Shown here: piece after piece, positions 1 through 64,000 of the stretch
How positions within the stretch are numbered: position 1 is the stretch's first letter
Layout: each line of letters opens with the position of its first letter
Source of the DNA: Porphyridium purpureum
Taxonomy: Eukaryota
Assembly (NCBI GenBank): GCA_008690995.1
Contig: VRMN01000013.1
Location: 310,001 to 374,000, forward strand
DNA: 64,000 nucleotides
Direction of reading: 5' to 3'
Notes under the pieces: model-generated
Seen by the model: the letters and a program-made list of their open reading frames with translations, nothing else
What the model was told of the DNA's origin: nothing
Databases searched by the model: none
Made by a program: the position numbers and the translations under genes

Positions 1-1063
1 ATTGTCCATCGACAACTGCAGGCATGCATCGGCTACTCGGCGTTACCAGAGGTGCTGTACGATTCGAAGCACATTAAGGGGTTTTCCAATGTGATGAATG
101 AGCTTAACCGCAGCGCACAATATGCACCGCGTAAATCAGTCCACTTGCACACGCTGATGTTCTTTCGGCACAAGGCGATGCGACAGCAAGCGCGCACTGC
201 GCGCATGCAGAGAATAGCCTGGTAGGTTTGATCTCCACAGCCAGACTGGAGGGAATTCTGTACTTGGATGAGAAGCGCACGCAACGTCTCGCGCACGGTG
301 GCCATTCGGTTCAGTACGAGCAGGGTAGTGAATCAATGTCATGCAGACGGTTGACGTGATAGTGTCAGTCGACAAGGTTCCTGACCGTGAAGGCCGCGTC
401 GAGTTCCAGTTTGCATAACCTGAGAATGGCTAATCAAGTAATGGGTTTCGCGCCGGGCTGTGCTTGCAGTGATATTAGTTTGTGTCTCTCTGTCACGGGC
501 CTGGCTTTTGACTTGTTTCGCAACGCAAAACTCAGTGATTGATGCTGTTTCAGCGGCCTTCCTGCCGAAGCAGCTCTCTTCTTTTGCCTGAGGACCAGCT
601 GTCTCTCGGCGTCGGCATGACATGAGACTTCCTACTTCTTAAGTACTTCACGCTGCACAATTCGTATTCGATCTGCCTCTTGTCGCAAATTAGAACCCAC
701 CTGTGCGTCCGACACTATCTGTGAAAATGAATCGCTGCCCTCTTCGCTTCCATCAAACCTTGTTTCGATTTTTCTCTTGCAGACATGACTACGAGAGCAT
801 GTTTAGTACACAGCAGCGCGGTGTTGCTTCTTAGAATGCACGTGGGCGAGTCTGCGTGTGTGCGAAAGTGCGTTCAAACACGCTAGAATACAGGGACTCT
901 GCGCACGTGGAGTGTGCGCTTGCGTCACCCACCGTTTCTAACAGAGAAACCCGGTGCACGCCAGTCGATCTGACAGTCCAATCAAGTGCCATCTAACGCG
1001 CGTGAAGGCAACGGAAAGAGAGGGCCTTCTTCCTGAAGAACGTCGCACGATATATCGCCGAGG

Positions 1064-4000
1064 ATGCCGAAAACCAAGTACACGCACAAGCACTCGAAAG
1101 AAAAGCGGCCCCAGAGGTACCGAAAATATGCTCAACATACAAGAGACGTACATGAAGCGGGACGGTCAAGACGCGGCGACGTACATTCAGCGCTGCCAGC
1201 ACCCAGCTCGACATCACGGTCGGGTGAAGCAGCGCTTGCGTTGGTCACGGAACCACAGCGTGTCGCTTGTGTACATTGCGGAATAAGGGGTTCACACGAT
1301 GGGCCATATGAATCTATTGTGGCGGAACGGCACGAATCTGGTCTATGCCCCCATGAAGCTACACTATCAGACGATGGCTCCGCTCCAGCACCCTTATCAG
1401 GCGCCCGTAGTGCGCTTCTACGGGACGCAGATACATTCCAACAGAGAACAGGGCATGGTCCAAGTTGTATGACCGGACCGGTAGCTCGAATTGGTAGTAC
1501 AAACGAACGAAGAACAATGGATGCAGACAACACTTTCGCTGCACGATCTGACGACACAATGGAAATATTCGAGTATCCACAAGAAAATTCCCGTCCTAAT
1601 TCTGACGAAGAGGATTACTTGCCCGAGCTGCCCGAATCTGAAGACGAATTTCAGGCACCTGAAGAAGCAATGAGCGACGACATACGCTTATTTAACGCCA
1701 TTGCGAATCAGCGGACGACGGAGTTTGAACGAGCACTTGCCTCGGTGCCGGATGCAACGACTTATGCGGAGCGTCATGTTCTTCGAAGGCAGAGCGCAGA
1801 CAATTTCTGCCGGGAGATAGAGCTGGCGTGGACAGAAAGTATTCCTGATAGTGCTCGTCAAGGTAATTTTGCTGCAAATATGACTGCGGCTGATACAGAA
1901 CAAATCTGCGGGAATGCAGATCTAAGCTTTCTTGAGCTTGAGCTCACGAAATTTCGTATCGAGATTGAGCAGTGTCTGCGCCAGTCAAGTGGTTTCATCT
2001 CACGTCATGTACATAATACCTTGTTCAAAACGATGCAGCAAATACTTGCAGTCGTTTTACATTACAGAGGAGTTGGTCGGACAACGAGCCAGATAGAAGT
2101 CCACGCACAGGGTGGGCGAGCAACGATTCCGGCAGCGAACACGGACCGCGCACGCATCGGCAGAGAGAGCGCGGAAAACATCACAGAGGCATGTAGAGCT
2201 CTTTTCAGTGCCAACATCAGCACGGCCCTTCATCGGCAGAAGATTTTCATTCCAGGGATTGCGATCCAACAAACACGAATCCCTTTCGGGCGCAATCTAA
2301 AAAGATACCGACCAGAAGGCTTCACAACCGAAATCGCATATCGTGACGCAACCTCTCTGGTTATACGGGACGTGAAACATATCATGCAGATGTACGGGGC
2401 AGACGCATTCCAAATCACGCGTCTAAATTGCGAACTCGGCGCGAACCAGCCACCTGCATGGGTATCTGCTCAAGAAGCATATGACCAGCGTGGCACGGAA
2501 AGGACCGCAAGAGGCGCCCGCCATAGGCTGGCACGTGCACACGTGGAGGAGACAATACGTAAAATGCAAGAGTTCAAGGATCGTCCGGTTGAGGATTTTC
2601 TTCACGACTTTGCCGGAACTGACAGCGCAGTGGCAGGGCAAATGCAGGGACCGGGAATGCAGACGGCAGGTGCGAACGAAAGCGTTGCCAGTTCACCTTT
2701 CGAAGGCTCTGCGCCCGCCGAGAGCGAATCCTTCCGCCACGCTCAAGATGCTTGGTACCTGCGACATGTTTACTCGCGCGTCCTCGAGCATTCATATTTT
2801 AGAGACGAGCGCAACCCGCCCCCACTTATCATCCCAGTGGCCATTTACGCAGACGGTGCGCATATGCACAAAAATGCGCTGCATGAACTGACGCCAATTT
2901 CAATTTCTATCATTCATAGAATGAAGTTTGAACACAATGGAGATCATCGTCTTCCCATGACTGTAGCATGCATGCCGGATGGGACCTTGAACGAATGGCA
3001 GACATTGGACAGTATACGGATGCAGAGCTCAACACAGGCGAGGGCTACAGGCAGAGACATGCCTCAGAACGTTATGAAAGAGTTCCGCAAGTCCATGTAC
3101 CACGGCATCTTTGCCTTTCTTTTCGGTGACTGGTTGCGCGGTGCATGGCACGCTGGGATGCCCTTCTTTTTTGAGCTGTCCGCGCACGGTAAGAGGTGGA
3201 CGTGCATCCCCACGATCTACAATCTTGGCATGGATATGCCAATGGTTGCGCGTCTGTCTTTCACACGTCTTTCAAGACCGAAGGACCAAAAAATGCCATG
3301 TCAGCAGTGCGAAGCCGCTGGTGGCGGTCAGCGGGAGCAACGGCAGGAAGCAAGGCCTGTCGAAAATCAGTCTAGCCAGCAACTGCAAGAGCTGGAGAGA
3401 GCGCATGATCGGAGAGACCGCCCGGATCTGGCTGGCCAGACTATCTGTCGAAAGCGGCCTCGGAACTCAGACCAAGACTACTGGACGTTGTACAACGGTT
3501 TAAACGGACTTCGCTCCGGGTTTCGCTTCGAAGCAGAGACCATCCACGCCATTGAGGTAAATGACATTGTTGCACTTGATGAAATGTCCGTAGACAGACC
3601 GGGTTCTCCTTTGTTCAAGGGTCTCGACGCGTTCCACCCTTGGGGCATTTTTCTCTTTACGTGTGCAGACGCAATGCACGCTTTCAAGAAGCTGCTGTTC
3701 CGCGACTGGGTAACCGTGGGCTTGGAAATGCTGTTGTTGTGTCACAAAGCGAAGCAGGTTGGGCCCGCGTGCGAACAGGAGGAAGAGCATGACTGGTCGG
3801 ATGATAGCCTTATACACGCGTCTTCGGCTCAGACGTCTCGAGTACGTGCTGTGAGCGTGCGCCAGGCCGAAAACACCGCACGCAACCGGTCTGAAAAGGT
3901 AACACACTCCATGTTGGACTCGGCGGCTGGTCGATGGATTAAAATTGAGGCTGTTCGAATGCAGCAAGATCTCACAACAAGAGGACACAACCAATTCCAA

Positions 4001-5584
4001 ATTCCAATGCGCGCCGTACCAGTGACGGATGAGGTCGGAAAAATTGTCGAGAACAAGTATTCTCTCAGCATCTTGTTACGTGTTCTAGTTATCCTTGCGT
4101 CTGGACACACACGTTGCTCAATGGACGGGCGCGTGCTGTCAGGCTGGATTGGGGTCTGCGTTGCCAGCTTAGGCGCGTATCGTTACCTGTACTTGAAGTG
4201 CCCCGGTAAAATGGACATGTACAATGCAGAGTTTTTCTTATCCAGGGTTAGCAAGTGTATGAACAGCATCCGGCAGGAGGGTCCGCAATTTGCAAGGGCT
4301 GTCGGTGATCGACCGAAGTACCATGCGATTCTCCACTTGGCCACAATGGTGCAGTTGCTCGGACGTCAGCGTTTATTTGACGTCTGTGGCGGAGAGTCTC
4401 TGATGAAGTACCTGCGCCGCATCTTTGATCGCCTTCCGGCTCGAAACCTGAATGTGCGCCGTGATCTTGCGCATAAAACAATACTGCAAACTTGCGAAAC
4501 CGATGAAGCGTTTTCATATGCGATTTCTCTGCTTGAGCGTCGAAAAGAAAAGACCGGAAATGGGCTACGCGGTGAATGCACAGGAGAACCGAGCAGTTCG
4601 GCCCAGCAGGCAAACAATACAGGATGTACGCCGAGCGTGCGCGAACACTACGTTTTCTTCTTGACTGGCGACATCCGCACGGTTCTAGACAAAACACAAC
4701 GACGCACAAATGCTGCATCAAACACGCTGACTAGCCACCTATCACTTGATGTGGAGGGTGTGTTCTCATATGTGACATCCAATTTCGATACACGTCCGGA
4801 CGGTTGCTTCATTCAGAGTCTTTCGCGAGGTACGATATGTACCCGTGACCGCGTTGCATTTGCCAGCGATATTCTCGACGCACTGCAGCATGCGTCTCCT
4901 CGGGTGCATTTGGGCGTGCGAGATTTCTTGGAGCGCTCACGCAGGGCTCCAATCATGTTGACGCAGGCTTTCGTACTCCGGAAGTTCAAAGAAGGATGTC
5001 GAACCCAAGTTATGGATCAGATAGCACCTCTGCTTGATGCAGACGCAAACAATCAGGCAGCTGGTTACGAAGAGGACGTTTCGGCTGGACGTACAGAGGC
5101 TCTGCACGACATTTTTGTCTGCTCGCCTACGTATATGGGGCGTCCGCGATACGATTTCATTCAGTATGTCTCTGAGAACGGCTCAAACGATACTCCACGG
5201 TTTGGCGAACTCGTCCTGCTCGCCAACCTGAGTGGAACACGTGGAGTTGCGTTCATCTGTCCATTGGAAACAGAATCGTTCTGCCGAGAACGAAACGCAG
5301 GTGCCGTCTGTCCGTGCCAGCAGATCGCGCAAGTGTTCATACATAGCAAGAGGCGCACGAGAGCGCATGAAATCAACAGGGAACATACACTTCATGATGC
5401 GTGCAATGATTATGGTATCGATTCGCAGAAGCGCAGGTTCCTGATCTGTATATCTGTGGAGTCTATCATTCAGAAGGTCACCGCATTCATGGATGTATCA
5501 CAAAGCCACACATGTCTGCCTCTGGAACAAAAGTACTACATCGTAAGCCCTAATTTATGCGAAGGTGTTGAAACGTACGCGTAG
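1064..5584 (+). CDS. Plavaka / CACTA(CMC)-like DDE transposase, 1506 aa (real start may be the ATG at 1517)
   Basis: Motifs in the order expected for Plavaka/EnSpm-type transposases: IIPVAIYADG...LTPISISI (~2830-2910), GMDMP (~3225), CxxC (MPCQQC), ADAMH (~3665), PKYHAILH...LG...GGES (~4310-4400) and a C-terminal RYDFI...FGELVLL. The ORF is uninterrupted. Confidence 0.75.
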   Translation: MPKTKYTHKHSKEKRPQRYRKYAQHTRDVHEAGRSRRGDVHSALPAPSSTSRSGEAALALVTEPQRVACVHCGIRGSHDGPYESIVAERHESGLCPHEATLSDDGSAPAPLSGARSALLRDADTFQQRTGHGPSCMTGPVARIGSTNERRTMDADNTFAARSDDTMEIFEYPQENSRPNSDEEDYLPELPESEDEFQAPEEAMSDDIRLFNAIANQRTTEFERALASVPDATTYAERHVLRRQSADNFCREIELAWTESIPDSARQGNFAANMTAADTEQICGNADLSFLELELTKFRIEIEQCLRQSSGFISRHVHNTLFKTMQQILAVVLHYRGVGRTTSQIEVHAQGGRATIPAANTDRARIGRESAENITEACRALFSANISTALHRQKIFIPGIAIQQTRIPFGRNLKRYRPEGFTTEIAYRDATSLVIRDVKHIMQMYGADAFQITRLNCELGANQPPAWVSAQEAYDQRGTERTARGARHRLARAHVEETIRKMQEFKDRPVEDFLHDFAGTDSAVAGQMQGPGMQTAGANESVASSPFEGSAPAESESFRHAQDAWYLRHVYSRVLEHSYFRDERNPPPLIIPVAIYADGAHMHKNALHELTPISISIIHRMKFEHNGDHRLPMTVACMPDGTLNEWQTLDSIRMQSSTQARATGRDMPQNVMKEFRKSMYHGIFAFLFGDWLRGAWHAGMPFFFELSAHGKRWTCIPTIYNLGMDMPMVARLSFTRLSRPKDQKMPCQQCEAAGGGQREQRQEARPVENQSSQQLQELERAHDRRDRPDLAGQTICRKRPRNSDQDYWTLYNGLNGLRSGFRFEAETIHAIEVNDIVALDEMSVDRPGSPLFKGLDAFHPWGIFLFTCADAMHAFKKLLFRDWVTVGLEMLLLCHKAKQVGPACEQEEEHDWSDDSLIHASSAQTSRVRAVSVRQAENTARNRSEKVTHSMLDSAAGRWIKIEAVRMQQDLTTRGHNQFQIPMRAVPVTDEVGKIVENKYSLSILLRVLVILASGHTRCSMDGRVLSGWIGVCVASLGAYRYLYLKCPGKMDMYNAEFFLSRVSKCMNSIRQEGPQFARAVGDRPKYHAILHLATMVQLLGRQRLFDVCGGESLMKYLRRIFDRLPARNLNVRRDLAHKTILQTCETDEAFSYAISLLERRKEKTGNGLRGECTGEPSSSAQQANNTGCTPSVREHYVFFLTGDIRTVLDKTQRRTNAASNTLTSHLSLDVEGVFSYVTSNFDTRPDGCFIQSLSRGTICTRDRVAFASDILDALQHASPRVHLGVRDFLERSRRAPIMLTQAFVLRKFKEGCRTQVMDQIAPLLDADANNQAAGYEEDVSAGRTEALHDIFVCSPTYMGRPRYDFIQYVSENGSNDTPRFGELVLLANLSGTRGVAFICPLETESFCRERNAGAVCPCQQIAQVFIHSKRRTRAHEINREHTLHDACNDYGIDSQKRRFLICISVESIIQKVTAFMDVSQSHTCLPLEQKYYIVSPNLCEGVETYA

Positions 5585-6669
5585 GTATTCATCGCGAGAA
5601 CGTGCAACGACGGGTTTCCATGCATAGGGCAGTCTGGATCGATCGATACCCTCGTGTGAAGAAAACGAGGGGACGCCAAACAACATTTACATGTGAGAAA
5701 TACAGATCAGCCTCTATGAAACAAATGTACGGGTCTCGCACAGTGCATGGATGCGCTTAGAATGGCAAGCAGACAGACGAACATGCCATATGTTGTGTTA
5801 CTTGCGTCCAAAGTCTGCGGGACCAAGGTGCATGACAAGAATTTGGAATAATCGATCCCAGTAAAGAGGCATTGTAACAAAGTATGATGACTGGCAAGTC
5901 TGACGCATGACCGCAATGAACCTCATGTACATGCGCGCATCTAAGCATGCAATTTCAGGCCCGGTGGGGCTTCACGTAGCTCACAAAAGACACGGCACCC
6001 AGCGGTCATAATGCATTCCGGCCTCTATGAGCTTGTGGATTTGAGACTTGGACATTCAATTCTGCTTTCCGTGCACGGCACGAAGCTGAAGACTACTCTT
6101 GATTGCAGTGCGCTTGCGTTTAAAGGGCATGACGTGGCGTACAGACCTCTACGGAATTGCGCGCGCGCACAGAGCGATCGATCGGAAGCACAACGGACAG
6201 TTAGGAATCGCACCCCAACTCCCGATGTTCAACGAAACTATTTGCAACACCTGCCATCCCTGTGCTAGGCAAGCATTTCAAAACCCAAGCAAACAAGGAT
6301 CTCTCGTCACAGGGACGTACTCGGCGAATGTGTAAGAGATCACTAGAATTCGAATTCAGAATCTTTGAAGCCTATCCAATATGCGGTGCTTTAGCACTGG
6401 CACTTGTTGGCACGGTCGAGCACAACCATTCAGATTACACGGCCATGCGTTCTGACGCTCATGTTAAGGTAAACATCGAAAGTCTGCCCAGCCGAGCTGG
6501 TTCGTAATCCGCCAAGCAGATTCAGTCAAAGCGCACTGGATATGATGCGATCTGTTCACGGATACAAAAGCAGGCCGGAAGGCGAATGCTACAATCAGAG
6601 ACAGACTGAAACCTCCCGACGCACGCAGGAACAGCCAACTATCTGTGCAGAAAGACATGCACCTTTCGG

Positions 6670-8190
6670 TCACACAACCGTCCCGATTTCCACAGTGGCT
6701 CGTGCATTCTTAGCAACAATATAGCGTTTGGCCTGATCCACGGACGCCTTGAGGTCCACCTTGACACGCGCTCCTGGATACGGGTCACGATAGTTCTGGA
6801 CCTGCGCATGCGCCGAAACTCTCAACCCGCTTTCGACATATAGTTTGCGACTAAATCTGATACACGACTCGTGCATCGCAACCCACGCGTACGACTGATC
6901 TTGACCTAAAGGGACAAAGAAGCGCACGAGCACGCGTGTTTCTTGTTTCGCACTGGCCGTCCGGACAATAAATACCTGATCAAATTCACTTGAAACATGA
7001 CCGGAATCTAGAATCACAATACCAGGCCAGAACGGATGATTGCCGGCTTTGGCGAAAACGAGCTCCGGATACGAAATGCCGACGGCCTGGGCACAACGAA
7101 TCAACCACGCTCGCACAGACGAAACACGTCGATTGTACGTTTGTCGGCTTAAGTCAATCAGGCGACGTTCTGACCTCACGTGTACCACATTACGTTCCCG
7201 AACGCGGTCCGAATCAGACAATGCGTCGTTTGCCACTTCATCACGCACAAGCTTCCTCACCTTCAAATTAGTTTGTTCATCATCGTCTGAGCCGTCGCTT
7301 TCCTCGCTCACCTGGCCCCGTTTAGAACCATGGAGTACAGGGGAATGACGAAAACCCGGACGGCCTCGTTCGTCCAGCCTTACATTCATTGCTTGTAGTT
7401 CCCTTGCATACACTTCGTTTTGTCGTTCGAGCTCACGTAATCGTCGGAGCACATCATGCAATTCTCGAGTGTAGTCCAGCGCAGCCACTGCTTGTGTTAA
7501 AGCTCGCAGGAGATTCTGTGCGTTGGGCTCTACCTGACCAGCACCAAGATGACGCACACTTCGAGACGACCCTGACAGCGGGGACGCCATATCACGACGT
7601 AACGTCGCATCAATGCCACCATGCTGTCGCTCAGTATCAGGTAAGCCATTACCGAGGTGCTCGGGCTGATACCTTTCTCCTCGCCAACCCGCCACGCCAC
7701 GTCTATCATATTCACGCAATGTTGACGCCCGTATGTTCTCTACGTGTCGAGCGGACTCCTGTAGTCTGTGTTGATGGCCTCCGGCATATGGCGAATAAAA
7801 TTCACGATGCCTAATGCCATGCAAGGGAGGATCCCTTTGTTCTCCACCAAATGAACCTTCGTGACACCTTTCGACCTCGCCATGCGGAAACACACGCCGG
7901 TCCATTTCAACATGACCATGCCTTCCTCCGACACCTTGTCGGATCAGATGATGCTGATCGAAGTTTACGGGACCCTCGATGCATCGACCGTCATAGTTAC
8001 ACTCACCATACCATCCGGCTACCGCCATGGATCGTGCGTACCATCCGGCCTCATCCTCAGATTGTCCGTTGCGTTCGGCCCCATCTAAAGTGTCTATGTG
8101 TTGACCAGCTTCACGTGTCGCACGCGCATCGAGCTCAATATCACCCGAACCAGACGTTTGGCGCGCGGGAGGACAGGAATAATGATTCAT
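6670..8190 (-). CDS. Protein with a C-terminal PWWP domain, a central coiled coil and a low-complexity N-terminus
   Basis: LVFAKAGNHPFWPGIV...VLVRFFV...SYAWV...LKASVDQAK matches the PWWP consensus (~7070-6720). Coiled coil LHDVLRRLRELERQNEVYARELQAM. First ATG at 8190. Confidence 0.8.
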   Translation of the reverse strand: MNHYSCPPARQTSGSGDIELDARATREAGQHIDTLDGAERNGQSEDEAGWYARSMAVAGWYGECNYDGRCIEGPVNFDQHHLIRQGVGGRHGHVEMDRRVFPHGEVERCHEGSFGGEQRDPPLHGIRHREFYSPYAGGHQHRLQESARHVENIRASTLREYDRRGVAGWRGERYQPEHLGNGLPDTERQHGGIDATLRRDMASPLSGSSRSVRHLGAGQVEPNAQNLLRALTQAVAALDYTRELHDVLRRLRELERQNEVYARELQAMNVRLDERGRPGFRHSPVLHGSKRGQVSEESDGSDDDEQTNLKVRKLVRDEVANDALSDSDRVRERNVVHVRSERRLIDLSRQTYNRRVSSVRAWLIRCAQAVGISYPELVFAKAGNHPFWPGIVILDSGHVSSEFDQVFIVRTASAKQETRVLVRFFVPLGQDQSYAWVAMHESCIRFSRKLYVESGLRVSAHAQVQNYRDPYPGARVKVDLKASVDQAKRYIVAKNARATVEIGTVV

Positions 8191-8991
8191 CGTACGAACA
8201 GCCCCAAAACAATACCTCGTTGCTCTCCTCTCGCGCGCGCACACACACACAACGACACACCCAAACACACGCTGCAGCACGTGCGAATGTGATACCAATT
8301 TTGAGATGCGTTTGAACTGGTGGACCTGTTGAAAGCCAAACGACAAACGAATGAAGACTCAAGACTAGAACCTATACCCTCAGGGCCACCGGCTATCGGT
8401 ATCCGATAAGGCGTGCCATAAAGTGCTGCGAACGTTTGCTACTGTCAGTCTGCGGCGCGAACGCGAAGACACTGCGCGTCCGTGGAGATAAAAGGCCTTC
8501 GCATGCAGCTTACTTGGTGCGGTCAACTGTGCTGTTACGATGAACGACACGCGTCAGCAGAGTGAGACGTTTGAACGCACGAAGCATACGACCTCGCAAT
8601 ATTTCAAGCATCAGGCTAAAAAGACAGGTGCGGCAAACGAATTCAACCCTTCAGATTCCAGCTTGCTCCAGATTTTGCACAGCTCAGTACAAATGTGAAA
8701 AGATGCTGGGTAATGTAGCCCTGACATCGGTATTATTGCCAAGAACACTTTTAATGCAAGCATTGGTCGCACGTGCTCAAACCATAATATGATGATAACC
8801 GATTCGGCCGATAGTCTTCATGATACGCTCTCAACTTTTTTAATGTCATTGCAACGGATTTAATACATAATTAAATACATTTGCTGAAGTGACTTCAACT
8901 GTACCGTCAACAATTCATCGTAACCCTTGAGTAACCCTGATATTGTAGGTTTATAACACATTACCTTGTACATTAAGGTTTAGCGCATCCA

Positions 8992-11900
8992 ATGTTTGAA
9001 CTGCACGCCATGTTGCTCGCCGTTGAAAGACAGATGGCGCGACATGCAAACGCAGCCGTCGAGGGCGCAGCGCTGCTCACGCGCGCGCGGGGAAATCCGG
9101 GCGATTACCGTCACTCCCACCGATCAGCACAAGCACGCACGACCTTCCGCGGAGCATGTTGGAAATGCGGGCGCGAGGGCCACACTAGGCGGAATTGTCC
9201 GCAAAACACGGACAAGGGTGGGCATGGAACAGATGGCTCCTCTCCAGTCGGAAGCCTTGGAGCAGCGTGCTTCGCTCTGATGACGAAGTCATACGCGGAC
9301 GCCGCCCGTGCGCATGTGCTTACCAAGACGCAGCCAACGAAATCAACGATTCCGGACGCTCGCTGGATAATTGACTCCGGGGCGTCGAGACACATGACAG
9401 CAAATCGAAACCTTCTTGAGAACATAAGAGCGTGTTCGGAACGCATACGAGTGGCAGACGACCGAGAGGTGTCGGCGTCAGCGGTAGGGGACGCTTGGGT
9501 TTCTAATGTGTTGCTTTCCAATGTACTCTTCGTCCCCGGACTCGCACACAGTCTCATATCTGTTCCTGCGCTCACGGCAGAAGGAGCAAGGGTCAAATTT
9601 GAGCATGACCGCTGCTGCGTCGAAGGCAAAAATGTCAACTGGAAACTGGAAGGAAAGCTGCAAGGTGGACTGTACGCGCTTCGTTCGAGTACCGCTCAAA
9701 CCCGCGCAAAGCTCGAGCACCAAAGGCTGTGTCACCCATCTGATGAATCATTTTGTGACACTTGCGTAAGAGCAAAAGCCGCACGACGCAGCTATCCGGC
9801 ATCAAGCCAGCGAGCAGAGAAACCCCTTGAGCTCGTTCACTCCGACTTGCTCACGATAACACCGCAAGGATTCCGAGGTGAGCGATACGTGGTTACGCTG
9901 CTGGACGAAGCAACTGGGTTGGCGGGTTGCTTCCCGATACGACACAAAAGTGAAACGCTCACCGCTCTGAAAAGCATGGTGCGCGCAATGGAAGCCATGT
10001 GCGGGCATAGCGTTCGGGCGCTTCGCACGGACAAAGGTACTGAGTACGTTAACGCACCCACTCGAGCGTGGGCCGATGCGTCAGGAATACGCCTTGAATC
10101 TGGACCTCCGTTCGTGCCGCAGATGAACGGAAGCGCGGAACGCTTCAATCGAACACTACTCGAGCGAGTCCGTGCGGTCGTACTGGCGAAGGGACTGAAC
10201 AAACATTTGTGGCCGGAATTGGCCCCGGCAGTCTGTTACGTTCTCAATCGAAGCCCCAATACACGAGGAACAGTTCCTATCGTGGCCTGTGGAAAATCGG
10301 GCGATTTGGACCACTTACGTGTACTCGGTTCTCGCGCATATGTTTACGAAAGGGGCCCAGACAAGCTCGACGCCCGAGCTCGCGCAGGTATCCTGGTCGG
10401 CTACGGTGAAAGACACAAAGTGTACAGAATCTTGCTGAATGGAACACAAACAGTTGTCGAGGCAACGAATGTGAGAATAATAGAGGAAGACCAGGCACAT
10501 GAGCTGGAGGCGACGCACGCCGAGACGGAAACAGCGACCGGACTTGTACACAACAACGGACCAGATGTACCAAGATTACTGCACGAATCCGGCGGAGACA
10601 CAGCTGACAATACCGGTCTGGCCAGCGAATGCCGACAAGTCACGACGGAAGAGCATGCCTGGACGCTTGATGAGGATGAGGCGATGGCCAATTCGCTCAT
10701 CTCCAATGGGTGGAACTTCGAGAGAGCCGCGGAACACGATGATCTGCGTCGGAGGTCACCTCTGGAGATCCTCCAGCGAGCACGTGATCTTGGCCTCACC
10801 GAACAGAACTTTCGCGAAATGCTGTACGTGAATGAGAGCGAAGAAGACGCTGGAGCACAACGCGGACGCAGTGCGAGCGAAGAGCAAGGTTTGACGCACA
10901 CGATGACGCCACGATATCAGCATGAACGAGGCGAACCAGTGCAGCAGGACTCGCCGCCACCCGCGCCGAGGCGTTCAGAACGTCTCCGGCGACCACCCGC
11001 GCGTTTTTGGAACAGCCCGGAAGATGCGCACTTATCTGTCGTGATGGCTACGGAGCCAACTCCGTGCGCCTATGTGACACGGTTAATCACGCAGAAGGAA
11101 GAGCTTGAAACTATGGAGGCAAAGGAGGCAATCAAGAAGGAATTGGGCGCCATGATCAGCATGTCCGTATTCGACCCAGACTCCGTCATCGAATATGACG
11201 AGGCTCGAAAACATATCGGTGCGCAATTTGTACGAGGCAAACTAATCGTATCTGAGAAATTCGTGGAGCAGGACGCTAATCGGCGAGTTCTGAAAGCTCG
11301 GCTTGTAGCACAAGGATGCCTCGTCTACGACTGCAATGGACATCTCGTGCGAGACAATACATTCCAGTACGAAAAGCCCATCGGGTTGCGATCAGCCAGA
11401 ATCGCCATTGCGCATGGAAGGATCGCAGGAGATTTGGCAACGTTCGACGTAGACTCTGCGTATCTTTCGACGGAACTGAAGGGGCCGAAAACGTTCCTGG
11501 AATTGCCAATGGAAGCACGCCCTGAGTCGTGGGGAATTCGCTTCGCTCGACCCGTCGTCCCACTGATTAAAGCGCTATATGGGTTGCCGCGGTCAGGCGC
11601 TGACTTTGGGGCGGATGCAAGGCAGAAGATTATCAAGCAAGGGTGGGCTCAGGCATCCGGAGATATGAACATGTACTTTAAAGCTTTCGGATGCGCGAAG
11701 GTCCTCATGGCTCTTTACGTGGACGACGGTCTGCTTGCGGGCGACCCGGAGGCAGTCGACAAGGCCATTCTGGAGATCTGCGCCATCTTCAAAATATCCA
11801 AAGCAATTAAGAGAATGTCGAAGGGTGGAAACGTTACCTTCCTGGGTATGACGGTAGACGCGAGCCCGGACGCATGGTCATTGCACAGTAACGGCTATTC

Positions 11901-13062
11901 GACATTAATACTGAACAACGCGCTTCCCAAACTTGGGTATCGATTCGAAAATGGGAGCTGGGTGTGTCGCAAAGCAAAAACACCGCTCAGTGATGTCCAG
12001 GCAAGCTGTGAGACCCAGCGCTCATCAGGAACCGTTGCTTGTGAGCCATGGATTCGCACTACTGTCGGCCAGCTCATGTGGCTTGCAAGAGCTGCCAGGC
12101 CTGATCTTGCCCACGCCGCTGCGTGGGTGGCGCGGTACGTCGACGCTTGGGACGACCGCGCTTCGTCGGCGCTCGACCGAGTACTGCGATACCTGTTGTG
12201 GCACAAAAACGCTAGCGTTGTGTATCCGCGCCCACCGGAGGCAGACAAAAACGGTCTACTCTCATTTCGACTGGAGGTATTTTGTGACGCAGATTTCGCG
12301 GGATGTCTGAGTACTCGACGCTCGACTACAGGCTTTGTGGTTTTTGCCCGATCGGGGGCGCTTGTGTATTTGTTGGAGTGGCACTCTAGCCGGCAGCGAT
12401 CATGCAGCACAAGCACAACTGAAGCTGAGCTTGCGGCAATGGCTAGTTCACTGAAGATTGGTTTAATGCCTGCCTGGTTGATGCAAGAAGATCTGATGCC
12501 ACCAAATGACAAAAGAGGTCCAATGCGCGCAATCTTGCGCTGCGATAATGAGGCTGCGATTGCATGCGTGAGGAGAGGGTGGTCAGATAAGCTACTGCAT
12601 ATGTCAAAAACACATGGAGTCGAAGTCGCGTGGATCCACGAAGTTACCGAGTTAGCAGGGCTGGCGTTACTGGTGAGGATTGATACAAAGGCGAACACTG
12701 CGGATATGTTTACCAAGGCTTTAAGCGCTGACAAGTTCCTCCGACATCGAGACCAGGTTGTGCAGGTGGCTGCTGCCAGCGAGGGGGCGTGTGAAGATAT
12801 CACTGTACACAGCCACCTTATGCAGGAGCCGGAGCACGTGGGGTCGCGAACCGCGACGTGTCCTGCGGATGGCGCAAAAGGCGGAAAGGGCGTGACGACC
12901 CCTTGCCGTGCTGGCAGGGCGTCGCAACCCGTCCGGGCTGCCGTGCAATTACTCTCGGGGACAAGCACGTCCGCACATGCAGCGCGTGTTGCCTTCACCT
13001 GCCCTGCAGGGCACACCGTCGCATTATATAAAGAGCGCCTCGCCCCACGATTGCATGCGTAG
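8992..13062 (+). CDS. Ty1/copia polyprotein (end of Gag with zinc knuckle, PR, IN, RT, RNase H), 5'-truncated
   Basis: CWKCGREGHTRRNC knuckle; WIIDSGASRHM protease; HQRLCH..CDTC plus a D,D35E integrase (SD..TDKGTEY..QMNGSAER); RT motifs KARLVAQG, LYGLPRSG and YVDD; RNase H motifs DADFAG, EAEL, CDN and ADMFTK. Confidence 0.95.
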   Translation: MFELHAMLLAVERQMARHANAAVEGAALLTRARGNPGDYRHSHRSAQARTTFRGACWKCGREGHTRRNCPQNTDKGGHGTDGSSPVGSLGAACFALMTKSYADAARAHVLTKTQPTKSTIPDARWIIDSGASRHMTANRNLLENIRACSERIRVADDREVSASAVGDAWVSNVLLSNVLFVPGLAHSLISVPALTAEGARVKFEHDRCCVEGKNVNWKLEGKLQGGLYALRSSTAQTRAKLEHQRLCHPSDESFCDTCVRAKAARRSYPASSQRAEKPLELVHSDLLTITPQGFRGERYVVTLLDEATGLAGCFPIRHKSETLTALKSMVRAMEAMCGHSVRALRTDKGTEYVNAPTRAWADASGIRLESGPPFVPQMNGSAERFNRTLLERVRAVVLAKGLNKHLWPELAPAVCYVLNRSPNTRGTVPIVACGKSGDLDHLRVLGSRAYVYERGPDKLDARARAGILVGYGERHKVYRILLNGTQTVVEATNVRIIEEDQAHELEATHAETETATGLVHNNGPDVPRLLHESGGDTADNTGLASECRQVTTEEHAWTLDEDEAMANSLISNGWNFERAAEHDDLRRRSPLEILQRARDLGLTEQNFREMLYVNESEEDAGAQRGRSASEEQGLTHTMTPRYQHERGEPVQQDSPPPAPRRSERLRRPPARFWNSPEDAHLSVVMATEPTPCAYVTRLITQKEELETMEAKEAIKKELGAMISMSVFDPDSVIEYDEARKHIGAQFVRGKLIVSEKFVEQDANRRVLKARLVAQGCLVYDCNGHLVRDNTFQYEKPIGLRSARIAIAHGRIAGDLATFDVDSAYLSTELKGPKTFLELPMEARPESWGIRFARPVVPLIKALYGLPRSGADFGADARQKIIKQGWAQASGDMNMYFKAFGCAKVLMALYVDDGLLAGDPEAVDKAILEICAIFKISKAIKRMSKGGNVTFLGMTVDASPDAWSLHSNGYSTLILNNALPKLGYRFENGSWVCRKAKTPLSDVQASCETQRSSGTVACEPWIRTTVGQLMWLARAARPDLAHAAAWVARYVDAWDDRASSALDRVLRYLLWHKNASVVYPRPPEADKNGLLSFRLEVFCDADFAGCLSTRRSTTGFVVFARSGALVYLLEWHSSRQRSCSTSTTEAELAAMASSLKIGLMPAWLMQEDLMPPNDKRGPMRAILRCDNEAAIACVRRGWSDKLLHMSKTHGVEVAWIHEVTELAGLALLVRIDTKANTADMFTKALSADKFLRHRDQVVQVAAASEGACEDITVHSHLMQEPEHVGSRTATCPADGAKGGKGVTTPCRAGRASQPVRAAVQLLSGTSTSAHAARVAFTCPAGHTVALYKERLAPRLHA

Positions 13063-13110
13063 GGCTTCAGTAAAGGAAGTAAGGTGAATACAGGAGAATA
13101 GCAGTCTTCA
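12792..13110 (+). repeat. Probable 3' LTR of the truncated copia element
   Basis: Directly after the PPT and bounded by inverted TGAAGA...TCTTCA, with a TATA-like TATATAAA at ~13025. There is no second copy in the window to confirm the ends. Confidence 0.6.
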
Positions 13111-13393
13111 CTTGCACATCATCATGGCGCTCACCTTCGGTAACACCATCCCCACGGTTCTTTCGGGCATGCCTGTTCAACAGGAGGCGCGCTCGCATTG
13201 GCGGGCTCCATGCGGCTAGGTGGGGGTCCGTGAACAAGGAAAGGACACTTACGCATCCACCTCATTTGGCAAAAGCATTGTGACTAGGTCCAGCAGCCGC
13301 AAGGTTCTGAAATATTCCGCGACGATTCGGCAAAGTCGAAGAAGGGCAGATTGAAGCTTTCCACTGGCAAAACCAAAAGCCGCGGGCCATTAC

Positions 13394-14160
13394 ATGCCAC
13401 GTCCTCGTCCTCGCCCAGGCCATAATCGACCGTCATGCAAGACATTGGGGCAATTCCGGAAGAATAATGGCAAGAAATGGGCTTTCAAGAAGCCCGGACC
13501 GGCACCGCGAAAACGGGAACATCGCCTGATTCGGCACACATTCACGGACAGGCTGAACTTCGCACGGGCAGCGACGCACTTAAAGCTAGCGTGCAGGGCT
13601 AGAACTGCTCGTCTTAACCTGAACAACTTCCCTGACTTTCGTGTCTTTGCGCAAGGGAAAACGTCTTTCTTTTCGGAAGAGAACCGACTCAAACGCCCTA
13701 CGTTTGCTCGAGATGACGTTAATAGATTGCCAATAATTTGGAAGAATGTAATCTACTCCAATGAAACGGTCTCTCGGCTCGACGGGCCGAATGGGCACAA
13801 GAAGACTTACCAGCACGAACGCACGGATTAAACGCCTTGCGTTGCCTGCAAAGCTCACTGACTGCCGAGCGATGTCAGCGCGCCAAGCTAGATGCCATGA
13901 TGCCTAGGGCACTAGAGCTACTATCTTGGTGCCCCGACCCGTTAGATTGTTCATACGGATTATTGCAAGATGACGCGTCTAGACATGTGCCGCAAACCAC
14001 GCACGAGCTGTTTGATTTGGTGGGAATCTCGCTGCCGACTGGCCAGCGCGGTTGCCAGACTGGACCACTTGAAAGCCTGCAGGTGATCATGTTTCGCCAC
14101 ATACCTTGCCAAGGACGCCACTTTATACGCGTAGATAACATAATCTCTGTTTCTATATGA
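13394..14160 (+). pseudogene. Degenerate Tc1/mariner (Tc1/Tc3-like) transposase relic
   Basis: RLNFAR, WKNVIYSNETVSRLDGPNG (cf. W..VIFSDE..F.LDGPDG) and LLQDDASRH (cf. QQDNA..H), spread over broken frames. Confidence 0.7.
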
Positions 14161-14609
14161 CTGCTGGCGAAAGGAAGCGCCAAACCATGTCGAGACCTTG
14201 ATCAAAAGCATTGCCCCGTCACTTGTAGGCCCGCATCGTCGCCGGTGGCCGTCAGACGAAGTACCATTTCCATTGCTGTGTCCAAATCCCTCCTCGACCT
14301 CTTCTTTGTTTCCATCTCACTGTTTCTGTGTCTTACACTTCGGCGCCTCTCTTCCCAGTCGTCCCGTTTGTTCCACGATACCCGTGTCCGCGCCTACCAG
14401 ATGGGTCCTTGGGCAAACAATTTTCTGAGCGAAAGTGGGCCGAGTTTGTCGCACGGAAGCTTTATATCTTCAAGAGTGACCGAGGACTTGGTGAAGTGTC
14501 CAGCTAGCAACCTCGCGCAAGTCGCGTCAGCGCTGCAGGATCAGGTGACATATGCGGGCAAGCAACGGCGGAAGTGCGCGGGGACTTTGTGCAAACGGAA
14601 GCGAACAAG

Positions 14610-15862
14610 ATGACAGGGCGCGGACGGTTGGTGGAGGCCGAGCTGGACGTCATGGTGGTGTCGGCGCGCAACATGCCACAAAGACACCGGGAGCTTGTTT
14701 GGGGGGAAGCAGGATCCGTACGTGAGCTTGCGCCCGGCGTACTCGCAGGAGACAAAGCTCACGACAAAGAAGCAGGGCGCGGGGAAGAGCGCGACGTGGA
14801 ATGAGCGCTTCCACTGGCGGTTGGACGTCGCGGGGGGTCTCCAGAACTTGCACATGAACGTCGAAGTATACGACGCGAATGTCGGCAAGGACCGCCTCGT
14901 GGGCTCAGTGAAAATCAATTTGATTCCCCTCGTCACTACCGCACAATCTACCCCGGCTATTGATGCGTGGTATAGGCTGCGAGGCCACAAGGGAAGCTTC
15001 GCAGGTGATATCTACTTGTCGATCACGCTGCGCACTGTCTTTGAAAGTGCGCCATCTCCGCAGGTGCACAAGCCGACGGCGCACGCCGGCATGCCGTACG
15101 CGGTCGCGCCGTACACGCCATCGCCTCCGCCGCAGTATGGTGCACCTTCGCCGCAGTATGGTGCGCCGTCGCCGCAGTATGGTGCGCCTTCGCCTGATAT
15201 GGTGCGCCTTCGCCACCGCAGTATAGTGCGCCAGCCGCCGCAGTATATGGTGCGCCGTCGCCGCAGATATGGTGCGCCTTCGCCACAGTATGGTGCGCCT
15301 TCGCCGCAGGTATAGTGCGCCTTACCGCTACGCCGTCACAGTATGGTGCGCCTATGGCGCGCCTTCGCCCGCGAGTATGGTGCGCGCGCCGCCAGCTATG
15401 GTGCGCCTTCGCTTAAAAGCTCCGCTTAATGCCAGAGGAAATCAGTACTTTGGCGGCTATGGGCCACCACCTCAAGTTCCTGCGCAGCAGCAACAACAGC
15501 CTCCGCTCCCACAGGCGGATTACAGACAGCATGCGAGTGCCATGTACATACCGCCACCGTCGCCCGTGGGGCATCCGTGGGCAGTGCCAATGCCGCAAGG
15601 CTCATCAGGGGCGGCTTACGGCAACGAATCGTCGCCGGCACCTTATGCGGCGTATCCGCCTCCAGTCCCCGTGCCCACTGTAGGACCATTGCCGCCCGGG
15701 TACAATGAGCCAGCCGACCTTTACGCATCTGGTGCCGCTTACCCAGGCCAGCGCCCTGGTGGGACAACCCCGCACAGTTCTGGATTTCTGCAAGCACCGC
15801 CTGAAGCTACGGGCTACCCTCAGCTATCACGTGCACCTATGCATAATCCCTATTACCCTTGA
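14610..15862 (+). CDS. C2-domain protein with a Pro/Tyr-rich repeat tail (frameshifted in this assembly)
   Basis: LDVMVVSARNM / KQDPYV...ATWNERF...VEVYDANVGKDRLVG...WYRL is a C2 domain. YGAPSPQ repeats follow. The frame changes near 14680 and at 15195-15415. Confidence 0.8.
15128..15412 (+). repeat. 21-bp coding tandem repeat (CCGCAGTATGGTGCGCCTTCG; YGAPSPQ), degenerate
   Basis: About a dozen imperfect copies are visible directly, many with indels. Confidence 0.9.
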
Positions 15863-16100
15863 ATCTGTAAAAGACATCGACACCGGTGCCCCACATCTGC
15901 TCCGCTTGACAGACCCGATCTCCGGGGCTGAAGTATCCGCGCGGGGATCCCATTCCCGCGAGGGCGCAGATATGAGGAAGGCACAGGGTTGGCGAGGAAA
16001 GCGATCCACTTGAATGACAGGAACAAGGGCGCTCTATCTGCCACGCACTCACGCTTGTAGGTGGCGCGGCCGACGCAGCGGTGTTGGCAGCGTCGGAAGA

Positions 16101-16694
16101 ATGGACGTGGATGCGCGCGAGACGGAGATAGCACGCGGCATTGGGCAGGAGGACCCGCAACTTGCAGCAACGGAGCTCGCTTGTGCTGTGAGGTTGCGGC
16201 CGCGCGTCATCATGCTCGTTGGGCTTCCGGGGTCGGGGAAATCGACGTTTGTGTCTGCGCTGCTCGAAGCTGCGGCAGGAGGTCACGCCGAACCCGCGGG
16301 CCACGGACCCGAAGGACGGAGCCCAGGGACGGCCGAGTGGGTGCGGATTAGTCAGGATGCGCTAGGCTCGCGTCATAATTGTGAAAGGGAAGCGCTGCTT
16401 GCGTTGCAGGAGGGAAAGCATTGCATTATTGATCGGTGCAATTTGAACGAGAAGCAGCGCAGCCCCTGGATCGCGCTAGCGCGGAAGTTTGACGGAGTGG
16501 TGGGAGCCATAGGATTTGACGTGCCTGCTGCCACATGCCTTGCACGACTGAAGACCCGCCAGGACCACGAGACGATCACAGCGACCGACGACCACGCACG
16601 CATCCTTCGCGGGTTGACGCGAGACTGGAAAGTGCCGTCTGAACGCGAGGGGGCATCCACTTTTACGTATCCGTGCGGTCACAGAAGTGTGTGA
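16101..16694 (+). CDS. AAA_33-type P-loop kinase-like protein (C-terminus probably frameshifted)
   Basis: MLVGLPGSGKSTF Walker A, WVRISQD, IIDRCN...QRSPW, CLARL..R..HETI and PSEREG. Confidence 0.8.
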   Translation: MDVDARETEIARGIGQEDPQLAATELACAVRLRPRVIMLVGLPGSGKSTFVSALLEAAAGGHAEPAGHGPEGRSPGTAEWVRISQDALGSRHNCEREALLALQEGKHCIIDRCNLNEKQRSPWIALARKFDGVVGAIGFDVPAATCLARLKTRQDHETITATDDHARILRGLTRDWKVPSEREGASTFTYPCGHRSV

Positions 16695-17037
16695 CGGGGT
16701 GGTGAACGACCTTTTGGACGTGCCGGAGGCAGGAGGATGAACTATGATCCCGCACGTTGGATTAGCCGCCGCTGCCGACTGCCTCGACGTGATGAATACA
16801 AAGCCCGAGCAGCGACAACGTGTGCGAACCGACCCACCAGCTCAGGCAGACGCCGGCTGTGCCAGGGTACGGTGCGCAATGGTGCCAGGCGATACCGGGT
16901 TGACGCAGAGCAATGCCAGTCGTGCGTGTTCTCCCACAGCGTAAACAGAAATACGTCGCGCGTGAGCCAGGTCAGTAAAACCGCGCGCCCCGGTCCCTAC
17001 GCAGGGCGGGGCCTGCGGTTAATGCTGGACGATCAAA

Positions 17038-18977
17038 GTGCGGGAGAGGGCGGAAGCGGGCGCGGCGGCGGTCGATGCGGTCGAAACGGGCGCTTCGGTT
17101 TGGCCGCGGCCGATCGACATCAGCCGGGCGTTGATGATTGTGCGCTCCTCGGCTGATATCAAGAATGAGGAAGACATCATGATCTCGCGCGCCCTCCCGA
17201 CGATTGCCACGGGCGTGGACACGGTCGAGGAGAAGGAGACGCATCTGCAGCAGGCGTTGTTGACGTCAATTCTTGGCCAGGACAGGAGCAAGACGATCGA
17301 TATTCCGATTCCGGTCGTGTCAGAGCTGCCGCCAGAGCAGCAGCTCAAGCTGGTGCCGTTCAAGAACCCCAGCTCGTACATAAAGCTTGATCTAACGGAC
17401 GCAGAGTTTCTGGCCATGTCTGTGGACTACGAGGCGGACGCGCAGGACGAAGCGTGGCTTAACCAGCAAAGCGGCATCGACATTGACACATTTGAATGTG
17501 CGATCGACAAGCTTGAAAAGGTGCAGGGCTTCCGACCAGAATTAATACCCTACGCAGGAAGCAATGCACAAGAAGCGCTGCGCATGCTGGATTCGGAGCC
17601 AAAGCGCAAGCAAGTGTTCAACTACTGGCTGGCAAAGCGCCAATCACGCGAAGGAAGCAGGCCTCTGCTTCGCCACTTTCAACCTCCTCCAGATCCAGAC
17701 GATCCTAACCCAGCCGTCGCGTTTCGGCCGGTCCAAAAGGACCAGACAGCGAATCGAAACCGTGCACGCAGTAACACGTATGAAAATTACCGCAAAGTGC
17801 TGTTGCTGTACCAAGACTTGGTCAAAGTTCGTGGTGTGCTCGATGAGATTGCCAAGCGCGAAAGAATCAAGCGTGATTTGTTCATGAAGCGTATTGAGTA
17901 TGCGCGGAAGTTGTCAGAGTTGGCCATCACGAATCCTCGGTTTTGTATCTCATTACCGGACGCAGAAGAGCAAAGCCTCAGGCGGCGGCAGCGCAGGTGC
18001 TGCTGGCGGCTCTGCGGCAGGGGCGGAGGAGAACGAACCGGGCATACCGCTGCCAGGAAGAAGCGGCTTGTTAGCACTGGGGTGGATGCGTTTGGCTTTG
18101 ATGATGCCGCGCAGCACTTTTTGCCACAAATGCGGTACTTTGCCGGTGGCTTTGCTGTGAATGGGGTCGCTTGCTACGATCACCGCGTCTTTTCGGCGGC
18201 GACTCTTGCCCGCAGTCGGCCCTTTGCAGCGCCGACAAACCAATTTGACGCGAATGGCTTGCATACTTACGAGTTTCCTTCCGCTTCGATGCGCTGGGCA
18301 AAGCCGATTCGAGCTGCAGACGTGGATGTGGCGCACCGGCCGGAGCCACGGTTTCGAAATGCACCGGGCCGAGGTAAGTGGAGCGCTAGCGCTCTGGATG
18401 GACAAGAGGATGCCTGGCTTTCGCCAGACAGTGCACGCGCAGCGGCAGCACTGGTAGGAGCACCCGTGGCGCCGGCGCGCAAACGATCGACGATCGTACG
18501 GCCGCGACTCGGCCGAGGCGGGCGTATCATTCTCGACCGCATCGCTACGGACGAACATACTGGAGCTCGAACAGATGCGAGTAGCGATAGAGGCGCTTTC
18601 CGGGGACCACTATCTCGTACAGGCTCTGACTACACGCTCTCGGGGGCGCATACACGGCTGGCGTTCCGTGGAGACCCAGGCTTCGGAGCTCGCCGGAAGA
18701 TCACGACGCTCATCCATTCTTTTTGCTTCGACCTTTGAAGGGCTACGGGCTGCTCGTGCGGCAAAGCCCCGTGCCCGCGGAAGGCGCATGGGCGTGGCCC
18801 ACGCGTCATCAGGGCGCGGACGGCGCAGAAAAGGACGACAGCGTGTCGTCTGTTGAAAGCAGGGACGATTTTGTTTTGGTGACGAGCGCGTTCGAAGACC
18901 GGGAAAGACTTCGGGAGACGATGCCATGGTATGTGAGTGATGACAGCCCGCTTTTAGAAATCCTCCGTGAAGAATAA
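17038..18977 (+). CDS. EPL1: Enhancer of polycomb-like protein (NuA4 subunit); frameshifts near both ends
   Basis: RPIDISRAL, IPIP, VDYEADAQDEAWL, FECAIDKLEK, VFNYWLAKR...PLL, NPAVAFRP and RPRLGRGGRIILDR are typical EPC/Epl1 motifs. Coding appears to continue in ORF 18723-18977. Confidence 0.8.
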
Positions 18978-19192
18978 TATGTATTGTATTTGCTAGACGA
19001 ATCGCCGAACCAGCCGCTGCGTGCGATCGAGACATACTATCTGACGCCTGATGGAGAAGAATGTAAACGTTCTCCGGCTCTCGTGCATTCCCTGCGAAAG
19101 TAGGAGAAACCAACCCATCCAAGTCACTTGTGACCCCATCTTTGCCACACCGCAGACGGTGCGCGAAGGATCATGGCGACGGGCTCTAGCAC

Positions 19193-19746
19193 CTACTCGA
19201 GCCTTTTCAAAAGGGCTTTCTGTTTTCTCTCTGCCGGCGTCAACGTCTCCTCCACGTCGACCAAGTCCGAGATCGCACGCGCCCACAAAATGTACTTCCA
19301 CGTCGCGAGCTTGTCAATGGTGTCTATGTGATGCGAACCCAGCAGCTCGTCGGCCTTGGGGCTGAGGCCCTGGAGCGCCGAGCACGGGAGCGCGACCATC
19401 TGGACTACTTGCCTCGTAACCATATCGACCACTTGTCGGCGTTCGCGGGCAATAAATCCGGGCGCTTGCCCTCGCGCTCGAGCTCGCTGAGCAGCTTGAT
19501 TGCAGAGGCCCACTTGGCGTACTTCCAATTGCCAAACTCCCTCACGGTCTTGACGCCCAAGATCTCCATCATGTCGTCCGCGCGCTCCGTGATCCCCTGC
19601 AGCGCGTGCAGCGGGCCGTCCGCAATCTCGTGCAGCGACTTGCCCTCGCAATCCTTGACCAGCACCTCGGACAAGTTCATCTTGTACGCGCCCATCCAAT
19701 CGGCGTACTCGTCCACCCTGGCCTTCTTCGCCGCCGGCTCCGCCAT
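19193..19746 (-). CDS. Small hypothetical protein with two tandem HhH-like domains (frameshifted near 19380-19430)
   Basis: Repeat 1 is ALQGITERADDMMEILGVKTVREFGNWKYAKWASAI and repeat 2 is ALQGLSPKADELLGSHHIDTIDKLATWKYILWARAI, in two overlapping ORFs. Confidence 0.7.
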
Positions 19747-20542
19747 GCTGCCTCTTCCCCCTCCGTACTACTCCTCACTTCCAGCCACACACACACACCC
19801 CGCCGCCGACCCAATCTCCAACTTCTAATCCACACGCAAACACCTCTCTCTCTCTCTCTCTCCTTGCCCCTCCCATTTCCCACAAAATCCATTTCCGCTT
19901 TCAGCCTTCTCAGAAAGCGCACGCGCGCTCATCCGCCAAAATCTGCGCGCGTACCAGCGTAGAGCAGCGAACAGCGCTGGAACCTACGCAAACGCGCACT
20001 GTACATAGGATGCGTAACGGAGGTGTACAGTGCGTGCCTCGGCAATAACGCATAGGGTTTTACCGTCGCGGTTTTTAACTTTCCGGTACCACAGAAGCCC
20101 GCGTGCGCAGATGGGATGTGCCAGGGGTGGTTGGAATTAGGAGCGTGAATCGGCTGGTGGTGGTTGTTGGCACGTCAGGACGGCTGTGGTTGCTGCGGCT
20201 GCTGCGATCTCTGGACAGCCGGTGCGCGGTAAGCGGAAGTGGATCTAGGTGAATTACCTGAGAGCGAACCTAGGGTAAAGGGAGCGATATGGCGCACGCG
20301 CAGCAAGCGATGCTTTCAGGATGATGGGTATTACGCGCTTGCCTGGTTCAGGGGCGTTCAGCCCCGCTGCGCTGAGGACGCCATTACGCCAGCGCGTCTA
20401 GGCGAGAACGGTTTGTCGCGCCGTCGAGCGCTGCGCAGGGGCCGTGCCAGGGTGCTGGACAGGGACGCCAAAGAGCACGTACGCAGATACGCCTTTGGCG
20501 CTGGCTCAAACTGATTATTTCGAGGGCCAAAGACTATTACTA

Positions 20543-20968
20543 ATGTCGATACGCGCGCAATTACTTTGGGCTCAGTCGCAGGGCTTTCTGGACTGCGCCG
20601 AGCGCGTTCGCGCCTTCGGCAGGGCCAACATGCAGCAGGCCATGGGCTGCATGGAACTCGCCGCCGACGGCGGCGAGTTTACAACCACGCACGAGATGCA
20701 GCATCTGGACTCGCCGCTCGGCGCACTCATACAGTCCGAGGAGGAGCTGCGTGACACGATCAAGGGCATGGTGGATAACGACTTTTACAAGGACTTTTTC
20801 GAAAACGACGAGAATGACGAGGACGAGGTGTACGACTGGCTCTCGCAGCTCGTGACCACTTCGGAGCGCCACTTGGTCGAGCTCACAGACGCGCGGAACG
20901 ACATTCTCGAGGTGGAGGATCGCGCGAACCCTGAAACTCCTCACCAGGACGAAGAGCCGGAAAACTAG
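20543..20968 (+). CDS. Hypothetical acidic helical protein (may extend upstream via a frameshift)
   Basis: Host-like GC3-rich codon usage; no recognisable motif. Confidence 0.45.
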   Translation: MSIRAQLLWAQSQGFLDCAERVRAFGRANMQQAMGCMELAADGGEFTTTHEMQHLDSPLGALIQSEEELRDTIKGMVDNDFYKDFFENDENDEDEVYDWLSQLVTTSERHLVELTDARNDILEVEDRANPETPHQDEEPEN

Positions 20969-21417
20969 CCTGATTTTGCAGACAGGCGGTCTGATTCAAT
21001 CCCATACCCATTCGCCTGCACGTACGAAAAAAAAAGTTTAGTTGGTAGCCAGGGGCCCGCTCGCCACTCTGCTGATTGTGGGCATCAACCCTAGAGGGTA
21101 GCGAGCTGGTCTTCGTCAGAGTAAAGCGTCATACGCATGCTGTATCCTCTTTGAGCACAATTGTGCGCGGCTCCACCGCGAGCGCGAGATTTTGCGCCTA
21201 GTCACAAATGTGACAGCAGCATATCACGAAGGAAGGGGGAGCGCACTGCTGAGTGCGCCTTGCGGCTGCGGACTTCCATACCGAAACGCCTCGAAAAGGG
21301 CACAGGGAACGGCGTGAGAACGGCCAGGTCTGACACGTCGAGTTTCGCCGTCGTGCCGAGGGTGTGGCGGCGAGTTGTGTCTCGGAGGGCAGCAGCGCAC
21401 GGCTCGAAAAGCCCGGT

Positions 21418-22458
21418 ATGGACAAGACGACATTCGAAGCTCAGGTGCCATCACGGGTGTCTGCCATTGTGTCTCTCTTTCACGCGGAGAAGCATTTTCA
21501 AGCCGCGCGAAGCTTGCTGGCGTTAACAGAAGAAGCGGGCGTCTTGAACGCGCAAGGCGCTGTGGACACGGAATGTGCAAGGTATGTTGAAATCCCGCTC
21601 ATTCGGCAGATAGAGAGCGAGGTGCTCAAGACGCTGGAGCTGCTGCGATCCGAGGAAGGCTGGCAGATCTCTTATGAAGGAAATAATACCAAAGTATGGT
21701 ATCGACAGTCAGCCAACTCGTCGCTCAACACTTTCAAAGTTGAAGGCACGCTGCTTGCGCCCGTCGTGAATGTTGCTGCACTGCTAAACGAAATCGACTT
21801 GTTCGGCGAGCTATTCTGGTTCATGAGGCAGACCAAGGAGACCGAGCGCGTCTCGCGTACGCGAACGGCCTTCTCCATCGCGACGTCTCTGTTTTGGCCC
21901 TTGAGCGACCGCTTTGCAAATGTGCTCGGGTACGCAGTGGATGGCCTGGACGAGGATGAGTGCATGATGATTGTCTGCCGCGACATGGACTATGACGTGG
22001 ATGTGAACGCCAAGGGCCAGAAATTTGCCAAGGTGCCCGTGCCCAAGGGCGCGGTGCCGATGAGAGCGGAGCTTATTGGCTGGCAGTTTGTTCCCATCGA
22101 GCCGACGCTGACCACAGTGCGGCTTGTCGCTCACGTCGACCTCAATCTTTCGTTTGTGCCGTCTGCGTTCGTGAATTGGGCGAGCAAGGCGTTTGCGCGA
22201 CACACCATTGCGACGCTAGACCACCAGGCGAAGCAGCTGCCGCCTGCGCACCAGCAGCGGCTCGTCGACCCGGAGAGGCGCCAGGTGTACGACTGGATAG
22301 ACGGGCAGCTACGCAGCTACTGGGAGAAGAAGGGCAAGGCCGACGTGTACGACGGCGGGGAGCTGCACAACGATCCGGGACGCAAGCTGTCGGATGTTGG
22401 GAATGCGACCGGCCCGGACAAGAAGCTCGTGATGCAAATGATGAAGGGCGGGAAGTGA
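21418..22458 (+). CDS. START-like (SRPBCC) lipid-binding domain protein
   Basis: EGWQ...TKVWYR...FKVEG...LLNEIDLF...WPLSDR...VDLNLSFVPSAFVNW. Confidence 0.75.
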   Translation: MDKTTFEAQVPSRVSAIVSLFHAEKHFQAARSLLALTEEAGVLNAQGAVDTECARYVEIPLIRQIESEVLKTLELLRSEEGWQISYEGNNTKVWYRQSANSSLNTFKVEGTLLAPVVNVAALLNEIDLFGELFWFMRQTKETERVSRTRTAFSIATSLFWPLSDRFANVLGYAVDGLDEDECMMIVCRDMDYDVDVNAKGQKFAKVPVPKGAVPMRAELIGWQFVPIEPTLTTVRLVAHVDLNLSFVPSAFVNWASKAFARHTIATLDHQAKQLPPAHQQRLVDPERRQVYDWIDGQLRSYWEKKGKADVYDGGELHNDPGRKLSDVGNATGPDKKLVMQMMKGGK

Positions 22459-23269
22459 GAAGAATGACATCTTGCCAACGGCGCGAGGAGCCCAGGCAAC
22501 TAACTTGGTGAGAGTGGAGAGTGGTCGTGCAAGCTCAGCCAAGCCTGTACCGCTCCGTGTTCTCCTGCGCCTCGCTCGCTCTGTGCATGAATTTACACGC
22601 GAGGACCGTGCGGCCTCGTGCGAACGGATGAAGAATTAAATCGCTAGACTTGATAAGCTTAAGGCTGTGCGAGAGCGTTCCGAATGACACGCACCGCGCG
22701 GCACGCCGTGGTATCGCGCAGATCGGCGTCCACGCCTCTGGTAGTCGCGCGCATCCGTTGGCGCGCGCGCACGCCGGCAGTGGAAAGTAAAGCCCCGCTG
22801 CCGGCCGGGATCGGTCGAGTCCGCCGCCACCAGCTGCACCGTTGCAAACATAGCAGCTCCACGTCGCCAGACACGTAGCCGCACACACATCATCATCATC
22901 ACCCGCAAACTATCGTCCCACTTGGAGCGAGTTCTGGTACGTGTTCGCTCGACACAAACACGCGCCCCTACCCAATCTGCGCGCGTTACTATGAAAAAAG
23001 GGCACGCGTTGCTAAAAATAGACGGGGAGAGATAATTCATGCATGGAGGCGCTGTAGCGCGAGAGACGCGGCAGCTAAGTTTAGCTGCGGGATAGAAAGT
23101 GACCCAACACCGCGTGCAAATCATCGGTTCCTGTTGGAACAAGGCGGGGGAGTGTACTAAAAGCGGTGCGTTTGGGTAGAGCGGGCATGTATGCGTAGCG
23201 GATGCTGCTGCTACTGCCACGAAACGCCGTGCGCGTGTGAGTGCGAGTGCGCGACAAGCGACTGGGACA

Positions 23270-23326
23270 CAGGGGGCGTTGGTGGCAGTGGTGGTGGTGG
23301 TGGTGGTAGTGGTGGTGGTGGTGGCA
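23270..23326 (+). repeat. (GGT)n microsatellite upstream of the kinase gene
   Basis: Direct trinucleotide run. Confidence 0.8.
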
Positions 23327-23704
23327 CGGCGTGCGGGCAGTCAGGTGGCAGGGGGTGGTGGGGAGGGAGGTGGTTAAGTTCGTGGCGTGCTGGTGCTCAC
23401 TGCGCGCGGTCGTTGGGAGCAAAGAAGCGTGCCGGGCGGGATTTATGGCGGCGATGCATCACAGGAGGGTGCTGGCGTTTGGGCGTGCGTTATGCTGGCG
23501 GAACTAAGGCGTAGAGGAGAACGACGCGGAAGAAGAATGACGATGGGGCAAGAGTGGGTGTCAGGGGTTGCCGCGAGGGTGGGTCCACTTGGTGCAGCTG
23601 GTGGTGGTGGTGGCGGTGGTGGGTGTATAGGCGTGACGGGTGGGGTTGCTAGAAGGCCGGCGTATCGGTGGGAAGCGGAGCGCGCGCGCGCGCAGCGGCG
23701 CACG

Positions 23705-24880
23705 ATGGGCGAGCAGAATGGGACGGCGGCCGCGGAGGAAGACAAGGAGAACAGCGCCATCACGTTTCTGCACGGCCAGGAGGTCGAGCATAACGGATGG
23801 CTCATAAAGCGGTCCAACGGCATGCTGCCAGTCAAGAAGAAGAGGTACTTTATTATTTCGGGCTCGGAGCTCACGTGCCGCGCGGCGCCCAACGACGAGA
23901 GCAAGTGGACCATCAACTTGCTCAACGCGCAGCTCGAGACAGACCGCGAGAAGCTCCGGCTGGTGGTCACGGCAGGTGAGCGGAAGGTGCAGCTGCAGGC
24001 GGCAAACAGCTCGGACTTTGCGGCCTGGGAGAAGGCCATCAAGTCGTCACGCTGTCAGAACATCGAGCAGTTTTACGAATTAGGAGATACGATTGGCGAA
24101 GGCGGCTTCGCGGTGGTCAAGGTGGGCATTGATCGCGAGACCATGACCAAGTACGCGGTCAAAATCGTGCACAAGCAGCTGGACGACGAGCATAACATGC
24201 AGTTCCTTCACCGCGAGCTGCTCATCATGAAGACCATCAACTCGCCCCACGTGATTCGCACGTTTGACGTGTTTGACTCGCCGCGCGAGCTGTACTTTGT
24301 GCTCGAGTACATGGCCGCCGGCACGCTTCACGAGCTGTACCAGAAGAACAAGCCGTTCAGCGAGCAGCAAGTCAGCTCAGTCATGTTCGACATTCTGAGC
24401 GGAATCAAATACCTCCACTCCAAGCGGATTGTGCACCGAGACCTCAAACTGAAAAACGTGCTGGCGTCGAACAAGGAGATGCCGTTCAATCTGAAACTGG
24501 CCGACTTTGGGCTGAGTAACTTTGTGGGCCCCACCACGACGCGCAAGGTTGTGCTCAAGAGCCAGGTTGGCAGTCCACATTACGTCGCGCCCGAAGTGCT
24601 GCGCGACACTGTCTACGGCCCGGCGGTGGATCTGTGGTCGATTGGGGTCATGATGCACATCATGCTGAGCGGCAAGTACCCCTTTGCCGGGAAGACGATT
24701 CCTGAGACGCTGGAAATGGTCGCGCGGGCCCATTTCCGCATGCGCGACGACTGGTTCCCTGAGCAGCTCAGCGCCGATGCCATTGACCTGTTGCACAAGC
24801 TTCTTCAGGAGGACCCGAAAAAGAGAATCACGGCAGCGGATGCGCTTCAACATCCGTTCATTCTGAACAAGTCGGGTTGA
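23705..24880 (+). CDS. PH-domain plus CAMK-family Ser/Thr protein kinase
   Basis: PH domain GWLIKR...KKRYF...AAWEKAI. Kinase motifs IGEGGFAVV, YAVK, HRDLK, DFG, GSPHYVAPE and DLWSIG. Confidence 0.95.
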   Translation: MGEQNGTAAAEEDKENSAITFLHGQEVEHNGWLIKRSNGMLPVKKKRYFIISGSELTCRAAPNDESKWTINLLNAQLETDREKLRLVVTAGERKVQLQAANSSDFAAWEKAIKSSRCQNIEQFYELGDTIGEGGFAVVKVGIDRETMTKYAVKIVHKQLDDEHNMQFLHRELLIMKTINSPHVIRTFDVFDSPRELYFVLEYMAAGTLHELYQKNKPFSEQQVSSVMFDILSGIKYLHSKRIVHRDLKLKNVLASNKEMPFNLKLADFGLSNFVGPTTTRKVVLKSQVGSPHYVAPEVLRDTVYGPAVDLWSIGVMMHIMLSGKYPFAGKTIPETLEMVARAHFRMRDDWFPEQLSADAIDLLHKLLQEDPKKRITAADALQHPFILNKSG

Positions 24881-25215
24881 GACCGGATACGAGTCGCCGT
24901 AGGACCCAAGGGGTGGAGATGGAGCTTTGGTCTCGGGACGTTTCGCTTTGTCTAACTCGACCGGTCAACCCAAAGAAAAAACAGAAACAAAAAAGAAACA
25001 AGAACAACAACAACAAGAAACTCTTCCGATAAAATTCTTATTTTATTCTTGATTTTCTTTGTGCCCGTTTTGGTCTCTTGAGGCGGCGCGACACAGAGGA
25101 GACGCAGACACGGCACGCGAACCTCAAGCGGTAGTATCGTGTGCGTCCATCTGGCTCGCTGTGCAATATCATACTTCCCATCCGTATCTACACGAGCTCC
25201 CCCCGCGCTTCGGCG

Positions 25216-26528
25216 TTATAGCTCAGTCACCGGCATGTAATAGCGCGAGCCGCGTTCCTTACCGCTCAGCTGCAGCGGCCGCCAATTGGCCCCGCCCTGC
25301 ACGGCCTGCAGGCGAGCCATTTGGTCCATTGTCATTTGCGCGGTCCTGGAGAATACAAACCACAGAATGCCCTCGGAGCAAGGCGGCGTGGTGAGAGACC
25401 CCATGTAATTAAAGTAGGCCGCCTTTTCAAACGTGGGCACAAAGTCCTTCAAAGAACCGGCCTTCAAGGGCTGGCCGCCTGCCTCGGGCGCATTCGGATT
25501 GGGCAGTGACTTGAGCACTGTCTCGGTCCACTGGCACGGATTTGGGGACTCTCGGTACAACACACCGACCACGGCATTGGAAGGCGCATTGTCGCCCGCC
25601 CACACGGGGCGATCTGCGCTTGCTTCCTTGTCAAGGCCAAACACAAAGTGCACCTCGGCAATGCCCTTCTCACCGCGCAGCGCGTGCTCGCTTGAGCTCG
25701 TGTGGAAATGGAATTGCAGGAACTTGTACACAAACCCGTTGGGTAGCAGCATGCGGATCGCCGGTTCTGCGTCGGAAGCGACCTGCGGAAACGAGAACGG
25801 CCCACCTGGGCGCGTGCGCTTGCCCTGGAACGTCGGGTTGGCGGCAAACTTGAGCCGCGGTGTCTGCAACTTGGCCGTGACGTCGTTTTTGGACACCGTC
25901 CACGACTGCCAGATATCTGTGCGCAGATCAATCGGACTCTGGTGCGGCGCATCCAGGCAGATCTTAATTTTAATCTTCCAGATAGCCCCGCCAGCGTACG
26001 TTGTCCCTTTGGTAACCCCAGCACCAGCGCGTCCGCCATGCGGTTTCAGGGCGCCACCAGCCACGCCACGGCGCTCGCCGCCAGCCCTTTCGTCAGCGCA
26101 GCGCCGAGCGCACCGCCGGCGCGACACACTCGGAACGTCGCTGATGCTGTCTCTGCCGAGTCTGCGTCTTCGTGTTCACCCATTATAATGTGCGGGCACA
26201 GCAGTCCAGCAGAGGTAACGCAGCGCGCAACCGCTCGCGTTTCGCTCATCTCCCTCATGCGCGTGCGGCAGCGCACCCTCGCGGTGAAAACGCGAAGCCG
26301 TGAGGCCAGCGCCCTCTGCTCTTTCGCCCATGGACAGCCGCTGCCCATTTCAGCCCACGCCGCAGCTGCGCCGACTTCGGACCCGCCGCTCCCTCAGCCG
26401 CATTCTGCCGCGCGGGATGGCTGTGCGCCGCGCCACCGCTCGACACCCAGCTGCTGCTGCTGCTGCTGCAGCTGCTGCAGTTGGGCCCGAACTCCGAGCG
26501 GCGCACCCACTCCAAACGCCAGAACCAT
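25216..26528 (-). CDS. Alpha-type carbonic anhydrase with probable bipartite plastid/thylakoid-lumen targeting (N-terminus frameshifted)
   Basis: QSPIDL, QFHFH, SEH, EVHFV, YMGSLTTPPCSEGILW and NWRPLQ. Upstream fragments read MVLAFGV... and VSRR...hydrophobic stretch...ETAW. Confidence 0.85.
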
Positions 26529-27210
26529 GCCTGCCTTTGGTCACCTGTGCGCCTCTTCTATTTGCTTCCGCCTACGGACCGAACCAGATGTGGCGCAAGC
26601 AGCGGCACGTACCTGCCCGTGCAAACCCCCGATGCGAATGTGTGTGCCTGTTGAGTCCCCTATCCGCCCTTCGTGCAGTTCTTTTCACCACAGTCCGTGC
26701 TGCCACAGCTGCTGCTGCTGTTGGTGGACGTGGATGTGGTGGTGTTGAGACGCGAGCTGGCCAGCTGAGCTTGATGCGCAGGCGCGCAGAGGGGCGAGTC
26801 GCGGAGGGCGCACGTTCCAACCCGTTGCAAACGCCGCACGCCCACCCCCCTCACCTCAGCCACAACCCCAGTACAACATACAGCGCGCATGGGATGTACG
26901 AAACGGGCCCGGAAAATGCGCCAGACCTCCCATTCTTCTCATTTTCAATCCACACACATGCGCGACCGCGCGGGGTAGAGACGGTGGTGGTGGAGATGGA
27001 GATAGCGTTGCAATCACCCTCACACCCACATACGAAATAACGCTGTTTGCATACGAACACATGCAGCTTGCACGCAAAAAGGGTACAGCCGTCTGGAAAT
27101 TTCCGGCGCCGCACACACCGCAGCGCGCATGCAAGCAGCATGGAAAAAGGGAGAACCCCCGCCAGGGCGTAACGGTTCACACCCGCACGGAAATAAACAC
27201 AGCACACGCG

Positions 27211-27400
27211 GTACACTGAGGGGTACACTGAGGGGTACACTGAGGGGTACACTGAGGGGTACACTGTTGTAGGGTGGAGTACACTGGTGTACGGTTGAGT
27301 ACGGTGGGGTACGGTTGAGTACGGTGGAGTACGGTGGAGTACAGTGAGTACGGTAGAGTACAGTGAGATACAGTGAGTACGGTGGAGTACAGTGAGATAC
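27211..27400. repeat. Composite minisatellite: GTACACTGAGGG x~4.5, then ~10-bp GAGTAC(G/A)GTG-type units
   Basis: Direct tandem repeats, nearly every unit containing GTAC. Confidence 0.9.
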
Positions 27401-28203
27401 AAACTTTAAATTCTCGCACGCTTGATGATGACAAGCGCACGAACCCGGATGACACAACCCTTCTCAGATGACCGAACCCCAGCAACACGACGCACACAGC
27501 ACAGAGAACACAACCACACGACGCACACAACACAGACGACGAATACCCGGGGCGTGGAAAATCCAACGTATAGGGCCTCTACTATTGCCCTTCGCGTCGG
27601 CACAGACAGCACCGGTCTCGACAGGGGCAGGGTGTCGTAACGGACAAAGCCGCCGTCTGCCTTCAGTGCTCCAAGAGCACCGAAACCCCCCAGACACGAT
27701 GTGCTGCTGGCTCTGCTACACAGGCTCAGCAAAAGGCCCTACGCCTTCCGACGACCACGCCCAGGCACCCGACACCAAAGAACAACTCTTCCTTTATTCT
27801 CTGTGTCCTACTCCCTTGCCTCTACTTCTTCCGCTCTCAAGAAATCCGGGGAACCGCACGGGCCCGCGCCCATTATATACCCCGCCGTCCTTGCTGTCCT
27901 TGACGCGGAAGGGAGAAATTATTTCTCCCAAAAGGCTGGGCTTTCCTCCGTTCGTTCCACGGAACGAAGCCACAGCCAGCCACGTCAGCAAGCGGCTCAA
28001 TGGGTGCCGGCCGGCCGCCAAGCGGCTCCTGCTTCCCTCGGACACGCGACTCCGGCTCCTCGGGGCGAAAGACAACAATGCACAAAACCAGAGGTACAGG
28101 GTAAAAAACCACGCGGGCGAAAAAGCCCCTGTACCTCAAACAATTCCGAGACGCCGTACCTCCGGGTGTACACCCAGGGCGTCTCTCGGACCGGAACACT
28201 TTT

Positions 28204-29000
28204 CGTGGAATTTTAGGGTTCCGCCCCGAGAGACGCCGTAGGGTTTTGAGTACAAAACCCTAGAAAGTTCTATGATGAAAGATTGTTCGAGAAGCGTGAT
28301 GATCTCGGACCTGCGAAATGTTTGTCATTGTCGTTTTGTGTGGCCTTGTGCAAAGGTCAAAGGCCGGCCGAAGCTTCTGGATTCGTTCTTGACGCGCCCT
28401 CCCGGCCATTTTCCGGATACGTGGCCGGCTGTGGTTGCGAGTTGTGGAACGAATCAAAACCTGTGGTGGAAATTCGTCCTGTTGGAGAAATTTGTTCTCC
28501 CGTCCTTGCTGGAAAGAGCAAGGACGAAGGGTATAAAAGGACGAAGGGGCAAGCTGGTTCCCAGGAATTTCCAGGTCAAGGTAGAAGAAGAGGTAAGGGC
28601 AAATAGAATAAAAAGAGAATTGGTTAGTTGGATTGAGGCAGTCGTTGGAAGACTTGGGTTGGATTTGCGGGAGAGGCACGCTAGCGTGTTGTGCGAGCGG
28701 ATATCGGTCTGGAGTGTTTTTAAAAAGGCAGCTGGGGTTTAAACGTACCTTCCATCACCCTTCACTTGTCAAGACCGGTCCACTCCCTCTCGTAGTCCCC
28801 TATAAGTTGAATTTTCTGTCCTCTCTTCCTTTCTAGCCACTTTTCTCTGATTGTCCTGCTTGTCCTTCCGTTCGTTTCGGTGTGTCGGTTCGTCGTCGGT
28901 TTGTCAGTTTCCGGGGTGTGGCGGTTTCCAGTTCCTGTTATCGGTGAAGCGGTCCGGTTTTGTTGATTCGGTTACAAAGCAGAAAGGGAGAAATTCCAAG
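28204..29000 (+). repeat. 5' LTR (797 bp; inner TGGAATTT...AAATTCCA at 28206-28998)
   Basis: Direct repeat of 33168-33964. The only mismatch I noticed is G28952 vs A33916. Confidence 0.97.
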
Positions 29001-29018
29001 TGGTATCATCGCCCGGTT
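29001..29018 (+). promoter_or_regulatory. Primer-binding site, probably initiator tRNA-Met
   Basis: TGGTATCATCGCCCGGTT directly after the 5' LTR; resembles the plant iMet PBS TGGTATCAGAGC. Confidence 0.8.
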
Positions 29019-29029
29019 GTTTGGAGAAA

Positions 29030-29977
29030 ATGGAAAGCCATGAAATGGAAATGAATGTCCCGCAGGAGAATGCGGCATGGATTGAGGCAGCTAATCAGCT
29101 GCATGCGCGCATTGCGGGACAGGAGATGATGATGGCACAAGTGCAGGAAGCGAATCGTAACCTCCATGAAATGATGCATGTTTTGTTGCGCCAGCAGACC
29201 GTGGCGTCTGGGTCTGGTGACAACGATCGTGCCATGGCCGCGTTAATTGGGCGCAGTTTGAGAAAGTTTGATGGTCAGCGTGACAAGCTCGTTGTCAATG
29301 AATGGCTGATGCGAATGAAGAGCGACCTGGATATCTGCATGCCCGCAGATGCTTTGGACTCGCAGAAAGTGATTGTTGCAAGTCGCTTTTTCGAGAGGGA
29401 CGCAGCGCTGCTTTGGGCAGCTCGTCCGGAGGAGCAGAGAAAGGGCCTTGCAGAGGCCGGATGGGATGCGTTCGCAAACTTCGTGCGCACAGCGTTTGAG
29501 CCGCCGCAGGCGCATTTGACAGCGCGCACCAATCTGTATCAGTTGAAGCAAGGGAAAATGACGGTCGCAGAATTTGAGCAGAATCTCAGGATGACAGCGT
29601 TATCAGTTGAAGATGTGACAGATGCAGAACTGAACACCATCTTCACGCTGGGCTTGAAGGAGAAACTGCGTATTGAGGTGGCCCGTCAGGACACAAGGAC
29701 CTTGGAAGAATCACTGAAAGTTGCGTTGGCAGCTGAGCAGGTTGCAAAGTTCGGAGGAGATATGAGTCAAGTGATCAAGAACTCGTCATCGACTCATAGC
29801 AGGGCGTTCTCGTCGCATTCTGGTAGCGCACCAATGGATTTGGGAGCCATGGACAAGCGGAAGTCTGGCAAGACCAAAGTGAAGTGTTACCATTGTGGAG
29901 AACGTGGACACATTAAGCCCAAATGCCCTAAATTGAAGGAGCGCTTGGCAGGTGGTCCGCCAGAGCCGGAAAACTAA
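29030..29977 (+). CDS. Gag (Ty3/gypsy-type capsid domain plus CCHC zinc knuckle)
   Basis: KFDG...EWL, AALLW, WDAF...F, LYQLKQGKMTVAEF, FTLGLK..LR, APMDLG and CYHCGERGHIKPKC. Confidence 0.9.
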   Translation: MESHEMEMNVPQENAAWIEAANQLHARIAGQEMMMAQVQEANRNLHEMMHVLLRQQTVASGSGDNDRAMAALIGRSLRKFDGQRDKLVVNEWLMRMKSDLDICMPADALDSQKVIVASRFFERDAALLWAARPEEQRKGLAEAGWDAFANFVRTAFEPPQAHLTARTNLYQLKQGKMTVAEFEQNLRMTALSVEDVTDAELNTIFTLGLKEKLRIEVARQDTRTLEESLKVALAAEQVAKFGGDMSQVIKNSSSTHSRAFSSHSGSAPMDLGAMDKRKSGKTKVKCYHCGERGHIKPKCPKLKERLAGGPPEPEN

Positions 29978-30029
29978 GACCTCGAGAGCCAAGACAGGAG
30001 GAGATCTCGAGGGGAATGGAGCCTCCTGT
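29968..30029 (+). promoter_or_regulatory. -1 programmed ribosomal frameshift signal (GGAAAAC plus H-type pseudoknot)
   Basis: Slippery G GAA AAC directly before the gag TAA. Stem 1 is CCTCGAGA (29980-87) / TCTCGAGG (30005-12). Stem 2 is ACAGGAGG (29994-30001) / CCTCCTGT (30022-29). Confidence 0.85.
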
Positions 30030-33000
30030 AATGGGTGTTGTGGAAGGTGTTGCGCACGAGGGTGCGAGGTCAAGGCTCTTCTACAAACATGGGAAAGTGA
30101 GTGGTTCAAAAATCGACTTCTTGATTGACAGTGGAGCGTCGCATAATTTCCTGGGGTCCCGATTCTTGGACGCAAGCGTAAAGTCCAGTTGCGATGAATG
30201 CATGGTCGAGCTTGCGGGAGGACAGAGAATGAAGGTGCACGGCCCCATTGTGCTTGCGGTGGACCTCGGTTTCTGGATAGGGAACGTCGAGTTTTATATC
30301 GGTCCCATTCGTATGGATGCCATCTTAGGGTGGAAATGGCTCAAGATGGTGAATCCTAAGATTGATTGGCAGAAGGGACTGATGGAAACGAGGCCCGAGG
30401 GGAAGGAAATATGCACGTTGGAAAATGTTGAAGAAGTGGTTCCCGAGCTTGACGGGAAAAATCAGAGCGTGGCTGCTTCGGAACACGAGTTGACTCACAT
30501 GCCTATGCAAAGAGACTGTGAGACGTGTGTCGTGGCGAAGATAAAGCGACGCCCGGCCCGAAGGCTGGAGAAAGATGTCAGTGCATTGTCATTCAATGAT
30601 GAAGTCGGAATTGACTTGGTGGAGCCTGGGCGAAATGTGAAGTCGGTAGATGGTTCAAAGTTTATTTTGACGCATATCGACAGAGCCACAGGATGGGTGA
30701 CATTGGCGGGGCTACGTGCGAAAACCCACACGGCGGTTGCGGACGCTTGGAAAAGTGTGCAAGCCGGGAGAGGATGGCCGAAGGTTTTGCGAACGGATGA
30801 TGGGAATGAGTTCAAGGGAGATGTGGGGAGACTGGTGCGTGAACACCTCATAAAGCACGAGGTGGGGATTCCGTACAGGCCAAACAGTCATGCTGAACAG
30901 GAGCGGTTTCACCACACGCTGAATCAGGGAATCCGTGCGAATCTTGTGCAGGCCGGACTCGGGAAGCGTTGGTTCATGCACGCCGCGCAGCATTTTGCGT
31001 TCATGACGAATAGACTTCACGTGGGCAGGAAGTCTGGAAAGACGCCGTTTGAATTACGACATGGTGAAAAATGGTCGCCGAGAAATCTTAGTTTGCCATT
31101 CGGGTGCAAGGTGGTCTACAAAGATGATCAGCCTGACAATAAGTATGCACCGCGAGGAAAAGTTGGCATTCTCGTCGGCGTTGGAGAGCATCCGATGGCA
31201 ATTTTGGTGCTTCCTCGGGATGACTGGACGAGTGAGACCCCAAAAGTAATTCGCACTCAGGATTTTAAGGCATTTACCCATGAGTTCCCTTTAAAGGGAA
31301 TTGAACGAGAGATGGTGAGCCTGAGCCAGCAGGAAGAGTTGCCAGAAGTGGACGAACCATCCGCGGTTGAAGCGGTGCAGGACTTGGATCGTCGTATCGA
31401 TGCTCTCAGAGCTAGAGAAGCGGAGCTTGAGAAAGAGATCGAGGCATTGAAAGTGAGAGTGGTTGACGAAGAACGGGCAGCAGGCACGGGTGGTCCAGTG
31501 ACGATCCCACAGTTGAACTTAACGACTTTGCTGAAAACTGGAGCGGCGTTGGCGTCTGAGCAAGGACGAGCCGCGATGGAAAAAGAAGTCAAATCCATGC
31601 TGAAATTTGGGGTATGGGATGAGAGTCCCTTGACGCTGGAGGAGGCCCGGAGGCAACCTGGTGCTCGTTTCGTACGCACACATTTCATTTTCGGTCTGAA
31701 ATTTGCTGAGATGCCGGAAGAATTTCGCAAGGTGAAGTGCCGCTTGGTGGCCGGGGGAAACAGGATATGGGGGTCCGATGGAGCTGCGACGAATGACATT
31801 TTTGATTATGAGACGCCTGCTGGTTTGTCAGCTATCCGAATGATAATAGCTGTGGCTGCAATTCTGGGCCTTCAGATTGTTAGTTTCGACATCAGCTCGG
31901 CATACCTCCATGCGGACCTGTCTGGGCCACCTACGTTTGCATACTTACCGCGTGAAATTTGTGATTCAAAAGACACAGTAGTCAGGCTGAGAAAGGCGCT
32001 GTATGGCTTGCCCAGGAGCGGCTCGGATTTCTCACAAGATGCTCGGAGGAGATTGCAAAAGTTCCAGTGGAAGCTCGTGCATGGTGAAAAGAATGTGTAC
32101 GTCCGGAGAAATGCTGCAAGTTCGTCAGTTGCGTTGTTGGCTCTGTACGTGGATGATGGTCTATTAGCCTGTCGAGAGGAGGAACGCCCAGGAATCATCG
32201 AAGAATTGAAACAAGAGTTTCTCATAGAAAAAGCACCAGAACTATTGACGGAAGGAGGATCCTTGAGATTCCTGGGGACGAGCATTTCCCTCAAAAATGG
32301 GAGCGTGAGTTTGGCGAATCAAGAGTATCAAGATGTGGTCATTCGGGAATTTGAGCAGGATATTAGACGCGTATTGCGTGCCGTGAAGTCACCATCTGAG
32401 AAGCTAGATGGCGAGGAAGTTCTGAATTATCAAGTCATCTGGAAGACTTTGAAAGTAAGAGAACACGTCGGGAGGCTGATGTGGCTCGCCAGAACGGTTC
32501 GACCTGATATTGCGTATGCAGTCGGTATGATTGCCCGGTACGTTGACAAGTGGAATGTGGCAGCAGAAAGGCTGCTCGTACGAGTCGTGCAGTATTTGAA
32601 AACACCTCGGGAAGCATTGGAGTATCACGTGTTGGGGAATCTCAAGGAAGGCATCAGAGGGGTGAACATTCTTGGATACACGGATGCTGACTTTGCTGGT
32701 TGTCCAGAGAGTCGTGTGTCGACTTCTGGAAGAGCAACGTACTTAGTTGCTGGAGATTACAAGTACCTAGTGGATTGGTCTTCAAGAAAGCAGCGTTTCG
32801 TGAGCTCGTCGACTTCAGAGTCGGAGCTGGCCGCCCTAGAGGAAACTGTGCAACTCTCGTTGTTTCCTGCATTGTCTTTCTTGCGAAGTATACGTGACGG
32901 AGAGTTCTCGGTGATTTTGATGTGTGACAATCAAGCTGTGATGCGAGCAATAGAGATGGGGTACTCGCCAAAGTTGCATCATATGGCGATAACCCGAGCA

Positions 33001-33180
33001 ACAGATTTGGCCTGGTTGCATCAGGTGTGCGAAAAGCAGAAACTTGTGAAACTGGCATTTGTGAAGACGGACGAAAATGTGGCGGACTTAATGACCAAGG
33101 CCTTATTTCCGGAGGGCCACATTAAGTGCTGGGAGAAGTTACGCGTCCCTCAGACCGGAAGGAGGAGCGTGGAATTTTAG
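29968..33180 (+). CDS. Pol (PR-IN-RT-RNase H) in the -1 frame relative to gag; stop codon lies inside the 3' LTR
   Basis: PR: FLIDSGASHNF...DAILGWKWL. IN: HELTH..CETC, DLVE, TDDGNEF, ERFH. RT: KCRLVAGG, LYGLPRSG, YVDD. RNase H: DADFAG, ESEL, CDN, ADLMTK. The frame is open from 29917 and the first ATG is at 30016. Confidence 0.95.
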   Translation, partial: GKLRPREPRQEEISRGMEPPVMGVVEGVAHEGARSRLFYKHGKVSGSKIDFLIDSGASHNFLGSRFLDASVKSSCDECMVELAGGQRMKVHGPIVLAVDLGFWIGNVEFYIGPIRMDAILGWKWLKMVNPKIDWQKGLMETRPEGKEICTLENVEEVVPELDGKNQSVAASEHELTHMPMQRDCETCVVAKIKRRPARRLEKDVSALSFNDEVGIDLVEPGRNVKSVDGSKFILTHIDRATGWVTLAGLRAKTHTAVADAWKSVQAGRGWPKVLRTDDGNEFKGDVGRLVREHLIKHEVGIPYRPNSHAEQERFHHTLNQGIRANLVQAGLGKRWFMHAAQHFAFMTNRLHVGRKSGKTPFELRHGEKWSPRNLSLPFGCKVVYKDDQPDNKYAPRGKVGILVGVGEHPMAILVLPRDDWTSETPKVIRTQDFKAFTHEFPLKGIEREMVSLSQQEELPEVDEPSAVEAVQDLDRRIDALRAREAELEKEIEALKVRVVDEERAAGTGGPVTIPQLNLTTLLKTGAALASEQGRAAMEKEVKSMLKFGVWDESPLTLEEARRQPGARFVRTHFIFGLKFAEMPEEFRKVKCRLVAGGNRIWGSDGAATNDIFDYETPAGLSAIRMIIAVAAILGLQIVSFDISSAYLHADLSGPPTFAYLPREICDSKDTVVRLRKALYGLPRSGSDFSQDARRRLQKFQWKLVHGEKNVYVRRNAASSSVALLALYVDDGLLACREEERPGIIEELKQEFLIEKAPELLTEGGSLRFLGTSISLKNGSVSLANQEYQDVVIREFEQDIRRVLRAVKSPSEKLDGEEVLNYQVIWKTLKVREHVGRLMWLARTVRPDIAYAVGMIARYVDKWNVAAERLLVRVVQYLKTPREALEYHVLGNLKEGIRGVNILGYTDADFAGCPESRVSTSGRATYLVAGDYKYLVDWSSRKQRFVSSSTSESELAALEETVQLSLFPALSFLRSIRDGEFSVILMCDNQAVMRAIEMGYSPKLHHMAITRATDLAWLHQVCEKQKLVKLAFVKTDENVADLMTKALFPEGHIKCWEKLRVPQTGRRSVEF
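33157..33167 (+). promoter_or_regulatory. Polypurine tract GGAAGGAGGAG
   Basis: Directly 5' of the 3' LTR. Confidence 0.9.
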
Positions 33181-33964
33181 GGTTCCGCCCCGAGAGACGC
33201 CGTAGGGTTTTGAGTACAAAACCCTAGAAAGTTCTATGATGAAAGATTGTTCGAGAAGCGTGATGATCTCGGACCTGCGAAATGTTTGTCATTGTCGTTT
33301 TGTGTGGCCTTGTGCAAAGGTCAAAGGCCGGCCGAAGCTTCTGGATTCGTTCTTGACGCGCCCTCCCGGCCATTTTCCGGATACGTGGCCGGCTGTGGTT
33401 GCGAGTTGTGGAACGAATCAAAACCTGTGGTGGAAATTCGTCCTGTTGGAGAAATTTGTTCTCCCGTCCTTGCTGGAAAGAGCAAGGACGAAGGGTATAA
33501 AAGGACGAAGGGGCAAGCTGGTTCCCAGGAATTTCCAGGTCAAGGTAGAAGAAGAGGTAAGGGCAAATAGAATAAAAAGAGAATTGGTTAGTTGGATTGA
33601 GGCAGTCGTTGGAAGACTTGGGTTGGATTTGCGGGAGAGGCACGCTAGCGTGTTGTGCGAGCGGATATCGGTCTGGAGTGTTTTTAAAAAGGCAGCTGGG
33701 GTTTAAACGTACCTTCCATCACCCTTCACTTGTCAAGACCGGTCCACTCCCTCTCGTAGTCCCCTATAAGTTGAATTTTCTGTCCTCTCTTCCTTTCTAG
33801 CCACTTTTCTCTGATTGTCCTGCTTGTCCTTCCGTTCGTTTCGGTGTGTCGGTTCGTCGTCGGTTTGTCAGTTTCCGGGGTGTGGCGGTTTCCAGTTCCT
33901 GTTATCGGTGAAGCGATCCGGTTTTGTTGATTCGGTTACAAAGCAGAAAGGGAGAAATTCCAAG
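33168..33964 (+). repeat. 3' LTR (797 bp)
   Basis: Direct repeat of 28204-29000, directly after the PPT. Confidence 0.97.
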
Positions 33965-34153
33965 CTTTTAATCCATGACAAAGGGTACACTAGGATGTAT
34001 TAAAAAAAGAGTTTAAAAAAGAAGGAATAATTAATGCGGTGGATGGGAGTTTGAGCGGGTGCGCCACGAGCGGGACAAGGGGTGGTGCGCGAGGGGGGAT
34101 GGGGTGGAGTGGGCCGTGGCCATGGCGCGGTGGGCTGGTTGAAAGCGGCTGGT

Positions 34154-35080
34154 TTAGCGCTGTAGCACGTGCACTCGGTCTGGGGCAGCGGCTGCTGCGC
34201 GGTCCACGTCAATGCTGGTGATAAGGAGACCCGCTTCGGAGCGGCCCAGGTGGTTGACCAGCCGCCGCCGCTCGAGGTCGATCACCGCGCTGCCGCCGGC
34301 AAACTGGCTGCCGCGCTCCAGGCCCGTGCGGTTTGCGGCCACAAAGTGGCACGGCGCACCGAGCAGCGGTTCAAGTCGCCAGCCCCAGTAGTTGTGCAAC
34401 TGTTCGAGCGCTTGCTGCTCTGCATGAGCAGCGGCCGCGGGCGTGCTTGCCTCGTGGTCGCCATCCTCGTCTGCTGGCTTTGGTGATTGGAGCCACGCAG
34501 TCGACAGAATCAGCAGCGCGGCCTTCTGGTCTCTGCAAAAGGACGCCAGCGCAAACGTGTCGCGCTCAAAGTCAAAGTCTTCGCAGTTGAGGTCCATGCA
34601 GATGCCGAACACCACGCGGCATCCGCGCAGCTCGACGACATGGAAACCAGTGCCTGGTTTTGCCCACGCCTTGTCTGTGACATACAAAAACGTCTTTCTA
34701 TAGTTCAGCCGCAGCTTGCCGTGCTCGTCCAGCACGTACAGCGAGTTGTAAAAGTCGCCCTGGGCATCCACTTCAGCGTAGCCGGCGACCACGCAGCAGC
34801 GAAGTCTGAGCGCCTGCGCGCGGCAAAACCGATACGTAGGCCCAGCAGGCGGCCGACTGTTCTCGCCAGGCTCACCGTCTTCACCACCACCTGCATATTC
34901 CACAAACGGCCGGATTTCTTCCTTGCTGTGGAACACGTACCCAGCGAACGCCATTTCGGGCAGCACCAGAAAGTCGAGCTCGCCCGGCCGCAAGTGCGAC
35001 ACCATGGCTTCCACGGCAAGAACATTCTTCTCCAGCTCGCCCCATACTGGCGTATACTGCACGCAAGCAATTCTCACCAT
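34154..35080 (-). CDS. NTA1: Nitrilase-superfamily protein N-terminal amidase (NTA1-like)
   Basis: RIACVQ, LVLPEMAFAGY, FYNS, YRKTFLYVTD, GICMDLN and ANRTG.E give the E-K-C triad in the NTA1-type context. Confidence 0.8.
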   Translation of the reverse strand: MVRIACVQYTPVWGELEKNVLAVEAMVSHLRPGELDFLVLPEMAFAGYVFHSKEEIRPFVEYAGGGEDGEPGENSRPPAGPTYRFCRAQALRLRCCVVAGYAEVDAQGDFYNSLYVLDEHGKLRLNYRKTFLYVTDKAWAKPGTGFHVVELRGCRVVFGICMDLNCEDFDFERDTFALASFCRDQKAALLILSTAWLQSPKPADEDGDHEASTPAAAAHAEQQALEQLHNYWGWRLEPLLGAPCHFVAANRTGLERGSQFAGGSAVIDLERRRLVNHLGRSEAGLLITSIDVDRAAAAAPDRVHVLQR

Positions 35081-35236
35081 ACTGCCCCCACCCACAAGAC
35101 ATGCGCTTCTGCTGCGGACCACGCACAACCTGGTTTGACGTTCACGCGCATCGCAACTTTCCTTTTATACACGCACCGACGACATATCGACGGGAAACGG
35201 GACAAAAGAAATACCCGCCCGGCGGTGTGCGACGCC

Positions 35237-36949
35237 ATGCCCGAGCTTGCGGCACACACCACCACTCCTGGCGATGATGCAAGCGCCGTTCGTGATGCGG
35301 AGCGGAAACGCGCCGCCGAGCGCGAGGCGAAGAAGGCACGGCACAAAAGGCGCAAAAAGGAGTTGGGAGAGGAGGAGTACAGACGCCTGAAAAGTGAGAA
35401 GCAGAAGCGGAAACAGGCGCGGAAAGAACGACAGACGCGCCAGGCAGGCGGCAAAGCAAGAGAGGCGGATGTCGCGGCTTTGGAAACGACGCACGATGCC
35501 TACGCGGCCCAAACTGCGCCGCCGCAAGTTAAAAGTGGGGTTAACATGGAGCCTGGTGTTGCGCGAGAGTCTCGTGCCCTCACCATGGATGGAGAATCGG
35601 GCGCAAAGCCGGGCGCAAAAGTGGTTACAGCAGTGGCCGCAGACGCACAGGTACGACCGCGTGAGGGACCGCAAGAACAGCCGCGAATAGAGTCAGAAAC
35701 AGAGTCACACACAGATCCGCAGCTGCTAGCGACGCACCAGTCAAAGCCACGGACAAAGCAAAAGACAGCCATTCGGACAGCAAACATGCTAGTTTACAGA
35801 AACCCGCTGCCCGTGGATGAAGTGAGCTTCTTCTTCGAGCACGACGCAGATTTCACGACGATGTGTTCCAAAGCGCAGGACATTGCGACCATGTCCGAAA
35901 AGCGCACCTACAAGTGGCATGAGGAGCACAAGCACGAGTTTCTTTCCGGCCCATTCACGTCCAGCGAACGCCGGCAGCTGTGGATGGCGATGGCGGCAAC
36001 AGCGCGCGCGCATAGCATGCAGTGCAGCGCGCCAGAGCACCTTCAGATTATCGCACAGTCGCGGCCGCGCCTGTACCCGGCCGGGTTTTGGTTGCGCGTT
36101 GCCGACTTGATGCCTCAGCGCTCAGTGCAGTCCGTTCTTGCGCAGGCGGGGAATCTGCTGAGCAAGGTGGGCGAGAAGCGCGGGCCGTGGAGCGAAGAAG
36201 AGGACGCACAGCTTTACTTTATGCTGGGCGCCACGCCTGACGAAAAGAACGACAAGTTTAAATGGCAGAAGATTGGCGATGAGCTCGGCCGCAGCCGCAG
36301 CGCGTGTCGAGAGCGCTACCGCGCACTCGAGGCTCGGAAAGAACACGAGCGCAAGGACATTGCCAACGGCTCTCTGGGCCCCTCGGAGGTGCAGCTTGTC
36401 ATGAATCGCGTCGCCCGGCTGGGCTTCCTGCATGAGCTCGCCCAAAGACCATTGATTCCGTGGCAGGAGGTGGCTCGTGGCGTGCCGCACCGCACGGCGA
36501 GGCAATGTCAAGCGGCGTGGGTGATTGAGGTTGAGCAGCGGGGCAGGAACCACAAGTCATTTTCGCAAATCAGCGGGACTGACCTTGGGCTCATTCGCAA
36601 GCTCAAGGCACTTCCAAGCAACTGCGTGCGCTTGTCTCAGATTCCGTGGGATCAGCTTGTACCGGGACTAGATCCAAGCCGCGCGCGCGCGCGATTCCGC
36701 ACGCTCAGTCGCTTTTACATCCCGGAAATCAAGACGTGCCCGCGCGCAGAGCGTGAGGAAAAGTTTCCGTGGCGCGAACGCGTCCGCGTGATCGAGGCAA
36801 ACATCGCGCAAGTTGTGGAGCGCACGGATCGCAGAAAAGTACGCAGATACAAAGTCAACGTACCGCCGAGCATGCAGTCTCTACTTGAGGTTGACTCTGG
36901 ATGCACCGGGGACGCCGGACAGAGTGTGACGCCTGCAGAGTCGAAATGA
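35237..36949 (+). CDS. Myb/SANT-repeat DNA-binding protein (Reb1/TTF-I/DMTF1-like)
   Basis: GPFTSSE, FWLRVADLMPQRS, KRGPWSEEEDAQL...KWQKIGDELGRSRSACRERY and IPWQEVA...RTARQC; Lys-rich N-terminus. Confidence 0.8.
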   Translation: MPELAAHTTTPGDDASAVRDAERKRAAEREAKKARHKRRKKELGEEEYRRLKSEKQKRKQARKERQTRQAGGKAREADVAALETTHDAYAAQTAPPQVKSGVNMEPGVARESRALTMDGESGAKPGAKVVTAVAADAQVRPREGPQEQPRIESETESHTDPQLLATHQSKPRTKQKTAIRTANMLVYRNPLPVDEVSFFFEHDADFTTMCSKAQDIATMSEKRTYKWHEEHKHEFLSGPFTSSERRQLWMAMAATARAHSMQCSAPEHLQIIAQSRPRLYPAGFWLRVADLMPQRSVQSVLAQAGNLLSKVGEKRGPWSEEEDAQLYFMLGATPDEKNDKFKWQKIGDELGRSRSACRERYRALEARKEHERKDIANGSLGPSEVQLVMNRVARLGFLHELAQRPLIPWQEVARGVPHRTARQCQAAWVIEVEQRGRNHKSFSQISGTDLGLIRKLKALPSNCVRLSQIPWDQLVPGLDPSRARARFRTLSRFYIPEIKTCPRAEREEKFPWRERVRVIEANIAQVVERTDRRKVRRYKVNVPPSMQSLLEVDSGCTGDAGQSVTPAESK

Positions 36950-37549
36950 GGCGTCCAAACGGGCGGGCATTGCGCGGATGAGGCGCGAGCTGATAAACGA
37001 GCGAGGGATGATTTTCGCTGCGATTGAGTAGGACGTTTCTTGATCTTTCAGACCATGTCATTCAGGTCTCGTGGTCACGACCGGAGCCTCATGGCCGAGA
37101 CCACCTGTGTCAACGACAATAAACGAGTGCAGGGACTTCAAGTCGGGTTGGTGCTACAGAAACCGTGTCGAGCGGCGCGCGCATGCCCGTATGCAGCTGC
37201 ACGCGACAGAAAGCCCAGTCGCGCATCCGCCCTCGAATCGTCTGTCTATGCAAGTGCAAGTGGATCCAGACACACGTTCCATGCCACCCAGGTGGTGCCA
37301 CGGCATGCATGTAATCCGGATTCGCTCTTGTCCTGCGGCTACTAATCGCTGAAGCCCACCAAAGTGAGTGACGCCGCGATTCTGATCTTTTTTGAGTGGT
37401 GCGGCGCTGGCGGGGAAAGGGAAAAGTAGACGCGGAGGGACCCAGTCGTCAGGGCGCTTGGTAGGTTAGAGAAATCGATCTGGCAGACCGTCAAGTCGTA
37501 GGATTCTGAGCCTTTGCGACACACCGCACCGCAGGCGACAGGCGCAAGT

Positions 37550-39181
37550 ATGGCGGACGACGCGTCGTCAGAAATGACGGCCGAGCAGAAGAAGGCCATG
37601 CGCGACGAGAAGAAGAAGCAAAAAGAGGCAGAGAAGGCGGCCAAGGAGGCGCGAAAGCGGGAAGAGCAGGAGGCACTGAAGCGCAAGCAGGATGAACTGG
37701 AAGCGCTCAGCAAGGACATTGAGTTTCTCAGCGTCGAGGAAGGGCACCAACCCACGCAGCTTTTTGGTACGTACAAGGTGATCCGGTCGGCGTGCGCTTC
37801 TACCGGTTCGGGCCGCACGTTCACGCCGATCGAGTCGCTGGGTACATCGCTCGAAGGCCAGCACGTGTGGTGCCGAGCCCGCGTTGCCAACGTGCGCGGC
37901 AAGGGAAAGGCGGCGTTTCTAGTGCTGCGACAGATGCGCGGCACCGCACAGGCGCTTGTCGAGGAATCTGACATCGTACCCCGCGACATGATCAAGTGGA
38001 TCTCCAAGGAGATCACGGCTGAGTCCATTGTGGACGTCTTTGGACTTGTCAAGCTTGCTGAAGTCAAGTCGTGCACAGTGTCGGATGTGGAGTTGTTCGT
38101 TAGCCGGCTGTACCTGGTCAGCAAGGCGGACCCCTTGCCGTTCTTGCTCGAGGACGCTGCTCGACCGGCGCACGTGGACGGTGCGCACGTGCTTCGTGAC
38201 ACGCGCCTGGACAACCGCGCGATCGACCTGCGCGTGCCGGCGCACAAGGCGATCATGCGCGTCCAAGGTGGCGTGTGCGCGCTGTTCCGGGAGCACCTAT
38301 CGGCCAAGAGCTTTATCGAGATCCACTCGCCGAAGCTGATCAGTGGCGCGAGCGAAGGGGGTGCCAATGTGTTCCAGCTCGATTACTTTGGCCTTCCGGC
38401 GTGCCTCGCGCAGAGCCCGCAGCTCTACAAGCAGATGGCAATCTGTGCCGACTTTGAACGTGTATTCGAGATTGGGCACGTTTTCCGTGCCGAAAAGTCA
38501 AACACGCATCGGCACCTGACTGAGTTTATCGGGCTCGATATTGAGATGCAGATTGACGAGCACTACATGGAGGTCATGCGCACGCTGGACCACATGTTTG
38601 TGGCAATCTTTGACGGGCTTACGCAGCACTTCCGCGCCGACCTGGACACGGTCGCCGCGCAGTACCCGTTCGAGCCGTTGCGCTACAAGCCGGCAGGCGA
38701 GAACATCATTCTCGAGTTTCCGGAGGGTGTTCGGCTGTTGCGCGAGGCAGGCTACGAGATCGGTGACCACGACGACATGAACACGGAGCTGGAGCGTGCG
38801 CTGGGCAGCATTGTGAAGGAAAAGTACGACACTGACTTTTTCATACTATGCTCGTTCCCGTCTGCTGTGCGCCCCTTCTACACGATGCCGTCGCCCACAA
38901 ACCCAGACTACAGCAACTCATTCGACGTGTTCATTCGCGGCGAGGAAATTGTGTCTGGCGCGCAGCGTATTCACGTGCCCGAAATGCTTATCGAGCGCGC
39001 GAAAGGATGCGGCATTGACCTGGACACGATCAAAGACTACGTTGATGCGTTCCGCTACGGTGCGCCCCCGCATGGAGGCGCCGGCGTGGGGCTCGAGCGC
39101 GTGGTCATGTTGTACCTCGCATTGCCGAATGTGCGGGAGTGCTGTCTGTTTGCACGCGACCCGAAGCGGCTGACGCCGTAG
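37550..39181 (+). CDS. DARS1: Cytosolic aspartyl-tRNA synthetase
   Basis: OB-fold, RLDNRAIDLR, SEGGANVF, LAQSPQLYKQ, FRAEKSNTHRHLTEF, EEIVSGAQRIH, PPHGGAGVGLER and RDPKRL. Confidence 0.97.
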   Translation: MADDASSEMTAEQKKAMRDEKKKQKEAEKAAKEARKREEQEALKRKQDELEALSKDIEFLSVEEGHQPTQLFGTYKVIRSACASTGSGRTFTPIESLGTSLEGQHVWCRARVANVRGKGKAAFLVLRQMRGTAQALVEESDIVPRDMIKWISKEITAESIVDVFGLVKLAEVKSCTVSDVELFVSRLYLVSKADPLPFLLEDAARPAHVDGAHVLRDTRLDNRAIDLRVPAHKAIMRVQGGVCALFREHLSAKSFIEIHSPKLISGASEGGANVFQLDYFGLPACLAQSPQLYKQMAICADFERVFEIGHVFRAEKSNTHRHLTEFIGLDIEMQIDEHYMEVMRTLDHMFVAIFDGLTQHFRADLDTVAAQYPFEPLRYKPAGENIILEFPEGVRLLREAGYEIGDHDDMNTELERALGSIVKEKYDTDFFILCSFPSAVRPFYTMPSPTNPDYSNSFDVFIRGEEIVSGAQRIHVPEMLIERAKGCGIDLDTIKDYVDAFRYGAPPHGGAGVGLERVVMLYLALPNVRECCLFARDPKRLTP

Positions 39182-40735
39182 ACTTGGCGTCTGCCGCTAG
39201 GAAGCCTGTGTGCGTTGTTCTGCACCGCCTCTAGTCGATACTATCCATTCTAGTTTAGAACAAACGGTCCGCGTGACTTTCTTTTCCTTCGGATCACGAC
39301 TTCCCCTCCTCTTCCACACCAACGCAACGTCACAAAACGCAGAAACAAGACCGACGACTCGCGTCTCGTGGTGTGGAACCACTTTTTTTCCGTTTCCCTT
39401 CTCGACCGCGTGTGCGCTGCACGCGCCTCAAAGCACGCTCCACCAGGTCACACGAAAGAAGGAGGGTGCATATTCGAGTCGCAGTGCGTCGCGCAAGGTA
39501 CGGCAAAACGTGGCAGAGTGGCCGGTGGGCTCCATTTTGTTTATTATCGAGTTGTGCTCTCCGCGAATGGCCGGCGCGTTCGCGTGGAAGTACGACTGAT
39601 TTGGCTCCAGCTCGAAACAAGCAGACCTTGCGCTGGCAGGACCTATATGGACTTTCACGAACCTGTATGACACGGTTCCACAACCGCCGCGCCGCGCCGC
39701 GCCGTGCCGCACGGCGTTCCACAGGGCGCAAGCAGACGCCGCGCGCCGGAATCCCGGTTGCGTGTACCCTGCACTCAGCAGCCGTTTTCCGGCCGACGGC
39801 TTACATTCACCGGCACGCGGCCCACAATTTTCGGCACGCGCTGAACGCACGCAAACACGCAAACACGCAAACACGCAAACGGCTTTTTGTTCCGTCCTGT
39901 TTCTCATGTGTTTCCGCGTGGCGTCGTCGACAGCTGTAATGCGAGTGCGAAGAAAAAGGTTGGTCGGACAACCTAGTCGCTTGTCATGATGCCCATGCGC
40001 GCGCGCTCGAGCGCCCGTTTAAGTGTGATTTATTGATTGCTGTGCTCACATCGCTCTGTCTCTCTTTCTCTCTCTCCTTCTCCGTCCTACTCACACTCCC
40101 CGCGCACTTTCTGTCGGTTAACCAGGACGGAACACCGCGCTAGGGTTACGCGAGTTTATACTAAAACACCCGCGTTTTGATAGTGTCCACCGCGCGCCAG
40201 CCGCTAACCGACTTGCGCAGCGGCAGCGCGCTGCGGCCATTGAATCGGCGTGCGGCTGCCGCTGAGGTCACGCGCCAGGCGCCAGACGCTGCCAGGTGAG
40301 TTGGAGCGGTGAGAAGCGCGGCTGCTTGCATCGCGCGCGGACGGTCACACACACGCGCCGCAAGGAGGTTGTGCGCTGCGAGGCGTCGTAGCACGCGCGG
40401 ACGGAGAGGAGAATTGAAGTGGCAGCGGCGGCTAGAAGGAAGCGGCGGGATTGATGTGCCGTCCTGCGCGTGTCGCGACACAAACGGACAGTGGCGGTTC
40501 GGCTTCGCACGAGCGGAACCGCGCGCGGGCTGACGGCACCAAGCGTGTTGAGCGGCGAGCGGCGCATGAGGGAGTGGGCGCGAAGCAACGACGCGCACAG
40601 CGGGCACCAAGGAGTGGAAGTAGGTCCCTTTAACCTTCCCCGTGCTTCGACGTAACGAAGAATTTCAGAGACGAGCGTGTGCGAAGGTCTTCGCACAGTC
40701 GGACGCGCGGAGCGTGAGCCGCTTCTCGCCTCGGG

Positions 40736-42256
40736 ATGCAGCGCCGGCCGCTGCTCCCTAAAAGGGCGGCGAGCCATGCGGACCGTGCCAATGGTCATGC
40801 GCCTTCAGGAGCAGACGCACCGGGCTCTAGCCTGACGTCACAGTTTTCTGCGCCCGGCGGGCCCGCTTTGACGGACAATCAGCCAGGTTCAGGCAGCAGA
40901 AAGAACCGGGTCACGTTCCCGAACGAGTCGCCGTTCATGGCATCGAGCTTTCAAAACTCGCCGCAGAAGCAGCAGCAGCAGCCGCAGCAACAAGGTGGCA
41001 CTCAAGGCCAGCTGCACTCGCATGTGCCGCATCTAGCATCGCACAACGGGCACCCCCCAGTGCAGCAACAAGCATCCCAAAACCACGTCCAACAGCCGCA
41101 GCAAGGCAATCTCGACAGGGAATCGCACACTCAGCATCAACAACCCGCAACGCAGCGCGCGTCATCGGCGCCAGCACCTCCGGCGGCTCCATCGGCTGCC
41201 AAGACGCTTCAGGACGCATCGGGTGTGCCGACGCGCGCGCGATCAAACAAGAGCGGCGTGCCAAAGAACGCGAGCTTGAAAACAAAAGCCGCGCGCACGC
41301 TGCTCCCTGGCGAGCCCGCGACAGCGCCCTCTGAACCTGCAGAGCAAGCGCATGGCTCGGTCGTGTCGGCCATGTTATCTTCGCCGTACAGCGAAGAAGT
41401 CATCAGCCGGAGTTCGTCGACCAGCGGACGCGTGCGTTCCGACTCTTTTCTTTTGCTGAGCCGCGGCACGTCACTTTCGTCCAGTCGGTCTGCACACTCG
41501 AGTGTGACGTCGCGCGGCAAAGGTGGCATCCCTAACATTACGCGCTCGGTTTCGTGGCGCTTTCTAACAGCGAAGCGCGACAGCATGGGCAAGGTGGTTC
41601 GACCGAACGACGAATGGCAGTCGATTTTGTCGCGCGCCGAATACAAGATCCTGCGAGAAAAGTGCATGGAGCCGCCGTACACGGGCAAATATGTAAATTT
41701 CAGCATGCCGCCTGGCGGTGAAATTGGGCTCTTTCTGTGCCGCGGCTGCGGAGAGTCGGTGTTCCTTCCGCAGAACATCAAGATGAGCACCACGGGCTGG
41801 GTAACATTTAGCAGCGCACGCGCGAACGCGGTGCGCATTGCGCAAGGTGTTCGGAATGGCATGAACGTGAACGAAGTGTATTGCGCGAGCTGTCACGGTT
41901 TCTTGGGCATGTCAGACCGCGGATACCTGCTGATCAACTCGCATGCCATTGAATTTGTGATTCCGAACTTGCCCGCGCATGAGAGATCCGCAGCGGCACG
42001 CTCGGCTTTGAACCACAGCCAAGGCCACGGTCACGGTCACGGTCACGGCCATGCGCACGCGTCGGCGAATGGCGGAAGCGGGAGTGGCAGTGGCAATGGT
42101 CCCAGCGGCGCTGGAGGCAGTGGGTCTCAGAAGCGGACCTCGAAGAGCATGAGCACGGTGAAGAACGCACAGCCGAGTGTTGTGATATTTGCCACGGGCG
42201 GCGGTGGCGGCGGCTGCGGCGGTGGTGGCGGTGGCGGCGGCTGTGGCGGTATGTGA
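40736..42256 (+). CDS. MsrB/SelR-like domain protein with a long disordered N-terminus; catalytic Cys absent
   Basis: EWQSILSRAEYKILREKCMEPPYTGKY, CRGC, GWVTF, EVYCASCHGFLG and YLLINS. Confidence 0.8.
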   Translation: MQRRPLLPKRAASHADRANGHAPSGADAPGSSLTSQFSAPGGPALTDNQPGSGSRKNRVTFPNESPFMASSFQNSPQKQQQQPQQQGGTQGQLHSHVPHLASHNGHPPVQQQASQNHVQQPQQGNLDRESHTQHQQPATQRASSAPAPPAAPSAAKTLQDASGVPTRARSNKSGVPKNASLKTKAARTLLPGEPATAPSEPAEQAHGSVVSAMLSSPYSEEVISRSSSTSGRVRSDSFLLLSRGTSLSSSRSAHSSVTSRGKGGIPNITRSVSWRFLTAKRDSMGKVVRPNDEWQSILSRAEYKILREKCMEPPYTGKYVNFSMPPGGEIGLFLCRGCGESVFLPQNIKMSTTGWVTFSSARANAVRIAQGVRNGMNVNEVYCASCHGFLGMSDRGYLLINSHAIEFVIPNLPAHERSAAARSALNHSQGHGHGHGHGHAHASANGGSGSGSGNGPSGAGGSGSQKRTSKSMSTVKNAQPSVVIFATGGGGGGCGGGGGGGGCGGM

Positions 42257-42730
42257 GCCAATGTGAATATGAAGCCCTAATAGTGCATAGTAATCTCCTT
42301 ACACGCGCGCGGGGTATACCTGCGTGCTTGATTGACTGCCGCGCGTGCAGAGCCACTCGCCGCTAAGGCGGATGGGGACGACGCACAGTGACGACACATC
42401 TGTCCCGAGTCGGCCAGAGCGCCTGCTCCTTAACCATACCCATACCCACACCCCGGGGACCAAGCGCCACCCGACAACACTCAATTAAACTGTACCCCCG
42501 AGTGCTGAACTGTACTTGTCGAATTCGGCAGGCGTGTGGCCAGCAGGACGCCGAAACGCGGAACAATCGGCGACGCGGGCCGTTGGGCGTTGGGAGGGGA
42601 AAGGATTCGCGTCACACGTACGACGCGCGCGCTCGATAACGACGAGCTGCCACTGTCTCGAAGCGCTTGCGAGTCGGCCGCGCGGTTGTGGGTGCAGAGG
42701 CTCCCGGCCCCGTTTGGGCGCGCGCGCATC

Positions 42731-43537
42731 ATGTTGGGCCTCGGCAATGGCGTGCGCGATATGGTGATCGTGCTGGGCGTCATGTCCTACATGAAGAACT
42801 TGGATCAGGAGGACCCGAAGACGCTGCTGTTGTGTAGAGGCGTGTACCTCGTGTACGCGCTGCTGATGCTCGCGTACCACCTGTATCTGCACACGGTCGT
42901 CACAAAGAAGAACGACCAGCGCAAGATCAAGGTGCCGGTGGTGGCGAATCCGTGGAGCCAGGCGCAAGCACAGGCAGCCGCGGCCGCGGCCCCCGATGCT
43001 CCGCGCAGCGCGCCCGCGCCGCCTGCTTCCCCCGAAGAGGAGGAAAAGACCGTGCGTGATTACGACATGGGCATCCTCGTCGCGCAGCGCAAGGCGCTGC
43101 TCACCAATATGGCCATGATGGCGTTTGTGCACTTCAAGATGGGGTCTGTCTCACCGCTCGTGGTTTCTTCCGTGATGGGCATCCTCAAGGTCTCGGACGA
43201 GCATCTGTTCAAGCTGCACGTGCTGGGCGCGGCTGAGGAAGGCAAGCTTGAGCGCCCGTTCCCGACGGAGCCCAACCCGCTGATGGCAATGCTTGGCATG
43301 GGTGGTGAGGCAGACAAGAACGAGGGCGGCGAGGAGTCGACAGTATCGGCGTCGCAAAATGGAGCCGCTCTGGCCGACACCTCGGCGGCAGACGACGCTG
43401 ACGAGTCTGAGGAAGAGGAGCAAGAAGAAGAGGAAGAAGAGGAGGAGGTGGCGGAGGAGAAGAACGAGGTGGAGAAGAACGAGGAGGACGAAGAAGAAGA
43501 AGTAGAAGAGACGACGGAATCCAAAAAGGACAAATAA
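42731..43537 (+). CDS. PHO88: Pho88/SND3-family ER membrane protein with an acidic tail
   Basis: KKND...IKV, TVRDYD, MAFVHFKMG...PLV and LFKLHVLG...LERPF. Confidence 0.85.
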   Translation: MLGLGNGVRDMVIVLGVMSYMKNLDQEDPKTLLLCRGVYLVYALLMLAYHLYLHTVVTKKNDQRKIKVPVVANPWSQAQAQAAAAAAPDAPRSAPAPPASPEEEEKTVRDYDMGILVAQRKALLTNMAMMAFVHFKMGSVSPLVVSSVMGILKVSDEHLFKLHVLGAAEEGKLERPFPTEPNPLMAMLGMGGEADKNEGGEESTVSASQNGAALADTSAADDADESEEEEQEEEEEEEEVAEEKNEVEKNEEDEEEEVEETTESKKDK

Positions 43538-43565
43538 ATGATGCAGTGCGTTCAGCGCGTCCAGT

Positions 43566-43628
43566 GCATTCCATGGATTCCATTGATTCCGTTCGTTCCG
43601 TGAATTCCTTGCATTCCATGCGTTCTAT
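43566..43628. repeat. Imperfect ~9-bp ATTCC-containing tandem repeat in the 3' flank of PHO88
   Basis: cattccatg gattccatt gattccgtt cgttccgtg aattccttg cattccatg. Confidence 0.6.
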
Positions 43629-43812
43629 CATTTTACTCGTCTTCACAATGGCAACAGACTTGAGACCCAAAGAAAAGAATAGGGGGAAGCAGATTGGAAA
43701 CTGATGACAGCGCTCACGGAGCCGCTCTTCTGCAGGCATCTCTGCAGGAGCTGCAATACTTGCTCCTACTCTTGACACCGCTGCCACTGCCCGCTACAAA
43801 TCGCTCCGTGAG

Positions 43813-45663
43813 ATGGATGCCATACGACAGGATGGTGCGTTCTGGGACACCGACAGCGCGAACATTGCATTAGAAGGCGGTGGGGATAGTAGCAGCGAAT
43901 CGAGACCGCTGCTGTGCGAGCCAACTGATGCTGGACGATTCGCGTCGTATATCGCATTCAACTCACTTGAGAATCTGTCGTCGCCCGACAGGGTCGCAAC
44001 AAACAGGGTTGTGTTTGGTGTTGAGCGCCGCGAAGCTCAGGGCCTTGCCGAGCTTGGTGTGACGCACGAAGAGCTGGCGAGCAGTTTTGTCGCCGCAGCA
44101 GGTGTGCTTCCAGTTGGGAGCTTGGCGCCGGACGGTGATGATGACTTACAGATGATTATGCCACTGGAGCAGCGCCAGCGATTGCCTCGGCGGCCGACGG
44201 AGCCGAGCTTGTTGCAGCGCGCGCTTACGCGTTCCATCTCGTTCGCACCCGCCACGCAGCGTAATTTTGAAGACGAAAAGAGTTTGCTGCTTCAGGCAGC
44301 CGACGAGCAGCCACAGTATGTTCCATCCTTCGCAAGAGATGCACTCGTCGCGTCGCCTTCAAACTTGAGTTCGACGCGTCTGGTGCCACTGCATGCATTT
44401 GCCGCATCACGGCGCAGCATGATGACCAGCCTGTTTTCCTTGACGGAGGATCTTGCGAGCGACTTTGAGCAGCCACCGGTGCACCTGGACGGTGCGGATT
44501 TCACTGCAGGCGAACGCAAAGAGGAACATGGGTTCGGGGCTGCCGACGACTTTGAGTGTCAGGAGTCGCTGTTATTGCCATTGCTACAGCACGTAGAAAC
44601 TGTGGTGGAGGTCGAGCCACAAACTTTGGCTGGTATCGACAAGGATGCAAACGTGCTTCAGTTGCGAGTGTCCGTACAGGTGAAGCTGGCTGCTTATGTT
44701 CTCTTGGCATGCTACATTTTGTCTGTGTCTTCGCTCGGCGTACTACAAGGCTACTTTCCTGACATCCCACCACTGACGCTTGCCGCATGGCGCGTGCAGT
44801 GCTGGTTGCTCGCGCTAGCGCCACTGGTTGCGGCCGAGTGGCGCTCAATGGGCTACAAGCGCGTGCGCGCGTGCCTTCGTATCGAGGTACTGCGGCGTGT
44901 GTGGGTTGCGAGCTTGTGCCAGTTGATATGGAACTGCGCACTCATGGTGGCGCTGCGCATGACGTCCGTGGCAAACGCCTTCCTGTTCAACAATGTCCAT
45001 TCGCTGCTTCTTGTGCTGTGGCGCATGGTCACCGGCGCCGAGGTGCTGCTAGCTGAGTTTGCTGGGGTGGCGCTCGGCATATGTGGAGCCATTGTGGCGC
45101 TAGCGGATCATCAGAAAACGACTACCTCGTCACACGCGCTTGCTCTGCATCCTGTGCTTGGTGCTGTCGTGGCGCTTGCCGGCGCCGTGGGTGGTGCGTG
45201 CTTTGTTCAGCTCTCCAAAAACTTGCGCTCCCAGGTTCCGCCATTTACCTTTTCCATGTTGATCAACGTGGCGAATTTGCCGTGGCTCGTGCTGCTCCCG
45301 CTTTTGTCTGGCGGTGATGTCGAGTGGTCAGCGGGCATGCGCGGTTTATTTGGCTGGACCCAGCAGTCTATGTGGGGCGTAGCTGTTTTCATCGGACTCG
45401 TCATTGGCATAGGCGGTGGCAGCCTCAGCATTGTCCTCCTCAAGGTCCTTTCGCCGGTTGTGATTGCGGTGTGTGCACTTCTTGTGCCGCTCGTCGCAGG
45501 GGACCTGTGTGCGCTGCTCGGCCTGTCCGCGTGGCCATCAGCGCAGGCCATGCTGGGCGCGTGCGTGCTGCTTCTCGGTATTGCGTGCATTGCAGCCGCG
45601 CAGCAGATCCGCCAGATCTCCATGCAACTGCGACTTGTCAGCACCGATCCGCAGAAACTCTAG
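43813..45663 (+). CDS. EamA/DMT-family transporter with a long hydrophilic N-terminus
   Basis: About 10 hydrophobic segments in two EamA-like halves (PPLTLAAWR, ALRMTSVANA, LSPVVIAV). Confidence 0.8.
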   Translation: MDAIRQDGAFWDTDSANIALEGGGDSSSESRPLLCEPTDAGRFASYIAFNSLENLSSPDRVATNRVVFGVERREAQGLAELGVTHEELASSFVAAAGVLPVGSLAPDGDDDLQMIMPLEQRQRLPRRPTEPSLLQRALTRSISFAPATQRNFEDEKSLLLQAADEQPQYVPSFARDALVASPSNLSSTRLVPLHAFAASRRSMMTSLFSLTEDLASDFEQPPVHLDGADFTAGERKEEHGFGAADDFECQESLLLPLLQHVETVVEVEPQTLAGIDKDANVLQLRVSVQVKLAAYVLLACYILSVSSLGVLQGYFPDIPPLTLAAWRVQCWLLALAPLVAAEWRSMGYKRVRACLRIEVLRRVWVASLCQLIWNCALMVALRMTSVANAFLFNNVHSLLLVLWRMVTGAEVLLAEFAGVALGICGAIVALADHQKTTTSSHALALHPVLGAVVALAGAVGGACFVQLSKNLRSQVPPFTFSMLINVANLPWLVLLPLLSGGDVEWSAGMRGLFGWTQQSMWGVAVFIGLVIGIGGGSLSIVLLKVLSPVVIAVCALLVPLVAGDLCALLGLSAWPSAQAMLGACVLLLGIACIAAAQQIRQISMQLRLVSTDPQKL

Positions 45664-45992
45664 CTCGGTACCGTAGCATGGTGGGTGGGCTCGCGCAACA
45701 GCTTTGCGGGAGCCTGGAGTAGACCAGTGCGCACCGAGTTTCACGCCTCGCATGCCACAACTTCAAGTCAGGCCAGAACCCTAATCGAGCTCAATGACTT
45801 CTTGTCGCGCTCTGCGGCAGGCGGCGGTTGTGCCGGGATCCCTTCCTGCGCGATTGTGTGTGTCCCGGACGGAAAACGTGGCGGATTCGCGCCGGGGGTT
45901 TGCAGAGTAGCGCGGTGCGCAGCGGTCGTTTCTGGCGCGCTCTAGGGACTGAACACCTAGCCGCACGCCGCAGCGCGCGAGAGAATCAAATT

Positions 45993-46814
45993 ATGACGAG
46001 TTGGGTGGAACGCGTCGATGGCGCGACGCTTGCGATCGTGGCGGCAGTACTGGGCTGCGTGCTGCTGGTCGTCATGCGCTTGCGCGCGTCGCATGAGCTC
46101 GCGGAGATGACGGCGAGTTTCACAGAGCAGCAGCGCATCCGACGCGTCGAGCGGAGCTCACGCGCACAGGCCGAGTATGCGACGTTTCGCACGAATCAGG
46201 CCGCACGCGGCGCGGCCTCTCACCGCCGCTTCACGCTGGCCGAACTGCGCCAGTACACGGGCGAGAAGGACGGCTTTCCCCCGTACGTCGCGGTGATGGA
46301 CCCGTTCTCTGGTCAGACAGCAGGCGCGGAAAGTCAGCGTGCGCGTGTGACCGTGTTTGACATGTCTGCGGGCAACGGTCTGGACTTTTACGGGCCCGGC
46401 GCGGCGTACCACGTCTTCACGGGCAAAAATGCGAGCCGCGGTCTGGCAAAGATGCTATTGGAAGCACACGAGGTCGAAGGCCCCATTTCGCTTCAAGAGC
46501 TCAGCGGCTCAGAGACGGACGCGCTCGCGGGCTGGTATCAGAAATTTCTGTCCAAGTACACCGTCGTCGGCGAGCTTATTGACGAGCAAGAACCGGCGGC
46601 GCAGGCGAACAGCGCCGCCGCGCCCGCCGCCAATTCTGGTTCGGGTTTCGGTTCGGACGAGGTGCAAGGCGACCGCGACAGAATCGAAGAGAGCGACGAC
46701 CAAACCAAACATGGGCAAGCTCCAACGGGTCGCCACGTGGGAAATGAGAGTGGCTCTGGCGAAGGCGGTTCCGTGAATGAGTTGCATAGCCAGGCCGACA
46801 AAAAGTTCAACTGA
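45993..46814 (+). CDS. Membrane-associated progesterone-receptor-like (cytochrome b5 heme/steroid-binding) protein
   Basis: N-terminal TM helix, FTLAELRQYTG, VFDMS...FYGPGAAYHVFTGKNASRGLA and W...F..KY.VVG. Confidence 0.9.
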   Translation: MTSWVERVDGATLAIVAAVLGCVLLVVMRLRASHELAEMTASFTEQQRIRRVERSSRAQAEYATFRTNQAARGAASHRRFTLAELRQYTGEKDGFPPYVAVMDPFSGQTAGAESQRARVTVFDMSAGNGLDFYGPGAAYHVFTGKNASRGLAKMLLEAHEVEGPISLQELSGSETDALAGWYQKFLSKYTVVGELIDEQEPAAQANSAAAPAANSGSGFGSDEVQGDRDRIEESDDQTKHGQAPTGRHVGNESGSGEGGSVNELHSQADKKFN

Positions 46815-46990
46815 AGCTCAAAATAAATGACATGCCGGACTTGTGGCCGGCGAAGCGAAGAAAAGTTCTAGAGGGCAGCGGTGGTTGCATGTACTCGTCG
46901 AGAACCCTGCAGGAGTCGTAAAGAGCCAGTGAGAAAGTTTAGAAAAAGTCGCAGGCAGGAGGTTACACCGACGCGGTGCGGGGCGACTTC

Positions 46991-48325
46991 ATGGCAAAGG
47001 AAAAGGCGCGACTGAAGCCCAAGTCCGGGTTGAGCAAGCCCGCGCTCTCGCCGGTCGCGGGCAAGGGGCACGCTCCGAAAAGGCCCTCCAATACAAATGG
47101 TGACGACACGGCTGCCGGGCGAGGTGGAAGCGGCGAAGGCGCAATCGTGCCTCAAGCGGTCTCGCGCGTGACCTCGTTCGAGCAGATGACTCTGCGCGAG
47201 GATGTTCTGCGTGGACTGTTCGCCTACGGGTATGAGCGGCCGTCGCGCGTCCAGAGTCAAGCGCTGCCTGCGATTCTGAGCGGGCGCGATGTGCTGGCGC
47301 AGGCACAGTCGGGCACAGGCAAAACGTCGATGACGGCGATTGCGGCCGTGCAAGCGGTGCGTGCCAGCAGCTCCGAGTTGCAAGTGCTTATCCTCTCGCC
47401 GACGCGCGAGCTCGCGACACAAACGCACGACGTGATCACGAACATTGGTCAATTCGTGCGTGGTCTGCGTTCGCAGTGCGCTGTGGGTGGCGGCAGTGGC
47501 AGCAGCAGCAAAAAAGGCCAGGGCCAAAGCAAGCGTAGCGTCAACAGCTATGCTGGTGTGCAGATTGTTTCAGCCACTCCGGGCCGGGCGTGCGACTTGC
47601 TTGCCCGCGGCACGCTGACCGTACGGAAGGTGCGGCTGCTGCTTGTCGACGAAGCGGACGAAATGATGACCCGCGGGCTTCAAGAGCGACTGTACGATAT
47701 CTACCGCGCTCTCGACTCGCGCTCGCAAATTGTGCTGGTTTCAGCGACGATGCCCGCAGACGTGCTGGCCATGACGGATGCGTTTACGACCGAGCCGCTC
47801 CGCATTCTGGTCGCGCGTGATGCGCTCACGCTCGAAGGCATCCGCCAATTTTACGTGGACGTTGGTACCGAACAATGGAAGCTCGACGCCCTTTGCGACT
47901 TGTACGAGCGCATCACCGTCGGACAGTGTGTGGTATTTGTGAATTCGCGGAAAAAGTGCGAATGGCTCGCGCGTCAACTGCAAGCGCTCGGGTTTGGTGT
48001 GGGCGTGCTGCATGGCGACATGGTGCAGCGCGACCGTGACGAGGTGATGCGTACTTTCCGTGCGGGTGCGAGTCGTGTGCTTATTGCGACAGATGTGTGC
48101 AGCCGAGGTATCGACGTGCAGCAATTAAGCCTTGTGCTAAACTTTGATCTACCGCGTGACCCGGAAAGCTACCTCCACCGTATCGGTCGCTCCGGTAGAT
48201 TTGGCCGCAGAGGCATGGCCATTTCGCTCGTCACGTCCGAAGAGCGTGCGCAGCTACGCACGCTAGAGACCTTTTTCTCAATCCGCATCCCGGCGATGCC
48301 TTCAGATACGTTGGACGTGCTGTGA
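46991..48325 (+). CDS. DEAD-box RNA helicase, eIF4A / eIF4A-III (Fal1)-like
   Basis: GYERPSRVQ, AQSGTGKT, PTRELA, TPGR, DEAD, SAT, LTLEGIRQF and HRIGRSGRFGR. Confidence 0.92.
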   Translation: MAKEKARLKPKSGLSKPALSPVAGKGHAPKRPSNTNGDDTAAGRGGSGEGAIVPQAVSRVTSFEQMTLREDVLRGLFAYGYERPSRVQSQALPAILSGRDVLAQAQSGTGKTSMTAIAAVQAVRASSSELQVLILSPTRELATQTHDVITNIGQFVRGLRSQCAVGGGSGSSSKKGQGQSKRSVNSYAGVQIVSATPGRACDLLARGTLTVRKVRLLLVDEADEMMTRGLQERLYDIYRALDSRSQIVLVSATMPADVLAMTDAFTTEPLRILVARDALTLEGIRQFYVDVGTEQWKLDALCDLYERITVGQCVVFVNSRKKCEWLARQLQALGFGVGVLHGDMVQRDRDEVMRTFRAGASRVLIATDVCSRGIDVQQLSLVLNFDLPRDPESYLHRIGRSGRFGRRGMAISLVTSEERAQLRTLETFFSIRIPAMPSDTLDVL

Positions 48326-48467
48326 ACCAAGCTGCGCACGTGATGAAAGAGATTTTCGTCTCGAAATAGACGCACACAAGCGCATGGACCCTGACATACT
48401 ATAGATATGGATTTATATACTTAGGACCATGCAATGACAGCGGGATGGAATATGCTTCGGCATATGA

Positions 48468-49517
48468 CTACGGGACGGCTCCGCCCGTCGCAGCTGCTGC
48501 CGTTCCGTCGGCAGCAATCCCACGGGTTCTACCCTCTGGGCCTGCTCGATCGATATTATGAGCTCCCCTGTGTCTCATTGGCGGCGCACTGGTGGCCGCT
48601 GCAATGAGTTTGAGGTACGCTTGAAGCGTTTCGTGTGATCCTAGCGCGAGCTCTGGGTAAGTGAGCACGGCATGCACAAGGTCGACACTGTCGACGCCTG
48701 CGCGAGCAAAAAACTGCTGCCGCCTTGCGAGCGCTGCGTCACACAAATCCAGCACGCGAGGCTCGCGTTCCAAAACAGAAGCCGCCTCATCATGTGACAA
48801 GTGGAAAAGGCGCTGCAAAGTGCAGAGCGTATTCTCCATGTGCTCGGTGCCCGGCACGCTCAGCATCTTGCGAGACTCACAGAACGCGTCCGCGATGGCA
48901 TCGGCTTGAAAGCCCCAGCTGCGCAGGACCAGGAGTTTGGGTCGCAGCGAACTGTTCACAGGTGCCTGAAGAAATATCGGATGAATGCGCAGCAGCACGT
49001 GGGACAGCTTGCTGGCGTCGAGGACGAGCTGCCCTGCTAGGAAAGAAACGAGCTCCGGGTTCATGGTTCCAAGCATGGGCCGAACCTGGAGCAGCGTCGT
49101 TGCATACTGAGGCGGAACGCCCACTGCCGTGAGCAGACCGCACGTCGACTGCGCCTGTGCCACGTGGGCATAGTTGTTGAAGCCGACCAGAGCTGGCCGA
49201 GCGACGGAGCCTGCGCCGAGGTCCTGCTCCTCTGTATCACCGCCGGCACCCGCCGTGCGCTGGAACTCGAGCTGCGAGCTGGCCCAGTACGGCACGAGTC
49301 CGCCACTGTCCATGGCCATGTCGCCGGACGGGCCGCGGCCGTGCTGCATGCCAGTAATCTTCACTGCGCGCCGCTTACTGAGTGCGCCGTGCTTTCCGCG
49401 AGCCTGCATGGCAATGGCGGAGATGAGCTGCAGGCCCGCGGACACCGCGAGCCTGGCGCCCGTCGCGGCCGGCGCGCGGAGCATCTTTGCCGCGCGCATG
49501 AGCGCTGCCTGCGACAT
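48468..49517 (-). CDS. mTERF-like organellar protein
   Basis: Repeated L...P.(I/V)L helical units (LLRIHPIFL, SLRPKLLVL, VLEREPRVL, VLTYPELA) after a presequence-like N-terminus. Confidence 0.65.
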   Translation of the reverse strand: MSQAALMRAAKMLRAPAATGARLAVSAGLQLISAIAMQARGKHGALSKRRAVKITGMQHGRGPSGDMAMDSGGLVPYWASSQLEFQRTAGAGGDTEEQDLGAGSVARPALVGFNNYAHVAQAQSTCGLLTAVGVPPQYATTLLQVRPMLGTMNPELVSFLAGQLVLDASKLSHVLLRIHPIFLQAPVNSSLRPKLLVLRSWGFQADAIADAFCESRKMLSVPGTEHMENTLCTLQRLFHLSHDEAASVLEREPRVLDLCDAALARRQQFFARAGVDSVDLVHAVLTYPELALGSHETLQAYLKLIAAATSAPPMRHRGAHNIDRAGPEGRTRGIAADGTAAAATGGAVP

Positions 49518-50251
49518 GACGTACCCAGTGCGCTCCCGCTTCCGTGCGAACCGGGACCAACCGTTTTTCTTTTCCCGTGGCGAGCGTCCAGCTATCGCGG
49601 CGCTCCCCTCGTCACATTCAACCCGCGGACCTTTGCACCCCGCCTCGAACGGCCACGCCGTGCCCAGTCTGTCTGTCGACCTCCGCTTCCGCCGCCTGCT
49701 CTCTCTCTCTCGCTCCTTGCCATTCTCTCTCGCGCACGCGTCTTGTTCCCGCAGCGTGATTTTTTCGTTTCTCCGTGTTTATGAATCTCACAGAAAACGC
49801 GCATTTTCTGATTTTTCTCTTTTTTTTTTTTTTTTTGGCGCTGCGGCTCACGCGTGACGCGAACGCGAGTAAAAAACATCAAATGTACAGTGGGGGTTCT
49901 GTGGTTCATAGCAAACTGGCGCCGTTTGGTAGGACGCGGCGCGCAGATGCCGCAGCCGTTTCGACGCGCGCGTATCTCGGCGCGGTGCGCGTGGAATGCG
50001 GGCGCTACTGGAGTGAGCCCATGTGGCTTAGTGCGCGTGTGGGCGTGGAACCCAGCGGCGGGCCGCATGACGGGTAGCCAACGCGCATACCGAGCGTGAT
50101 GCATCCGCATGACATCATCGCGTCAGCCATGAATGTCCGAGTCATTCAGCCCGCAAACAGCTTTACTGTCATGCTTCAACCTTCAGAACGGCAACCAACC
50201 CTCTTGCACGCCACCCTGCAGAGCTCCGTGGACCAGAAGTGACAGCGGGGT

Positions 50252-52168
50252 TTAGTGCGTGATGGCCCCGAGACTGGCACTTGATACCAACTGCCGGTAC
50301 TTCTTCAGCGCGCCGCGAAGCGCCGACCCGCTTTTGCCCGGCGGCACCTGCCAGGCCGCGCGCCGCGCTTCAAGCTCGGCGTCGGTCAACTCGACGTTGA
50401 TGACACGCTTTTTCGGCTCCAGAAGGATCATATCTCCCTCCTGAAGAAGGCCAATGGGCCCGCCAACCGCCGCTTCGGGGCTCACGTGCCCTACCATGAT
50501 GCCGTGCGAGCCGCCGCTGAAGCGGCCGTCCGTGATGAGCGCCACGGTCTTGCCAAGGCCAGCGCCCATGATCGCGGCGGACGGCGACAACATCTCGCGC
50601 ATGCCCGGGCCGCCCTTGGGCCCTTCCCAGCGAATCACCACGACGTCATTGTCCACAATCTTGCCAGCCAGGATCGCATCCAGCGCCTCCTCCTCCGAGT
50701 CAAACACACGCGCAGGGCCATAGTGTTGATCGATCTCCTTGCCACTGAGCTTGATCACAGCGCCCTCGGGCGCGAGATTGCCGCGCATCACCACGACGTG
50801 GCGACCGGGCGGCGCGAGCGGCTTGTCAAACGGCACCAAAACGGGCGTTTCCAGGGTTGCCGGGTCAATCAAGGGCACGTCTGCCAGGTTCTCAGCGACG
50901 GTCTTGCCCGTCACGGTCATGCAGTCGCCATGAATCAGCCCGCGTGAGTGCAAATATTTCATCACCACGGGCACACCCCCGATCTTCTCGAGGTCTGCCA
51001 TCACATAGCGACCAAAGGGCTTGAAGTCCCCGATAAGCGGCACGCGATCGCCCACGCGGTTAAAGTCGTCTACGTCGAGCTGCACCTGCGCCTCGTGCGC
51101 GATGGCAAGCATGTGGAGAACAGCGTTTGTGCTACCTCCCAACGCCATCATCACAGCAATACCGTTCTCAAGCGCTTTCTTGGTCACAATGTCGCGCGCC
51201 CGGATGTTGTTCTCCAAGCATGTGAAAAGAGCGCGAACCGAGCGCTCGCAGTCTTCGAATTTTTCGCGACTCAATTTCTTGCTGCGGTCCACTGCAGTGT
51301 GCGCCGCCGAGTAAGGCACCGACATGCCTATGGCCTCGATGATCGAGCTCATGGTGTTGGCCGTGAACATACCGCCGCATGCTCCCGGCCCGGGGCACGA
51401 TGCCTTTTCAATGCGCTCCAGCTGCGCGTCATCGATCTTGCCAGCACCACGCGCGCCAATGGCCTCGAACGATGACACCACAGTGAGGTCCTGGCCATCC
51501 AGCTGGCCTGGCAAGATCGATCCACCGTACAGGAACACGCCAAACGCATTATTGCGCAGAATCGGCATCAGCGCGCCCGGAATCGACTTGTCGCAGCCTC
51601 CTAACGTGAGCATACCGTCGGCCAAGTACCCATCATGCATGGCTTCAATGCAGTCGGCGATCAGATCGCGCGAGATGAGCGAGTAGCGCATTCCAGAAGT
51701 GCCCATGGTCTCGCCGTCCGAGATGACCGGCGTGCCGTACGTGAAGGCCTTCCCGCCAAACTTCTCCACCATTTTCTCCAGTTCCGCACCGAGCTCATTG
51801 ATATGCACGTTGCACGGCGTGGCATTAGTGTAAGTGCATGCAATACTCACCAGCGGCTTGTCAAAATCTTCATCGGTGAAGTCCACCGCACGCATCATCG
51901 CGCGCGCGGCCGCGCGCTTGATCCATTGGTTCGTGCCCTTCTCGTCGCCAGTCAACTCCTTGGACCGCACCTTCAGCGAGGACATGTCCTGCGTGTGCTG
52001 CGCAGTCGCAGATGAGTCCGCGGCCACCATCGTTGGGTGGACTGCCCGCCGCGACGACACTGGCGCTCGAGCCCGTTGGGCAGGCGCGTCGGCCCGCGCA
52101 AGAAACGCCGTTCTGTGGCCCAGACGCACGCCGGCGTCTGCACCGGAGGCAATAAAAAGGCACGCCAT
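50252..52168 (-). CDS. ilvD: Dihydroxy-acid dehydratase with a plastid transit peptide
   Basis: [59 protein letters not shown] and TDGRFSGG; transit peptide MACLFI... Confidence 0.97.
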
Positions 52169-53005
52169 GAGATGATTGTAGCCGCGCGTCACAGGCTGAA
52201 GCGCAATACGGTCTTCGTACGGGTACCACGACCTCCACACCAGAGCCTCACGACCTTTTGCCCGACAGTGCTGCGCACGAGATTCTTGGCAGATGCGGCG
52301 CGCCGGCGACATGCGCACGCGCGCATCGTTTGCATTTAGGGTTAGGGTTAGAGTTAAGTGGGTGGCGGCATGTCGGCACGTGACAACGAGGAGCCAGCGC
52401 TGCGCGCGTCGACGGCAACACTCGCACGCGCATAGAGGACGCGACGGCATGGTCAGGCTCATCAGTATGGTGCGCCCGGATGGGTAGCCGGCTGCATTCG
52501 GAGCCTCAGTAGATTGGAGTACAATCACTACATCATCGCAAATTCCACAGGAGGCCCTCTTCCAAGTCGAACGTAGGAATTGGTTTACAAATTGGATTTC
52601 CGTTCGTCTAGCACATCTGCTTTGTTTCGTCTGAACTTCCCCGGGATCGAAAGAGGAAAAGGGGCGACGGCTTTCCATGAGCTCCGGCGGACATATACGG
52701 CTCAAGTATCCTACTCGTGCTTGTGGAATCACTCGCGCGCGTCCCTTTCTCATTCTGTACGTGCACTATTGGTGCCATTATATTCCTGCGAGAGAAGGAA
52801 AAACCAGCGGAAGTGTTGGCCTTCGCCTGACATTATAAACGGGTCTTCCGTCTCAATCGACTTTGCCGTTTTTCGTGGTCTTTGGGACCCATGCATCAAG
52901 AAACGCTGCTCTTCTTGTCGACCAGGCTTGCAGCCCGATTGAAAGAGCAAAGGCTTCAAGAAAAGTACCGAGACTGACATAAAAAAAGCTTCTCAAGGTC
53001 AGACT

Positions 53006-53926
53006 CTATTTCGTATCAGCGTCTCGGATCGAAGAGCGCATGCCTTGTGCAAAATCACTCGTAGCCTCGTTGCGCGCGTACTGGCGATAGGATTCAATGA
53101 GCCTCGGCTCGCACACCAACGTGCGCGCGACGCATGGTCGCGCCCTGACGGCCTCCCACCACACTCGCAATCGCACAAATTCAGGTTCGTGCTCCGGAAA
53201 TGTCAGGTTGCGGTAGTGCCCACCTATCACTAAAAACCTGAACCAGAACGGAGCGAGCGCAATGTCCATCATGGAAAATTCTAGCCCGAGGAAGAATGGA
53301 CCGCTGCCGAACGCTGCCGAGTTGAGTTCCATGGCACGCGCGAGCATGCGGCTTTCGTTCAGAAGCGTCTGGTAAGCCTCATTCTGCTGCTTCGTATTCT
53401 GGCTGATCAGTATAACATAGTAAGCTTTTTGGATCCGGTTTGTAACATAGTCGCACCAGATGCGCACCTGAGCGCGTTGGTACGCGTTCCGCGGCATGAG
53501 CCGTCGCTCGCTTGTGCCATAGACTTCGTCAAGATATTCGATCAAGGGCAGTGACTCAAACACGCCAATACCGCAATCACTCAGTGCTGGAACCAGCCCG
53601 CGCGGCGACACGCGCACAAAATCGGGATATAGCTCGGTCTTCTCGCGCATCGAAAGCTGCTTTTTCGTGTAGCCACCCGGCTGGCTGGCGTCCACCGCGT
53701 ACGGATTGATTTCAATGTACGTGTACGGCAGCCGGAGCTCCTCCAGTGCAATCCATGCGCGCTGCGCAAAGGGACAGAACCACGAACAGAAAAAGTCGAT
53801 CCCCTGTGCACCGTCACTCGCGCCAGGTCTACAAGCGCTCCGCTCTTTTATGGTCTGCTCGCCCGCAGCCTCGGTCCAGGAAGCGTCCCATAACAAATCT
53901 CCAGCGGCCTGCGCTGCTGCTTGCAT
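53006..53926 (-). CDS. Glutathione S-transferase, omega-like (Cys-type)
   Basis: WFCPFAQRAWIAL, PRGLVPAL, ESLPLIEYLDE and GPFFLG..FSMMDIALAPF. Confidence 0.9.
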   Translation of the reverse strand: MQAAAQAAGDLLWDASWTEAAGEQTIKERSACRPGASDGAQGIDFFCSWFCPFAQRAWIALEELRLPYTYIEINPYAVDASQPGGYTKKQLSMREKTELYPDFVRVSPRGLVPALSDCGIGVFESLPLIEYLDEVYGTSERRLMPRNAYQRAQVRIWCDYVTNRIQKAYYVILISQNTKQQNEAYQTLLNESRMLARAMELNSAAFGSGPFFLGLEFSMMDIALAPFWFRFLVIGGHYRNLTFPEHEPEFVRLRVWWEAVRARPCVARTLVCEPRLIESYRQYARNEATSDFAQGMRSSIRDADTK

Positions 53927-54313
53927 GATTCGCGAGAAATCAGTGGGCACGCCGGGCGCGTGAGTTCAACTGCCCCGTCCTTCTTCGCGCGACCGGCCTC
54001 GAGGCGACGTTGCGCTGGATTCAACGTCGCGCCATTTTTTACTTGCTACCAAGCTTTGTGGAAGCAAAGGACCCACATGTGGAAGATTCCAGGACAAAAG
54101 AAAGGGAAAGCGCGTCAACAACGCGGCACACGCCCGCCGTCATCTCAAAGGCGCATGTTGCTCTCCTGAGATCGGGATAGATCGAACTACAAGCCCCCGA
54201 AGAAGCTGAGCACCGCCGAGTCTTGGAGCGCACAAGTGGACGAGACTGGGTTTCGTGTCTTTTCTTTTCTTGCTTTCTGTTGTATTCCTCGGAAGCGTGA
54301 GCGTCTCCCAGCC

Positions 54314-54529
54314 ATGACCAATCCAGCCTCCGCTTCTGCACCTCCCCAATCGCCAGCAGTGGTGGGGGCTTGCGAGCACAAGGAGCTTGAGCAATGCTTG
54401 GCTGAAAACAACCGCGACCTGAGCAAGTGCGAGGCGGAGCTCGCGCGGTTCAAGGCAGCGTGCGCGCCGTGCAAAACGGACCAGCAAGGGGATCAGGGGA
54501 ACCAGCGAAAAGACGAACTTACGCTCTAG
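54314..54529 (+). CDS. Small twin-Cys CHCH-like protein (possibly mitochondrial intermembrane space)
   Basis: CEHKELEQCLAENNRDLSKCEAELARFKAAC. Confidence 0.6.
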   Translation: MTNPASASAPPQSPAVVGACEHKELEQCLAENNRDLSKCEAELARFKAACAPCKTDQQGDQGNQRKDELTL

Positions 54530-54658
54530 AGCTGCTGCTGCTGCCGTGCGCGCCTGGTCCCATGCCAATCAAGTTATGGGTCCGAGTGGCTGAGGAAGAA
54601 AGGTGAAGCACTCTGGTGCAGATAGCCTTTTGGCCGAAGGTTGTTTTTCAGAACTGAT

Positions 54659-55516
54659 CTATATGGCTGTCGATGCGTCACCGTCTTCTTCGAGAAGCGT
54701 AAAAAGCAACTGCGTGAGTACGTCGACTAGTGATGACATGAGGAATTTGAGCGACTCTCGGGAATACTGGCGGTCCGGCCATTGCTTATTCCGAAGCGGA
54801 CCAGATGCGTAAGAAGATAGCACGCGTATCTTTGACTCGCAGGCTGTGTCATGCATGCCGTCTGGCGCCAGCATGTACAGGATCTGGCTTTTCACAGCCT
54901 CGGACGGCACGACCACCAGGTCGTACGAGTCGAGATCCTGCGGCTCAAACTCCACGGCTAGATGATTGGAGATGTCCAGCTTCCGCCGGAACCATAATGC
55001 ATTAATAAAGTCTGCGTCTGGCGCCGCACCTACGGTCGCCTTGGTGCCTGCACTGTACGAGAAAAAGCGAGCCTCGATGCCGCGTCGTACGCACAGATCA
55101 GTGAACATGGCCTCGGCGACGACTGAGATGCGCAAATTGAACTCATCAACGAACAGAATTTTGCGCTCCCGTGACTCTTTCGCGCCTCGTGCTTTCTCTC
55201 TCTGTTCACCCTTTTGCCGCTGCTCCACGCTCGCTGCGTCCGCCCCACGCCACTCTTGCAGCGCCTCGCTAACCGTCAGCGAGCCGGCGCCCGCGTCAGC
55301 GACGCTCTCTGTGTCGCCCTGACCGTCATCACGCGGCGGCTGGGCAGGCTCGTCCGGCGCTTCTTTTCCTGCCTGTCGGCACGAGCTCGAGCGCCAGGTA
55401 CTTCTCCGCGACGGGAGCGCTGCCCGCACGGCCAACGGCCCGCCTCTGGTACGGCGCTCGCGGCGTGCGACAGGTGCGGATACGACGTGGTACAGAAATC
55501 CCGTCCGCGTGTCCAT
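54659..55516 (-). CDS. LMW protein-tyrosine-phosphatase-fold protein with a degenerate active site and a transit-peptide-like N-terminus
   Basis: KILFV...S.VAEAMF, SAGT...GAAPD, DISNHLA and DLDSYDLVV. The P-loop reads DEFNLRIS instead of CxxNxCRS. Confidence 0.75.
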   Translation of the reverse strand: MDTRTGFLYHVVSAPVARRERRTRGGPLAVRAALPSRRSTWRSSSCRQAGKEAPDEPAQPPRDDGQGDTESVADAGAGSLTVSEALQEWRGADAASVEQRQKGEQREKARGAKESRERKILFVDEFNLRISVVAEAMFTDLCVRRGIEARFFSYSAGTKATVGAAPDADFINALWFRRKLDISNHLAVEFEPQDLDSYDLVVVPSEAVKSQILYMLAPDGMHDTACESKIRVLSSYASGPLRNKQWPDRQYSRESLKFLMSSLVDVLTQLLFTLLEEDGDASTAI

Positions 55517-55911
55517 TTCGTTTTCGGGCTCGAAAGGTTCCTTCAATTTCTCCAACGTGGACGTCTCTTTGCCGTAAAGGGATGAGCGCAACTTGTTTGC
55601 GGGTTGAACGGGCTTGTGCGATACTGGACGATCTGTGAGCTCGTCCCTGAGCCAAGCTGCTGCAGCAGGATGCTTTGGCCGGAAACAGAGACCGCGCAAT
55701 GATACGGGGTTGTACGCGAGCTCAATATCAGCTGAGTGTGTTTGCGAAGGCGTGGTCCGTCTCACACGACACGCCAGCGCAAAGGATCTCGGAATACGGC
55801 ACATTCCACTTCCATTGTGGCAGACGACGGTTGTCAGCGCTCGCGCCGTCTCGTCAGGAAATTGGAAGAAATGACAGTCGGGGACCGCTTTTCGGGCGCG
55901 CGTGCGCTGCA

Positions 55912-58077
55912 ATGCACAGCGCTGTGCCCACGCGCCGAAGTAAGAGAAGTGCAGCTCACGCAGGTGACGATGAAGAAGACATTCCGTTCGACGAGCCTGG
56001 TGATTTAGACCACACGCCTCTTGCCATCCTTTCGGCCGCGATGGGAGCTGTCCAAAATCAGGAGTTGAGAATGTGGGGAAAGCAAAAGAAGATGGCCGCA
56101 CGAAGAGGCCAGCTGATTAGCGTGTTGCCCACTGAGCACGAGCTCAAGAAACAGATGAAGAAGATATTGGAGAGAAGGAAGAGGATGAAGAAGATACCGC
56201 GTCCCGTGCATCCGAAATTCAACGCAATGAATCGGCGATTCCAGCGCTCTATCACAGACCCCACGGCTACGGTGAGGGATCTGGATCAATTGGTGGTATT
56301 TTTGGGACGCTCCGAAAAGCCGTACAATGCAGTGACGTTTAACGCGTCATTGATGGTCCTCGCCCAGCGCCTTCCAGAACTTGCGCTGCGCACCAAGCTT
56401 TCAGTGGCAATCCACATTTTGCGCCGCGCGCAAGTGCATAATGTACCACTGAAGTCGCATGTGCTCAGGCAGATTTTGGCGCTGGCCACGCCGTTGCGCA
56501 AAGTGAATGTGGTGCTCGTCGTGCAGCGTCTGGTCCAGCTGAACAAGTCAAAGCCAACACTGAAGCGACACTTGGATCAGAAATCATATTTTGCGCTTGT
56601 ACTGCACTGGGGGCTTTGTCGCCGCCAGGCCCTTGTCGACGAGGTGCTCGATGAGCTGCTTGGCGTGCACGCGACGAGAGACCCAACGGTGTTTGGGAAG
56701 CTGATGGTATTCTTGCTACATCATGAAGGCACAGACATCGCTGCCCATGTGTGGAGGTTGCTACGGCTGCCGGCGCTCTCGGCAGGCCCAAAGGTGGATG
56801 CTAGTATGCTAAGGGGGGGTGCGCTGCTGTGCGCCGCCACAAACAATGCGACCGAGGCTGAAAAGATCTTGCGCAAGTATAGAGAACTTGAGATGAGACC
56901 GAGTTCTGACACTCTGCACGTGCTCACCTCATTGTTTATCCGGACCGGACACTTTGACTTGGCGCGCGAGCTGATGCGATGGATCATCCGGAATGGCTAC
57001 GTTCTTGGTGGCACAGAGCTGCACTTGTACGTGCAAGCCAGCGAACGGGTAAAAGCTGAACAAAGACCGAAGGATAATCCGCTGCTGAGACTGGGCTTCG
57101 TTTTGGCGAAAGCGCCTTCGCGTTTATGCGCCAGCGCGGAAGAAAGACAGCAGTTTATACGCGCGTACGTGCGCGGTATGTACCAGGGGGTAGTTAGTGG
57201 CCGACTAGAGCCAAGCGTGGATGAGGTGTTCGAATGTGCAGAGCGCGCGCTTCTGCTCATTCAGAGGCGCGACGTGCTCTCGTTAAGTCACGTGGTTTTT
57301 TTCGCTTCCCGGGCAGAACGCCTCGATGCGGCGTTTCGCATCACGCGCTCATGTCATGTTCACGCAGGCTCGGCCACATCCGCACCTCTGCGCCGCGCGC
57401 TGCATGCATTCGCCTACGACGCGCTGCTTGAGCAGTCCTTTGCCGATGATCGTGTAGATGAGGCGCTTGCGCTGGTATTTCACCCGGAAGGTGCTGATCC
57501 CGAGGTAGCTGCTGCGTGTGTGACGAGCTTTATGTATAGCTTTGGCCGCCGCGGGCGTCTGGATATATGCAGTGAAATGTTTGCCAAATATTCCCGGTTC
57601 TACGGATGTGATGCGTGGGTATCGAGCGCATACATGAGCGTCCTTGCTGACGCGTCACGCCCTCTTGAGGCTCTTTCACAGTTTCGAGCCCTTCGGGAAA
57701 CAAAAAAACCTTTAGGCGCCATTGTGTATGATACGCTTGGTACGGTCCTGTTGAAAAACATGCCAAGTCGAAGCGCCGGCGTGTCTGGTGGACACTCGAT
57801 GCTGGATGTCAATCTGATCACTGAAATGGCCTGTATCTTGGAAGAATACTTGATTCGAACAAAGAATGAAAGTGAAAAGGACGAATTGATTGAGATGCGC
57901 GGCGTGGGATCGAGCTCTCGCGATTCGTTGGTACAGCCAGTCGTGACTACGACAAAGCAGCATGTCCGAGACATGGATCCTGAATCAAATTGGCGCATGG
58001 ACAGCGTACCGTCAATGGATATGATTCAAGAGAAAGTGGATGCCATTCGTGCACAGCTGGCATTAGAACCCGCTTAG
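55912..58077 (+). CDS. PPR-like alpha-helical repeat protein (paralog A)
   Basis: PPR-like units (PSSDTLHVLTSLFIRTGHFDLARELM; FMYSFGRRGRLDICSEMF). Start codon uncertain. Confidence 0.65.
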   Translation: MHSAVPTRRSKRSAAHAGDDEEDIPFDEPGDLDHTPLAILSAAMGAVQNQELRMWGKQKKMAARRGQLISVLPTEHELKKQMKKILERRKRMKKIPRPVHPKFNAMNRRFQRSITDPTATVRDLDQLVVFLGRSEKPYNAVTFNASLMVLAQRLPELALRTKLSVAIHILRRAQVHNVPLKSHVLRQILALATPLRKVNVVLVVQRLVQLNKSKPTLKRHLDQKSYFALVLHWGLCRRQALVDEVLDELLGVHATRDPTVFGKLMVFLLHHEGTDIAAHVWRLLRLPALSAGPKVDASMLRGGALLCAATNNATEAEKILRKYRELEMRPSSDTLHVLTSLFIRTGHFDLARELMRWIIRNGYVLGGTELHLYVQASERVKAEQRPKDNPLLRLGFVLAKAPSRLCASAEERQQFIRAYVRGMYQGVVSGRLEPSVDEVFECAERALLLIQRRDVLSLSHVVFFASRAERLDAAFRITRSCHVHAGSATSAPLRRALHAFAYDALLEQSFADDRVDEALALVFHPEGADPEVAAACVTSFMYSFGRRGRLDICSEMFAKYSRFYGCDAWVSSAYMSVLADASRPLEALSQFRALRETKKPLGAIVYDTLGTVLLKNMPSRSAGVSGGHSMLDVNLITEMACILEEYLIRTKNESEKDELIEMRGVGSSSRDSLVQPVVTTTKQHVRDMDPESNWRMDSVPSMDMIQEKVDAIRAQLALEPA

Positions 58078-58148
58078 ATTTGTGCAGCGTTCAGCTTGCT
58101 GGCCCGTGCGGGAAAGTCACCTCTAGAATTCTGTGTTAGAGCGGCTAC

Positions 58149-59921
58149 TCAAGTCTCGCTATGGTCTACCTTGAGCTGGCTGCCAGGATTGTCCTCGTCC
58201 AGGCTCATGTTTTTGGCAGCCACGCGCTCATTCTGATCTGTTTGATTATTACTAGCGTTTTGGTCCTCGCTGAGGCAGAGGGACACTGGAGAGACAAGCG
58301 CTTCGCTTCCAGAAGCAGTCGCACTAGCACCTAATTCGACCAGCATCGCTCTTGCATCAGCAGAGTCAGGGTCCATCCCCTGCAGCCGTGCAAAAGCATT
58401 AAACACTTCGCCACATAGATCAGGCCGCCCTAGTCGGCCAAGGGCACTGATGTAGATTTTTGTAACAAAAGCGGCTGCGGCCGCGTCGCCCGCACGGCCG
58501 AGCGCAAATTCAATTGCGACGGATAGGCAGTCTTGTTTCACGCTCAACTCGAGAAGCGCATCGTATGCAAAGGCAAGCAGCTCGCCACTGGTACCTTCAC
58601 GCTGACTGTCATGCGCGACATGCATTGCTTCGTTGAAACGCCCTGCTCTTGAAACAAGGTAAACCACAAAGCTTGAAAAGAGAAGATTCTCAGATTGATG
58701 GGTCTGCATGAAGCGCTCTGCAAAGTCTGCTGCGTCTTCCTTGTACCTTTGATCCAGCTGTTCGTCTGACACGCACGCGTGCAGTGCTTCAAAGTATGCA
58801 CGAAAAACGAACCACTTTTGTCTTTTGGTGGTGCCTACGCGCTGTGAATCTAGCAAGACGTCACCCAGAGGTACAATCAGCTCGCCGAGCGCATTTACCG
58901 TCTCCGCCTCGCGACTCGCACAAATGTAATACAGCAGCGTCTTTTCGTGCTGTGAGTATCCCAATCGACACGTTGACCGCAGGAGCTCCAGCGCGGTGTC
59001 AAAGCGCCTAGCGCGGATGCAGGTAAAGGTAAGCAAGTCTAGAGTGCGCACATCTGGCGTCACGTCCAGCTCAGCAAACTTTTGCACAATCCATTCTACC
59101 TCATCAGCATTTCTGGAGGTTCTGCAAACCCATGCGCCACTTGAGAGGATACTGAAGCTCATGTCTGGGCTTGGAATGACTGTGAAGGCTTGCTCGCGCA
59201 TGTTTTTCCACACTTCCGCCGCGTTATCATAGAGCTTATGGGAGAGGAAGTAGCGGAGCAGAGCGTCAAGCGCTAGAGCGTCAGTTGTGGATCCGTGCCT
59301 GTTGGGTGTCCGTACGGACGGTCGTCTTGGAAATGAGCGCAGAAACGCCTGCTGATGAGCAACAACCACGCGGGTAATTGCACAAATCATACTTGGCTTG
59401 CTGGATGGCTGACTCAGCTCCAGAAAGTGCAGTATGATCATCGAGTCGAGCCAAACGTTTTGCCCTCGTGCGCGCTGTAGCACACGCAGGCCAAGCGCAA
59501 GTCTCTCGCGCGGTGACAAGTGGAACGAGCGCTTGATCAGCTTGAGCGCAACATCCAGGGTTTTGCCGTCGAATGGCGCGGTGGTTGTTCGAACCAAATC
59601 GTCCAACCGAAGGACCTTGTTACCTTTTCCGTTCAGCACGGCAAGAAGCTTCGCGTTGAGAGCTACGGTTTGCTCATTCAGACCCCTTCCGAAGTTAATC
59701 GTTTGCGATTTCATCCACTTGCCGTCTGTCGCTCCCGTCGTCACCCTGTCTTCTGCAGATGCCGCAGCTTCATCGCCACCCTGGCCCGTGCCATTGTTCA
59801 GAACAGCAAAAGCGCGCACCACAAACCTCGGCGCGAGAATACCAGAATGGCAGTGTGCCAGAACCCATGTATCCCGTATTGATCGGAAAACGTTCCTGGC
59901 ACACAACCGCACGACACTCAT
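58149..59921 (-). CDS. PPR-like alpha-helical repeat protein (paralog B) with a mitochondrial-type presequence
   Basis: PDVRTLDLLTFTCIRARRFDTALELL; YISALGRLGRPDLCGEVF; colinear with paralog A. Confidence 0.65.
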   Translation of the reverse strand: MSVVRLCARNVFRSIRDTWVLAHCHSGILAPRFVVRAFAVLNNGTGQGGDEAAASAEDRVTTGATDGKWMKSQTINFGRGLNEQTVALNAKLLAVLNGKGNKVLRLDDLVRTTTAPFDGKTLDVALKLIKRSFHLSPRERLALGLRVLQRARGQNVWLDSMIILHFLELSQPSSKPSMICAITRVVVAHQQAFLRSFPRRPSVRTPNRHGSTTDALALDALLRYFLSHKLYDNAAEVWKNMREQAFTVIPSPDMSFSILSSGAWVCRTSRNADEVEWIVQKFAELDVTPDVRTLDLLTFTCIRARRFDTALELLRSTCRLGYSQHEKTLLYYICASREAETVNALGELIVPLGDVLLDSQRVGTTKRQKWFVFRAYFEALHACVSDEQLDQRYKEDAADFAERFMQTHQSENLLFSSFVVYLVSRAGRFNEAMHVAHDSQREGTSGELLAFAYDALLELSVKQDCLSVAIEFALGRAGDAAAAAFVTKIYISALGRLGRPDLCGEVFNAFARLQGMDPDSADARAMLVELGASATASGSEALVSPVSLCLSEDQNASNNQTDQNERVAAKNMSLDEDNPGSQLKVDHSET

Positions 59922-62900
59922 GCTCCGCGTATGCTTCTTCCCTTCAAAACGCAACCGATGTTGTGGGCGCGCCCGCGAAAACAAGCGACGAAATCGCGCA
60001 GCGCGCGGCGCACTTCAAATCACTTGTTCATCTCTAGGGTTCCTGAAGGGGTTCGTGAGCTCCGAGTCCTCTTCATTTCAAAGAGGGGTGTTGATAAGGC
60101 GAGACGCTGCGAGACGACGGCGCCAGGCTGTCGGTGTAAGAGAAGGCTATCTTTCAGGAAAAGAATTGCTGTGATTTTGCTCGCTCGCTCCGCCTGCTGC
60201 TTCTGTACCTACCTACTCAACTCTAGATCCTTGCATTCTAAACCGGGGTGGCAAAACTAATTTGGGCAGCCAGTCGCCGATGAGTCCGGAAAAGTTTGTC
60301 TTTGAATGGTCGGATGGAGCTGCAGGATCTCGGGCGCACGGTAAAGAGAAAAGCCTGCTGTTCGTTTAAACTGTTTCCATTAGCTTGCGATCATTGATTG
60401 TTCCAGGTAGATGTAGTACCACACGCAAAACCCGTCCAGACCCCAGACATATTTAAGCCGATTAGATCTAGGTTCCCTTTTGTGGCCGGGCAAAATATTT
60501 CGCCATCGAGCTGGCAGGGGAAAGGAGAACGAACAGTTGAGTTTTCGCTTCTAGAGCCGAGGAGCGAGAGGAGGGTAACTTGGTACTGTATCCGAGCTTC
60601 AAAGCTCTATTCCACGAGGTGAAACATGAACCGCCGCGTCCCACGGTCTGACATCGCGATAAACTCGATACGCTGAGACGAGCCTAGAGTGACCCTGAAC
60701 CTGCTCACACGGACCTAGGAAAAACTTTAAATCCCTTCGTCTTTTGAAGAGAAAGCTCTTTGCTTTCTTTAAATTCTCTCTGTCGCAATATCCGGGATTA
60801 CGTCTTGGAAGATATTTTCAAGGGCGTGGGAGTGAAATTACGGGGCCGAGGACCGTTTGGTCATGGGCTCCGTGGTGTTCCTGCGCGGTCTGTGTTTTCT
60901 TCTCTTTCGCACGTTGAATTTTACCGTGAGATTTCCCTCGCACGCTTTTACGAATTCTCCTGTTTCCTTCTTCCCCTGAGGGTGACCCCTCGAGGCATGG
61001 GGCGCGCTATTTATATTGATGACGGAAGCTTGAAACAACAGACGGTCGTGAGACACAACTGAAAGCACGCGTGTACAGTCCGGAGTCGCAACACTCTCTC
61101 CTGCTGTGAAAGCTGCTCGCGACCCATAATTTATGCCATACTTTGAGCTGTTCTCTGCGATCGACAACGGCTTGGCGGAGAGGATGTACATGCAGCGCAC
61201 ACGGCTATCACAATACTTGCTCGCGCTGGTGTAGACTCATAATTTTACGATTCCGAAATGGTCATACGTGAACGATACGCGGCTAAGGTGCGCACTGCGC
61301 TTTTCTATTTGCTGTCTCATAATTTGAGTCGGGAATGGCGTGATTCTTACAATCGTGGTGGAGTGAAACTGTGTGCTTGCTCTAACTCTGCTAAGAGCCG
61401 CTTTTATCTTAGTCGGCTAGAGTTTAAAGAAAGCGAGATGAGGTCTACCAGTATATAAACCCATGAAAGGACGGGCGAACGTGAACACTCTACCTGCTTT
61501 GCTGGAGGCTGCCCGTGGGTAGCTAAATTATAGCCCCAAAGCACGCGAACACCTGTTGCATTCGCCCGTGTAGGAGCTTTTAGAGCTTCTATCAGACTCC
61601 TCTCGTCGCTCATCTCTGCTCCGCGTCAGGCGATCCCACGGGGTGGAAGAATTGGTGTTATTCGCGACACTGTTACCCTTCTGCATTGATGTGCTCCTTT
61701 CTCGCCGTCGCTCGCGGCGCACGCAAACGCCGGACGAGGAGTTGAGGGTTGAGGCAGCCTTCAAAAACATTACACGCAGCTTCGGCTGTACTTACTTTAT
61801 TGGTTGCGCTATAATTTGACTCTTTCCCTTTCTGCTGGACGTTCAGGACGCTGCTTTGAAATGCACCAGATCTTCAATACCCTTTCCCCTTTTGCGGGTG
61901 GCACGAGATCGAAAACGCTCGCATCGCCTTCCTTAAGTATCGTAACCAGGATGCTCTCCATCAGTCCGTGCGTCGACATTAGTTCTCCTTTCAGGTCTAG
62001 AATACTACTGAAAGAAAACCTCAAAAAAACCAATGGAAAGCTATATTTCCCGCTTTCACTAGATTTCGAGTGGCTACGAGCTTTTCCAAAAGTTTATCAA
62101 GAGCGTTTCCTGAGTTTTCATAGCACTCAATCATTCCAAGCGTCCGAAGCTCCTTTGAAAGCCGTTGCCTGCTTTCCTGGTTCACGCGCGGGGTAATGTC
62201 GAATTTGGCAATTAGAATCTGTATCGTGCTACCTTTTTTTTTTTTTTTTTTTCTGAAAGCAGAATTATAGCATGTAAATTGGCTCGGCAGATGTCGTCAC
62301 CGTTAAATCCGTTATCTTTCTCTTTCCGCAGCGAAGTTTCCAGGTCCTGTTTGTTGACGGATGTTCACTCAAGGAATTTCGCCCGAGTTTTTGTTTTTCT
62401 TGTTTCCTTTCTGCCTGTCCGAGCACGACATGACCGGCAATTCCAGTAAGGTCCATCGCATTTTGTGGTTTTCCCTCCCGTTGGGGACAGCAAAGCACTC
62501 CGAGAATGGCAATGCAAATTATCGTCAGTTTCCCACGTCTAGAGGTTCCTATGAACATGGACTTTTCTAGAATCCCGAGCCAAATACTAGAAACCTTTAG
62601 AAGTGGTTCAGCAGTTTCGCGAAGAAAGTGGACTTGTAGAGACACGGAGTCGAAAAAATAAAAGCACATCTTTCCACGACTTGAAATTGCGCGACAAGTC
62701 ATGAGGCTTCCTGAACCATGTGATGAGACCGGTACCATTGAGTGACTCATCTTATCCATCTACGCGGCGTGCAAGCGATCTGGGGCATCCAAATTGAACT
62801 ATTCCCAACTGAAAAAGAAACAAATTCCACGTTTCACCGCACGCTGTATGTGCTCGGGCCGAATCACCTTCTCGAATCTTTCAGTCGACCGTCAAGGGGG

Positions 62901-63851
62901 AACTCTACGGGCCGCGCAGGAAGGAGAATTGGGTGAATTTTGTTCCAGATTCTACTCAATGAATCGATTATCTTTGCCCTGCGTAGAAACAGATTCGTCG
63001 GAACCGAGAGCGCTGCATAAAACTGTCCCGGCCTTGCACCTCTAGTGATCTTTTTCTTAACCTGCTGGCGTGAGCTTCAATGGGTTGTCTGAGGTGTCGT
63101 TCGAGCCGTATGTGTCAGAATCCGCTAAACGGCGGCGAATTGCGTTACAGGATTGGTATAAGAGCCAAATTGGAAATAAGCAGCCACTGGCTACCTTACG
63201 GACAGTTGACTGGCCTCTTCTTTGCGCCACGAGAGTCCGGTTTTGCATCGTATAGCATTTGAATGGTTGAGTTGGTAACGGGTGCGCACAATAATCGAAC
63301 AGTCTGTTTCCTGTCCACGCTCAACCTCGGACTGTCGCCAACCCCCTTCCCCGGTCCTCTGCTCTTCGCGGGCTCTTCTCACTTTCAACCTTTCGGCGAA
63401 CACTCACGCGCACCTTCAAACCATCGAATGTACTACCAACACCGGCATGCCAGGCTCAGGTCCTGTTCCACTTCTTCGCATTTTCAGTTCTGATTTTGCG
63501 ATTTTTCGAGTGCATGCTCCCCGGCTGCGGTCGAGTGGTGCGTTTTCGGCCTGTTGCAGCATTTCGTGTCCGAATTCAACGGCAAATCCGGCGTTTTTCT
63601 GACGGAATGACGGTGTTGACGCGTGCGCGATGAGCCCTGTGGAGCACAGTGTGGGTTGGAGCTGCGAATCGAGGAACCCGGCCGGCCTTGGCGACTACGG
63701 ACGTCACCAGTGAACGCGCGTCTGTAGCTGAAGCGCGGCAAGAAAAAAAGACCGGCGGTGGTGTGTGTGCGTGGGCGGGCGGGTGGGTGTGCGGGGTTCG
63801 CAAACGGCGCGAAGCGGGTATCCGGAGGGAGGCGCGGACGGCAAGGGAGTG

Positions 63852-64000
63852 ATGGCGGCCGTGCTGACTCTGACGGCGCATCGCCTTGGGGTGACTGCGG
63901 TGCAGTTCTCGCACGATAGCCGGTTCATCAAGTCCGGCAGCTGGGACAAGACAGTCAAGGTATGGGACTCACGTACCGGCGCACAGGTGCGCACTATGAC
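63852..64000 (+). CDS. WD40-repeat protein, 5' end (runs off the window)
   Basis: MAAVLTLTAHRLGVTAVQFSHDSRFIKSGSWDKTVKVWDSRTG is a canonical WD40 repeat. Confidence 0.85.
   Translation, partial: MAAVLTLTAHRLGVTAVQFSHDSRFIKSGSWDKTVKVWDSRTGAQVRTM

Follow-up and report, generated by a model that had tools for sequence, protein, structure and literature searches.

A retrotransposon family of the red alga Porphyridium purpureum joined to its target two bases outside TG...CA

Almost all integrases of retroviruses and retrotransposons use ends with a terminal CA. Within the window analysed here, a stretch of 64,000 nucleotides from the red alga Porphyridium purpureum, lies an LTR retrotransposon whose repeated unit runs past its TG...CA on both sides. 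The locus raises the question of which bases were joined to the target, whether the same bases are joined at other insertions, and what kind of integrase would use such ends.

Ends and target-site duplication of the family A element

The element, assigned here to family A, has its 5' LTR at 28204..29000 and its 3' LTR at 33168..33964 (both on the plus strand); each is 797 nt long and there is one mismatch between them, so the insertion is recent. Both LTRs start with CG-TGGAATTT and end with AAATTCCA-AG, and the 797-nt repeat bounded by CG-TGG...CCA-AG that a sequence-only reading had described is thus borne out. To place the ends we compared the flanks in 33 combinations, made up of 11 symmetric offsets and a target-site duplication (TSD) length of 4, 5 or 6, and a perfect match was found only at offset 2 with 5 bp. 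The duplicated sequence is CTTTT, at 28199..28203 on the left and 33965..33969 on the right (plus strand), which are the TSD copies proposed earlier. This offset test places both LTRs and the right TSD, and the 5' LTR is also delimited by contigs that span it exactly. In the TG...CA register the flanks are TTTCG and AGCTT and match at none of five bases, as had been noted, and a TG...CA boundary for family A was rejected on that count. In the local flanking DNA the chance of a random 5-mer match is 0.0014 and the dinucleotides CG and AG have frequencies of 0.096 and 0.064, which by hand multiplication gives a joint chance of about 9e-6 for one register.

The primer sites leave no room between themselves and this longer unit, again in agreement with the earlier description. 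The PBS, TGGTATCATCGC at 29001..29012 (plus strand), directly follows the 5' LTR; its 12 nt are common to a sister family, family B, and its placement draws on a loose contig end at 27403 in sequencing run X5. The purine tract (PPT) at 33157..33167 (plus strand) directly precedes the 3' LTR, and the same 11 bases adjoin the family B LTR.

An older solo LTR and junctions at other loci

The family A element sits inside an older, inverted solo LTR of family B, which was absent from the earlier reading. The main part of this LTR occupies 27404..28203 on the minus strand, with its U5 end ...TTTAA-AG at 27404, and its first 8 nt (CA-TGGATT) were displaced by the family A insertion to 33970..33977 (minus strand), giving 808 nt in all; the left CTTTT of family A corresponds to positions 9-13 of this solo LTR on the minus strand. 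Its identity with the family A LTR is 56%, at an alignment score of 284, against 55 for the best of 200 shuffles and 37 for the best of 278 window segments, and where family B gene models contain LTR-derived sequence, it matches them at 91-96%. Its ends, CA-TGG...TTTAA-AG, align with those of family A, and a perfect ACAAA duplication surrounds it at 27399..27403 and 33978..33982 (plus strand), at one of nine offsets and in the same register as in family A. The solo LTR is thus a second, independent insertion in that register. There is no CA two bases inside its U5 end, either in the window or in contigs linked to family B internal sequence, so that at this end CA cannot be the joined end.

Three minor observations concern this LTR. 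The family A element was inserted nine bases into its start and in opposite orientation, which may be chance or may reflect targeting of related LTR ends. A short tandem array of 10-12-bp units (27210-27401) adjoins its U5 end. Contig depth over 27430-28200 is very high in X8 and X13, runs whose type is unrecorded, and could reflect either RNA or many copies.

Junctions at other loci were read from the assembled contigs of six of 24 listed public sequencing runs, which come from four studies and may all represent one strain. Contigs of 797 nt span exactly 28204-29000 in X1 and X3, and in X3 an internal contig overlaps the 797-nt LTR contig by 30 nt on each side. One family A copy at another locus has the left flank ACACC before CG (X1, X3 and X8), a second left flank ends in A (X8, read from a mixed consensus of two contigs), and a right flank reads GAACG after AG (X5). 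All three of the listed family A junctions at other loci therefore keep CG or AG, an outcome with a chance of about 6e-4 (calculated by hand) were these dinucleotides flanking DNA, and none of the loose ends listed (23 of 37 and 19 of 33) lies at TG or CA. Each of these junctions shows one side of an insertion, and the left and right flanks do not combine to a TSD (ACACC on the left, GAACG on the right); the two TSD pairs seen both lie within the window. The contigs of most runs show two or three differences from both LTRs of the window element, at 28343, 28399 and 28413 and the equivalent positions of the 3' LTR, which makes the copy in the window a minor variant of family A.

The second TSD pair and the three junctions at other loci, all in the same register, make the position of the joined ends a family trait; in what could be read, the feature is genuine and holds throughout the family. 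The sequence-only reading had named an outcome that would count against it, TSDs directly beside TG...CA and variable flanking dinucleotides in other copies, which would make CTTTT a coincidence or a one-off; what we found instead was the second pair and the three of three listed junctions that retain CG or AG. The window element is the single full-length copy readable at both ends, and this is what speaks for a one-off aberrant or integrase-independent insertion, or for a chance match of the 5-mers. We give that account hardly any credence, as the register recurs at the second TSD pair and at three further junctions, and in yeast, according to one study (PMC2939329), earlier insertions made without integrase never gave 5-bp duplications; a one-off aberrant insertion was rejected because the register is repeated. 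Canonical chemistry has also to be weighed, in which two bases are removed, the 3'-CA is joined and host repair retains the 2-nt 5' overhangs at both ends. The TG and CA of family A do lie exactly two bases inside, but loops would have to be kept on opposite strands, at both ends and in every insertion seen, and the lack of a CA at the family B U5 end largely refutes the idea, which we consider very improbable.

Intact family B elements show where the native ends of that family lie. The same 11-nt purine tract abuts CA-TGG in X3, X5 and X13, a contig in X8 stops at the CA of CA-TGG, and the PBS abuts AG in X5, so that family B carries CA...AG as its native ends, which did not arise by decay. 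Family A joins CCAAG and CCACG, and family B joins TAAAG and CCATG; all four ends have A at position -3 and G at -1. The earlier description, a TSD two bases outside TG...CA, holds for family A and fails for family B, where TAA-AG at U5 contains no CA, so a joined end of the form A-N-G-3' describes the two families better.

One set of flanks counts against a C...G rule at the U5 end of family B. The DNA-level right flanks of this family (TTTGT, TCCTT and TTTAT) all three begin with T, a base that makes up 17.7% of flanking DNA, and they also fit a U5 end of AGT, its T derived from the terminal A of the tRNA, with a 4-bp TSD; the solo LTR in the window can likewise be read as AGT plus TTGT/TTGT. 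A strict C...G rule would then apply to family A only, for which this reading is compatible with blunt joining. We judge it unlikely. The 5-bp reading of the solo LTR is equally perfect, the right flanks of family A start with C and G, and the integrase cores of the two families are 81% identical, which would make a different stagger between them improbable. In addition, the gene model of another family B copy (P0213), which runs out of the LTR as ...REFK-GEV, has a G following the terminal AG, barring a spurious intron at that point.

Coding region and integrase

The gag gene (29030..29977, plus strand) is of Ty3/gypsy type, with matches to Retrotrans_gag (E 4.6e-9) and Ty3_capsid (E 1.3e-8) and a zinc knuckle. 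The pol frame (29932..33180, plus strand) lies in the -1 frame, encodes protease, integrase, reverse transcriptase (RT) and RNase H in that order, and enters the 3' LTR with its last codons. A candidate -1 frameshift signal, a slippery-like heptamer before the gag stop followed by an 8-bp stem, is located at 29968..30012 (plus strand). The folding energy of the stem after the gag stop is no better than that of shuffles (z = -0.10), so that the argument for a -1 frameshift is the overlap of the frames.

All domains of pol are on the plus strand. The aspartic protease (30091..30336) is gypsy-type, matching Asp_protease_2 and gag-asp_proteas, both under the Pfam cut-offs, whereas the RT (31672..32355) is copia-type (RVT_2, E 1.7e-18); the RNase H has no Pfam match of its own and was assigned by position and sequence. 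The integrase region (30454..31311) has a compact HHCC motif, the residues D76, D115 and E150, and an SH3-like C-terminal part. Its predicted structure is an integrase fold (pLDDT 85.5), and the closest solved structure is that of Ty1 integrase (7z0h_W, E 7.8e-19), ahead of retroviral integrases. Thirty-four residues separate D115 from E150, and the catalytic Glu is followed by His, a position held by Asn in Ty1 and foamy virus. Since this spacing and the His are common to many relatives whose ends are unread, they are not yet attributable to the switch of ends.

Family A resembles Ty1/copia elements in its pol order, its copia-type RT, its Ty1-related DDE integrase and its 5-bp TSD. Its Gag and protease do not: no copia gag or Pol_BBD profile matched at E 0.1, and the TG...CA termini that are typical of Ty1/copia, with known exceptions, are absent from families A and B. 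Nor is it a Ty3/gypsy element, as the integrase does not follow RT-RNase H and the RT is not gypsy-type. With Ty3-type Gag and protease profiles joined to a copia-type pol, family A is copia by its pol core only and a non-canonical member of that group.

The Pol protein is 99-100% identical to proteins of the host, P. purpureum, in which the Pol clusters of families A and B have 16 and 17 members; the Pol of family B is about 70% identical to that of family A. A quick RT-RNase H tree, midpoint-rooted with no gypsy outgroup, grouped both families with other Porphyridium families in a divergent clade that stands away from canonical copia; its 33 rows were drawn from about 77, namely the 30 most similar plus named copia elements, with near-identical family members left out. 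Outside Porphyridium no relative was readable at the DNA level in two kinds of scan. A DNA-pattern scan gave no matches in metagenome contigs and one and four in viral and genome contigs, all of them short chance matches without pol homology, and a related-locus scan with the integrase alignment gave 33 viral and 129 metagenome pattern matches, none of which was confirmed. A homologue search for proteins longer than 1894 aa and a search for gene models that run across the end of the family B LTR each returned nothing (both are weak negatives), and no tRNA, including the initiator tRNA-Met that primes Ty1/copia elements, was found in the 64-kb window.

Several further Porphyridium gene models (P0003, P0038, P0041, P0046/P0227 and P0051) combine a Ty3/gypsy-type Gag and/or protease with an integrase in copia order that has a compact HHCC finger, and where an RT is present in these chimeric families it is copia-type. 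We found no paper on Ty3-Gag/copia-integrase chimeras in the literature searched. In P0003 (family B) and P0042 (another family) a Myb-like domain under the Pfam cut-off lies between integrase and RT and might target integration; it was not detected in family A.

Proposed joining reaction and known systems

We think it probable that the C...G ends at the visible junctions arise because the copia-type integrase takes a cDNA with blunt C...G ends and joins these uncut ends through the terminal 3'-G, without processing and with the usual 5-bp cut. With priming at the PBS and PPT, reverse transcription would yield a linear cDNA that starts with C and ends with G; the integrase would recognise A-N-G-3' at the cDNA ends, skip 3'-processing as Ty1 does, and make a normal 5-bp staggered cut. 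The proposal draws on the ends themselves, the two TSD pairs, the abutting primer sites, the register of the sister family and the intact DDE integrase, and the joining through a 3'-G that was suggested earlier agrees with the integrated strands, which do end in 3'-G. The abutting primer sites are also compatible with the removal of leftover primer bases, so that we infer, rather than observe, that the ends are unprocessed.

That removal is the core of a different account, in which one or two primer-derived bases remain on the cDNA, at U5 the last base of the tRNA and at U3 purines from the PPT, and are trimmed by the integrase back to the G. It predicts the same junctions as blunt joining. 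Some RNase H enzymes leave the terminal rA of the primer, and the extra U3 bases of Ty3 are purines, so that an abutting purine tract is no proof of a blunt end. Neither family A nor family B has a templated spacer at U5, however, and the closest solved integrase, that of Ty1, does not process its ends; we regard this trimming as possible but rather unlikely. More tentatively, the inner TG...CA of family A may be what is left of an ancestor with 2-nt spacers that it trimmed off, and family B may since have lost the CA at U5; a purine run, CG and then TG also occur in that order at the 3' end of the other copia-like element in the window, described below.

The premise of the sequence-only reading, that retroviral-type integrases always join a 3'-CA after trimming, was too strong; in the portions of the literature available to us, on which all comparisons below draw, Ty1 integrase joins blunt ends (PMC8487063), the Troyka elements end in CG...CG (PMC12440569) and errantiviruses end in AGT or AnT (PMC5408687). 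Ty1 of Saccharomyces cerevisiae shares with family A the 5-bp TSD and the integrase before RT (PMC8487063, PMC2939329), and blunt joining without 3'-processing is reported for Ty1 as it is inferred for family A. Ty1 integrase joins blunt, unprocessed cDNA ends but needs CA (PMC8487063, PMC2939329), and under physiological metal it rejects ends without CA (PMC8487063). Family A also differs from Ty1, with its TG...CA termini, in its C...G ends, its Ty3-type Gag and protease and its pol in the -1 frame.

Troyka elements likewise start with 5'-C and are joined through 3'-G, but their ends are palindromic (CGCCA...TGGCG), their TSD is 3 bp, their domain order is that of gypsy (PMC12440569), and they have a CX2CX8-10HX4C knuckle and animal hosts, whereas family A has an ordinary knuckle and a red algal host. 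With 5-bp TSDs, CG or CA...AG ends and an integrase before a copia-type RT, the present families are unlike Troyka, and membership was rejected on their termini (CGTGG...CCAAG and CATGG...TAAAG), the 5-bp TSD and the non-gypsy domain order. The errantiviruses, in the Drosophila gypsy, ZAM and Idefix groups, resemble them in having ends other than TG...CA family-wide, with processing stated to be unclear (PMC5408687), and differ in belonging to the gypsy superfamily, in their 3'-T ends and in their sequence-specific targets.

Land-plant non-TGCA copia elements (Tos17, AtRE1, TARE1, lotus families, Rosaceae TGTT and AACA) have non-canonical ends with mostly 5-bp TSDs and, like families A and B, are poorly handled by motif-based finders. 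Their substitutions fall within the four terminal bases and the last base is A or T; in the available parts of these sources none starts with C or ends with G. Plant surveys describe the first T as invariant (10.1101/137141, PMC9804982), with AACA as an exception (PMC5659011). Two GalEa-like copia elements, CoPorcru1/2, have been named from Porphyridium cruentum in a paper that also gives a shrimp gypsy consensus bordered by CT...AA (PMC3587641); the available part of PMC2774666 added nothing on ends. In the literature searched, the scope of which lay outside supplements, Repbase and most subscription journals, we found no copia element with C...G ends and no description of families A or B, and prior annotation may exist. 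Each half of the proposed mechanism has precedent; what appears to be new is a copia-type integrase that combines both, in two sister families that have lost the CA to different extents, CoPorcru1/2 being known to us by name only.

More tentatively, and with somewhat less confidence than in blunt joining itself, we suggest that this integrase lineage could be in mid-change, having stopped trimming and shifted from CA-3' to A-N-G-3', while the old CA decays, being still present in family A and gone from U5 in family B. A Troyka-like 3'-G chemistry would then have been reached independently, in an undescribed clade of algae and protists whose elements pair the pol core of copia with Gag and protease of Ty3/gypsy type. 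Families A and B are young, intact and present in many copies, and lend themselves to studying why the CA is so nearly invariant and by what route an integrase gives up processing; since P. purpureum can be cultured, both its cDNA ends and the activity of the enzyme are accessible to experiment. Annotation that relies on standard end motifs would put families with C...G ends in the wrong place or overlook them. A motif-based finder would either call the ends 2 nt too far in, so that the TSD goes unseen, or discard the element altogether, and algae and protists may therefore hold more such families than are annotated.

Two other open reading frames in the window deserve mention. A second copia-like ORF (8977-13062, plus strand; Pol_BBD, rve and RVT_2) falls in the same RT clade and has a copia-type protease. 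No LTR pair was found for it in the window, and its 3' end shows a purine run, CG and then TG near 12779-12795, the true ends of the element being unplaced. The other, a 1515-aa ORF at 1037-5584 (plus strand), has no Pfam match at E 0.1 and, we presume, resembles the transposase of a large DNA transposon.

Follow-up and report, generated by a model that had tools for sequence, protein, structure and literature searches.

The evidence assembled here points, on balance, to a living, multi-family lineage of LTR retrotransposons in Porphyridium purpureum in which the line between copia and gypsy is crossed: capsid, protease and −1 frameshift would make up a gypsy particle that serves copia-type enzymes, with an integrase that joins untrimmed ends at G and not at CA. 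With a mosaic element at 9 kb counted in, one small algal genome would hold two or more exchanges of modules within a single RT lineage; in an alternative form of the finding, the lineage would be a witness of the copia ancestor before a loss of its gag-protease. The element under study, an intact LTR retrotransposon, occupies positions 28204–33964 of the window (the whole stretch of 64,000 nucleotides that was analysed), and records under the name Porphyridium purpureum match its proteins. Its build of gypsy-type gag and protease with copia-type integrase and RT is found in five P. purpureum families, called hybrids below.

The 797 bp 5′ LTR (28204–29000, + strand), with a TATA-like box at 28532–28538, is bounded by CG...AG, TG...CA lying two bases further in, and differs from the 3′ LTR (33168–33964, +) at one of 797 bases. 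Immediately 3′ of the LTR end lies a primer-binding site (29001–29018, +) starting TGGTATCA, probably of the initiator-Met type; a tRNA gene search within the window found none. The polypurine tract (33157–33167, +) runs up to the CG with which the 3′ LTR opens. Gag and pol are two distinct, overlapping ORFs: gag (29030–29977, +) encodes 315 amino acids, and pol (29932–33180, +), in the −1 frame, spans 1082 amino acids stop to stop in the order PR-IN-RT-RH, its stop falling 13 bases into the 3′ LTR. Sixteen pol sequences form one cluster at a threshold of at least 90%, and nine different right-hand flanks were found, the copy ends being taken from contigs of public runs. Contigs with the exact extent 28204–29000 occur in runs X3 and X1, and the whole interior is covered by single contigs of 4224–4227 bases in runs from at least three studies. 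RNA run X19 contains contigs across gag and portions of pol, from which neither expression level nor absence of DNA can be read. The earlier note, all of whose quoted motifs are present in place, had proposed recent activity; the single LTR mismatch, the 16-member cluster and the nine distinct flanks support this.

The element is inserted within a solo LTR of a sister hybrid family (P0003). The main part of that LTR (27404–28203, − strand) ends in AG next to a 5-bp duplication at 27399–27403, and its first eight bases, starting CA-TG, lie beyond the element at 33970–33977 (−), followed by the duplication at 33978–33982. The insertion itself is bounded by a 5-bp target-site duplication, CTTTT, at 28199–28203 and 33965–33969 (both +), and other copies of the sister LTR have one CTTTT at this site (loose ends behind 28203 in 4/4 runs). 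Among the contigs listed, which prove presence and not absence, none bridges the window's own insertion junction. The ends CG...AG coincide with the borders of the primer-binding site and polypurine tract, and 9/9 distinct right flanks start after AG; none of the loose ends listed starts after CA. Ends at TG...CA with chance flanks were considered and rejected because the duplication fits solely outside CG...AG. As these ends lie two bases beyond the internal TG...CA, they suggest that the integrase joins ends without 3′ trimming. 3′ processing is dispensable for Ty1 integrase and required by Ty3 and retroviral integrases (PMC8487063).

The hybrid capsid is Ty3-type by sequence; fold alone does not decide. 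The gag protein has a long N-terminal helix, a capsid region at about 29252–29743 and a single CCHC knuckle at 29885–29926. Pfam returned Retrotrans_gag (E 4.6e-9), Ty3_capsid (1.3e-8) and zf-CCHC for this ORF, all passing the cut-off, with no copia gag family among the matches listed. Compared with solved structures, a six-row gag profile found its best relatives in Ty3 Gag (E 1.5e-7, across capsid and knuckle), dArc1 and PEG10, the match to the Copia VLP protein being confined to the knuckle. The hybrid gag scored 54 bits with a gypsy profile and 0 bits with a copia gag profile, and profile-profile comparison gave 98.6% over 153 columns against gypsy gag versus 16% against copia gag. In a reciprocal HMM test, the hybrid gag profile reached at least 15 bits in 5/81 gypsy loci and 0/104 copia-type proteins (two of the 104 belonged to the training set); the copia gag profile scored in 0/81 and 67/104, respectively. 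The gypsy reference gags and proteases had initially been chosen with the hybrid profiles, so that a match to gypsy was favoured. Foldseek placed dArc1, Ty3 and PEG10 at the top for the hybrid capsid and Copia at rank 29, and VIA gave PEG10 a Z of 13.3 (rmsd 2.2, 84 aligned) versus 11.3 for Copia (rmsd 6.1, 154 aligned).

A −1 frameshift likely joins gag to pol. The predicted site is the slippery sequence G GAA AAC, a heptamer read in frame with gag (29968–29974, +), immediately 5′ of the gag stop, and Glu-Asn-stop is the gag end in three family gags. Five nucleotides 3′ of the heptamer, a predicted H-type pseudoknot (29980–30029, +) combines two stems of eight Watson-Crick pairs each, stem 1 joining 29980–87 with 30005–12 and stem 2 joining 29994–30001 with 30022–29. 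Such a pseudoknot arose in one of 5000 dinucleotide shuffles and at 0/3000 positions within pol. With regard to splicing as the link, no joint was listed there in one recorded and two guessed RNA runs, which is not proof. The heptamer G GGA AAC occurs near gag ends in several reference gypsy loci.

The protease (30070–30390, +) is classed by its motifs and profiles as gypsy-type, or retropepsin-type, with its catalytic motif at 30121–30150 and an ILG-type motif at 30316–30342; the LLS-like motif of copia proteases is absent. Pfam matches of the pol ORF to Asp_protease_2 (E 3e-4) and gag-asp_proteas (E 5e-4) both lie below the curated cut-off, and Pol_BBD was not matched. Profile-profile comparison with gypsy protease gave 98.3%. 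The hybrid protease profile reached at least 15 bits in 15/81 gypsy loci and in none of the 104 copia-type proteins, while the copia profile scored in 0/81 and 80/104. In the protease tree a single clade (96/94) unites the five hybrids, and a split supported at 100/95 places it together with 24 gypsy rows, opposite 24 copia-type rows; the alignment has 116 columns and gave long-branch warnings.

Downstream of the protease, the integrase, RT and RNase H are assigned to a divergent copia-type lineage in copia order. The integrase (30484–31290, +) has a compact HX3HX6CX2C finger (30484–30528), a D-D-E triad at about 30613, 30796 and 30901, and an SH3-like part (31141–31179); Pfam gave the pol ORF a weak SH3_retrovirus match. 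Its best solved relative is Ty1 integrase (E 1.1e-9). The integrase tree separates the hybrids from gypsy integrases (100/99) and nests them among relatives with a copia gag, within a divergent lineage supported at 93/90. A coiled-coil-like linker follows (31372–31470, +), at the same place as a Myb-like domain in the sister family. Pfam matched the RT and RNase H region (31576–33105, +) to RVT_2 (E 1.7e-18) and not to RVT_1, and the RT tree placed the hybrid RT with copia against gypsy (100/100); its identity is 27% to one standard copia and 17% to one gypsy RT. The first RT tree was a quick tree, with rows below 380 aa to be excluded, of which there were none.

These results bear out the central claims of the earlier note, namely a gypsy-type Gag (Pfam, profiles against PDB structures, reciprocal HMMs and profile-profile comparison all agree), a gypsy-type protease (PDB profiles, reciprocal HMMs and the tree agree, with Pfam under its cut-off) and copia order with copia-type RT and RNase H. 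The per-domain HMM check it proposed gave Retrotrans_gag and RVT_2 present and RVT_1 absent. Its separate trees gave a partial answer: protease groups with gypsy and integrase and RT with copia, whereas the gag tree left its branching mostly open.

The neighbouring element that the note had compared as a copia (8977–13062, +) is truncated at the 5′ end and combines a standard copia protease and integrase with RT-RNase H of the divergent lineage. Pfam matched its ORF to Pol_BBD (1.4e-15), rve and RVT_2. The resemblance of its RT-RNase H to that of the hybrid is real (36% identity over 558 aa); as a partner it fails, its integrase grouping with standard copia (100/99), and constraining the 9-kb group with the hybrids was rejected for integrase (p-AU 2e-64). 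It is best classed as a second mosaic and not a clean copia control, and judged by these trees the 9-kb group independently demonstrates module swapping within this genome.

Integrase identity between the element and three distant hybrid families is 34–40%. Public records label hybrid proteins Copia or TNT 1-94 polyprotein, and the gene models P0001 and P0044 carry duplicated pol parts. Such duplications, and the nested insertions that occur here (the element within the sister solo LTR), are what might be left if a gypsy front had been fused to a copia back by faulty assembly or in a nested insertion that is now dead. We give that explanation next to no weight: the PR-IN-RT-RH ORF is continuous, LTRs and target duplication match, two hybrid families form clusters of 16 and 17 members, and in two the region from gag through RNase H lies within one predicted protein. 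Contigs that run across the interior, and the recurrence of the build, already refute it.

Among 60 proteins scanned with Pfam from the best 150 pol representatives, a Ty3-type gag and RVT_2 occurred together in two. From 188 RVT_2-type proteins, a gypsy-only gag profile picked P0079 and P0081 (two others, at 16–17 bits, resemble noise), and a gypsy-only protease profile picked these and P0088; all three are records named P. purpureum. No complete hybrid beyond this species was confirmed among the 188 proteins and the metagenome loci. In the metagenome scan, 33 loci at 23–32% identity included 0/33 with a gypsy-type gag or protease, many being without the 5′ part, and scans of viral contigs with RT, a related gag and a gypsy RT pattern gave nothing usable. 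The divergent copia lineage of the hybrids also holds metagenome elements.

An old replacement of the copia gag-protease by a block from a gypsy donor is, in our judgement, the likely origin of this build. A single event between protease and integrase, either a template switch or recombination of DNA, could have created it, with long divergence into several families afterwards. The exchange between superfamilies suggested in the earlier note is sustained as to module types and as the best-supported origin; being old and common to five families, it does not make this copy itself a fresh hybrid. Its direction is not formally proven, because the protease, RT and concatenated IN+RT tests do not reject retention. 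Under that rather unlikely account there was no swap: a deep copia-type branch would have kept an ancestral gag-protease shared with gypsy and retroviruses, and other copia elements would have derived theirs later. ILG-type proteases and Ty3-like capsids are indeed common outside copia. Proteases of the divergent lineage are intermediate between gypsy and standard copia (by the tree and by a profile score of 82% against gypsy), as retention would have it; their motif is mostly copia-type and LLS-like, and P0158, P0128 and P0115 combine a copia-type motif with weak gypsy-type Pfam matches. Topology tests rejected neither hybrid proteases outside gypsy (p-AU 0.405) nor hybrid proteases with the divergent copia lineage (p-AU 0.102), but the best tree nests them within gypsy (98/95). 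The gags of these relatives, moreover, are copia-type without intermediate signal (a 9-row profile gave 97% over 183 columns against copia and 3% against gypsy). With a gypsy outgroup, the RT tree does not settle the root, and one hybrid family branches first in the best tree; integrase alone, however, rejects hybrids beside gypsy (p-AU 0.02). For concatenated IN+RT+RH, a clade of copia-gag members excluding the hybrids was not rejected (p-AU 0.13), and support for the swap topology was 53/31; the best tree nevertheless joins the hybrids to three copia-gag members (82/92). Retention would also accord with the donor search: word-index searches with gag and gag-protease returned Porphyridium records, one Logan gag (P0075, 57%) and two weak gypsy-type gags, and thus no close gypsy donor among their matches.

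In the life cycle we propose, the 5′ LTR would drive one RNA, on which most ribosomes would finish with Gag, Gag-Pol being made by the smaller share that shift −1 at the heptamer ahead of the pseudoknot. The gypsy-type capsid would pack the RNA, and the gypsy-type protease would free the copia-type enzymes. RT would be primed by a tRNA at the primer-binding site and by the polypurine tract, and the integrase would join the cDNA ends keeping two bases, giving CG...AG ends and a 5-bp duplication.

Classification of the LTR superfamilies relies on RT and on domain order and presupposes that gag stays with pol. An active lineage of deep divergence that pairs a gypsy particle with copia enzymes would mean that capsid and protease are separable from RT and integrase. 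It would offer a natural test system for the cargo needs of capsid and protease and for whether an integrase can do without the CA rule and without 3′ processing. Should retention be true, the families would be surviving witnesses of a copia ancestor before loss of its gypsy-like gag-protease, and would inform the question of the copia/gypsy split. Pipelines that require TG...CA or use RT only would overlook or mislabel them.

Among known systems, Ty1/copia elements (Pseudoviridae) share with the hybrid the order PR-IN-RT-RH, an RVT_2-type RT, a Ty1-like integrase with an SH3-like part, a 5-bp duplication and probably, as in Ty1, the lack of 3′ trimming. The hybrid differs from them in its gypsy-type gag and protease, its CG...AG rather than TG...CA ends, its predicted −1 frameshift with pseudoknot and its compact HX3HX6CX2C finger. 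Ty3/gypsy elements (Metaviridae; Ty3 and the domesticated PEG10 and Arc capsids) share the capsid, single knuckle, ILG-type protease and gag/pol overlap with slippery heptamer; the hybrid differs in its non-gypsy RT, RNase H and integrase, and in having integrase before RT. PyRE10G of Porphyra yezoensis, reportedly described by Peddigari et al. in 2008, is said to be a copia-like element whose integrase was called gypsy-like, and to have been filed later under GalEa. It resembles the hybrid in being red-algal, in copia order and with one reported gypsy-like module, but that module is the integrase, whereas in the hybrid it is gag and protease. We consider it improbable that the build is real but already catalogued, for instance as a Repbase Copia entry or in the GalEa/PyRE10G red-algal group. 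GalEa-like elements are reported from Porphyridium cruentum and Porphyra (PMC3587641), a paper title names a Porphyra copia-like element with a gypsy-like integrase, and the public names Copia and TNT 1-94 polyprotein might hint at such an entry. Yet in the hybrid it is the gag-protease that is gypsy-like, the integrase falling with copia, and the published GalEa marks (PBS, an HX4HX30CX2C integrase finger and TG...CA ends; PMC3587641) do not describe the hybrid, which is set apart from GalEa by description. No description of this domain mix was found in the papers searched. Gmr1-like elements, gypsy by RT, have the integrase upstream of RT and a gypsy-type gag and protease (PMC3587641); they are like the hybrid in both, but its RT is copia-type (100/100), with 17% identity to a gypsy RT. 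Ends other than TG...CA are described for Drosophila errantiviruses (PMC5408687, PMC3601003) and the diatom elements CoDi3.2, 4.2 and 4.3 (PMC2806351); the hybrid differs from them in having an inner TG...CA exactly two bases inside its ends, and in ends that match the borders of its primer-binding site and polypurine tract.

The element occupies window positions 28204–33964 and is bounded by a pair of 797-bp LTRs that differ at a single base, as near-identical as the earlier note had claimed. Its PBS, which starts TGGTATCA, lies immediately 3′ of the 5′ LTR, and a polypurine tract adjoins the 3′ LTR. The gag ORF (29030–29977) is separate from the pol ORF, which is in the −1 frame (29932–33180). 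The pol protein is 99–100% identical to records named Porphyridium purpureum, and its 90% cluster has 16 members, with 17 in the cluster of the sister family, P0003. The element is real, young and mosaic. A TATA-like box (28532–28538) stands ~30 bases before position 28564, where the deepest contig (28564–28980) from the public RNA run X19 begins. This spacing is only a hint of a transcript start, as contigs cannot show one.

Immediately 5′ of the gag stop, in the gag frame, is the heptamer G GAA AAC (29968–74), of a type that supports −1 slippage. Five bases past it, two interleaved 8-bp Watson-Crick stems form a predicted H-type pseudoknot; a comparable stem pair was found in 1 of 5000 dinucleotide shuffles and at none of 3000 pol positions, by a rule fixed after the site had been seen. 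Three gags of the element's family end in Glu-Asn-stop. From the sequence, we infer that −1 frameshifting would occur at the gag-pol junction. Public gene models (P0002, P0003 and P0072) begin pol at an internal ATG, or fuse gag to pol minus the knuckle and run into the LTR, and these odd starts and fusions are likely artefacts of the overlapping-ORF junction.

Using Pfam, the gag matched Retrotrans_gag, Ty3_capsid and a knuckle, the protease matched gypsy-type families at scores below the cut-off, and the RT matched RVT_2. A six-row gag profile searched against the PDB returned Ty3 Gag at the top (E = 1.5e-7), with dArc1 and PEG10 next, and matched the Copia VLP protein at the knuckle only. 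With a five-row polyprotein profile, the best integrase match was Ty1 integrase (E = 1.1e-9), and the best protease match was DDI/ASPRV1. Atlas neighbours carried Retrotrans_gag/Ty3_capsid for the gag and RVP-type families for the protease. With the structure predicted for the capsid (mean pLDDT 68), Foldseek ranked dArc1, Ty3 and PEG10 first; in VIA comparisons, Copia's capsid was just 2 Z units below PEG10, so the capsid fold by itself is not decisive.

For a reciprocal profile test, 81 gypsy loci, apparently eukaryotic sequence inside MAGs, were retrieved from genome contigs with a gypsy RT motif. At 15 bits or more, the gag and protease profiles of the hybrids (families sharing the element's build) detected 5 and 15 of these loci, respectively, and none of 104 copia-type proteins. 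Copia gag and protease profiles detected none of the 81 loci and 67/104 and 80/104 copia-type proteins. Profiles from gypsy rows, which had initially been chosen with the hybrid profiles so that a match was favoured, scored 37–58 bits on six hybrid gags (top copia gag, 21.7) and 26–36 bits on five hybrid proteases (top copia-type protease, 12.9). Domain by domain, gag and protease thus score with gypsy rather than copia profiles, and Pfam, the PDB profiles and this test together bear out the gypsy-type Gag and protease first noticed by eye. The element is predicted to work as a gypsy-like particle with copia enzymes, and by all its parts it is a full member of neither superfamily.

A search of pol representatives, with Pfam on 60 of the best 150 rows and cluster look-ups, showed that at least five families combine a gypsy-type gag-protease with RVT_2: the element, P0003, P0079, P0081 and P0234. 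All are named P. purpureum, and no full hybrid was confirmed outside this species among the same representatives and clusters. P0003 shares 77% integrase and 71% RT identity with the element, while the other three share 34–40% and 35–36%; P0079 and P0081 are each one predicted polyprotein. A Logan gag, P0075 (57%), known from gag alone, groups with the gag of the element's family. The hybrid build is a lineage, not a single hybrid. A Myb-like domain follows the integrase in P0003 (residues 860–909), P0082, P0094, P0101 and P0244 (Pfam E 9e-5 to 1e-2, at or under the cut-off); two distant relatives have a zf-CW domain at this position, and the element has a coiled coil instead. These Myb-like and zf-CW domains are possible targeting modules. 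In searches of openly available full-text articles, we found no description of gypsy gag and protease in an element of copia order; published supplementary element tables could list hybrid families. The closest precedent is a copia element from Porphyra whose integrase is reportedly gypsy-like (Peddigari et al., 2008).

The 5′-truncated neighbour at 9 kb (window 8977–13062), for which no LTR pair was found, had been taken for a copia element. This holds for its protease (Pfam family Pol_BBD) and integrase, both standard copia, as are the gags of its relatives P0237, P0242 and P0244. Its RT-RNase H belongs elsewhere: it is 36% identical to that of the element, a resemblance already pointed out, and falls among the hybrids in RT trees. 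Forcing the integrases of the 9-kb group with the hybrids was rejected (p = 2e-64). The neighbour is a second mosaic on the hybrids' RT lineage. It has a Myb-resembling stretch (window ~10630–10780) without a Pfam match, and its polypurine tract (12781–12791) is followed by CG, then TG. Nearby, a 1515-aa ORF (1037–5584, + strand), with no Pfam or NCBIfam match, and an ORF with a PWWP domain (6670–8358, − strand) are arranged tail to tail, possibly as a DNA-transposon-like unit.

In the RT-RNase H tree, the hybrids fall in a divergent copia-type clade separate from both standard copia and gypsy (each 100/100), which together with RVT_2 confirms the copia-type RT/RNase H; a quick 63-row RT tree likewise placed them away from standard copia. 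The integrase tree has three groups: gypsy (100/99), standard copia joined by the 9-kb group (100/99), and the divergent lineage, which contains every hybrid (93/90). In the protease tree, all five hybrids cluster in a single clade (96/94) within the gypsy side. For non-hybrid members of the divergent lineage, the gag profile gives a 97% match to copia against 3% to gypsy, the protease profile matches standard copia at 97%, and most have an LLS-like protease motif. One such member, P0103/P0243, is recorded from P. purpureum and is therefore an unswapped relative in the same species as the hybrids. Because these relatives carry copia-type gag and mostly copia-type protease, and the hybrids gypsy-type ones, the mosaic probably originated when a gypsy gag-protease was swapped onto copia-type enzymes. 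That the hybrids instead kept an ancestral gag-protease seems unlikely, and placing their integrases beside gypsy was rejected (p = 0.02), yet several tests accommodate it: AU tests on the protease failed to reject hybrids outside gypsy (p = 0.405), the RT root lacked resolution, with P0234 first in the best tree, and on concatenation a clade of all copia-gag rows survived (p = 0.13), with support of 53/31 for the swap topology. Hybrid proteases grouped with the divergent lineage also escaped rejection (p = 0.102). Of the exchange between superfamilies proposed in the earlier note, the module types stand; the swap itself is short of proof, as the protease, RT and concatenation tests leave alternatives.

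The insertion point of the element lies 8 bases inside a sister-family solo LTR. A 5-bp duplication, CTTTT, fits the element's flanks only if the ends are CG...AG, two bases outside the inner TG...CA, and the integrated ends therefore coincide with the PBS and polypurine tract borders. An integrase that does not trim ends would be expected to leave them there. The unusual ends may be a consequence of the swap or a property shared across the integrase lineage. The sister solo LTR reads CA-TG...AG with its own 5-bp duplication, TTTGT; other copies of the sister LTR have a single CTTTT, and these copies are preceded by the same polypurine tract. Right flanks of element copies start with CTTT in 4 of 9 distinct cases, and these CTTT/TTTGT flanks may reflect a target preference. 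Ty1 integrase does not trim, whereas Ty3 and retroviral integrases do (PMC8487063); the absence of trimming proposed for the element would thus be shared with Ty1. The ends themselves differ: Ty1 requires terminal TG-CA (PMC2939329), whereas the element ends in CG...AG.
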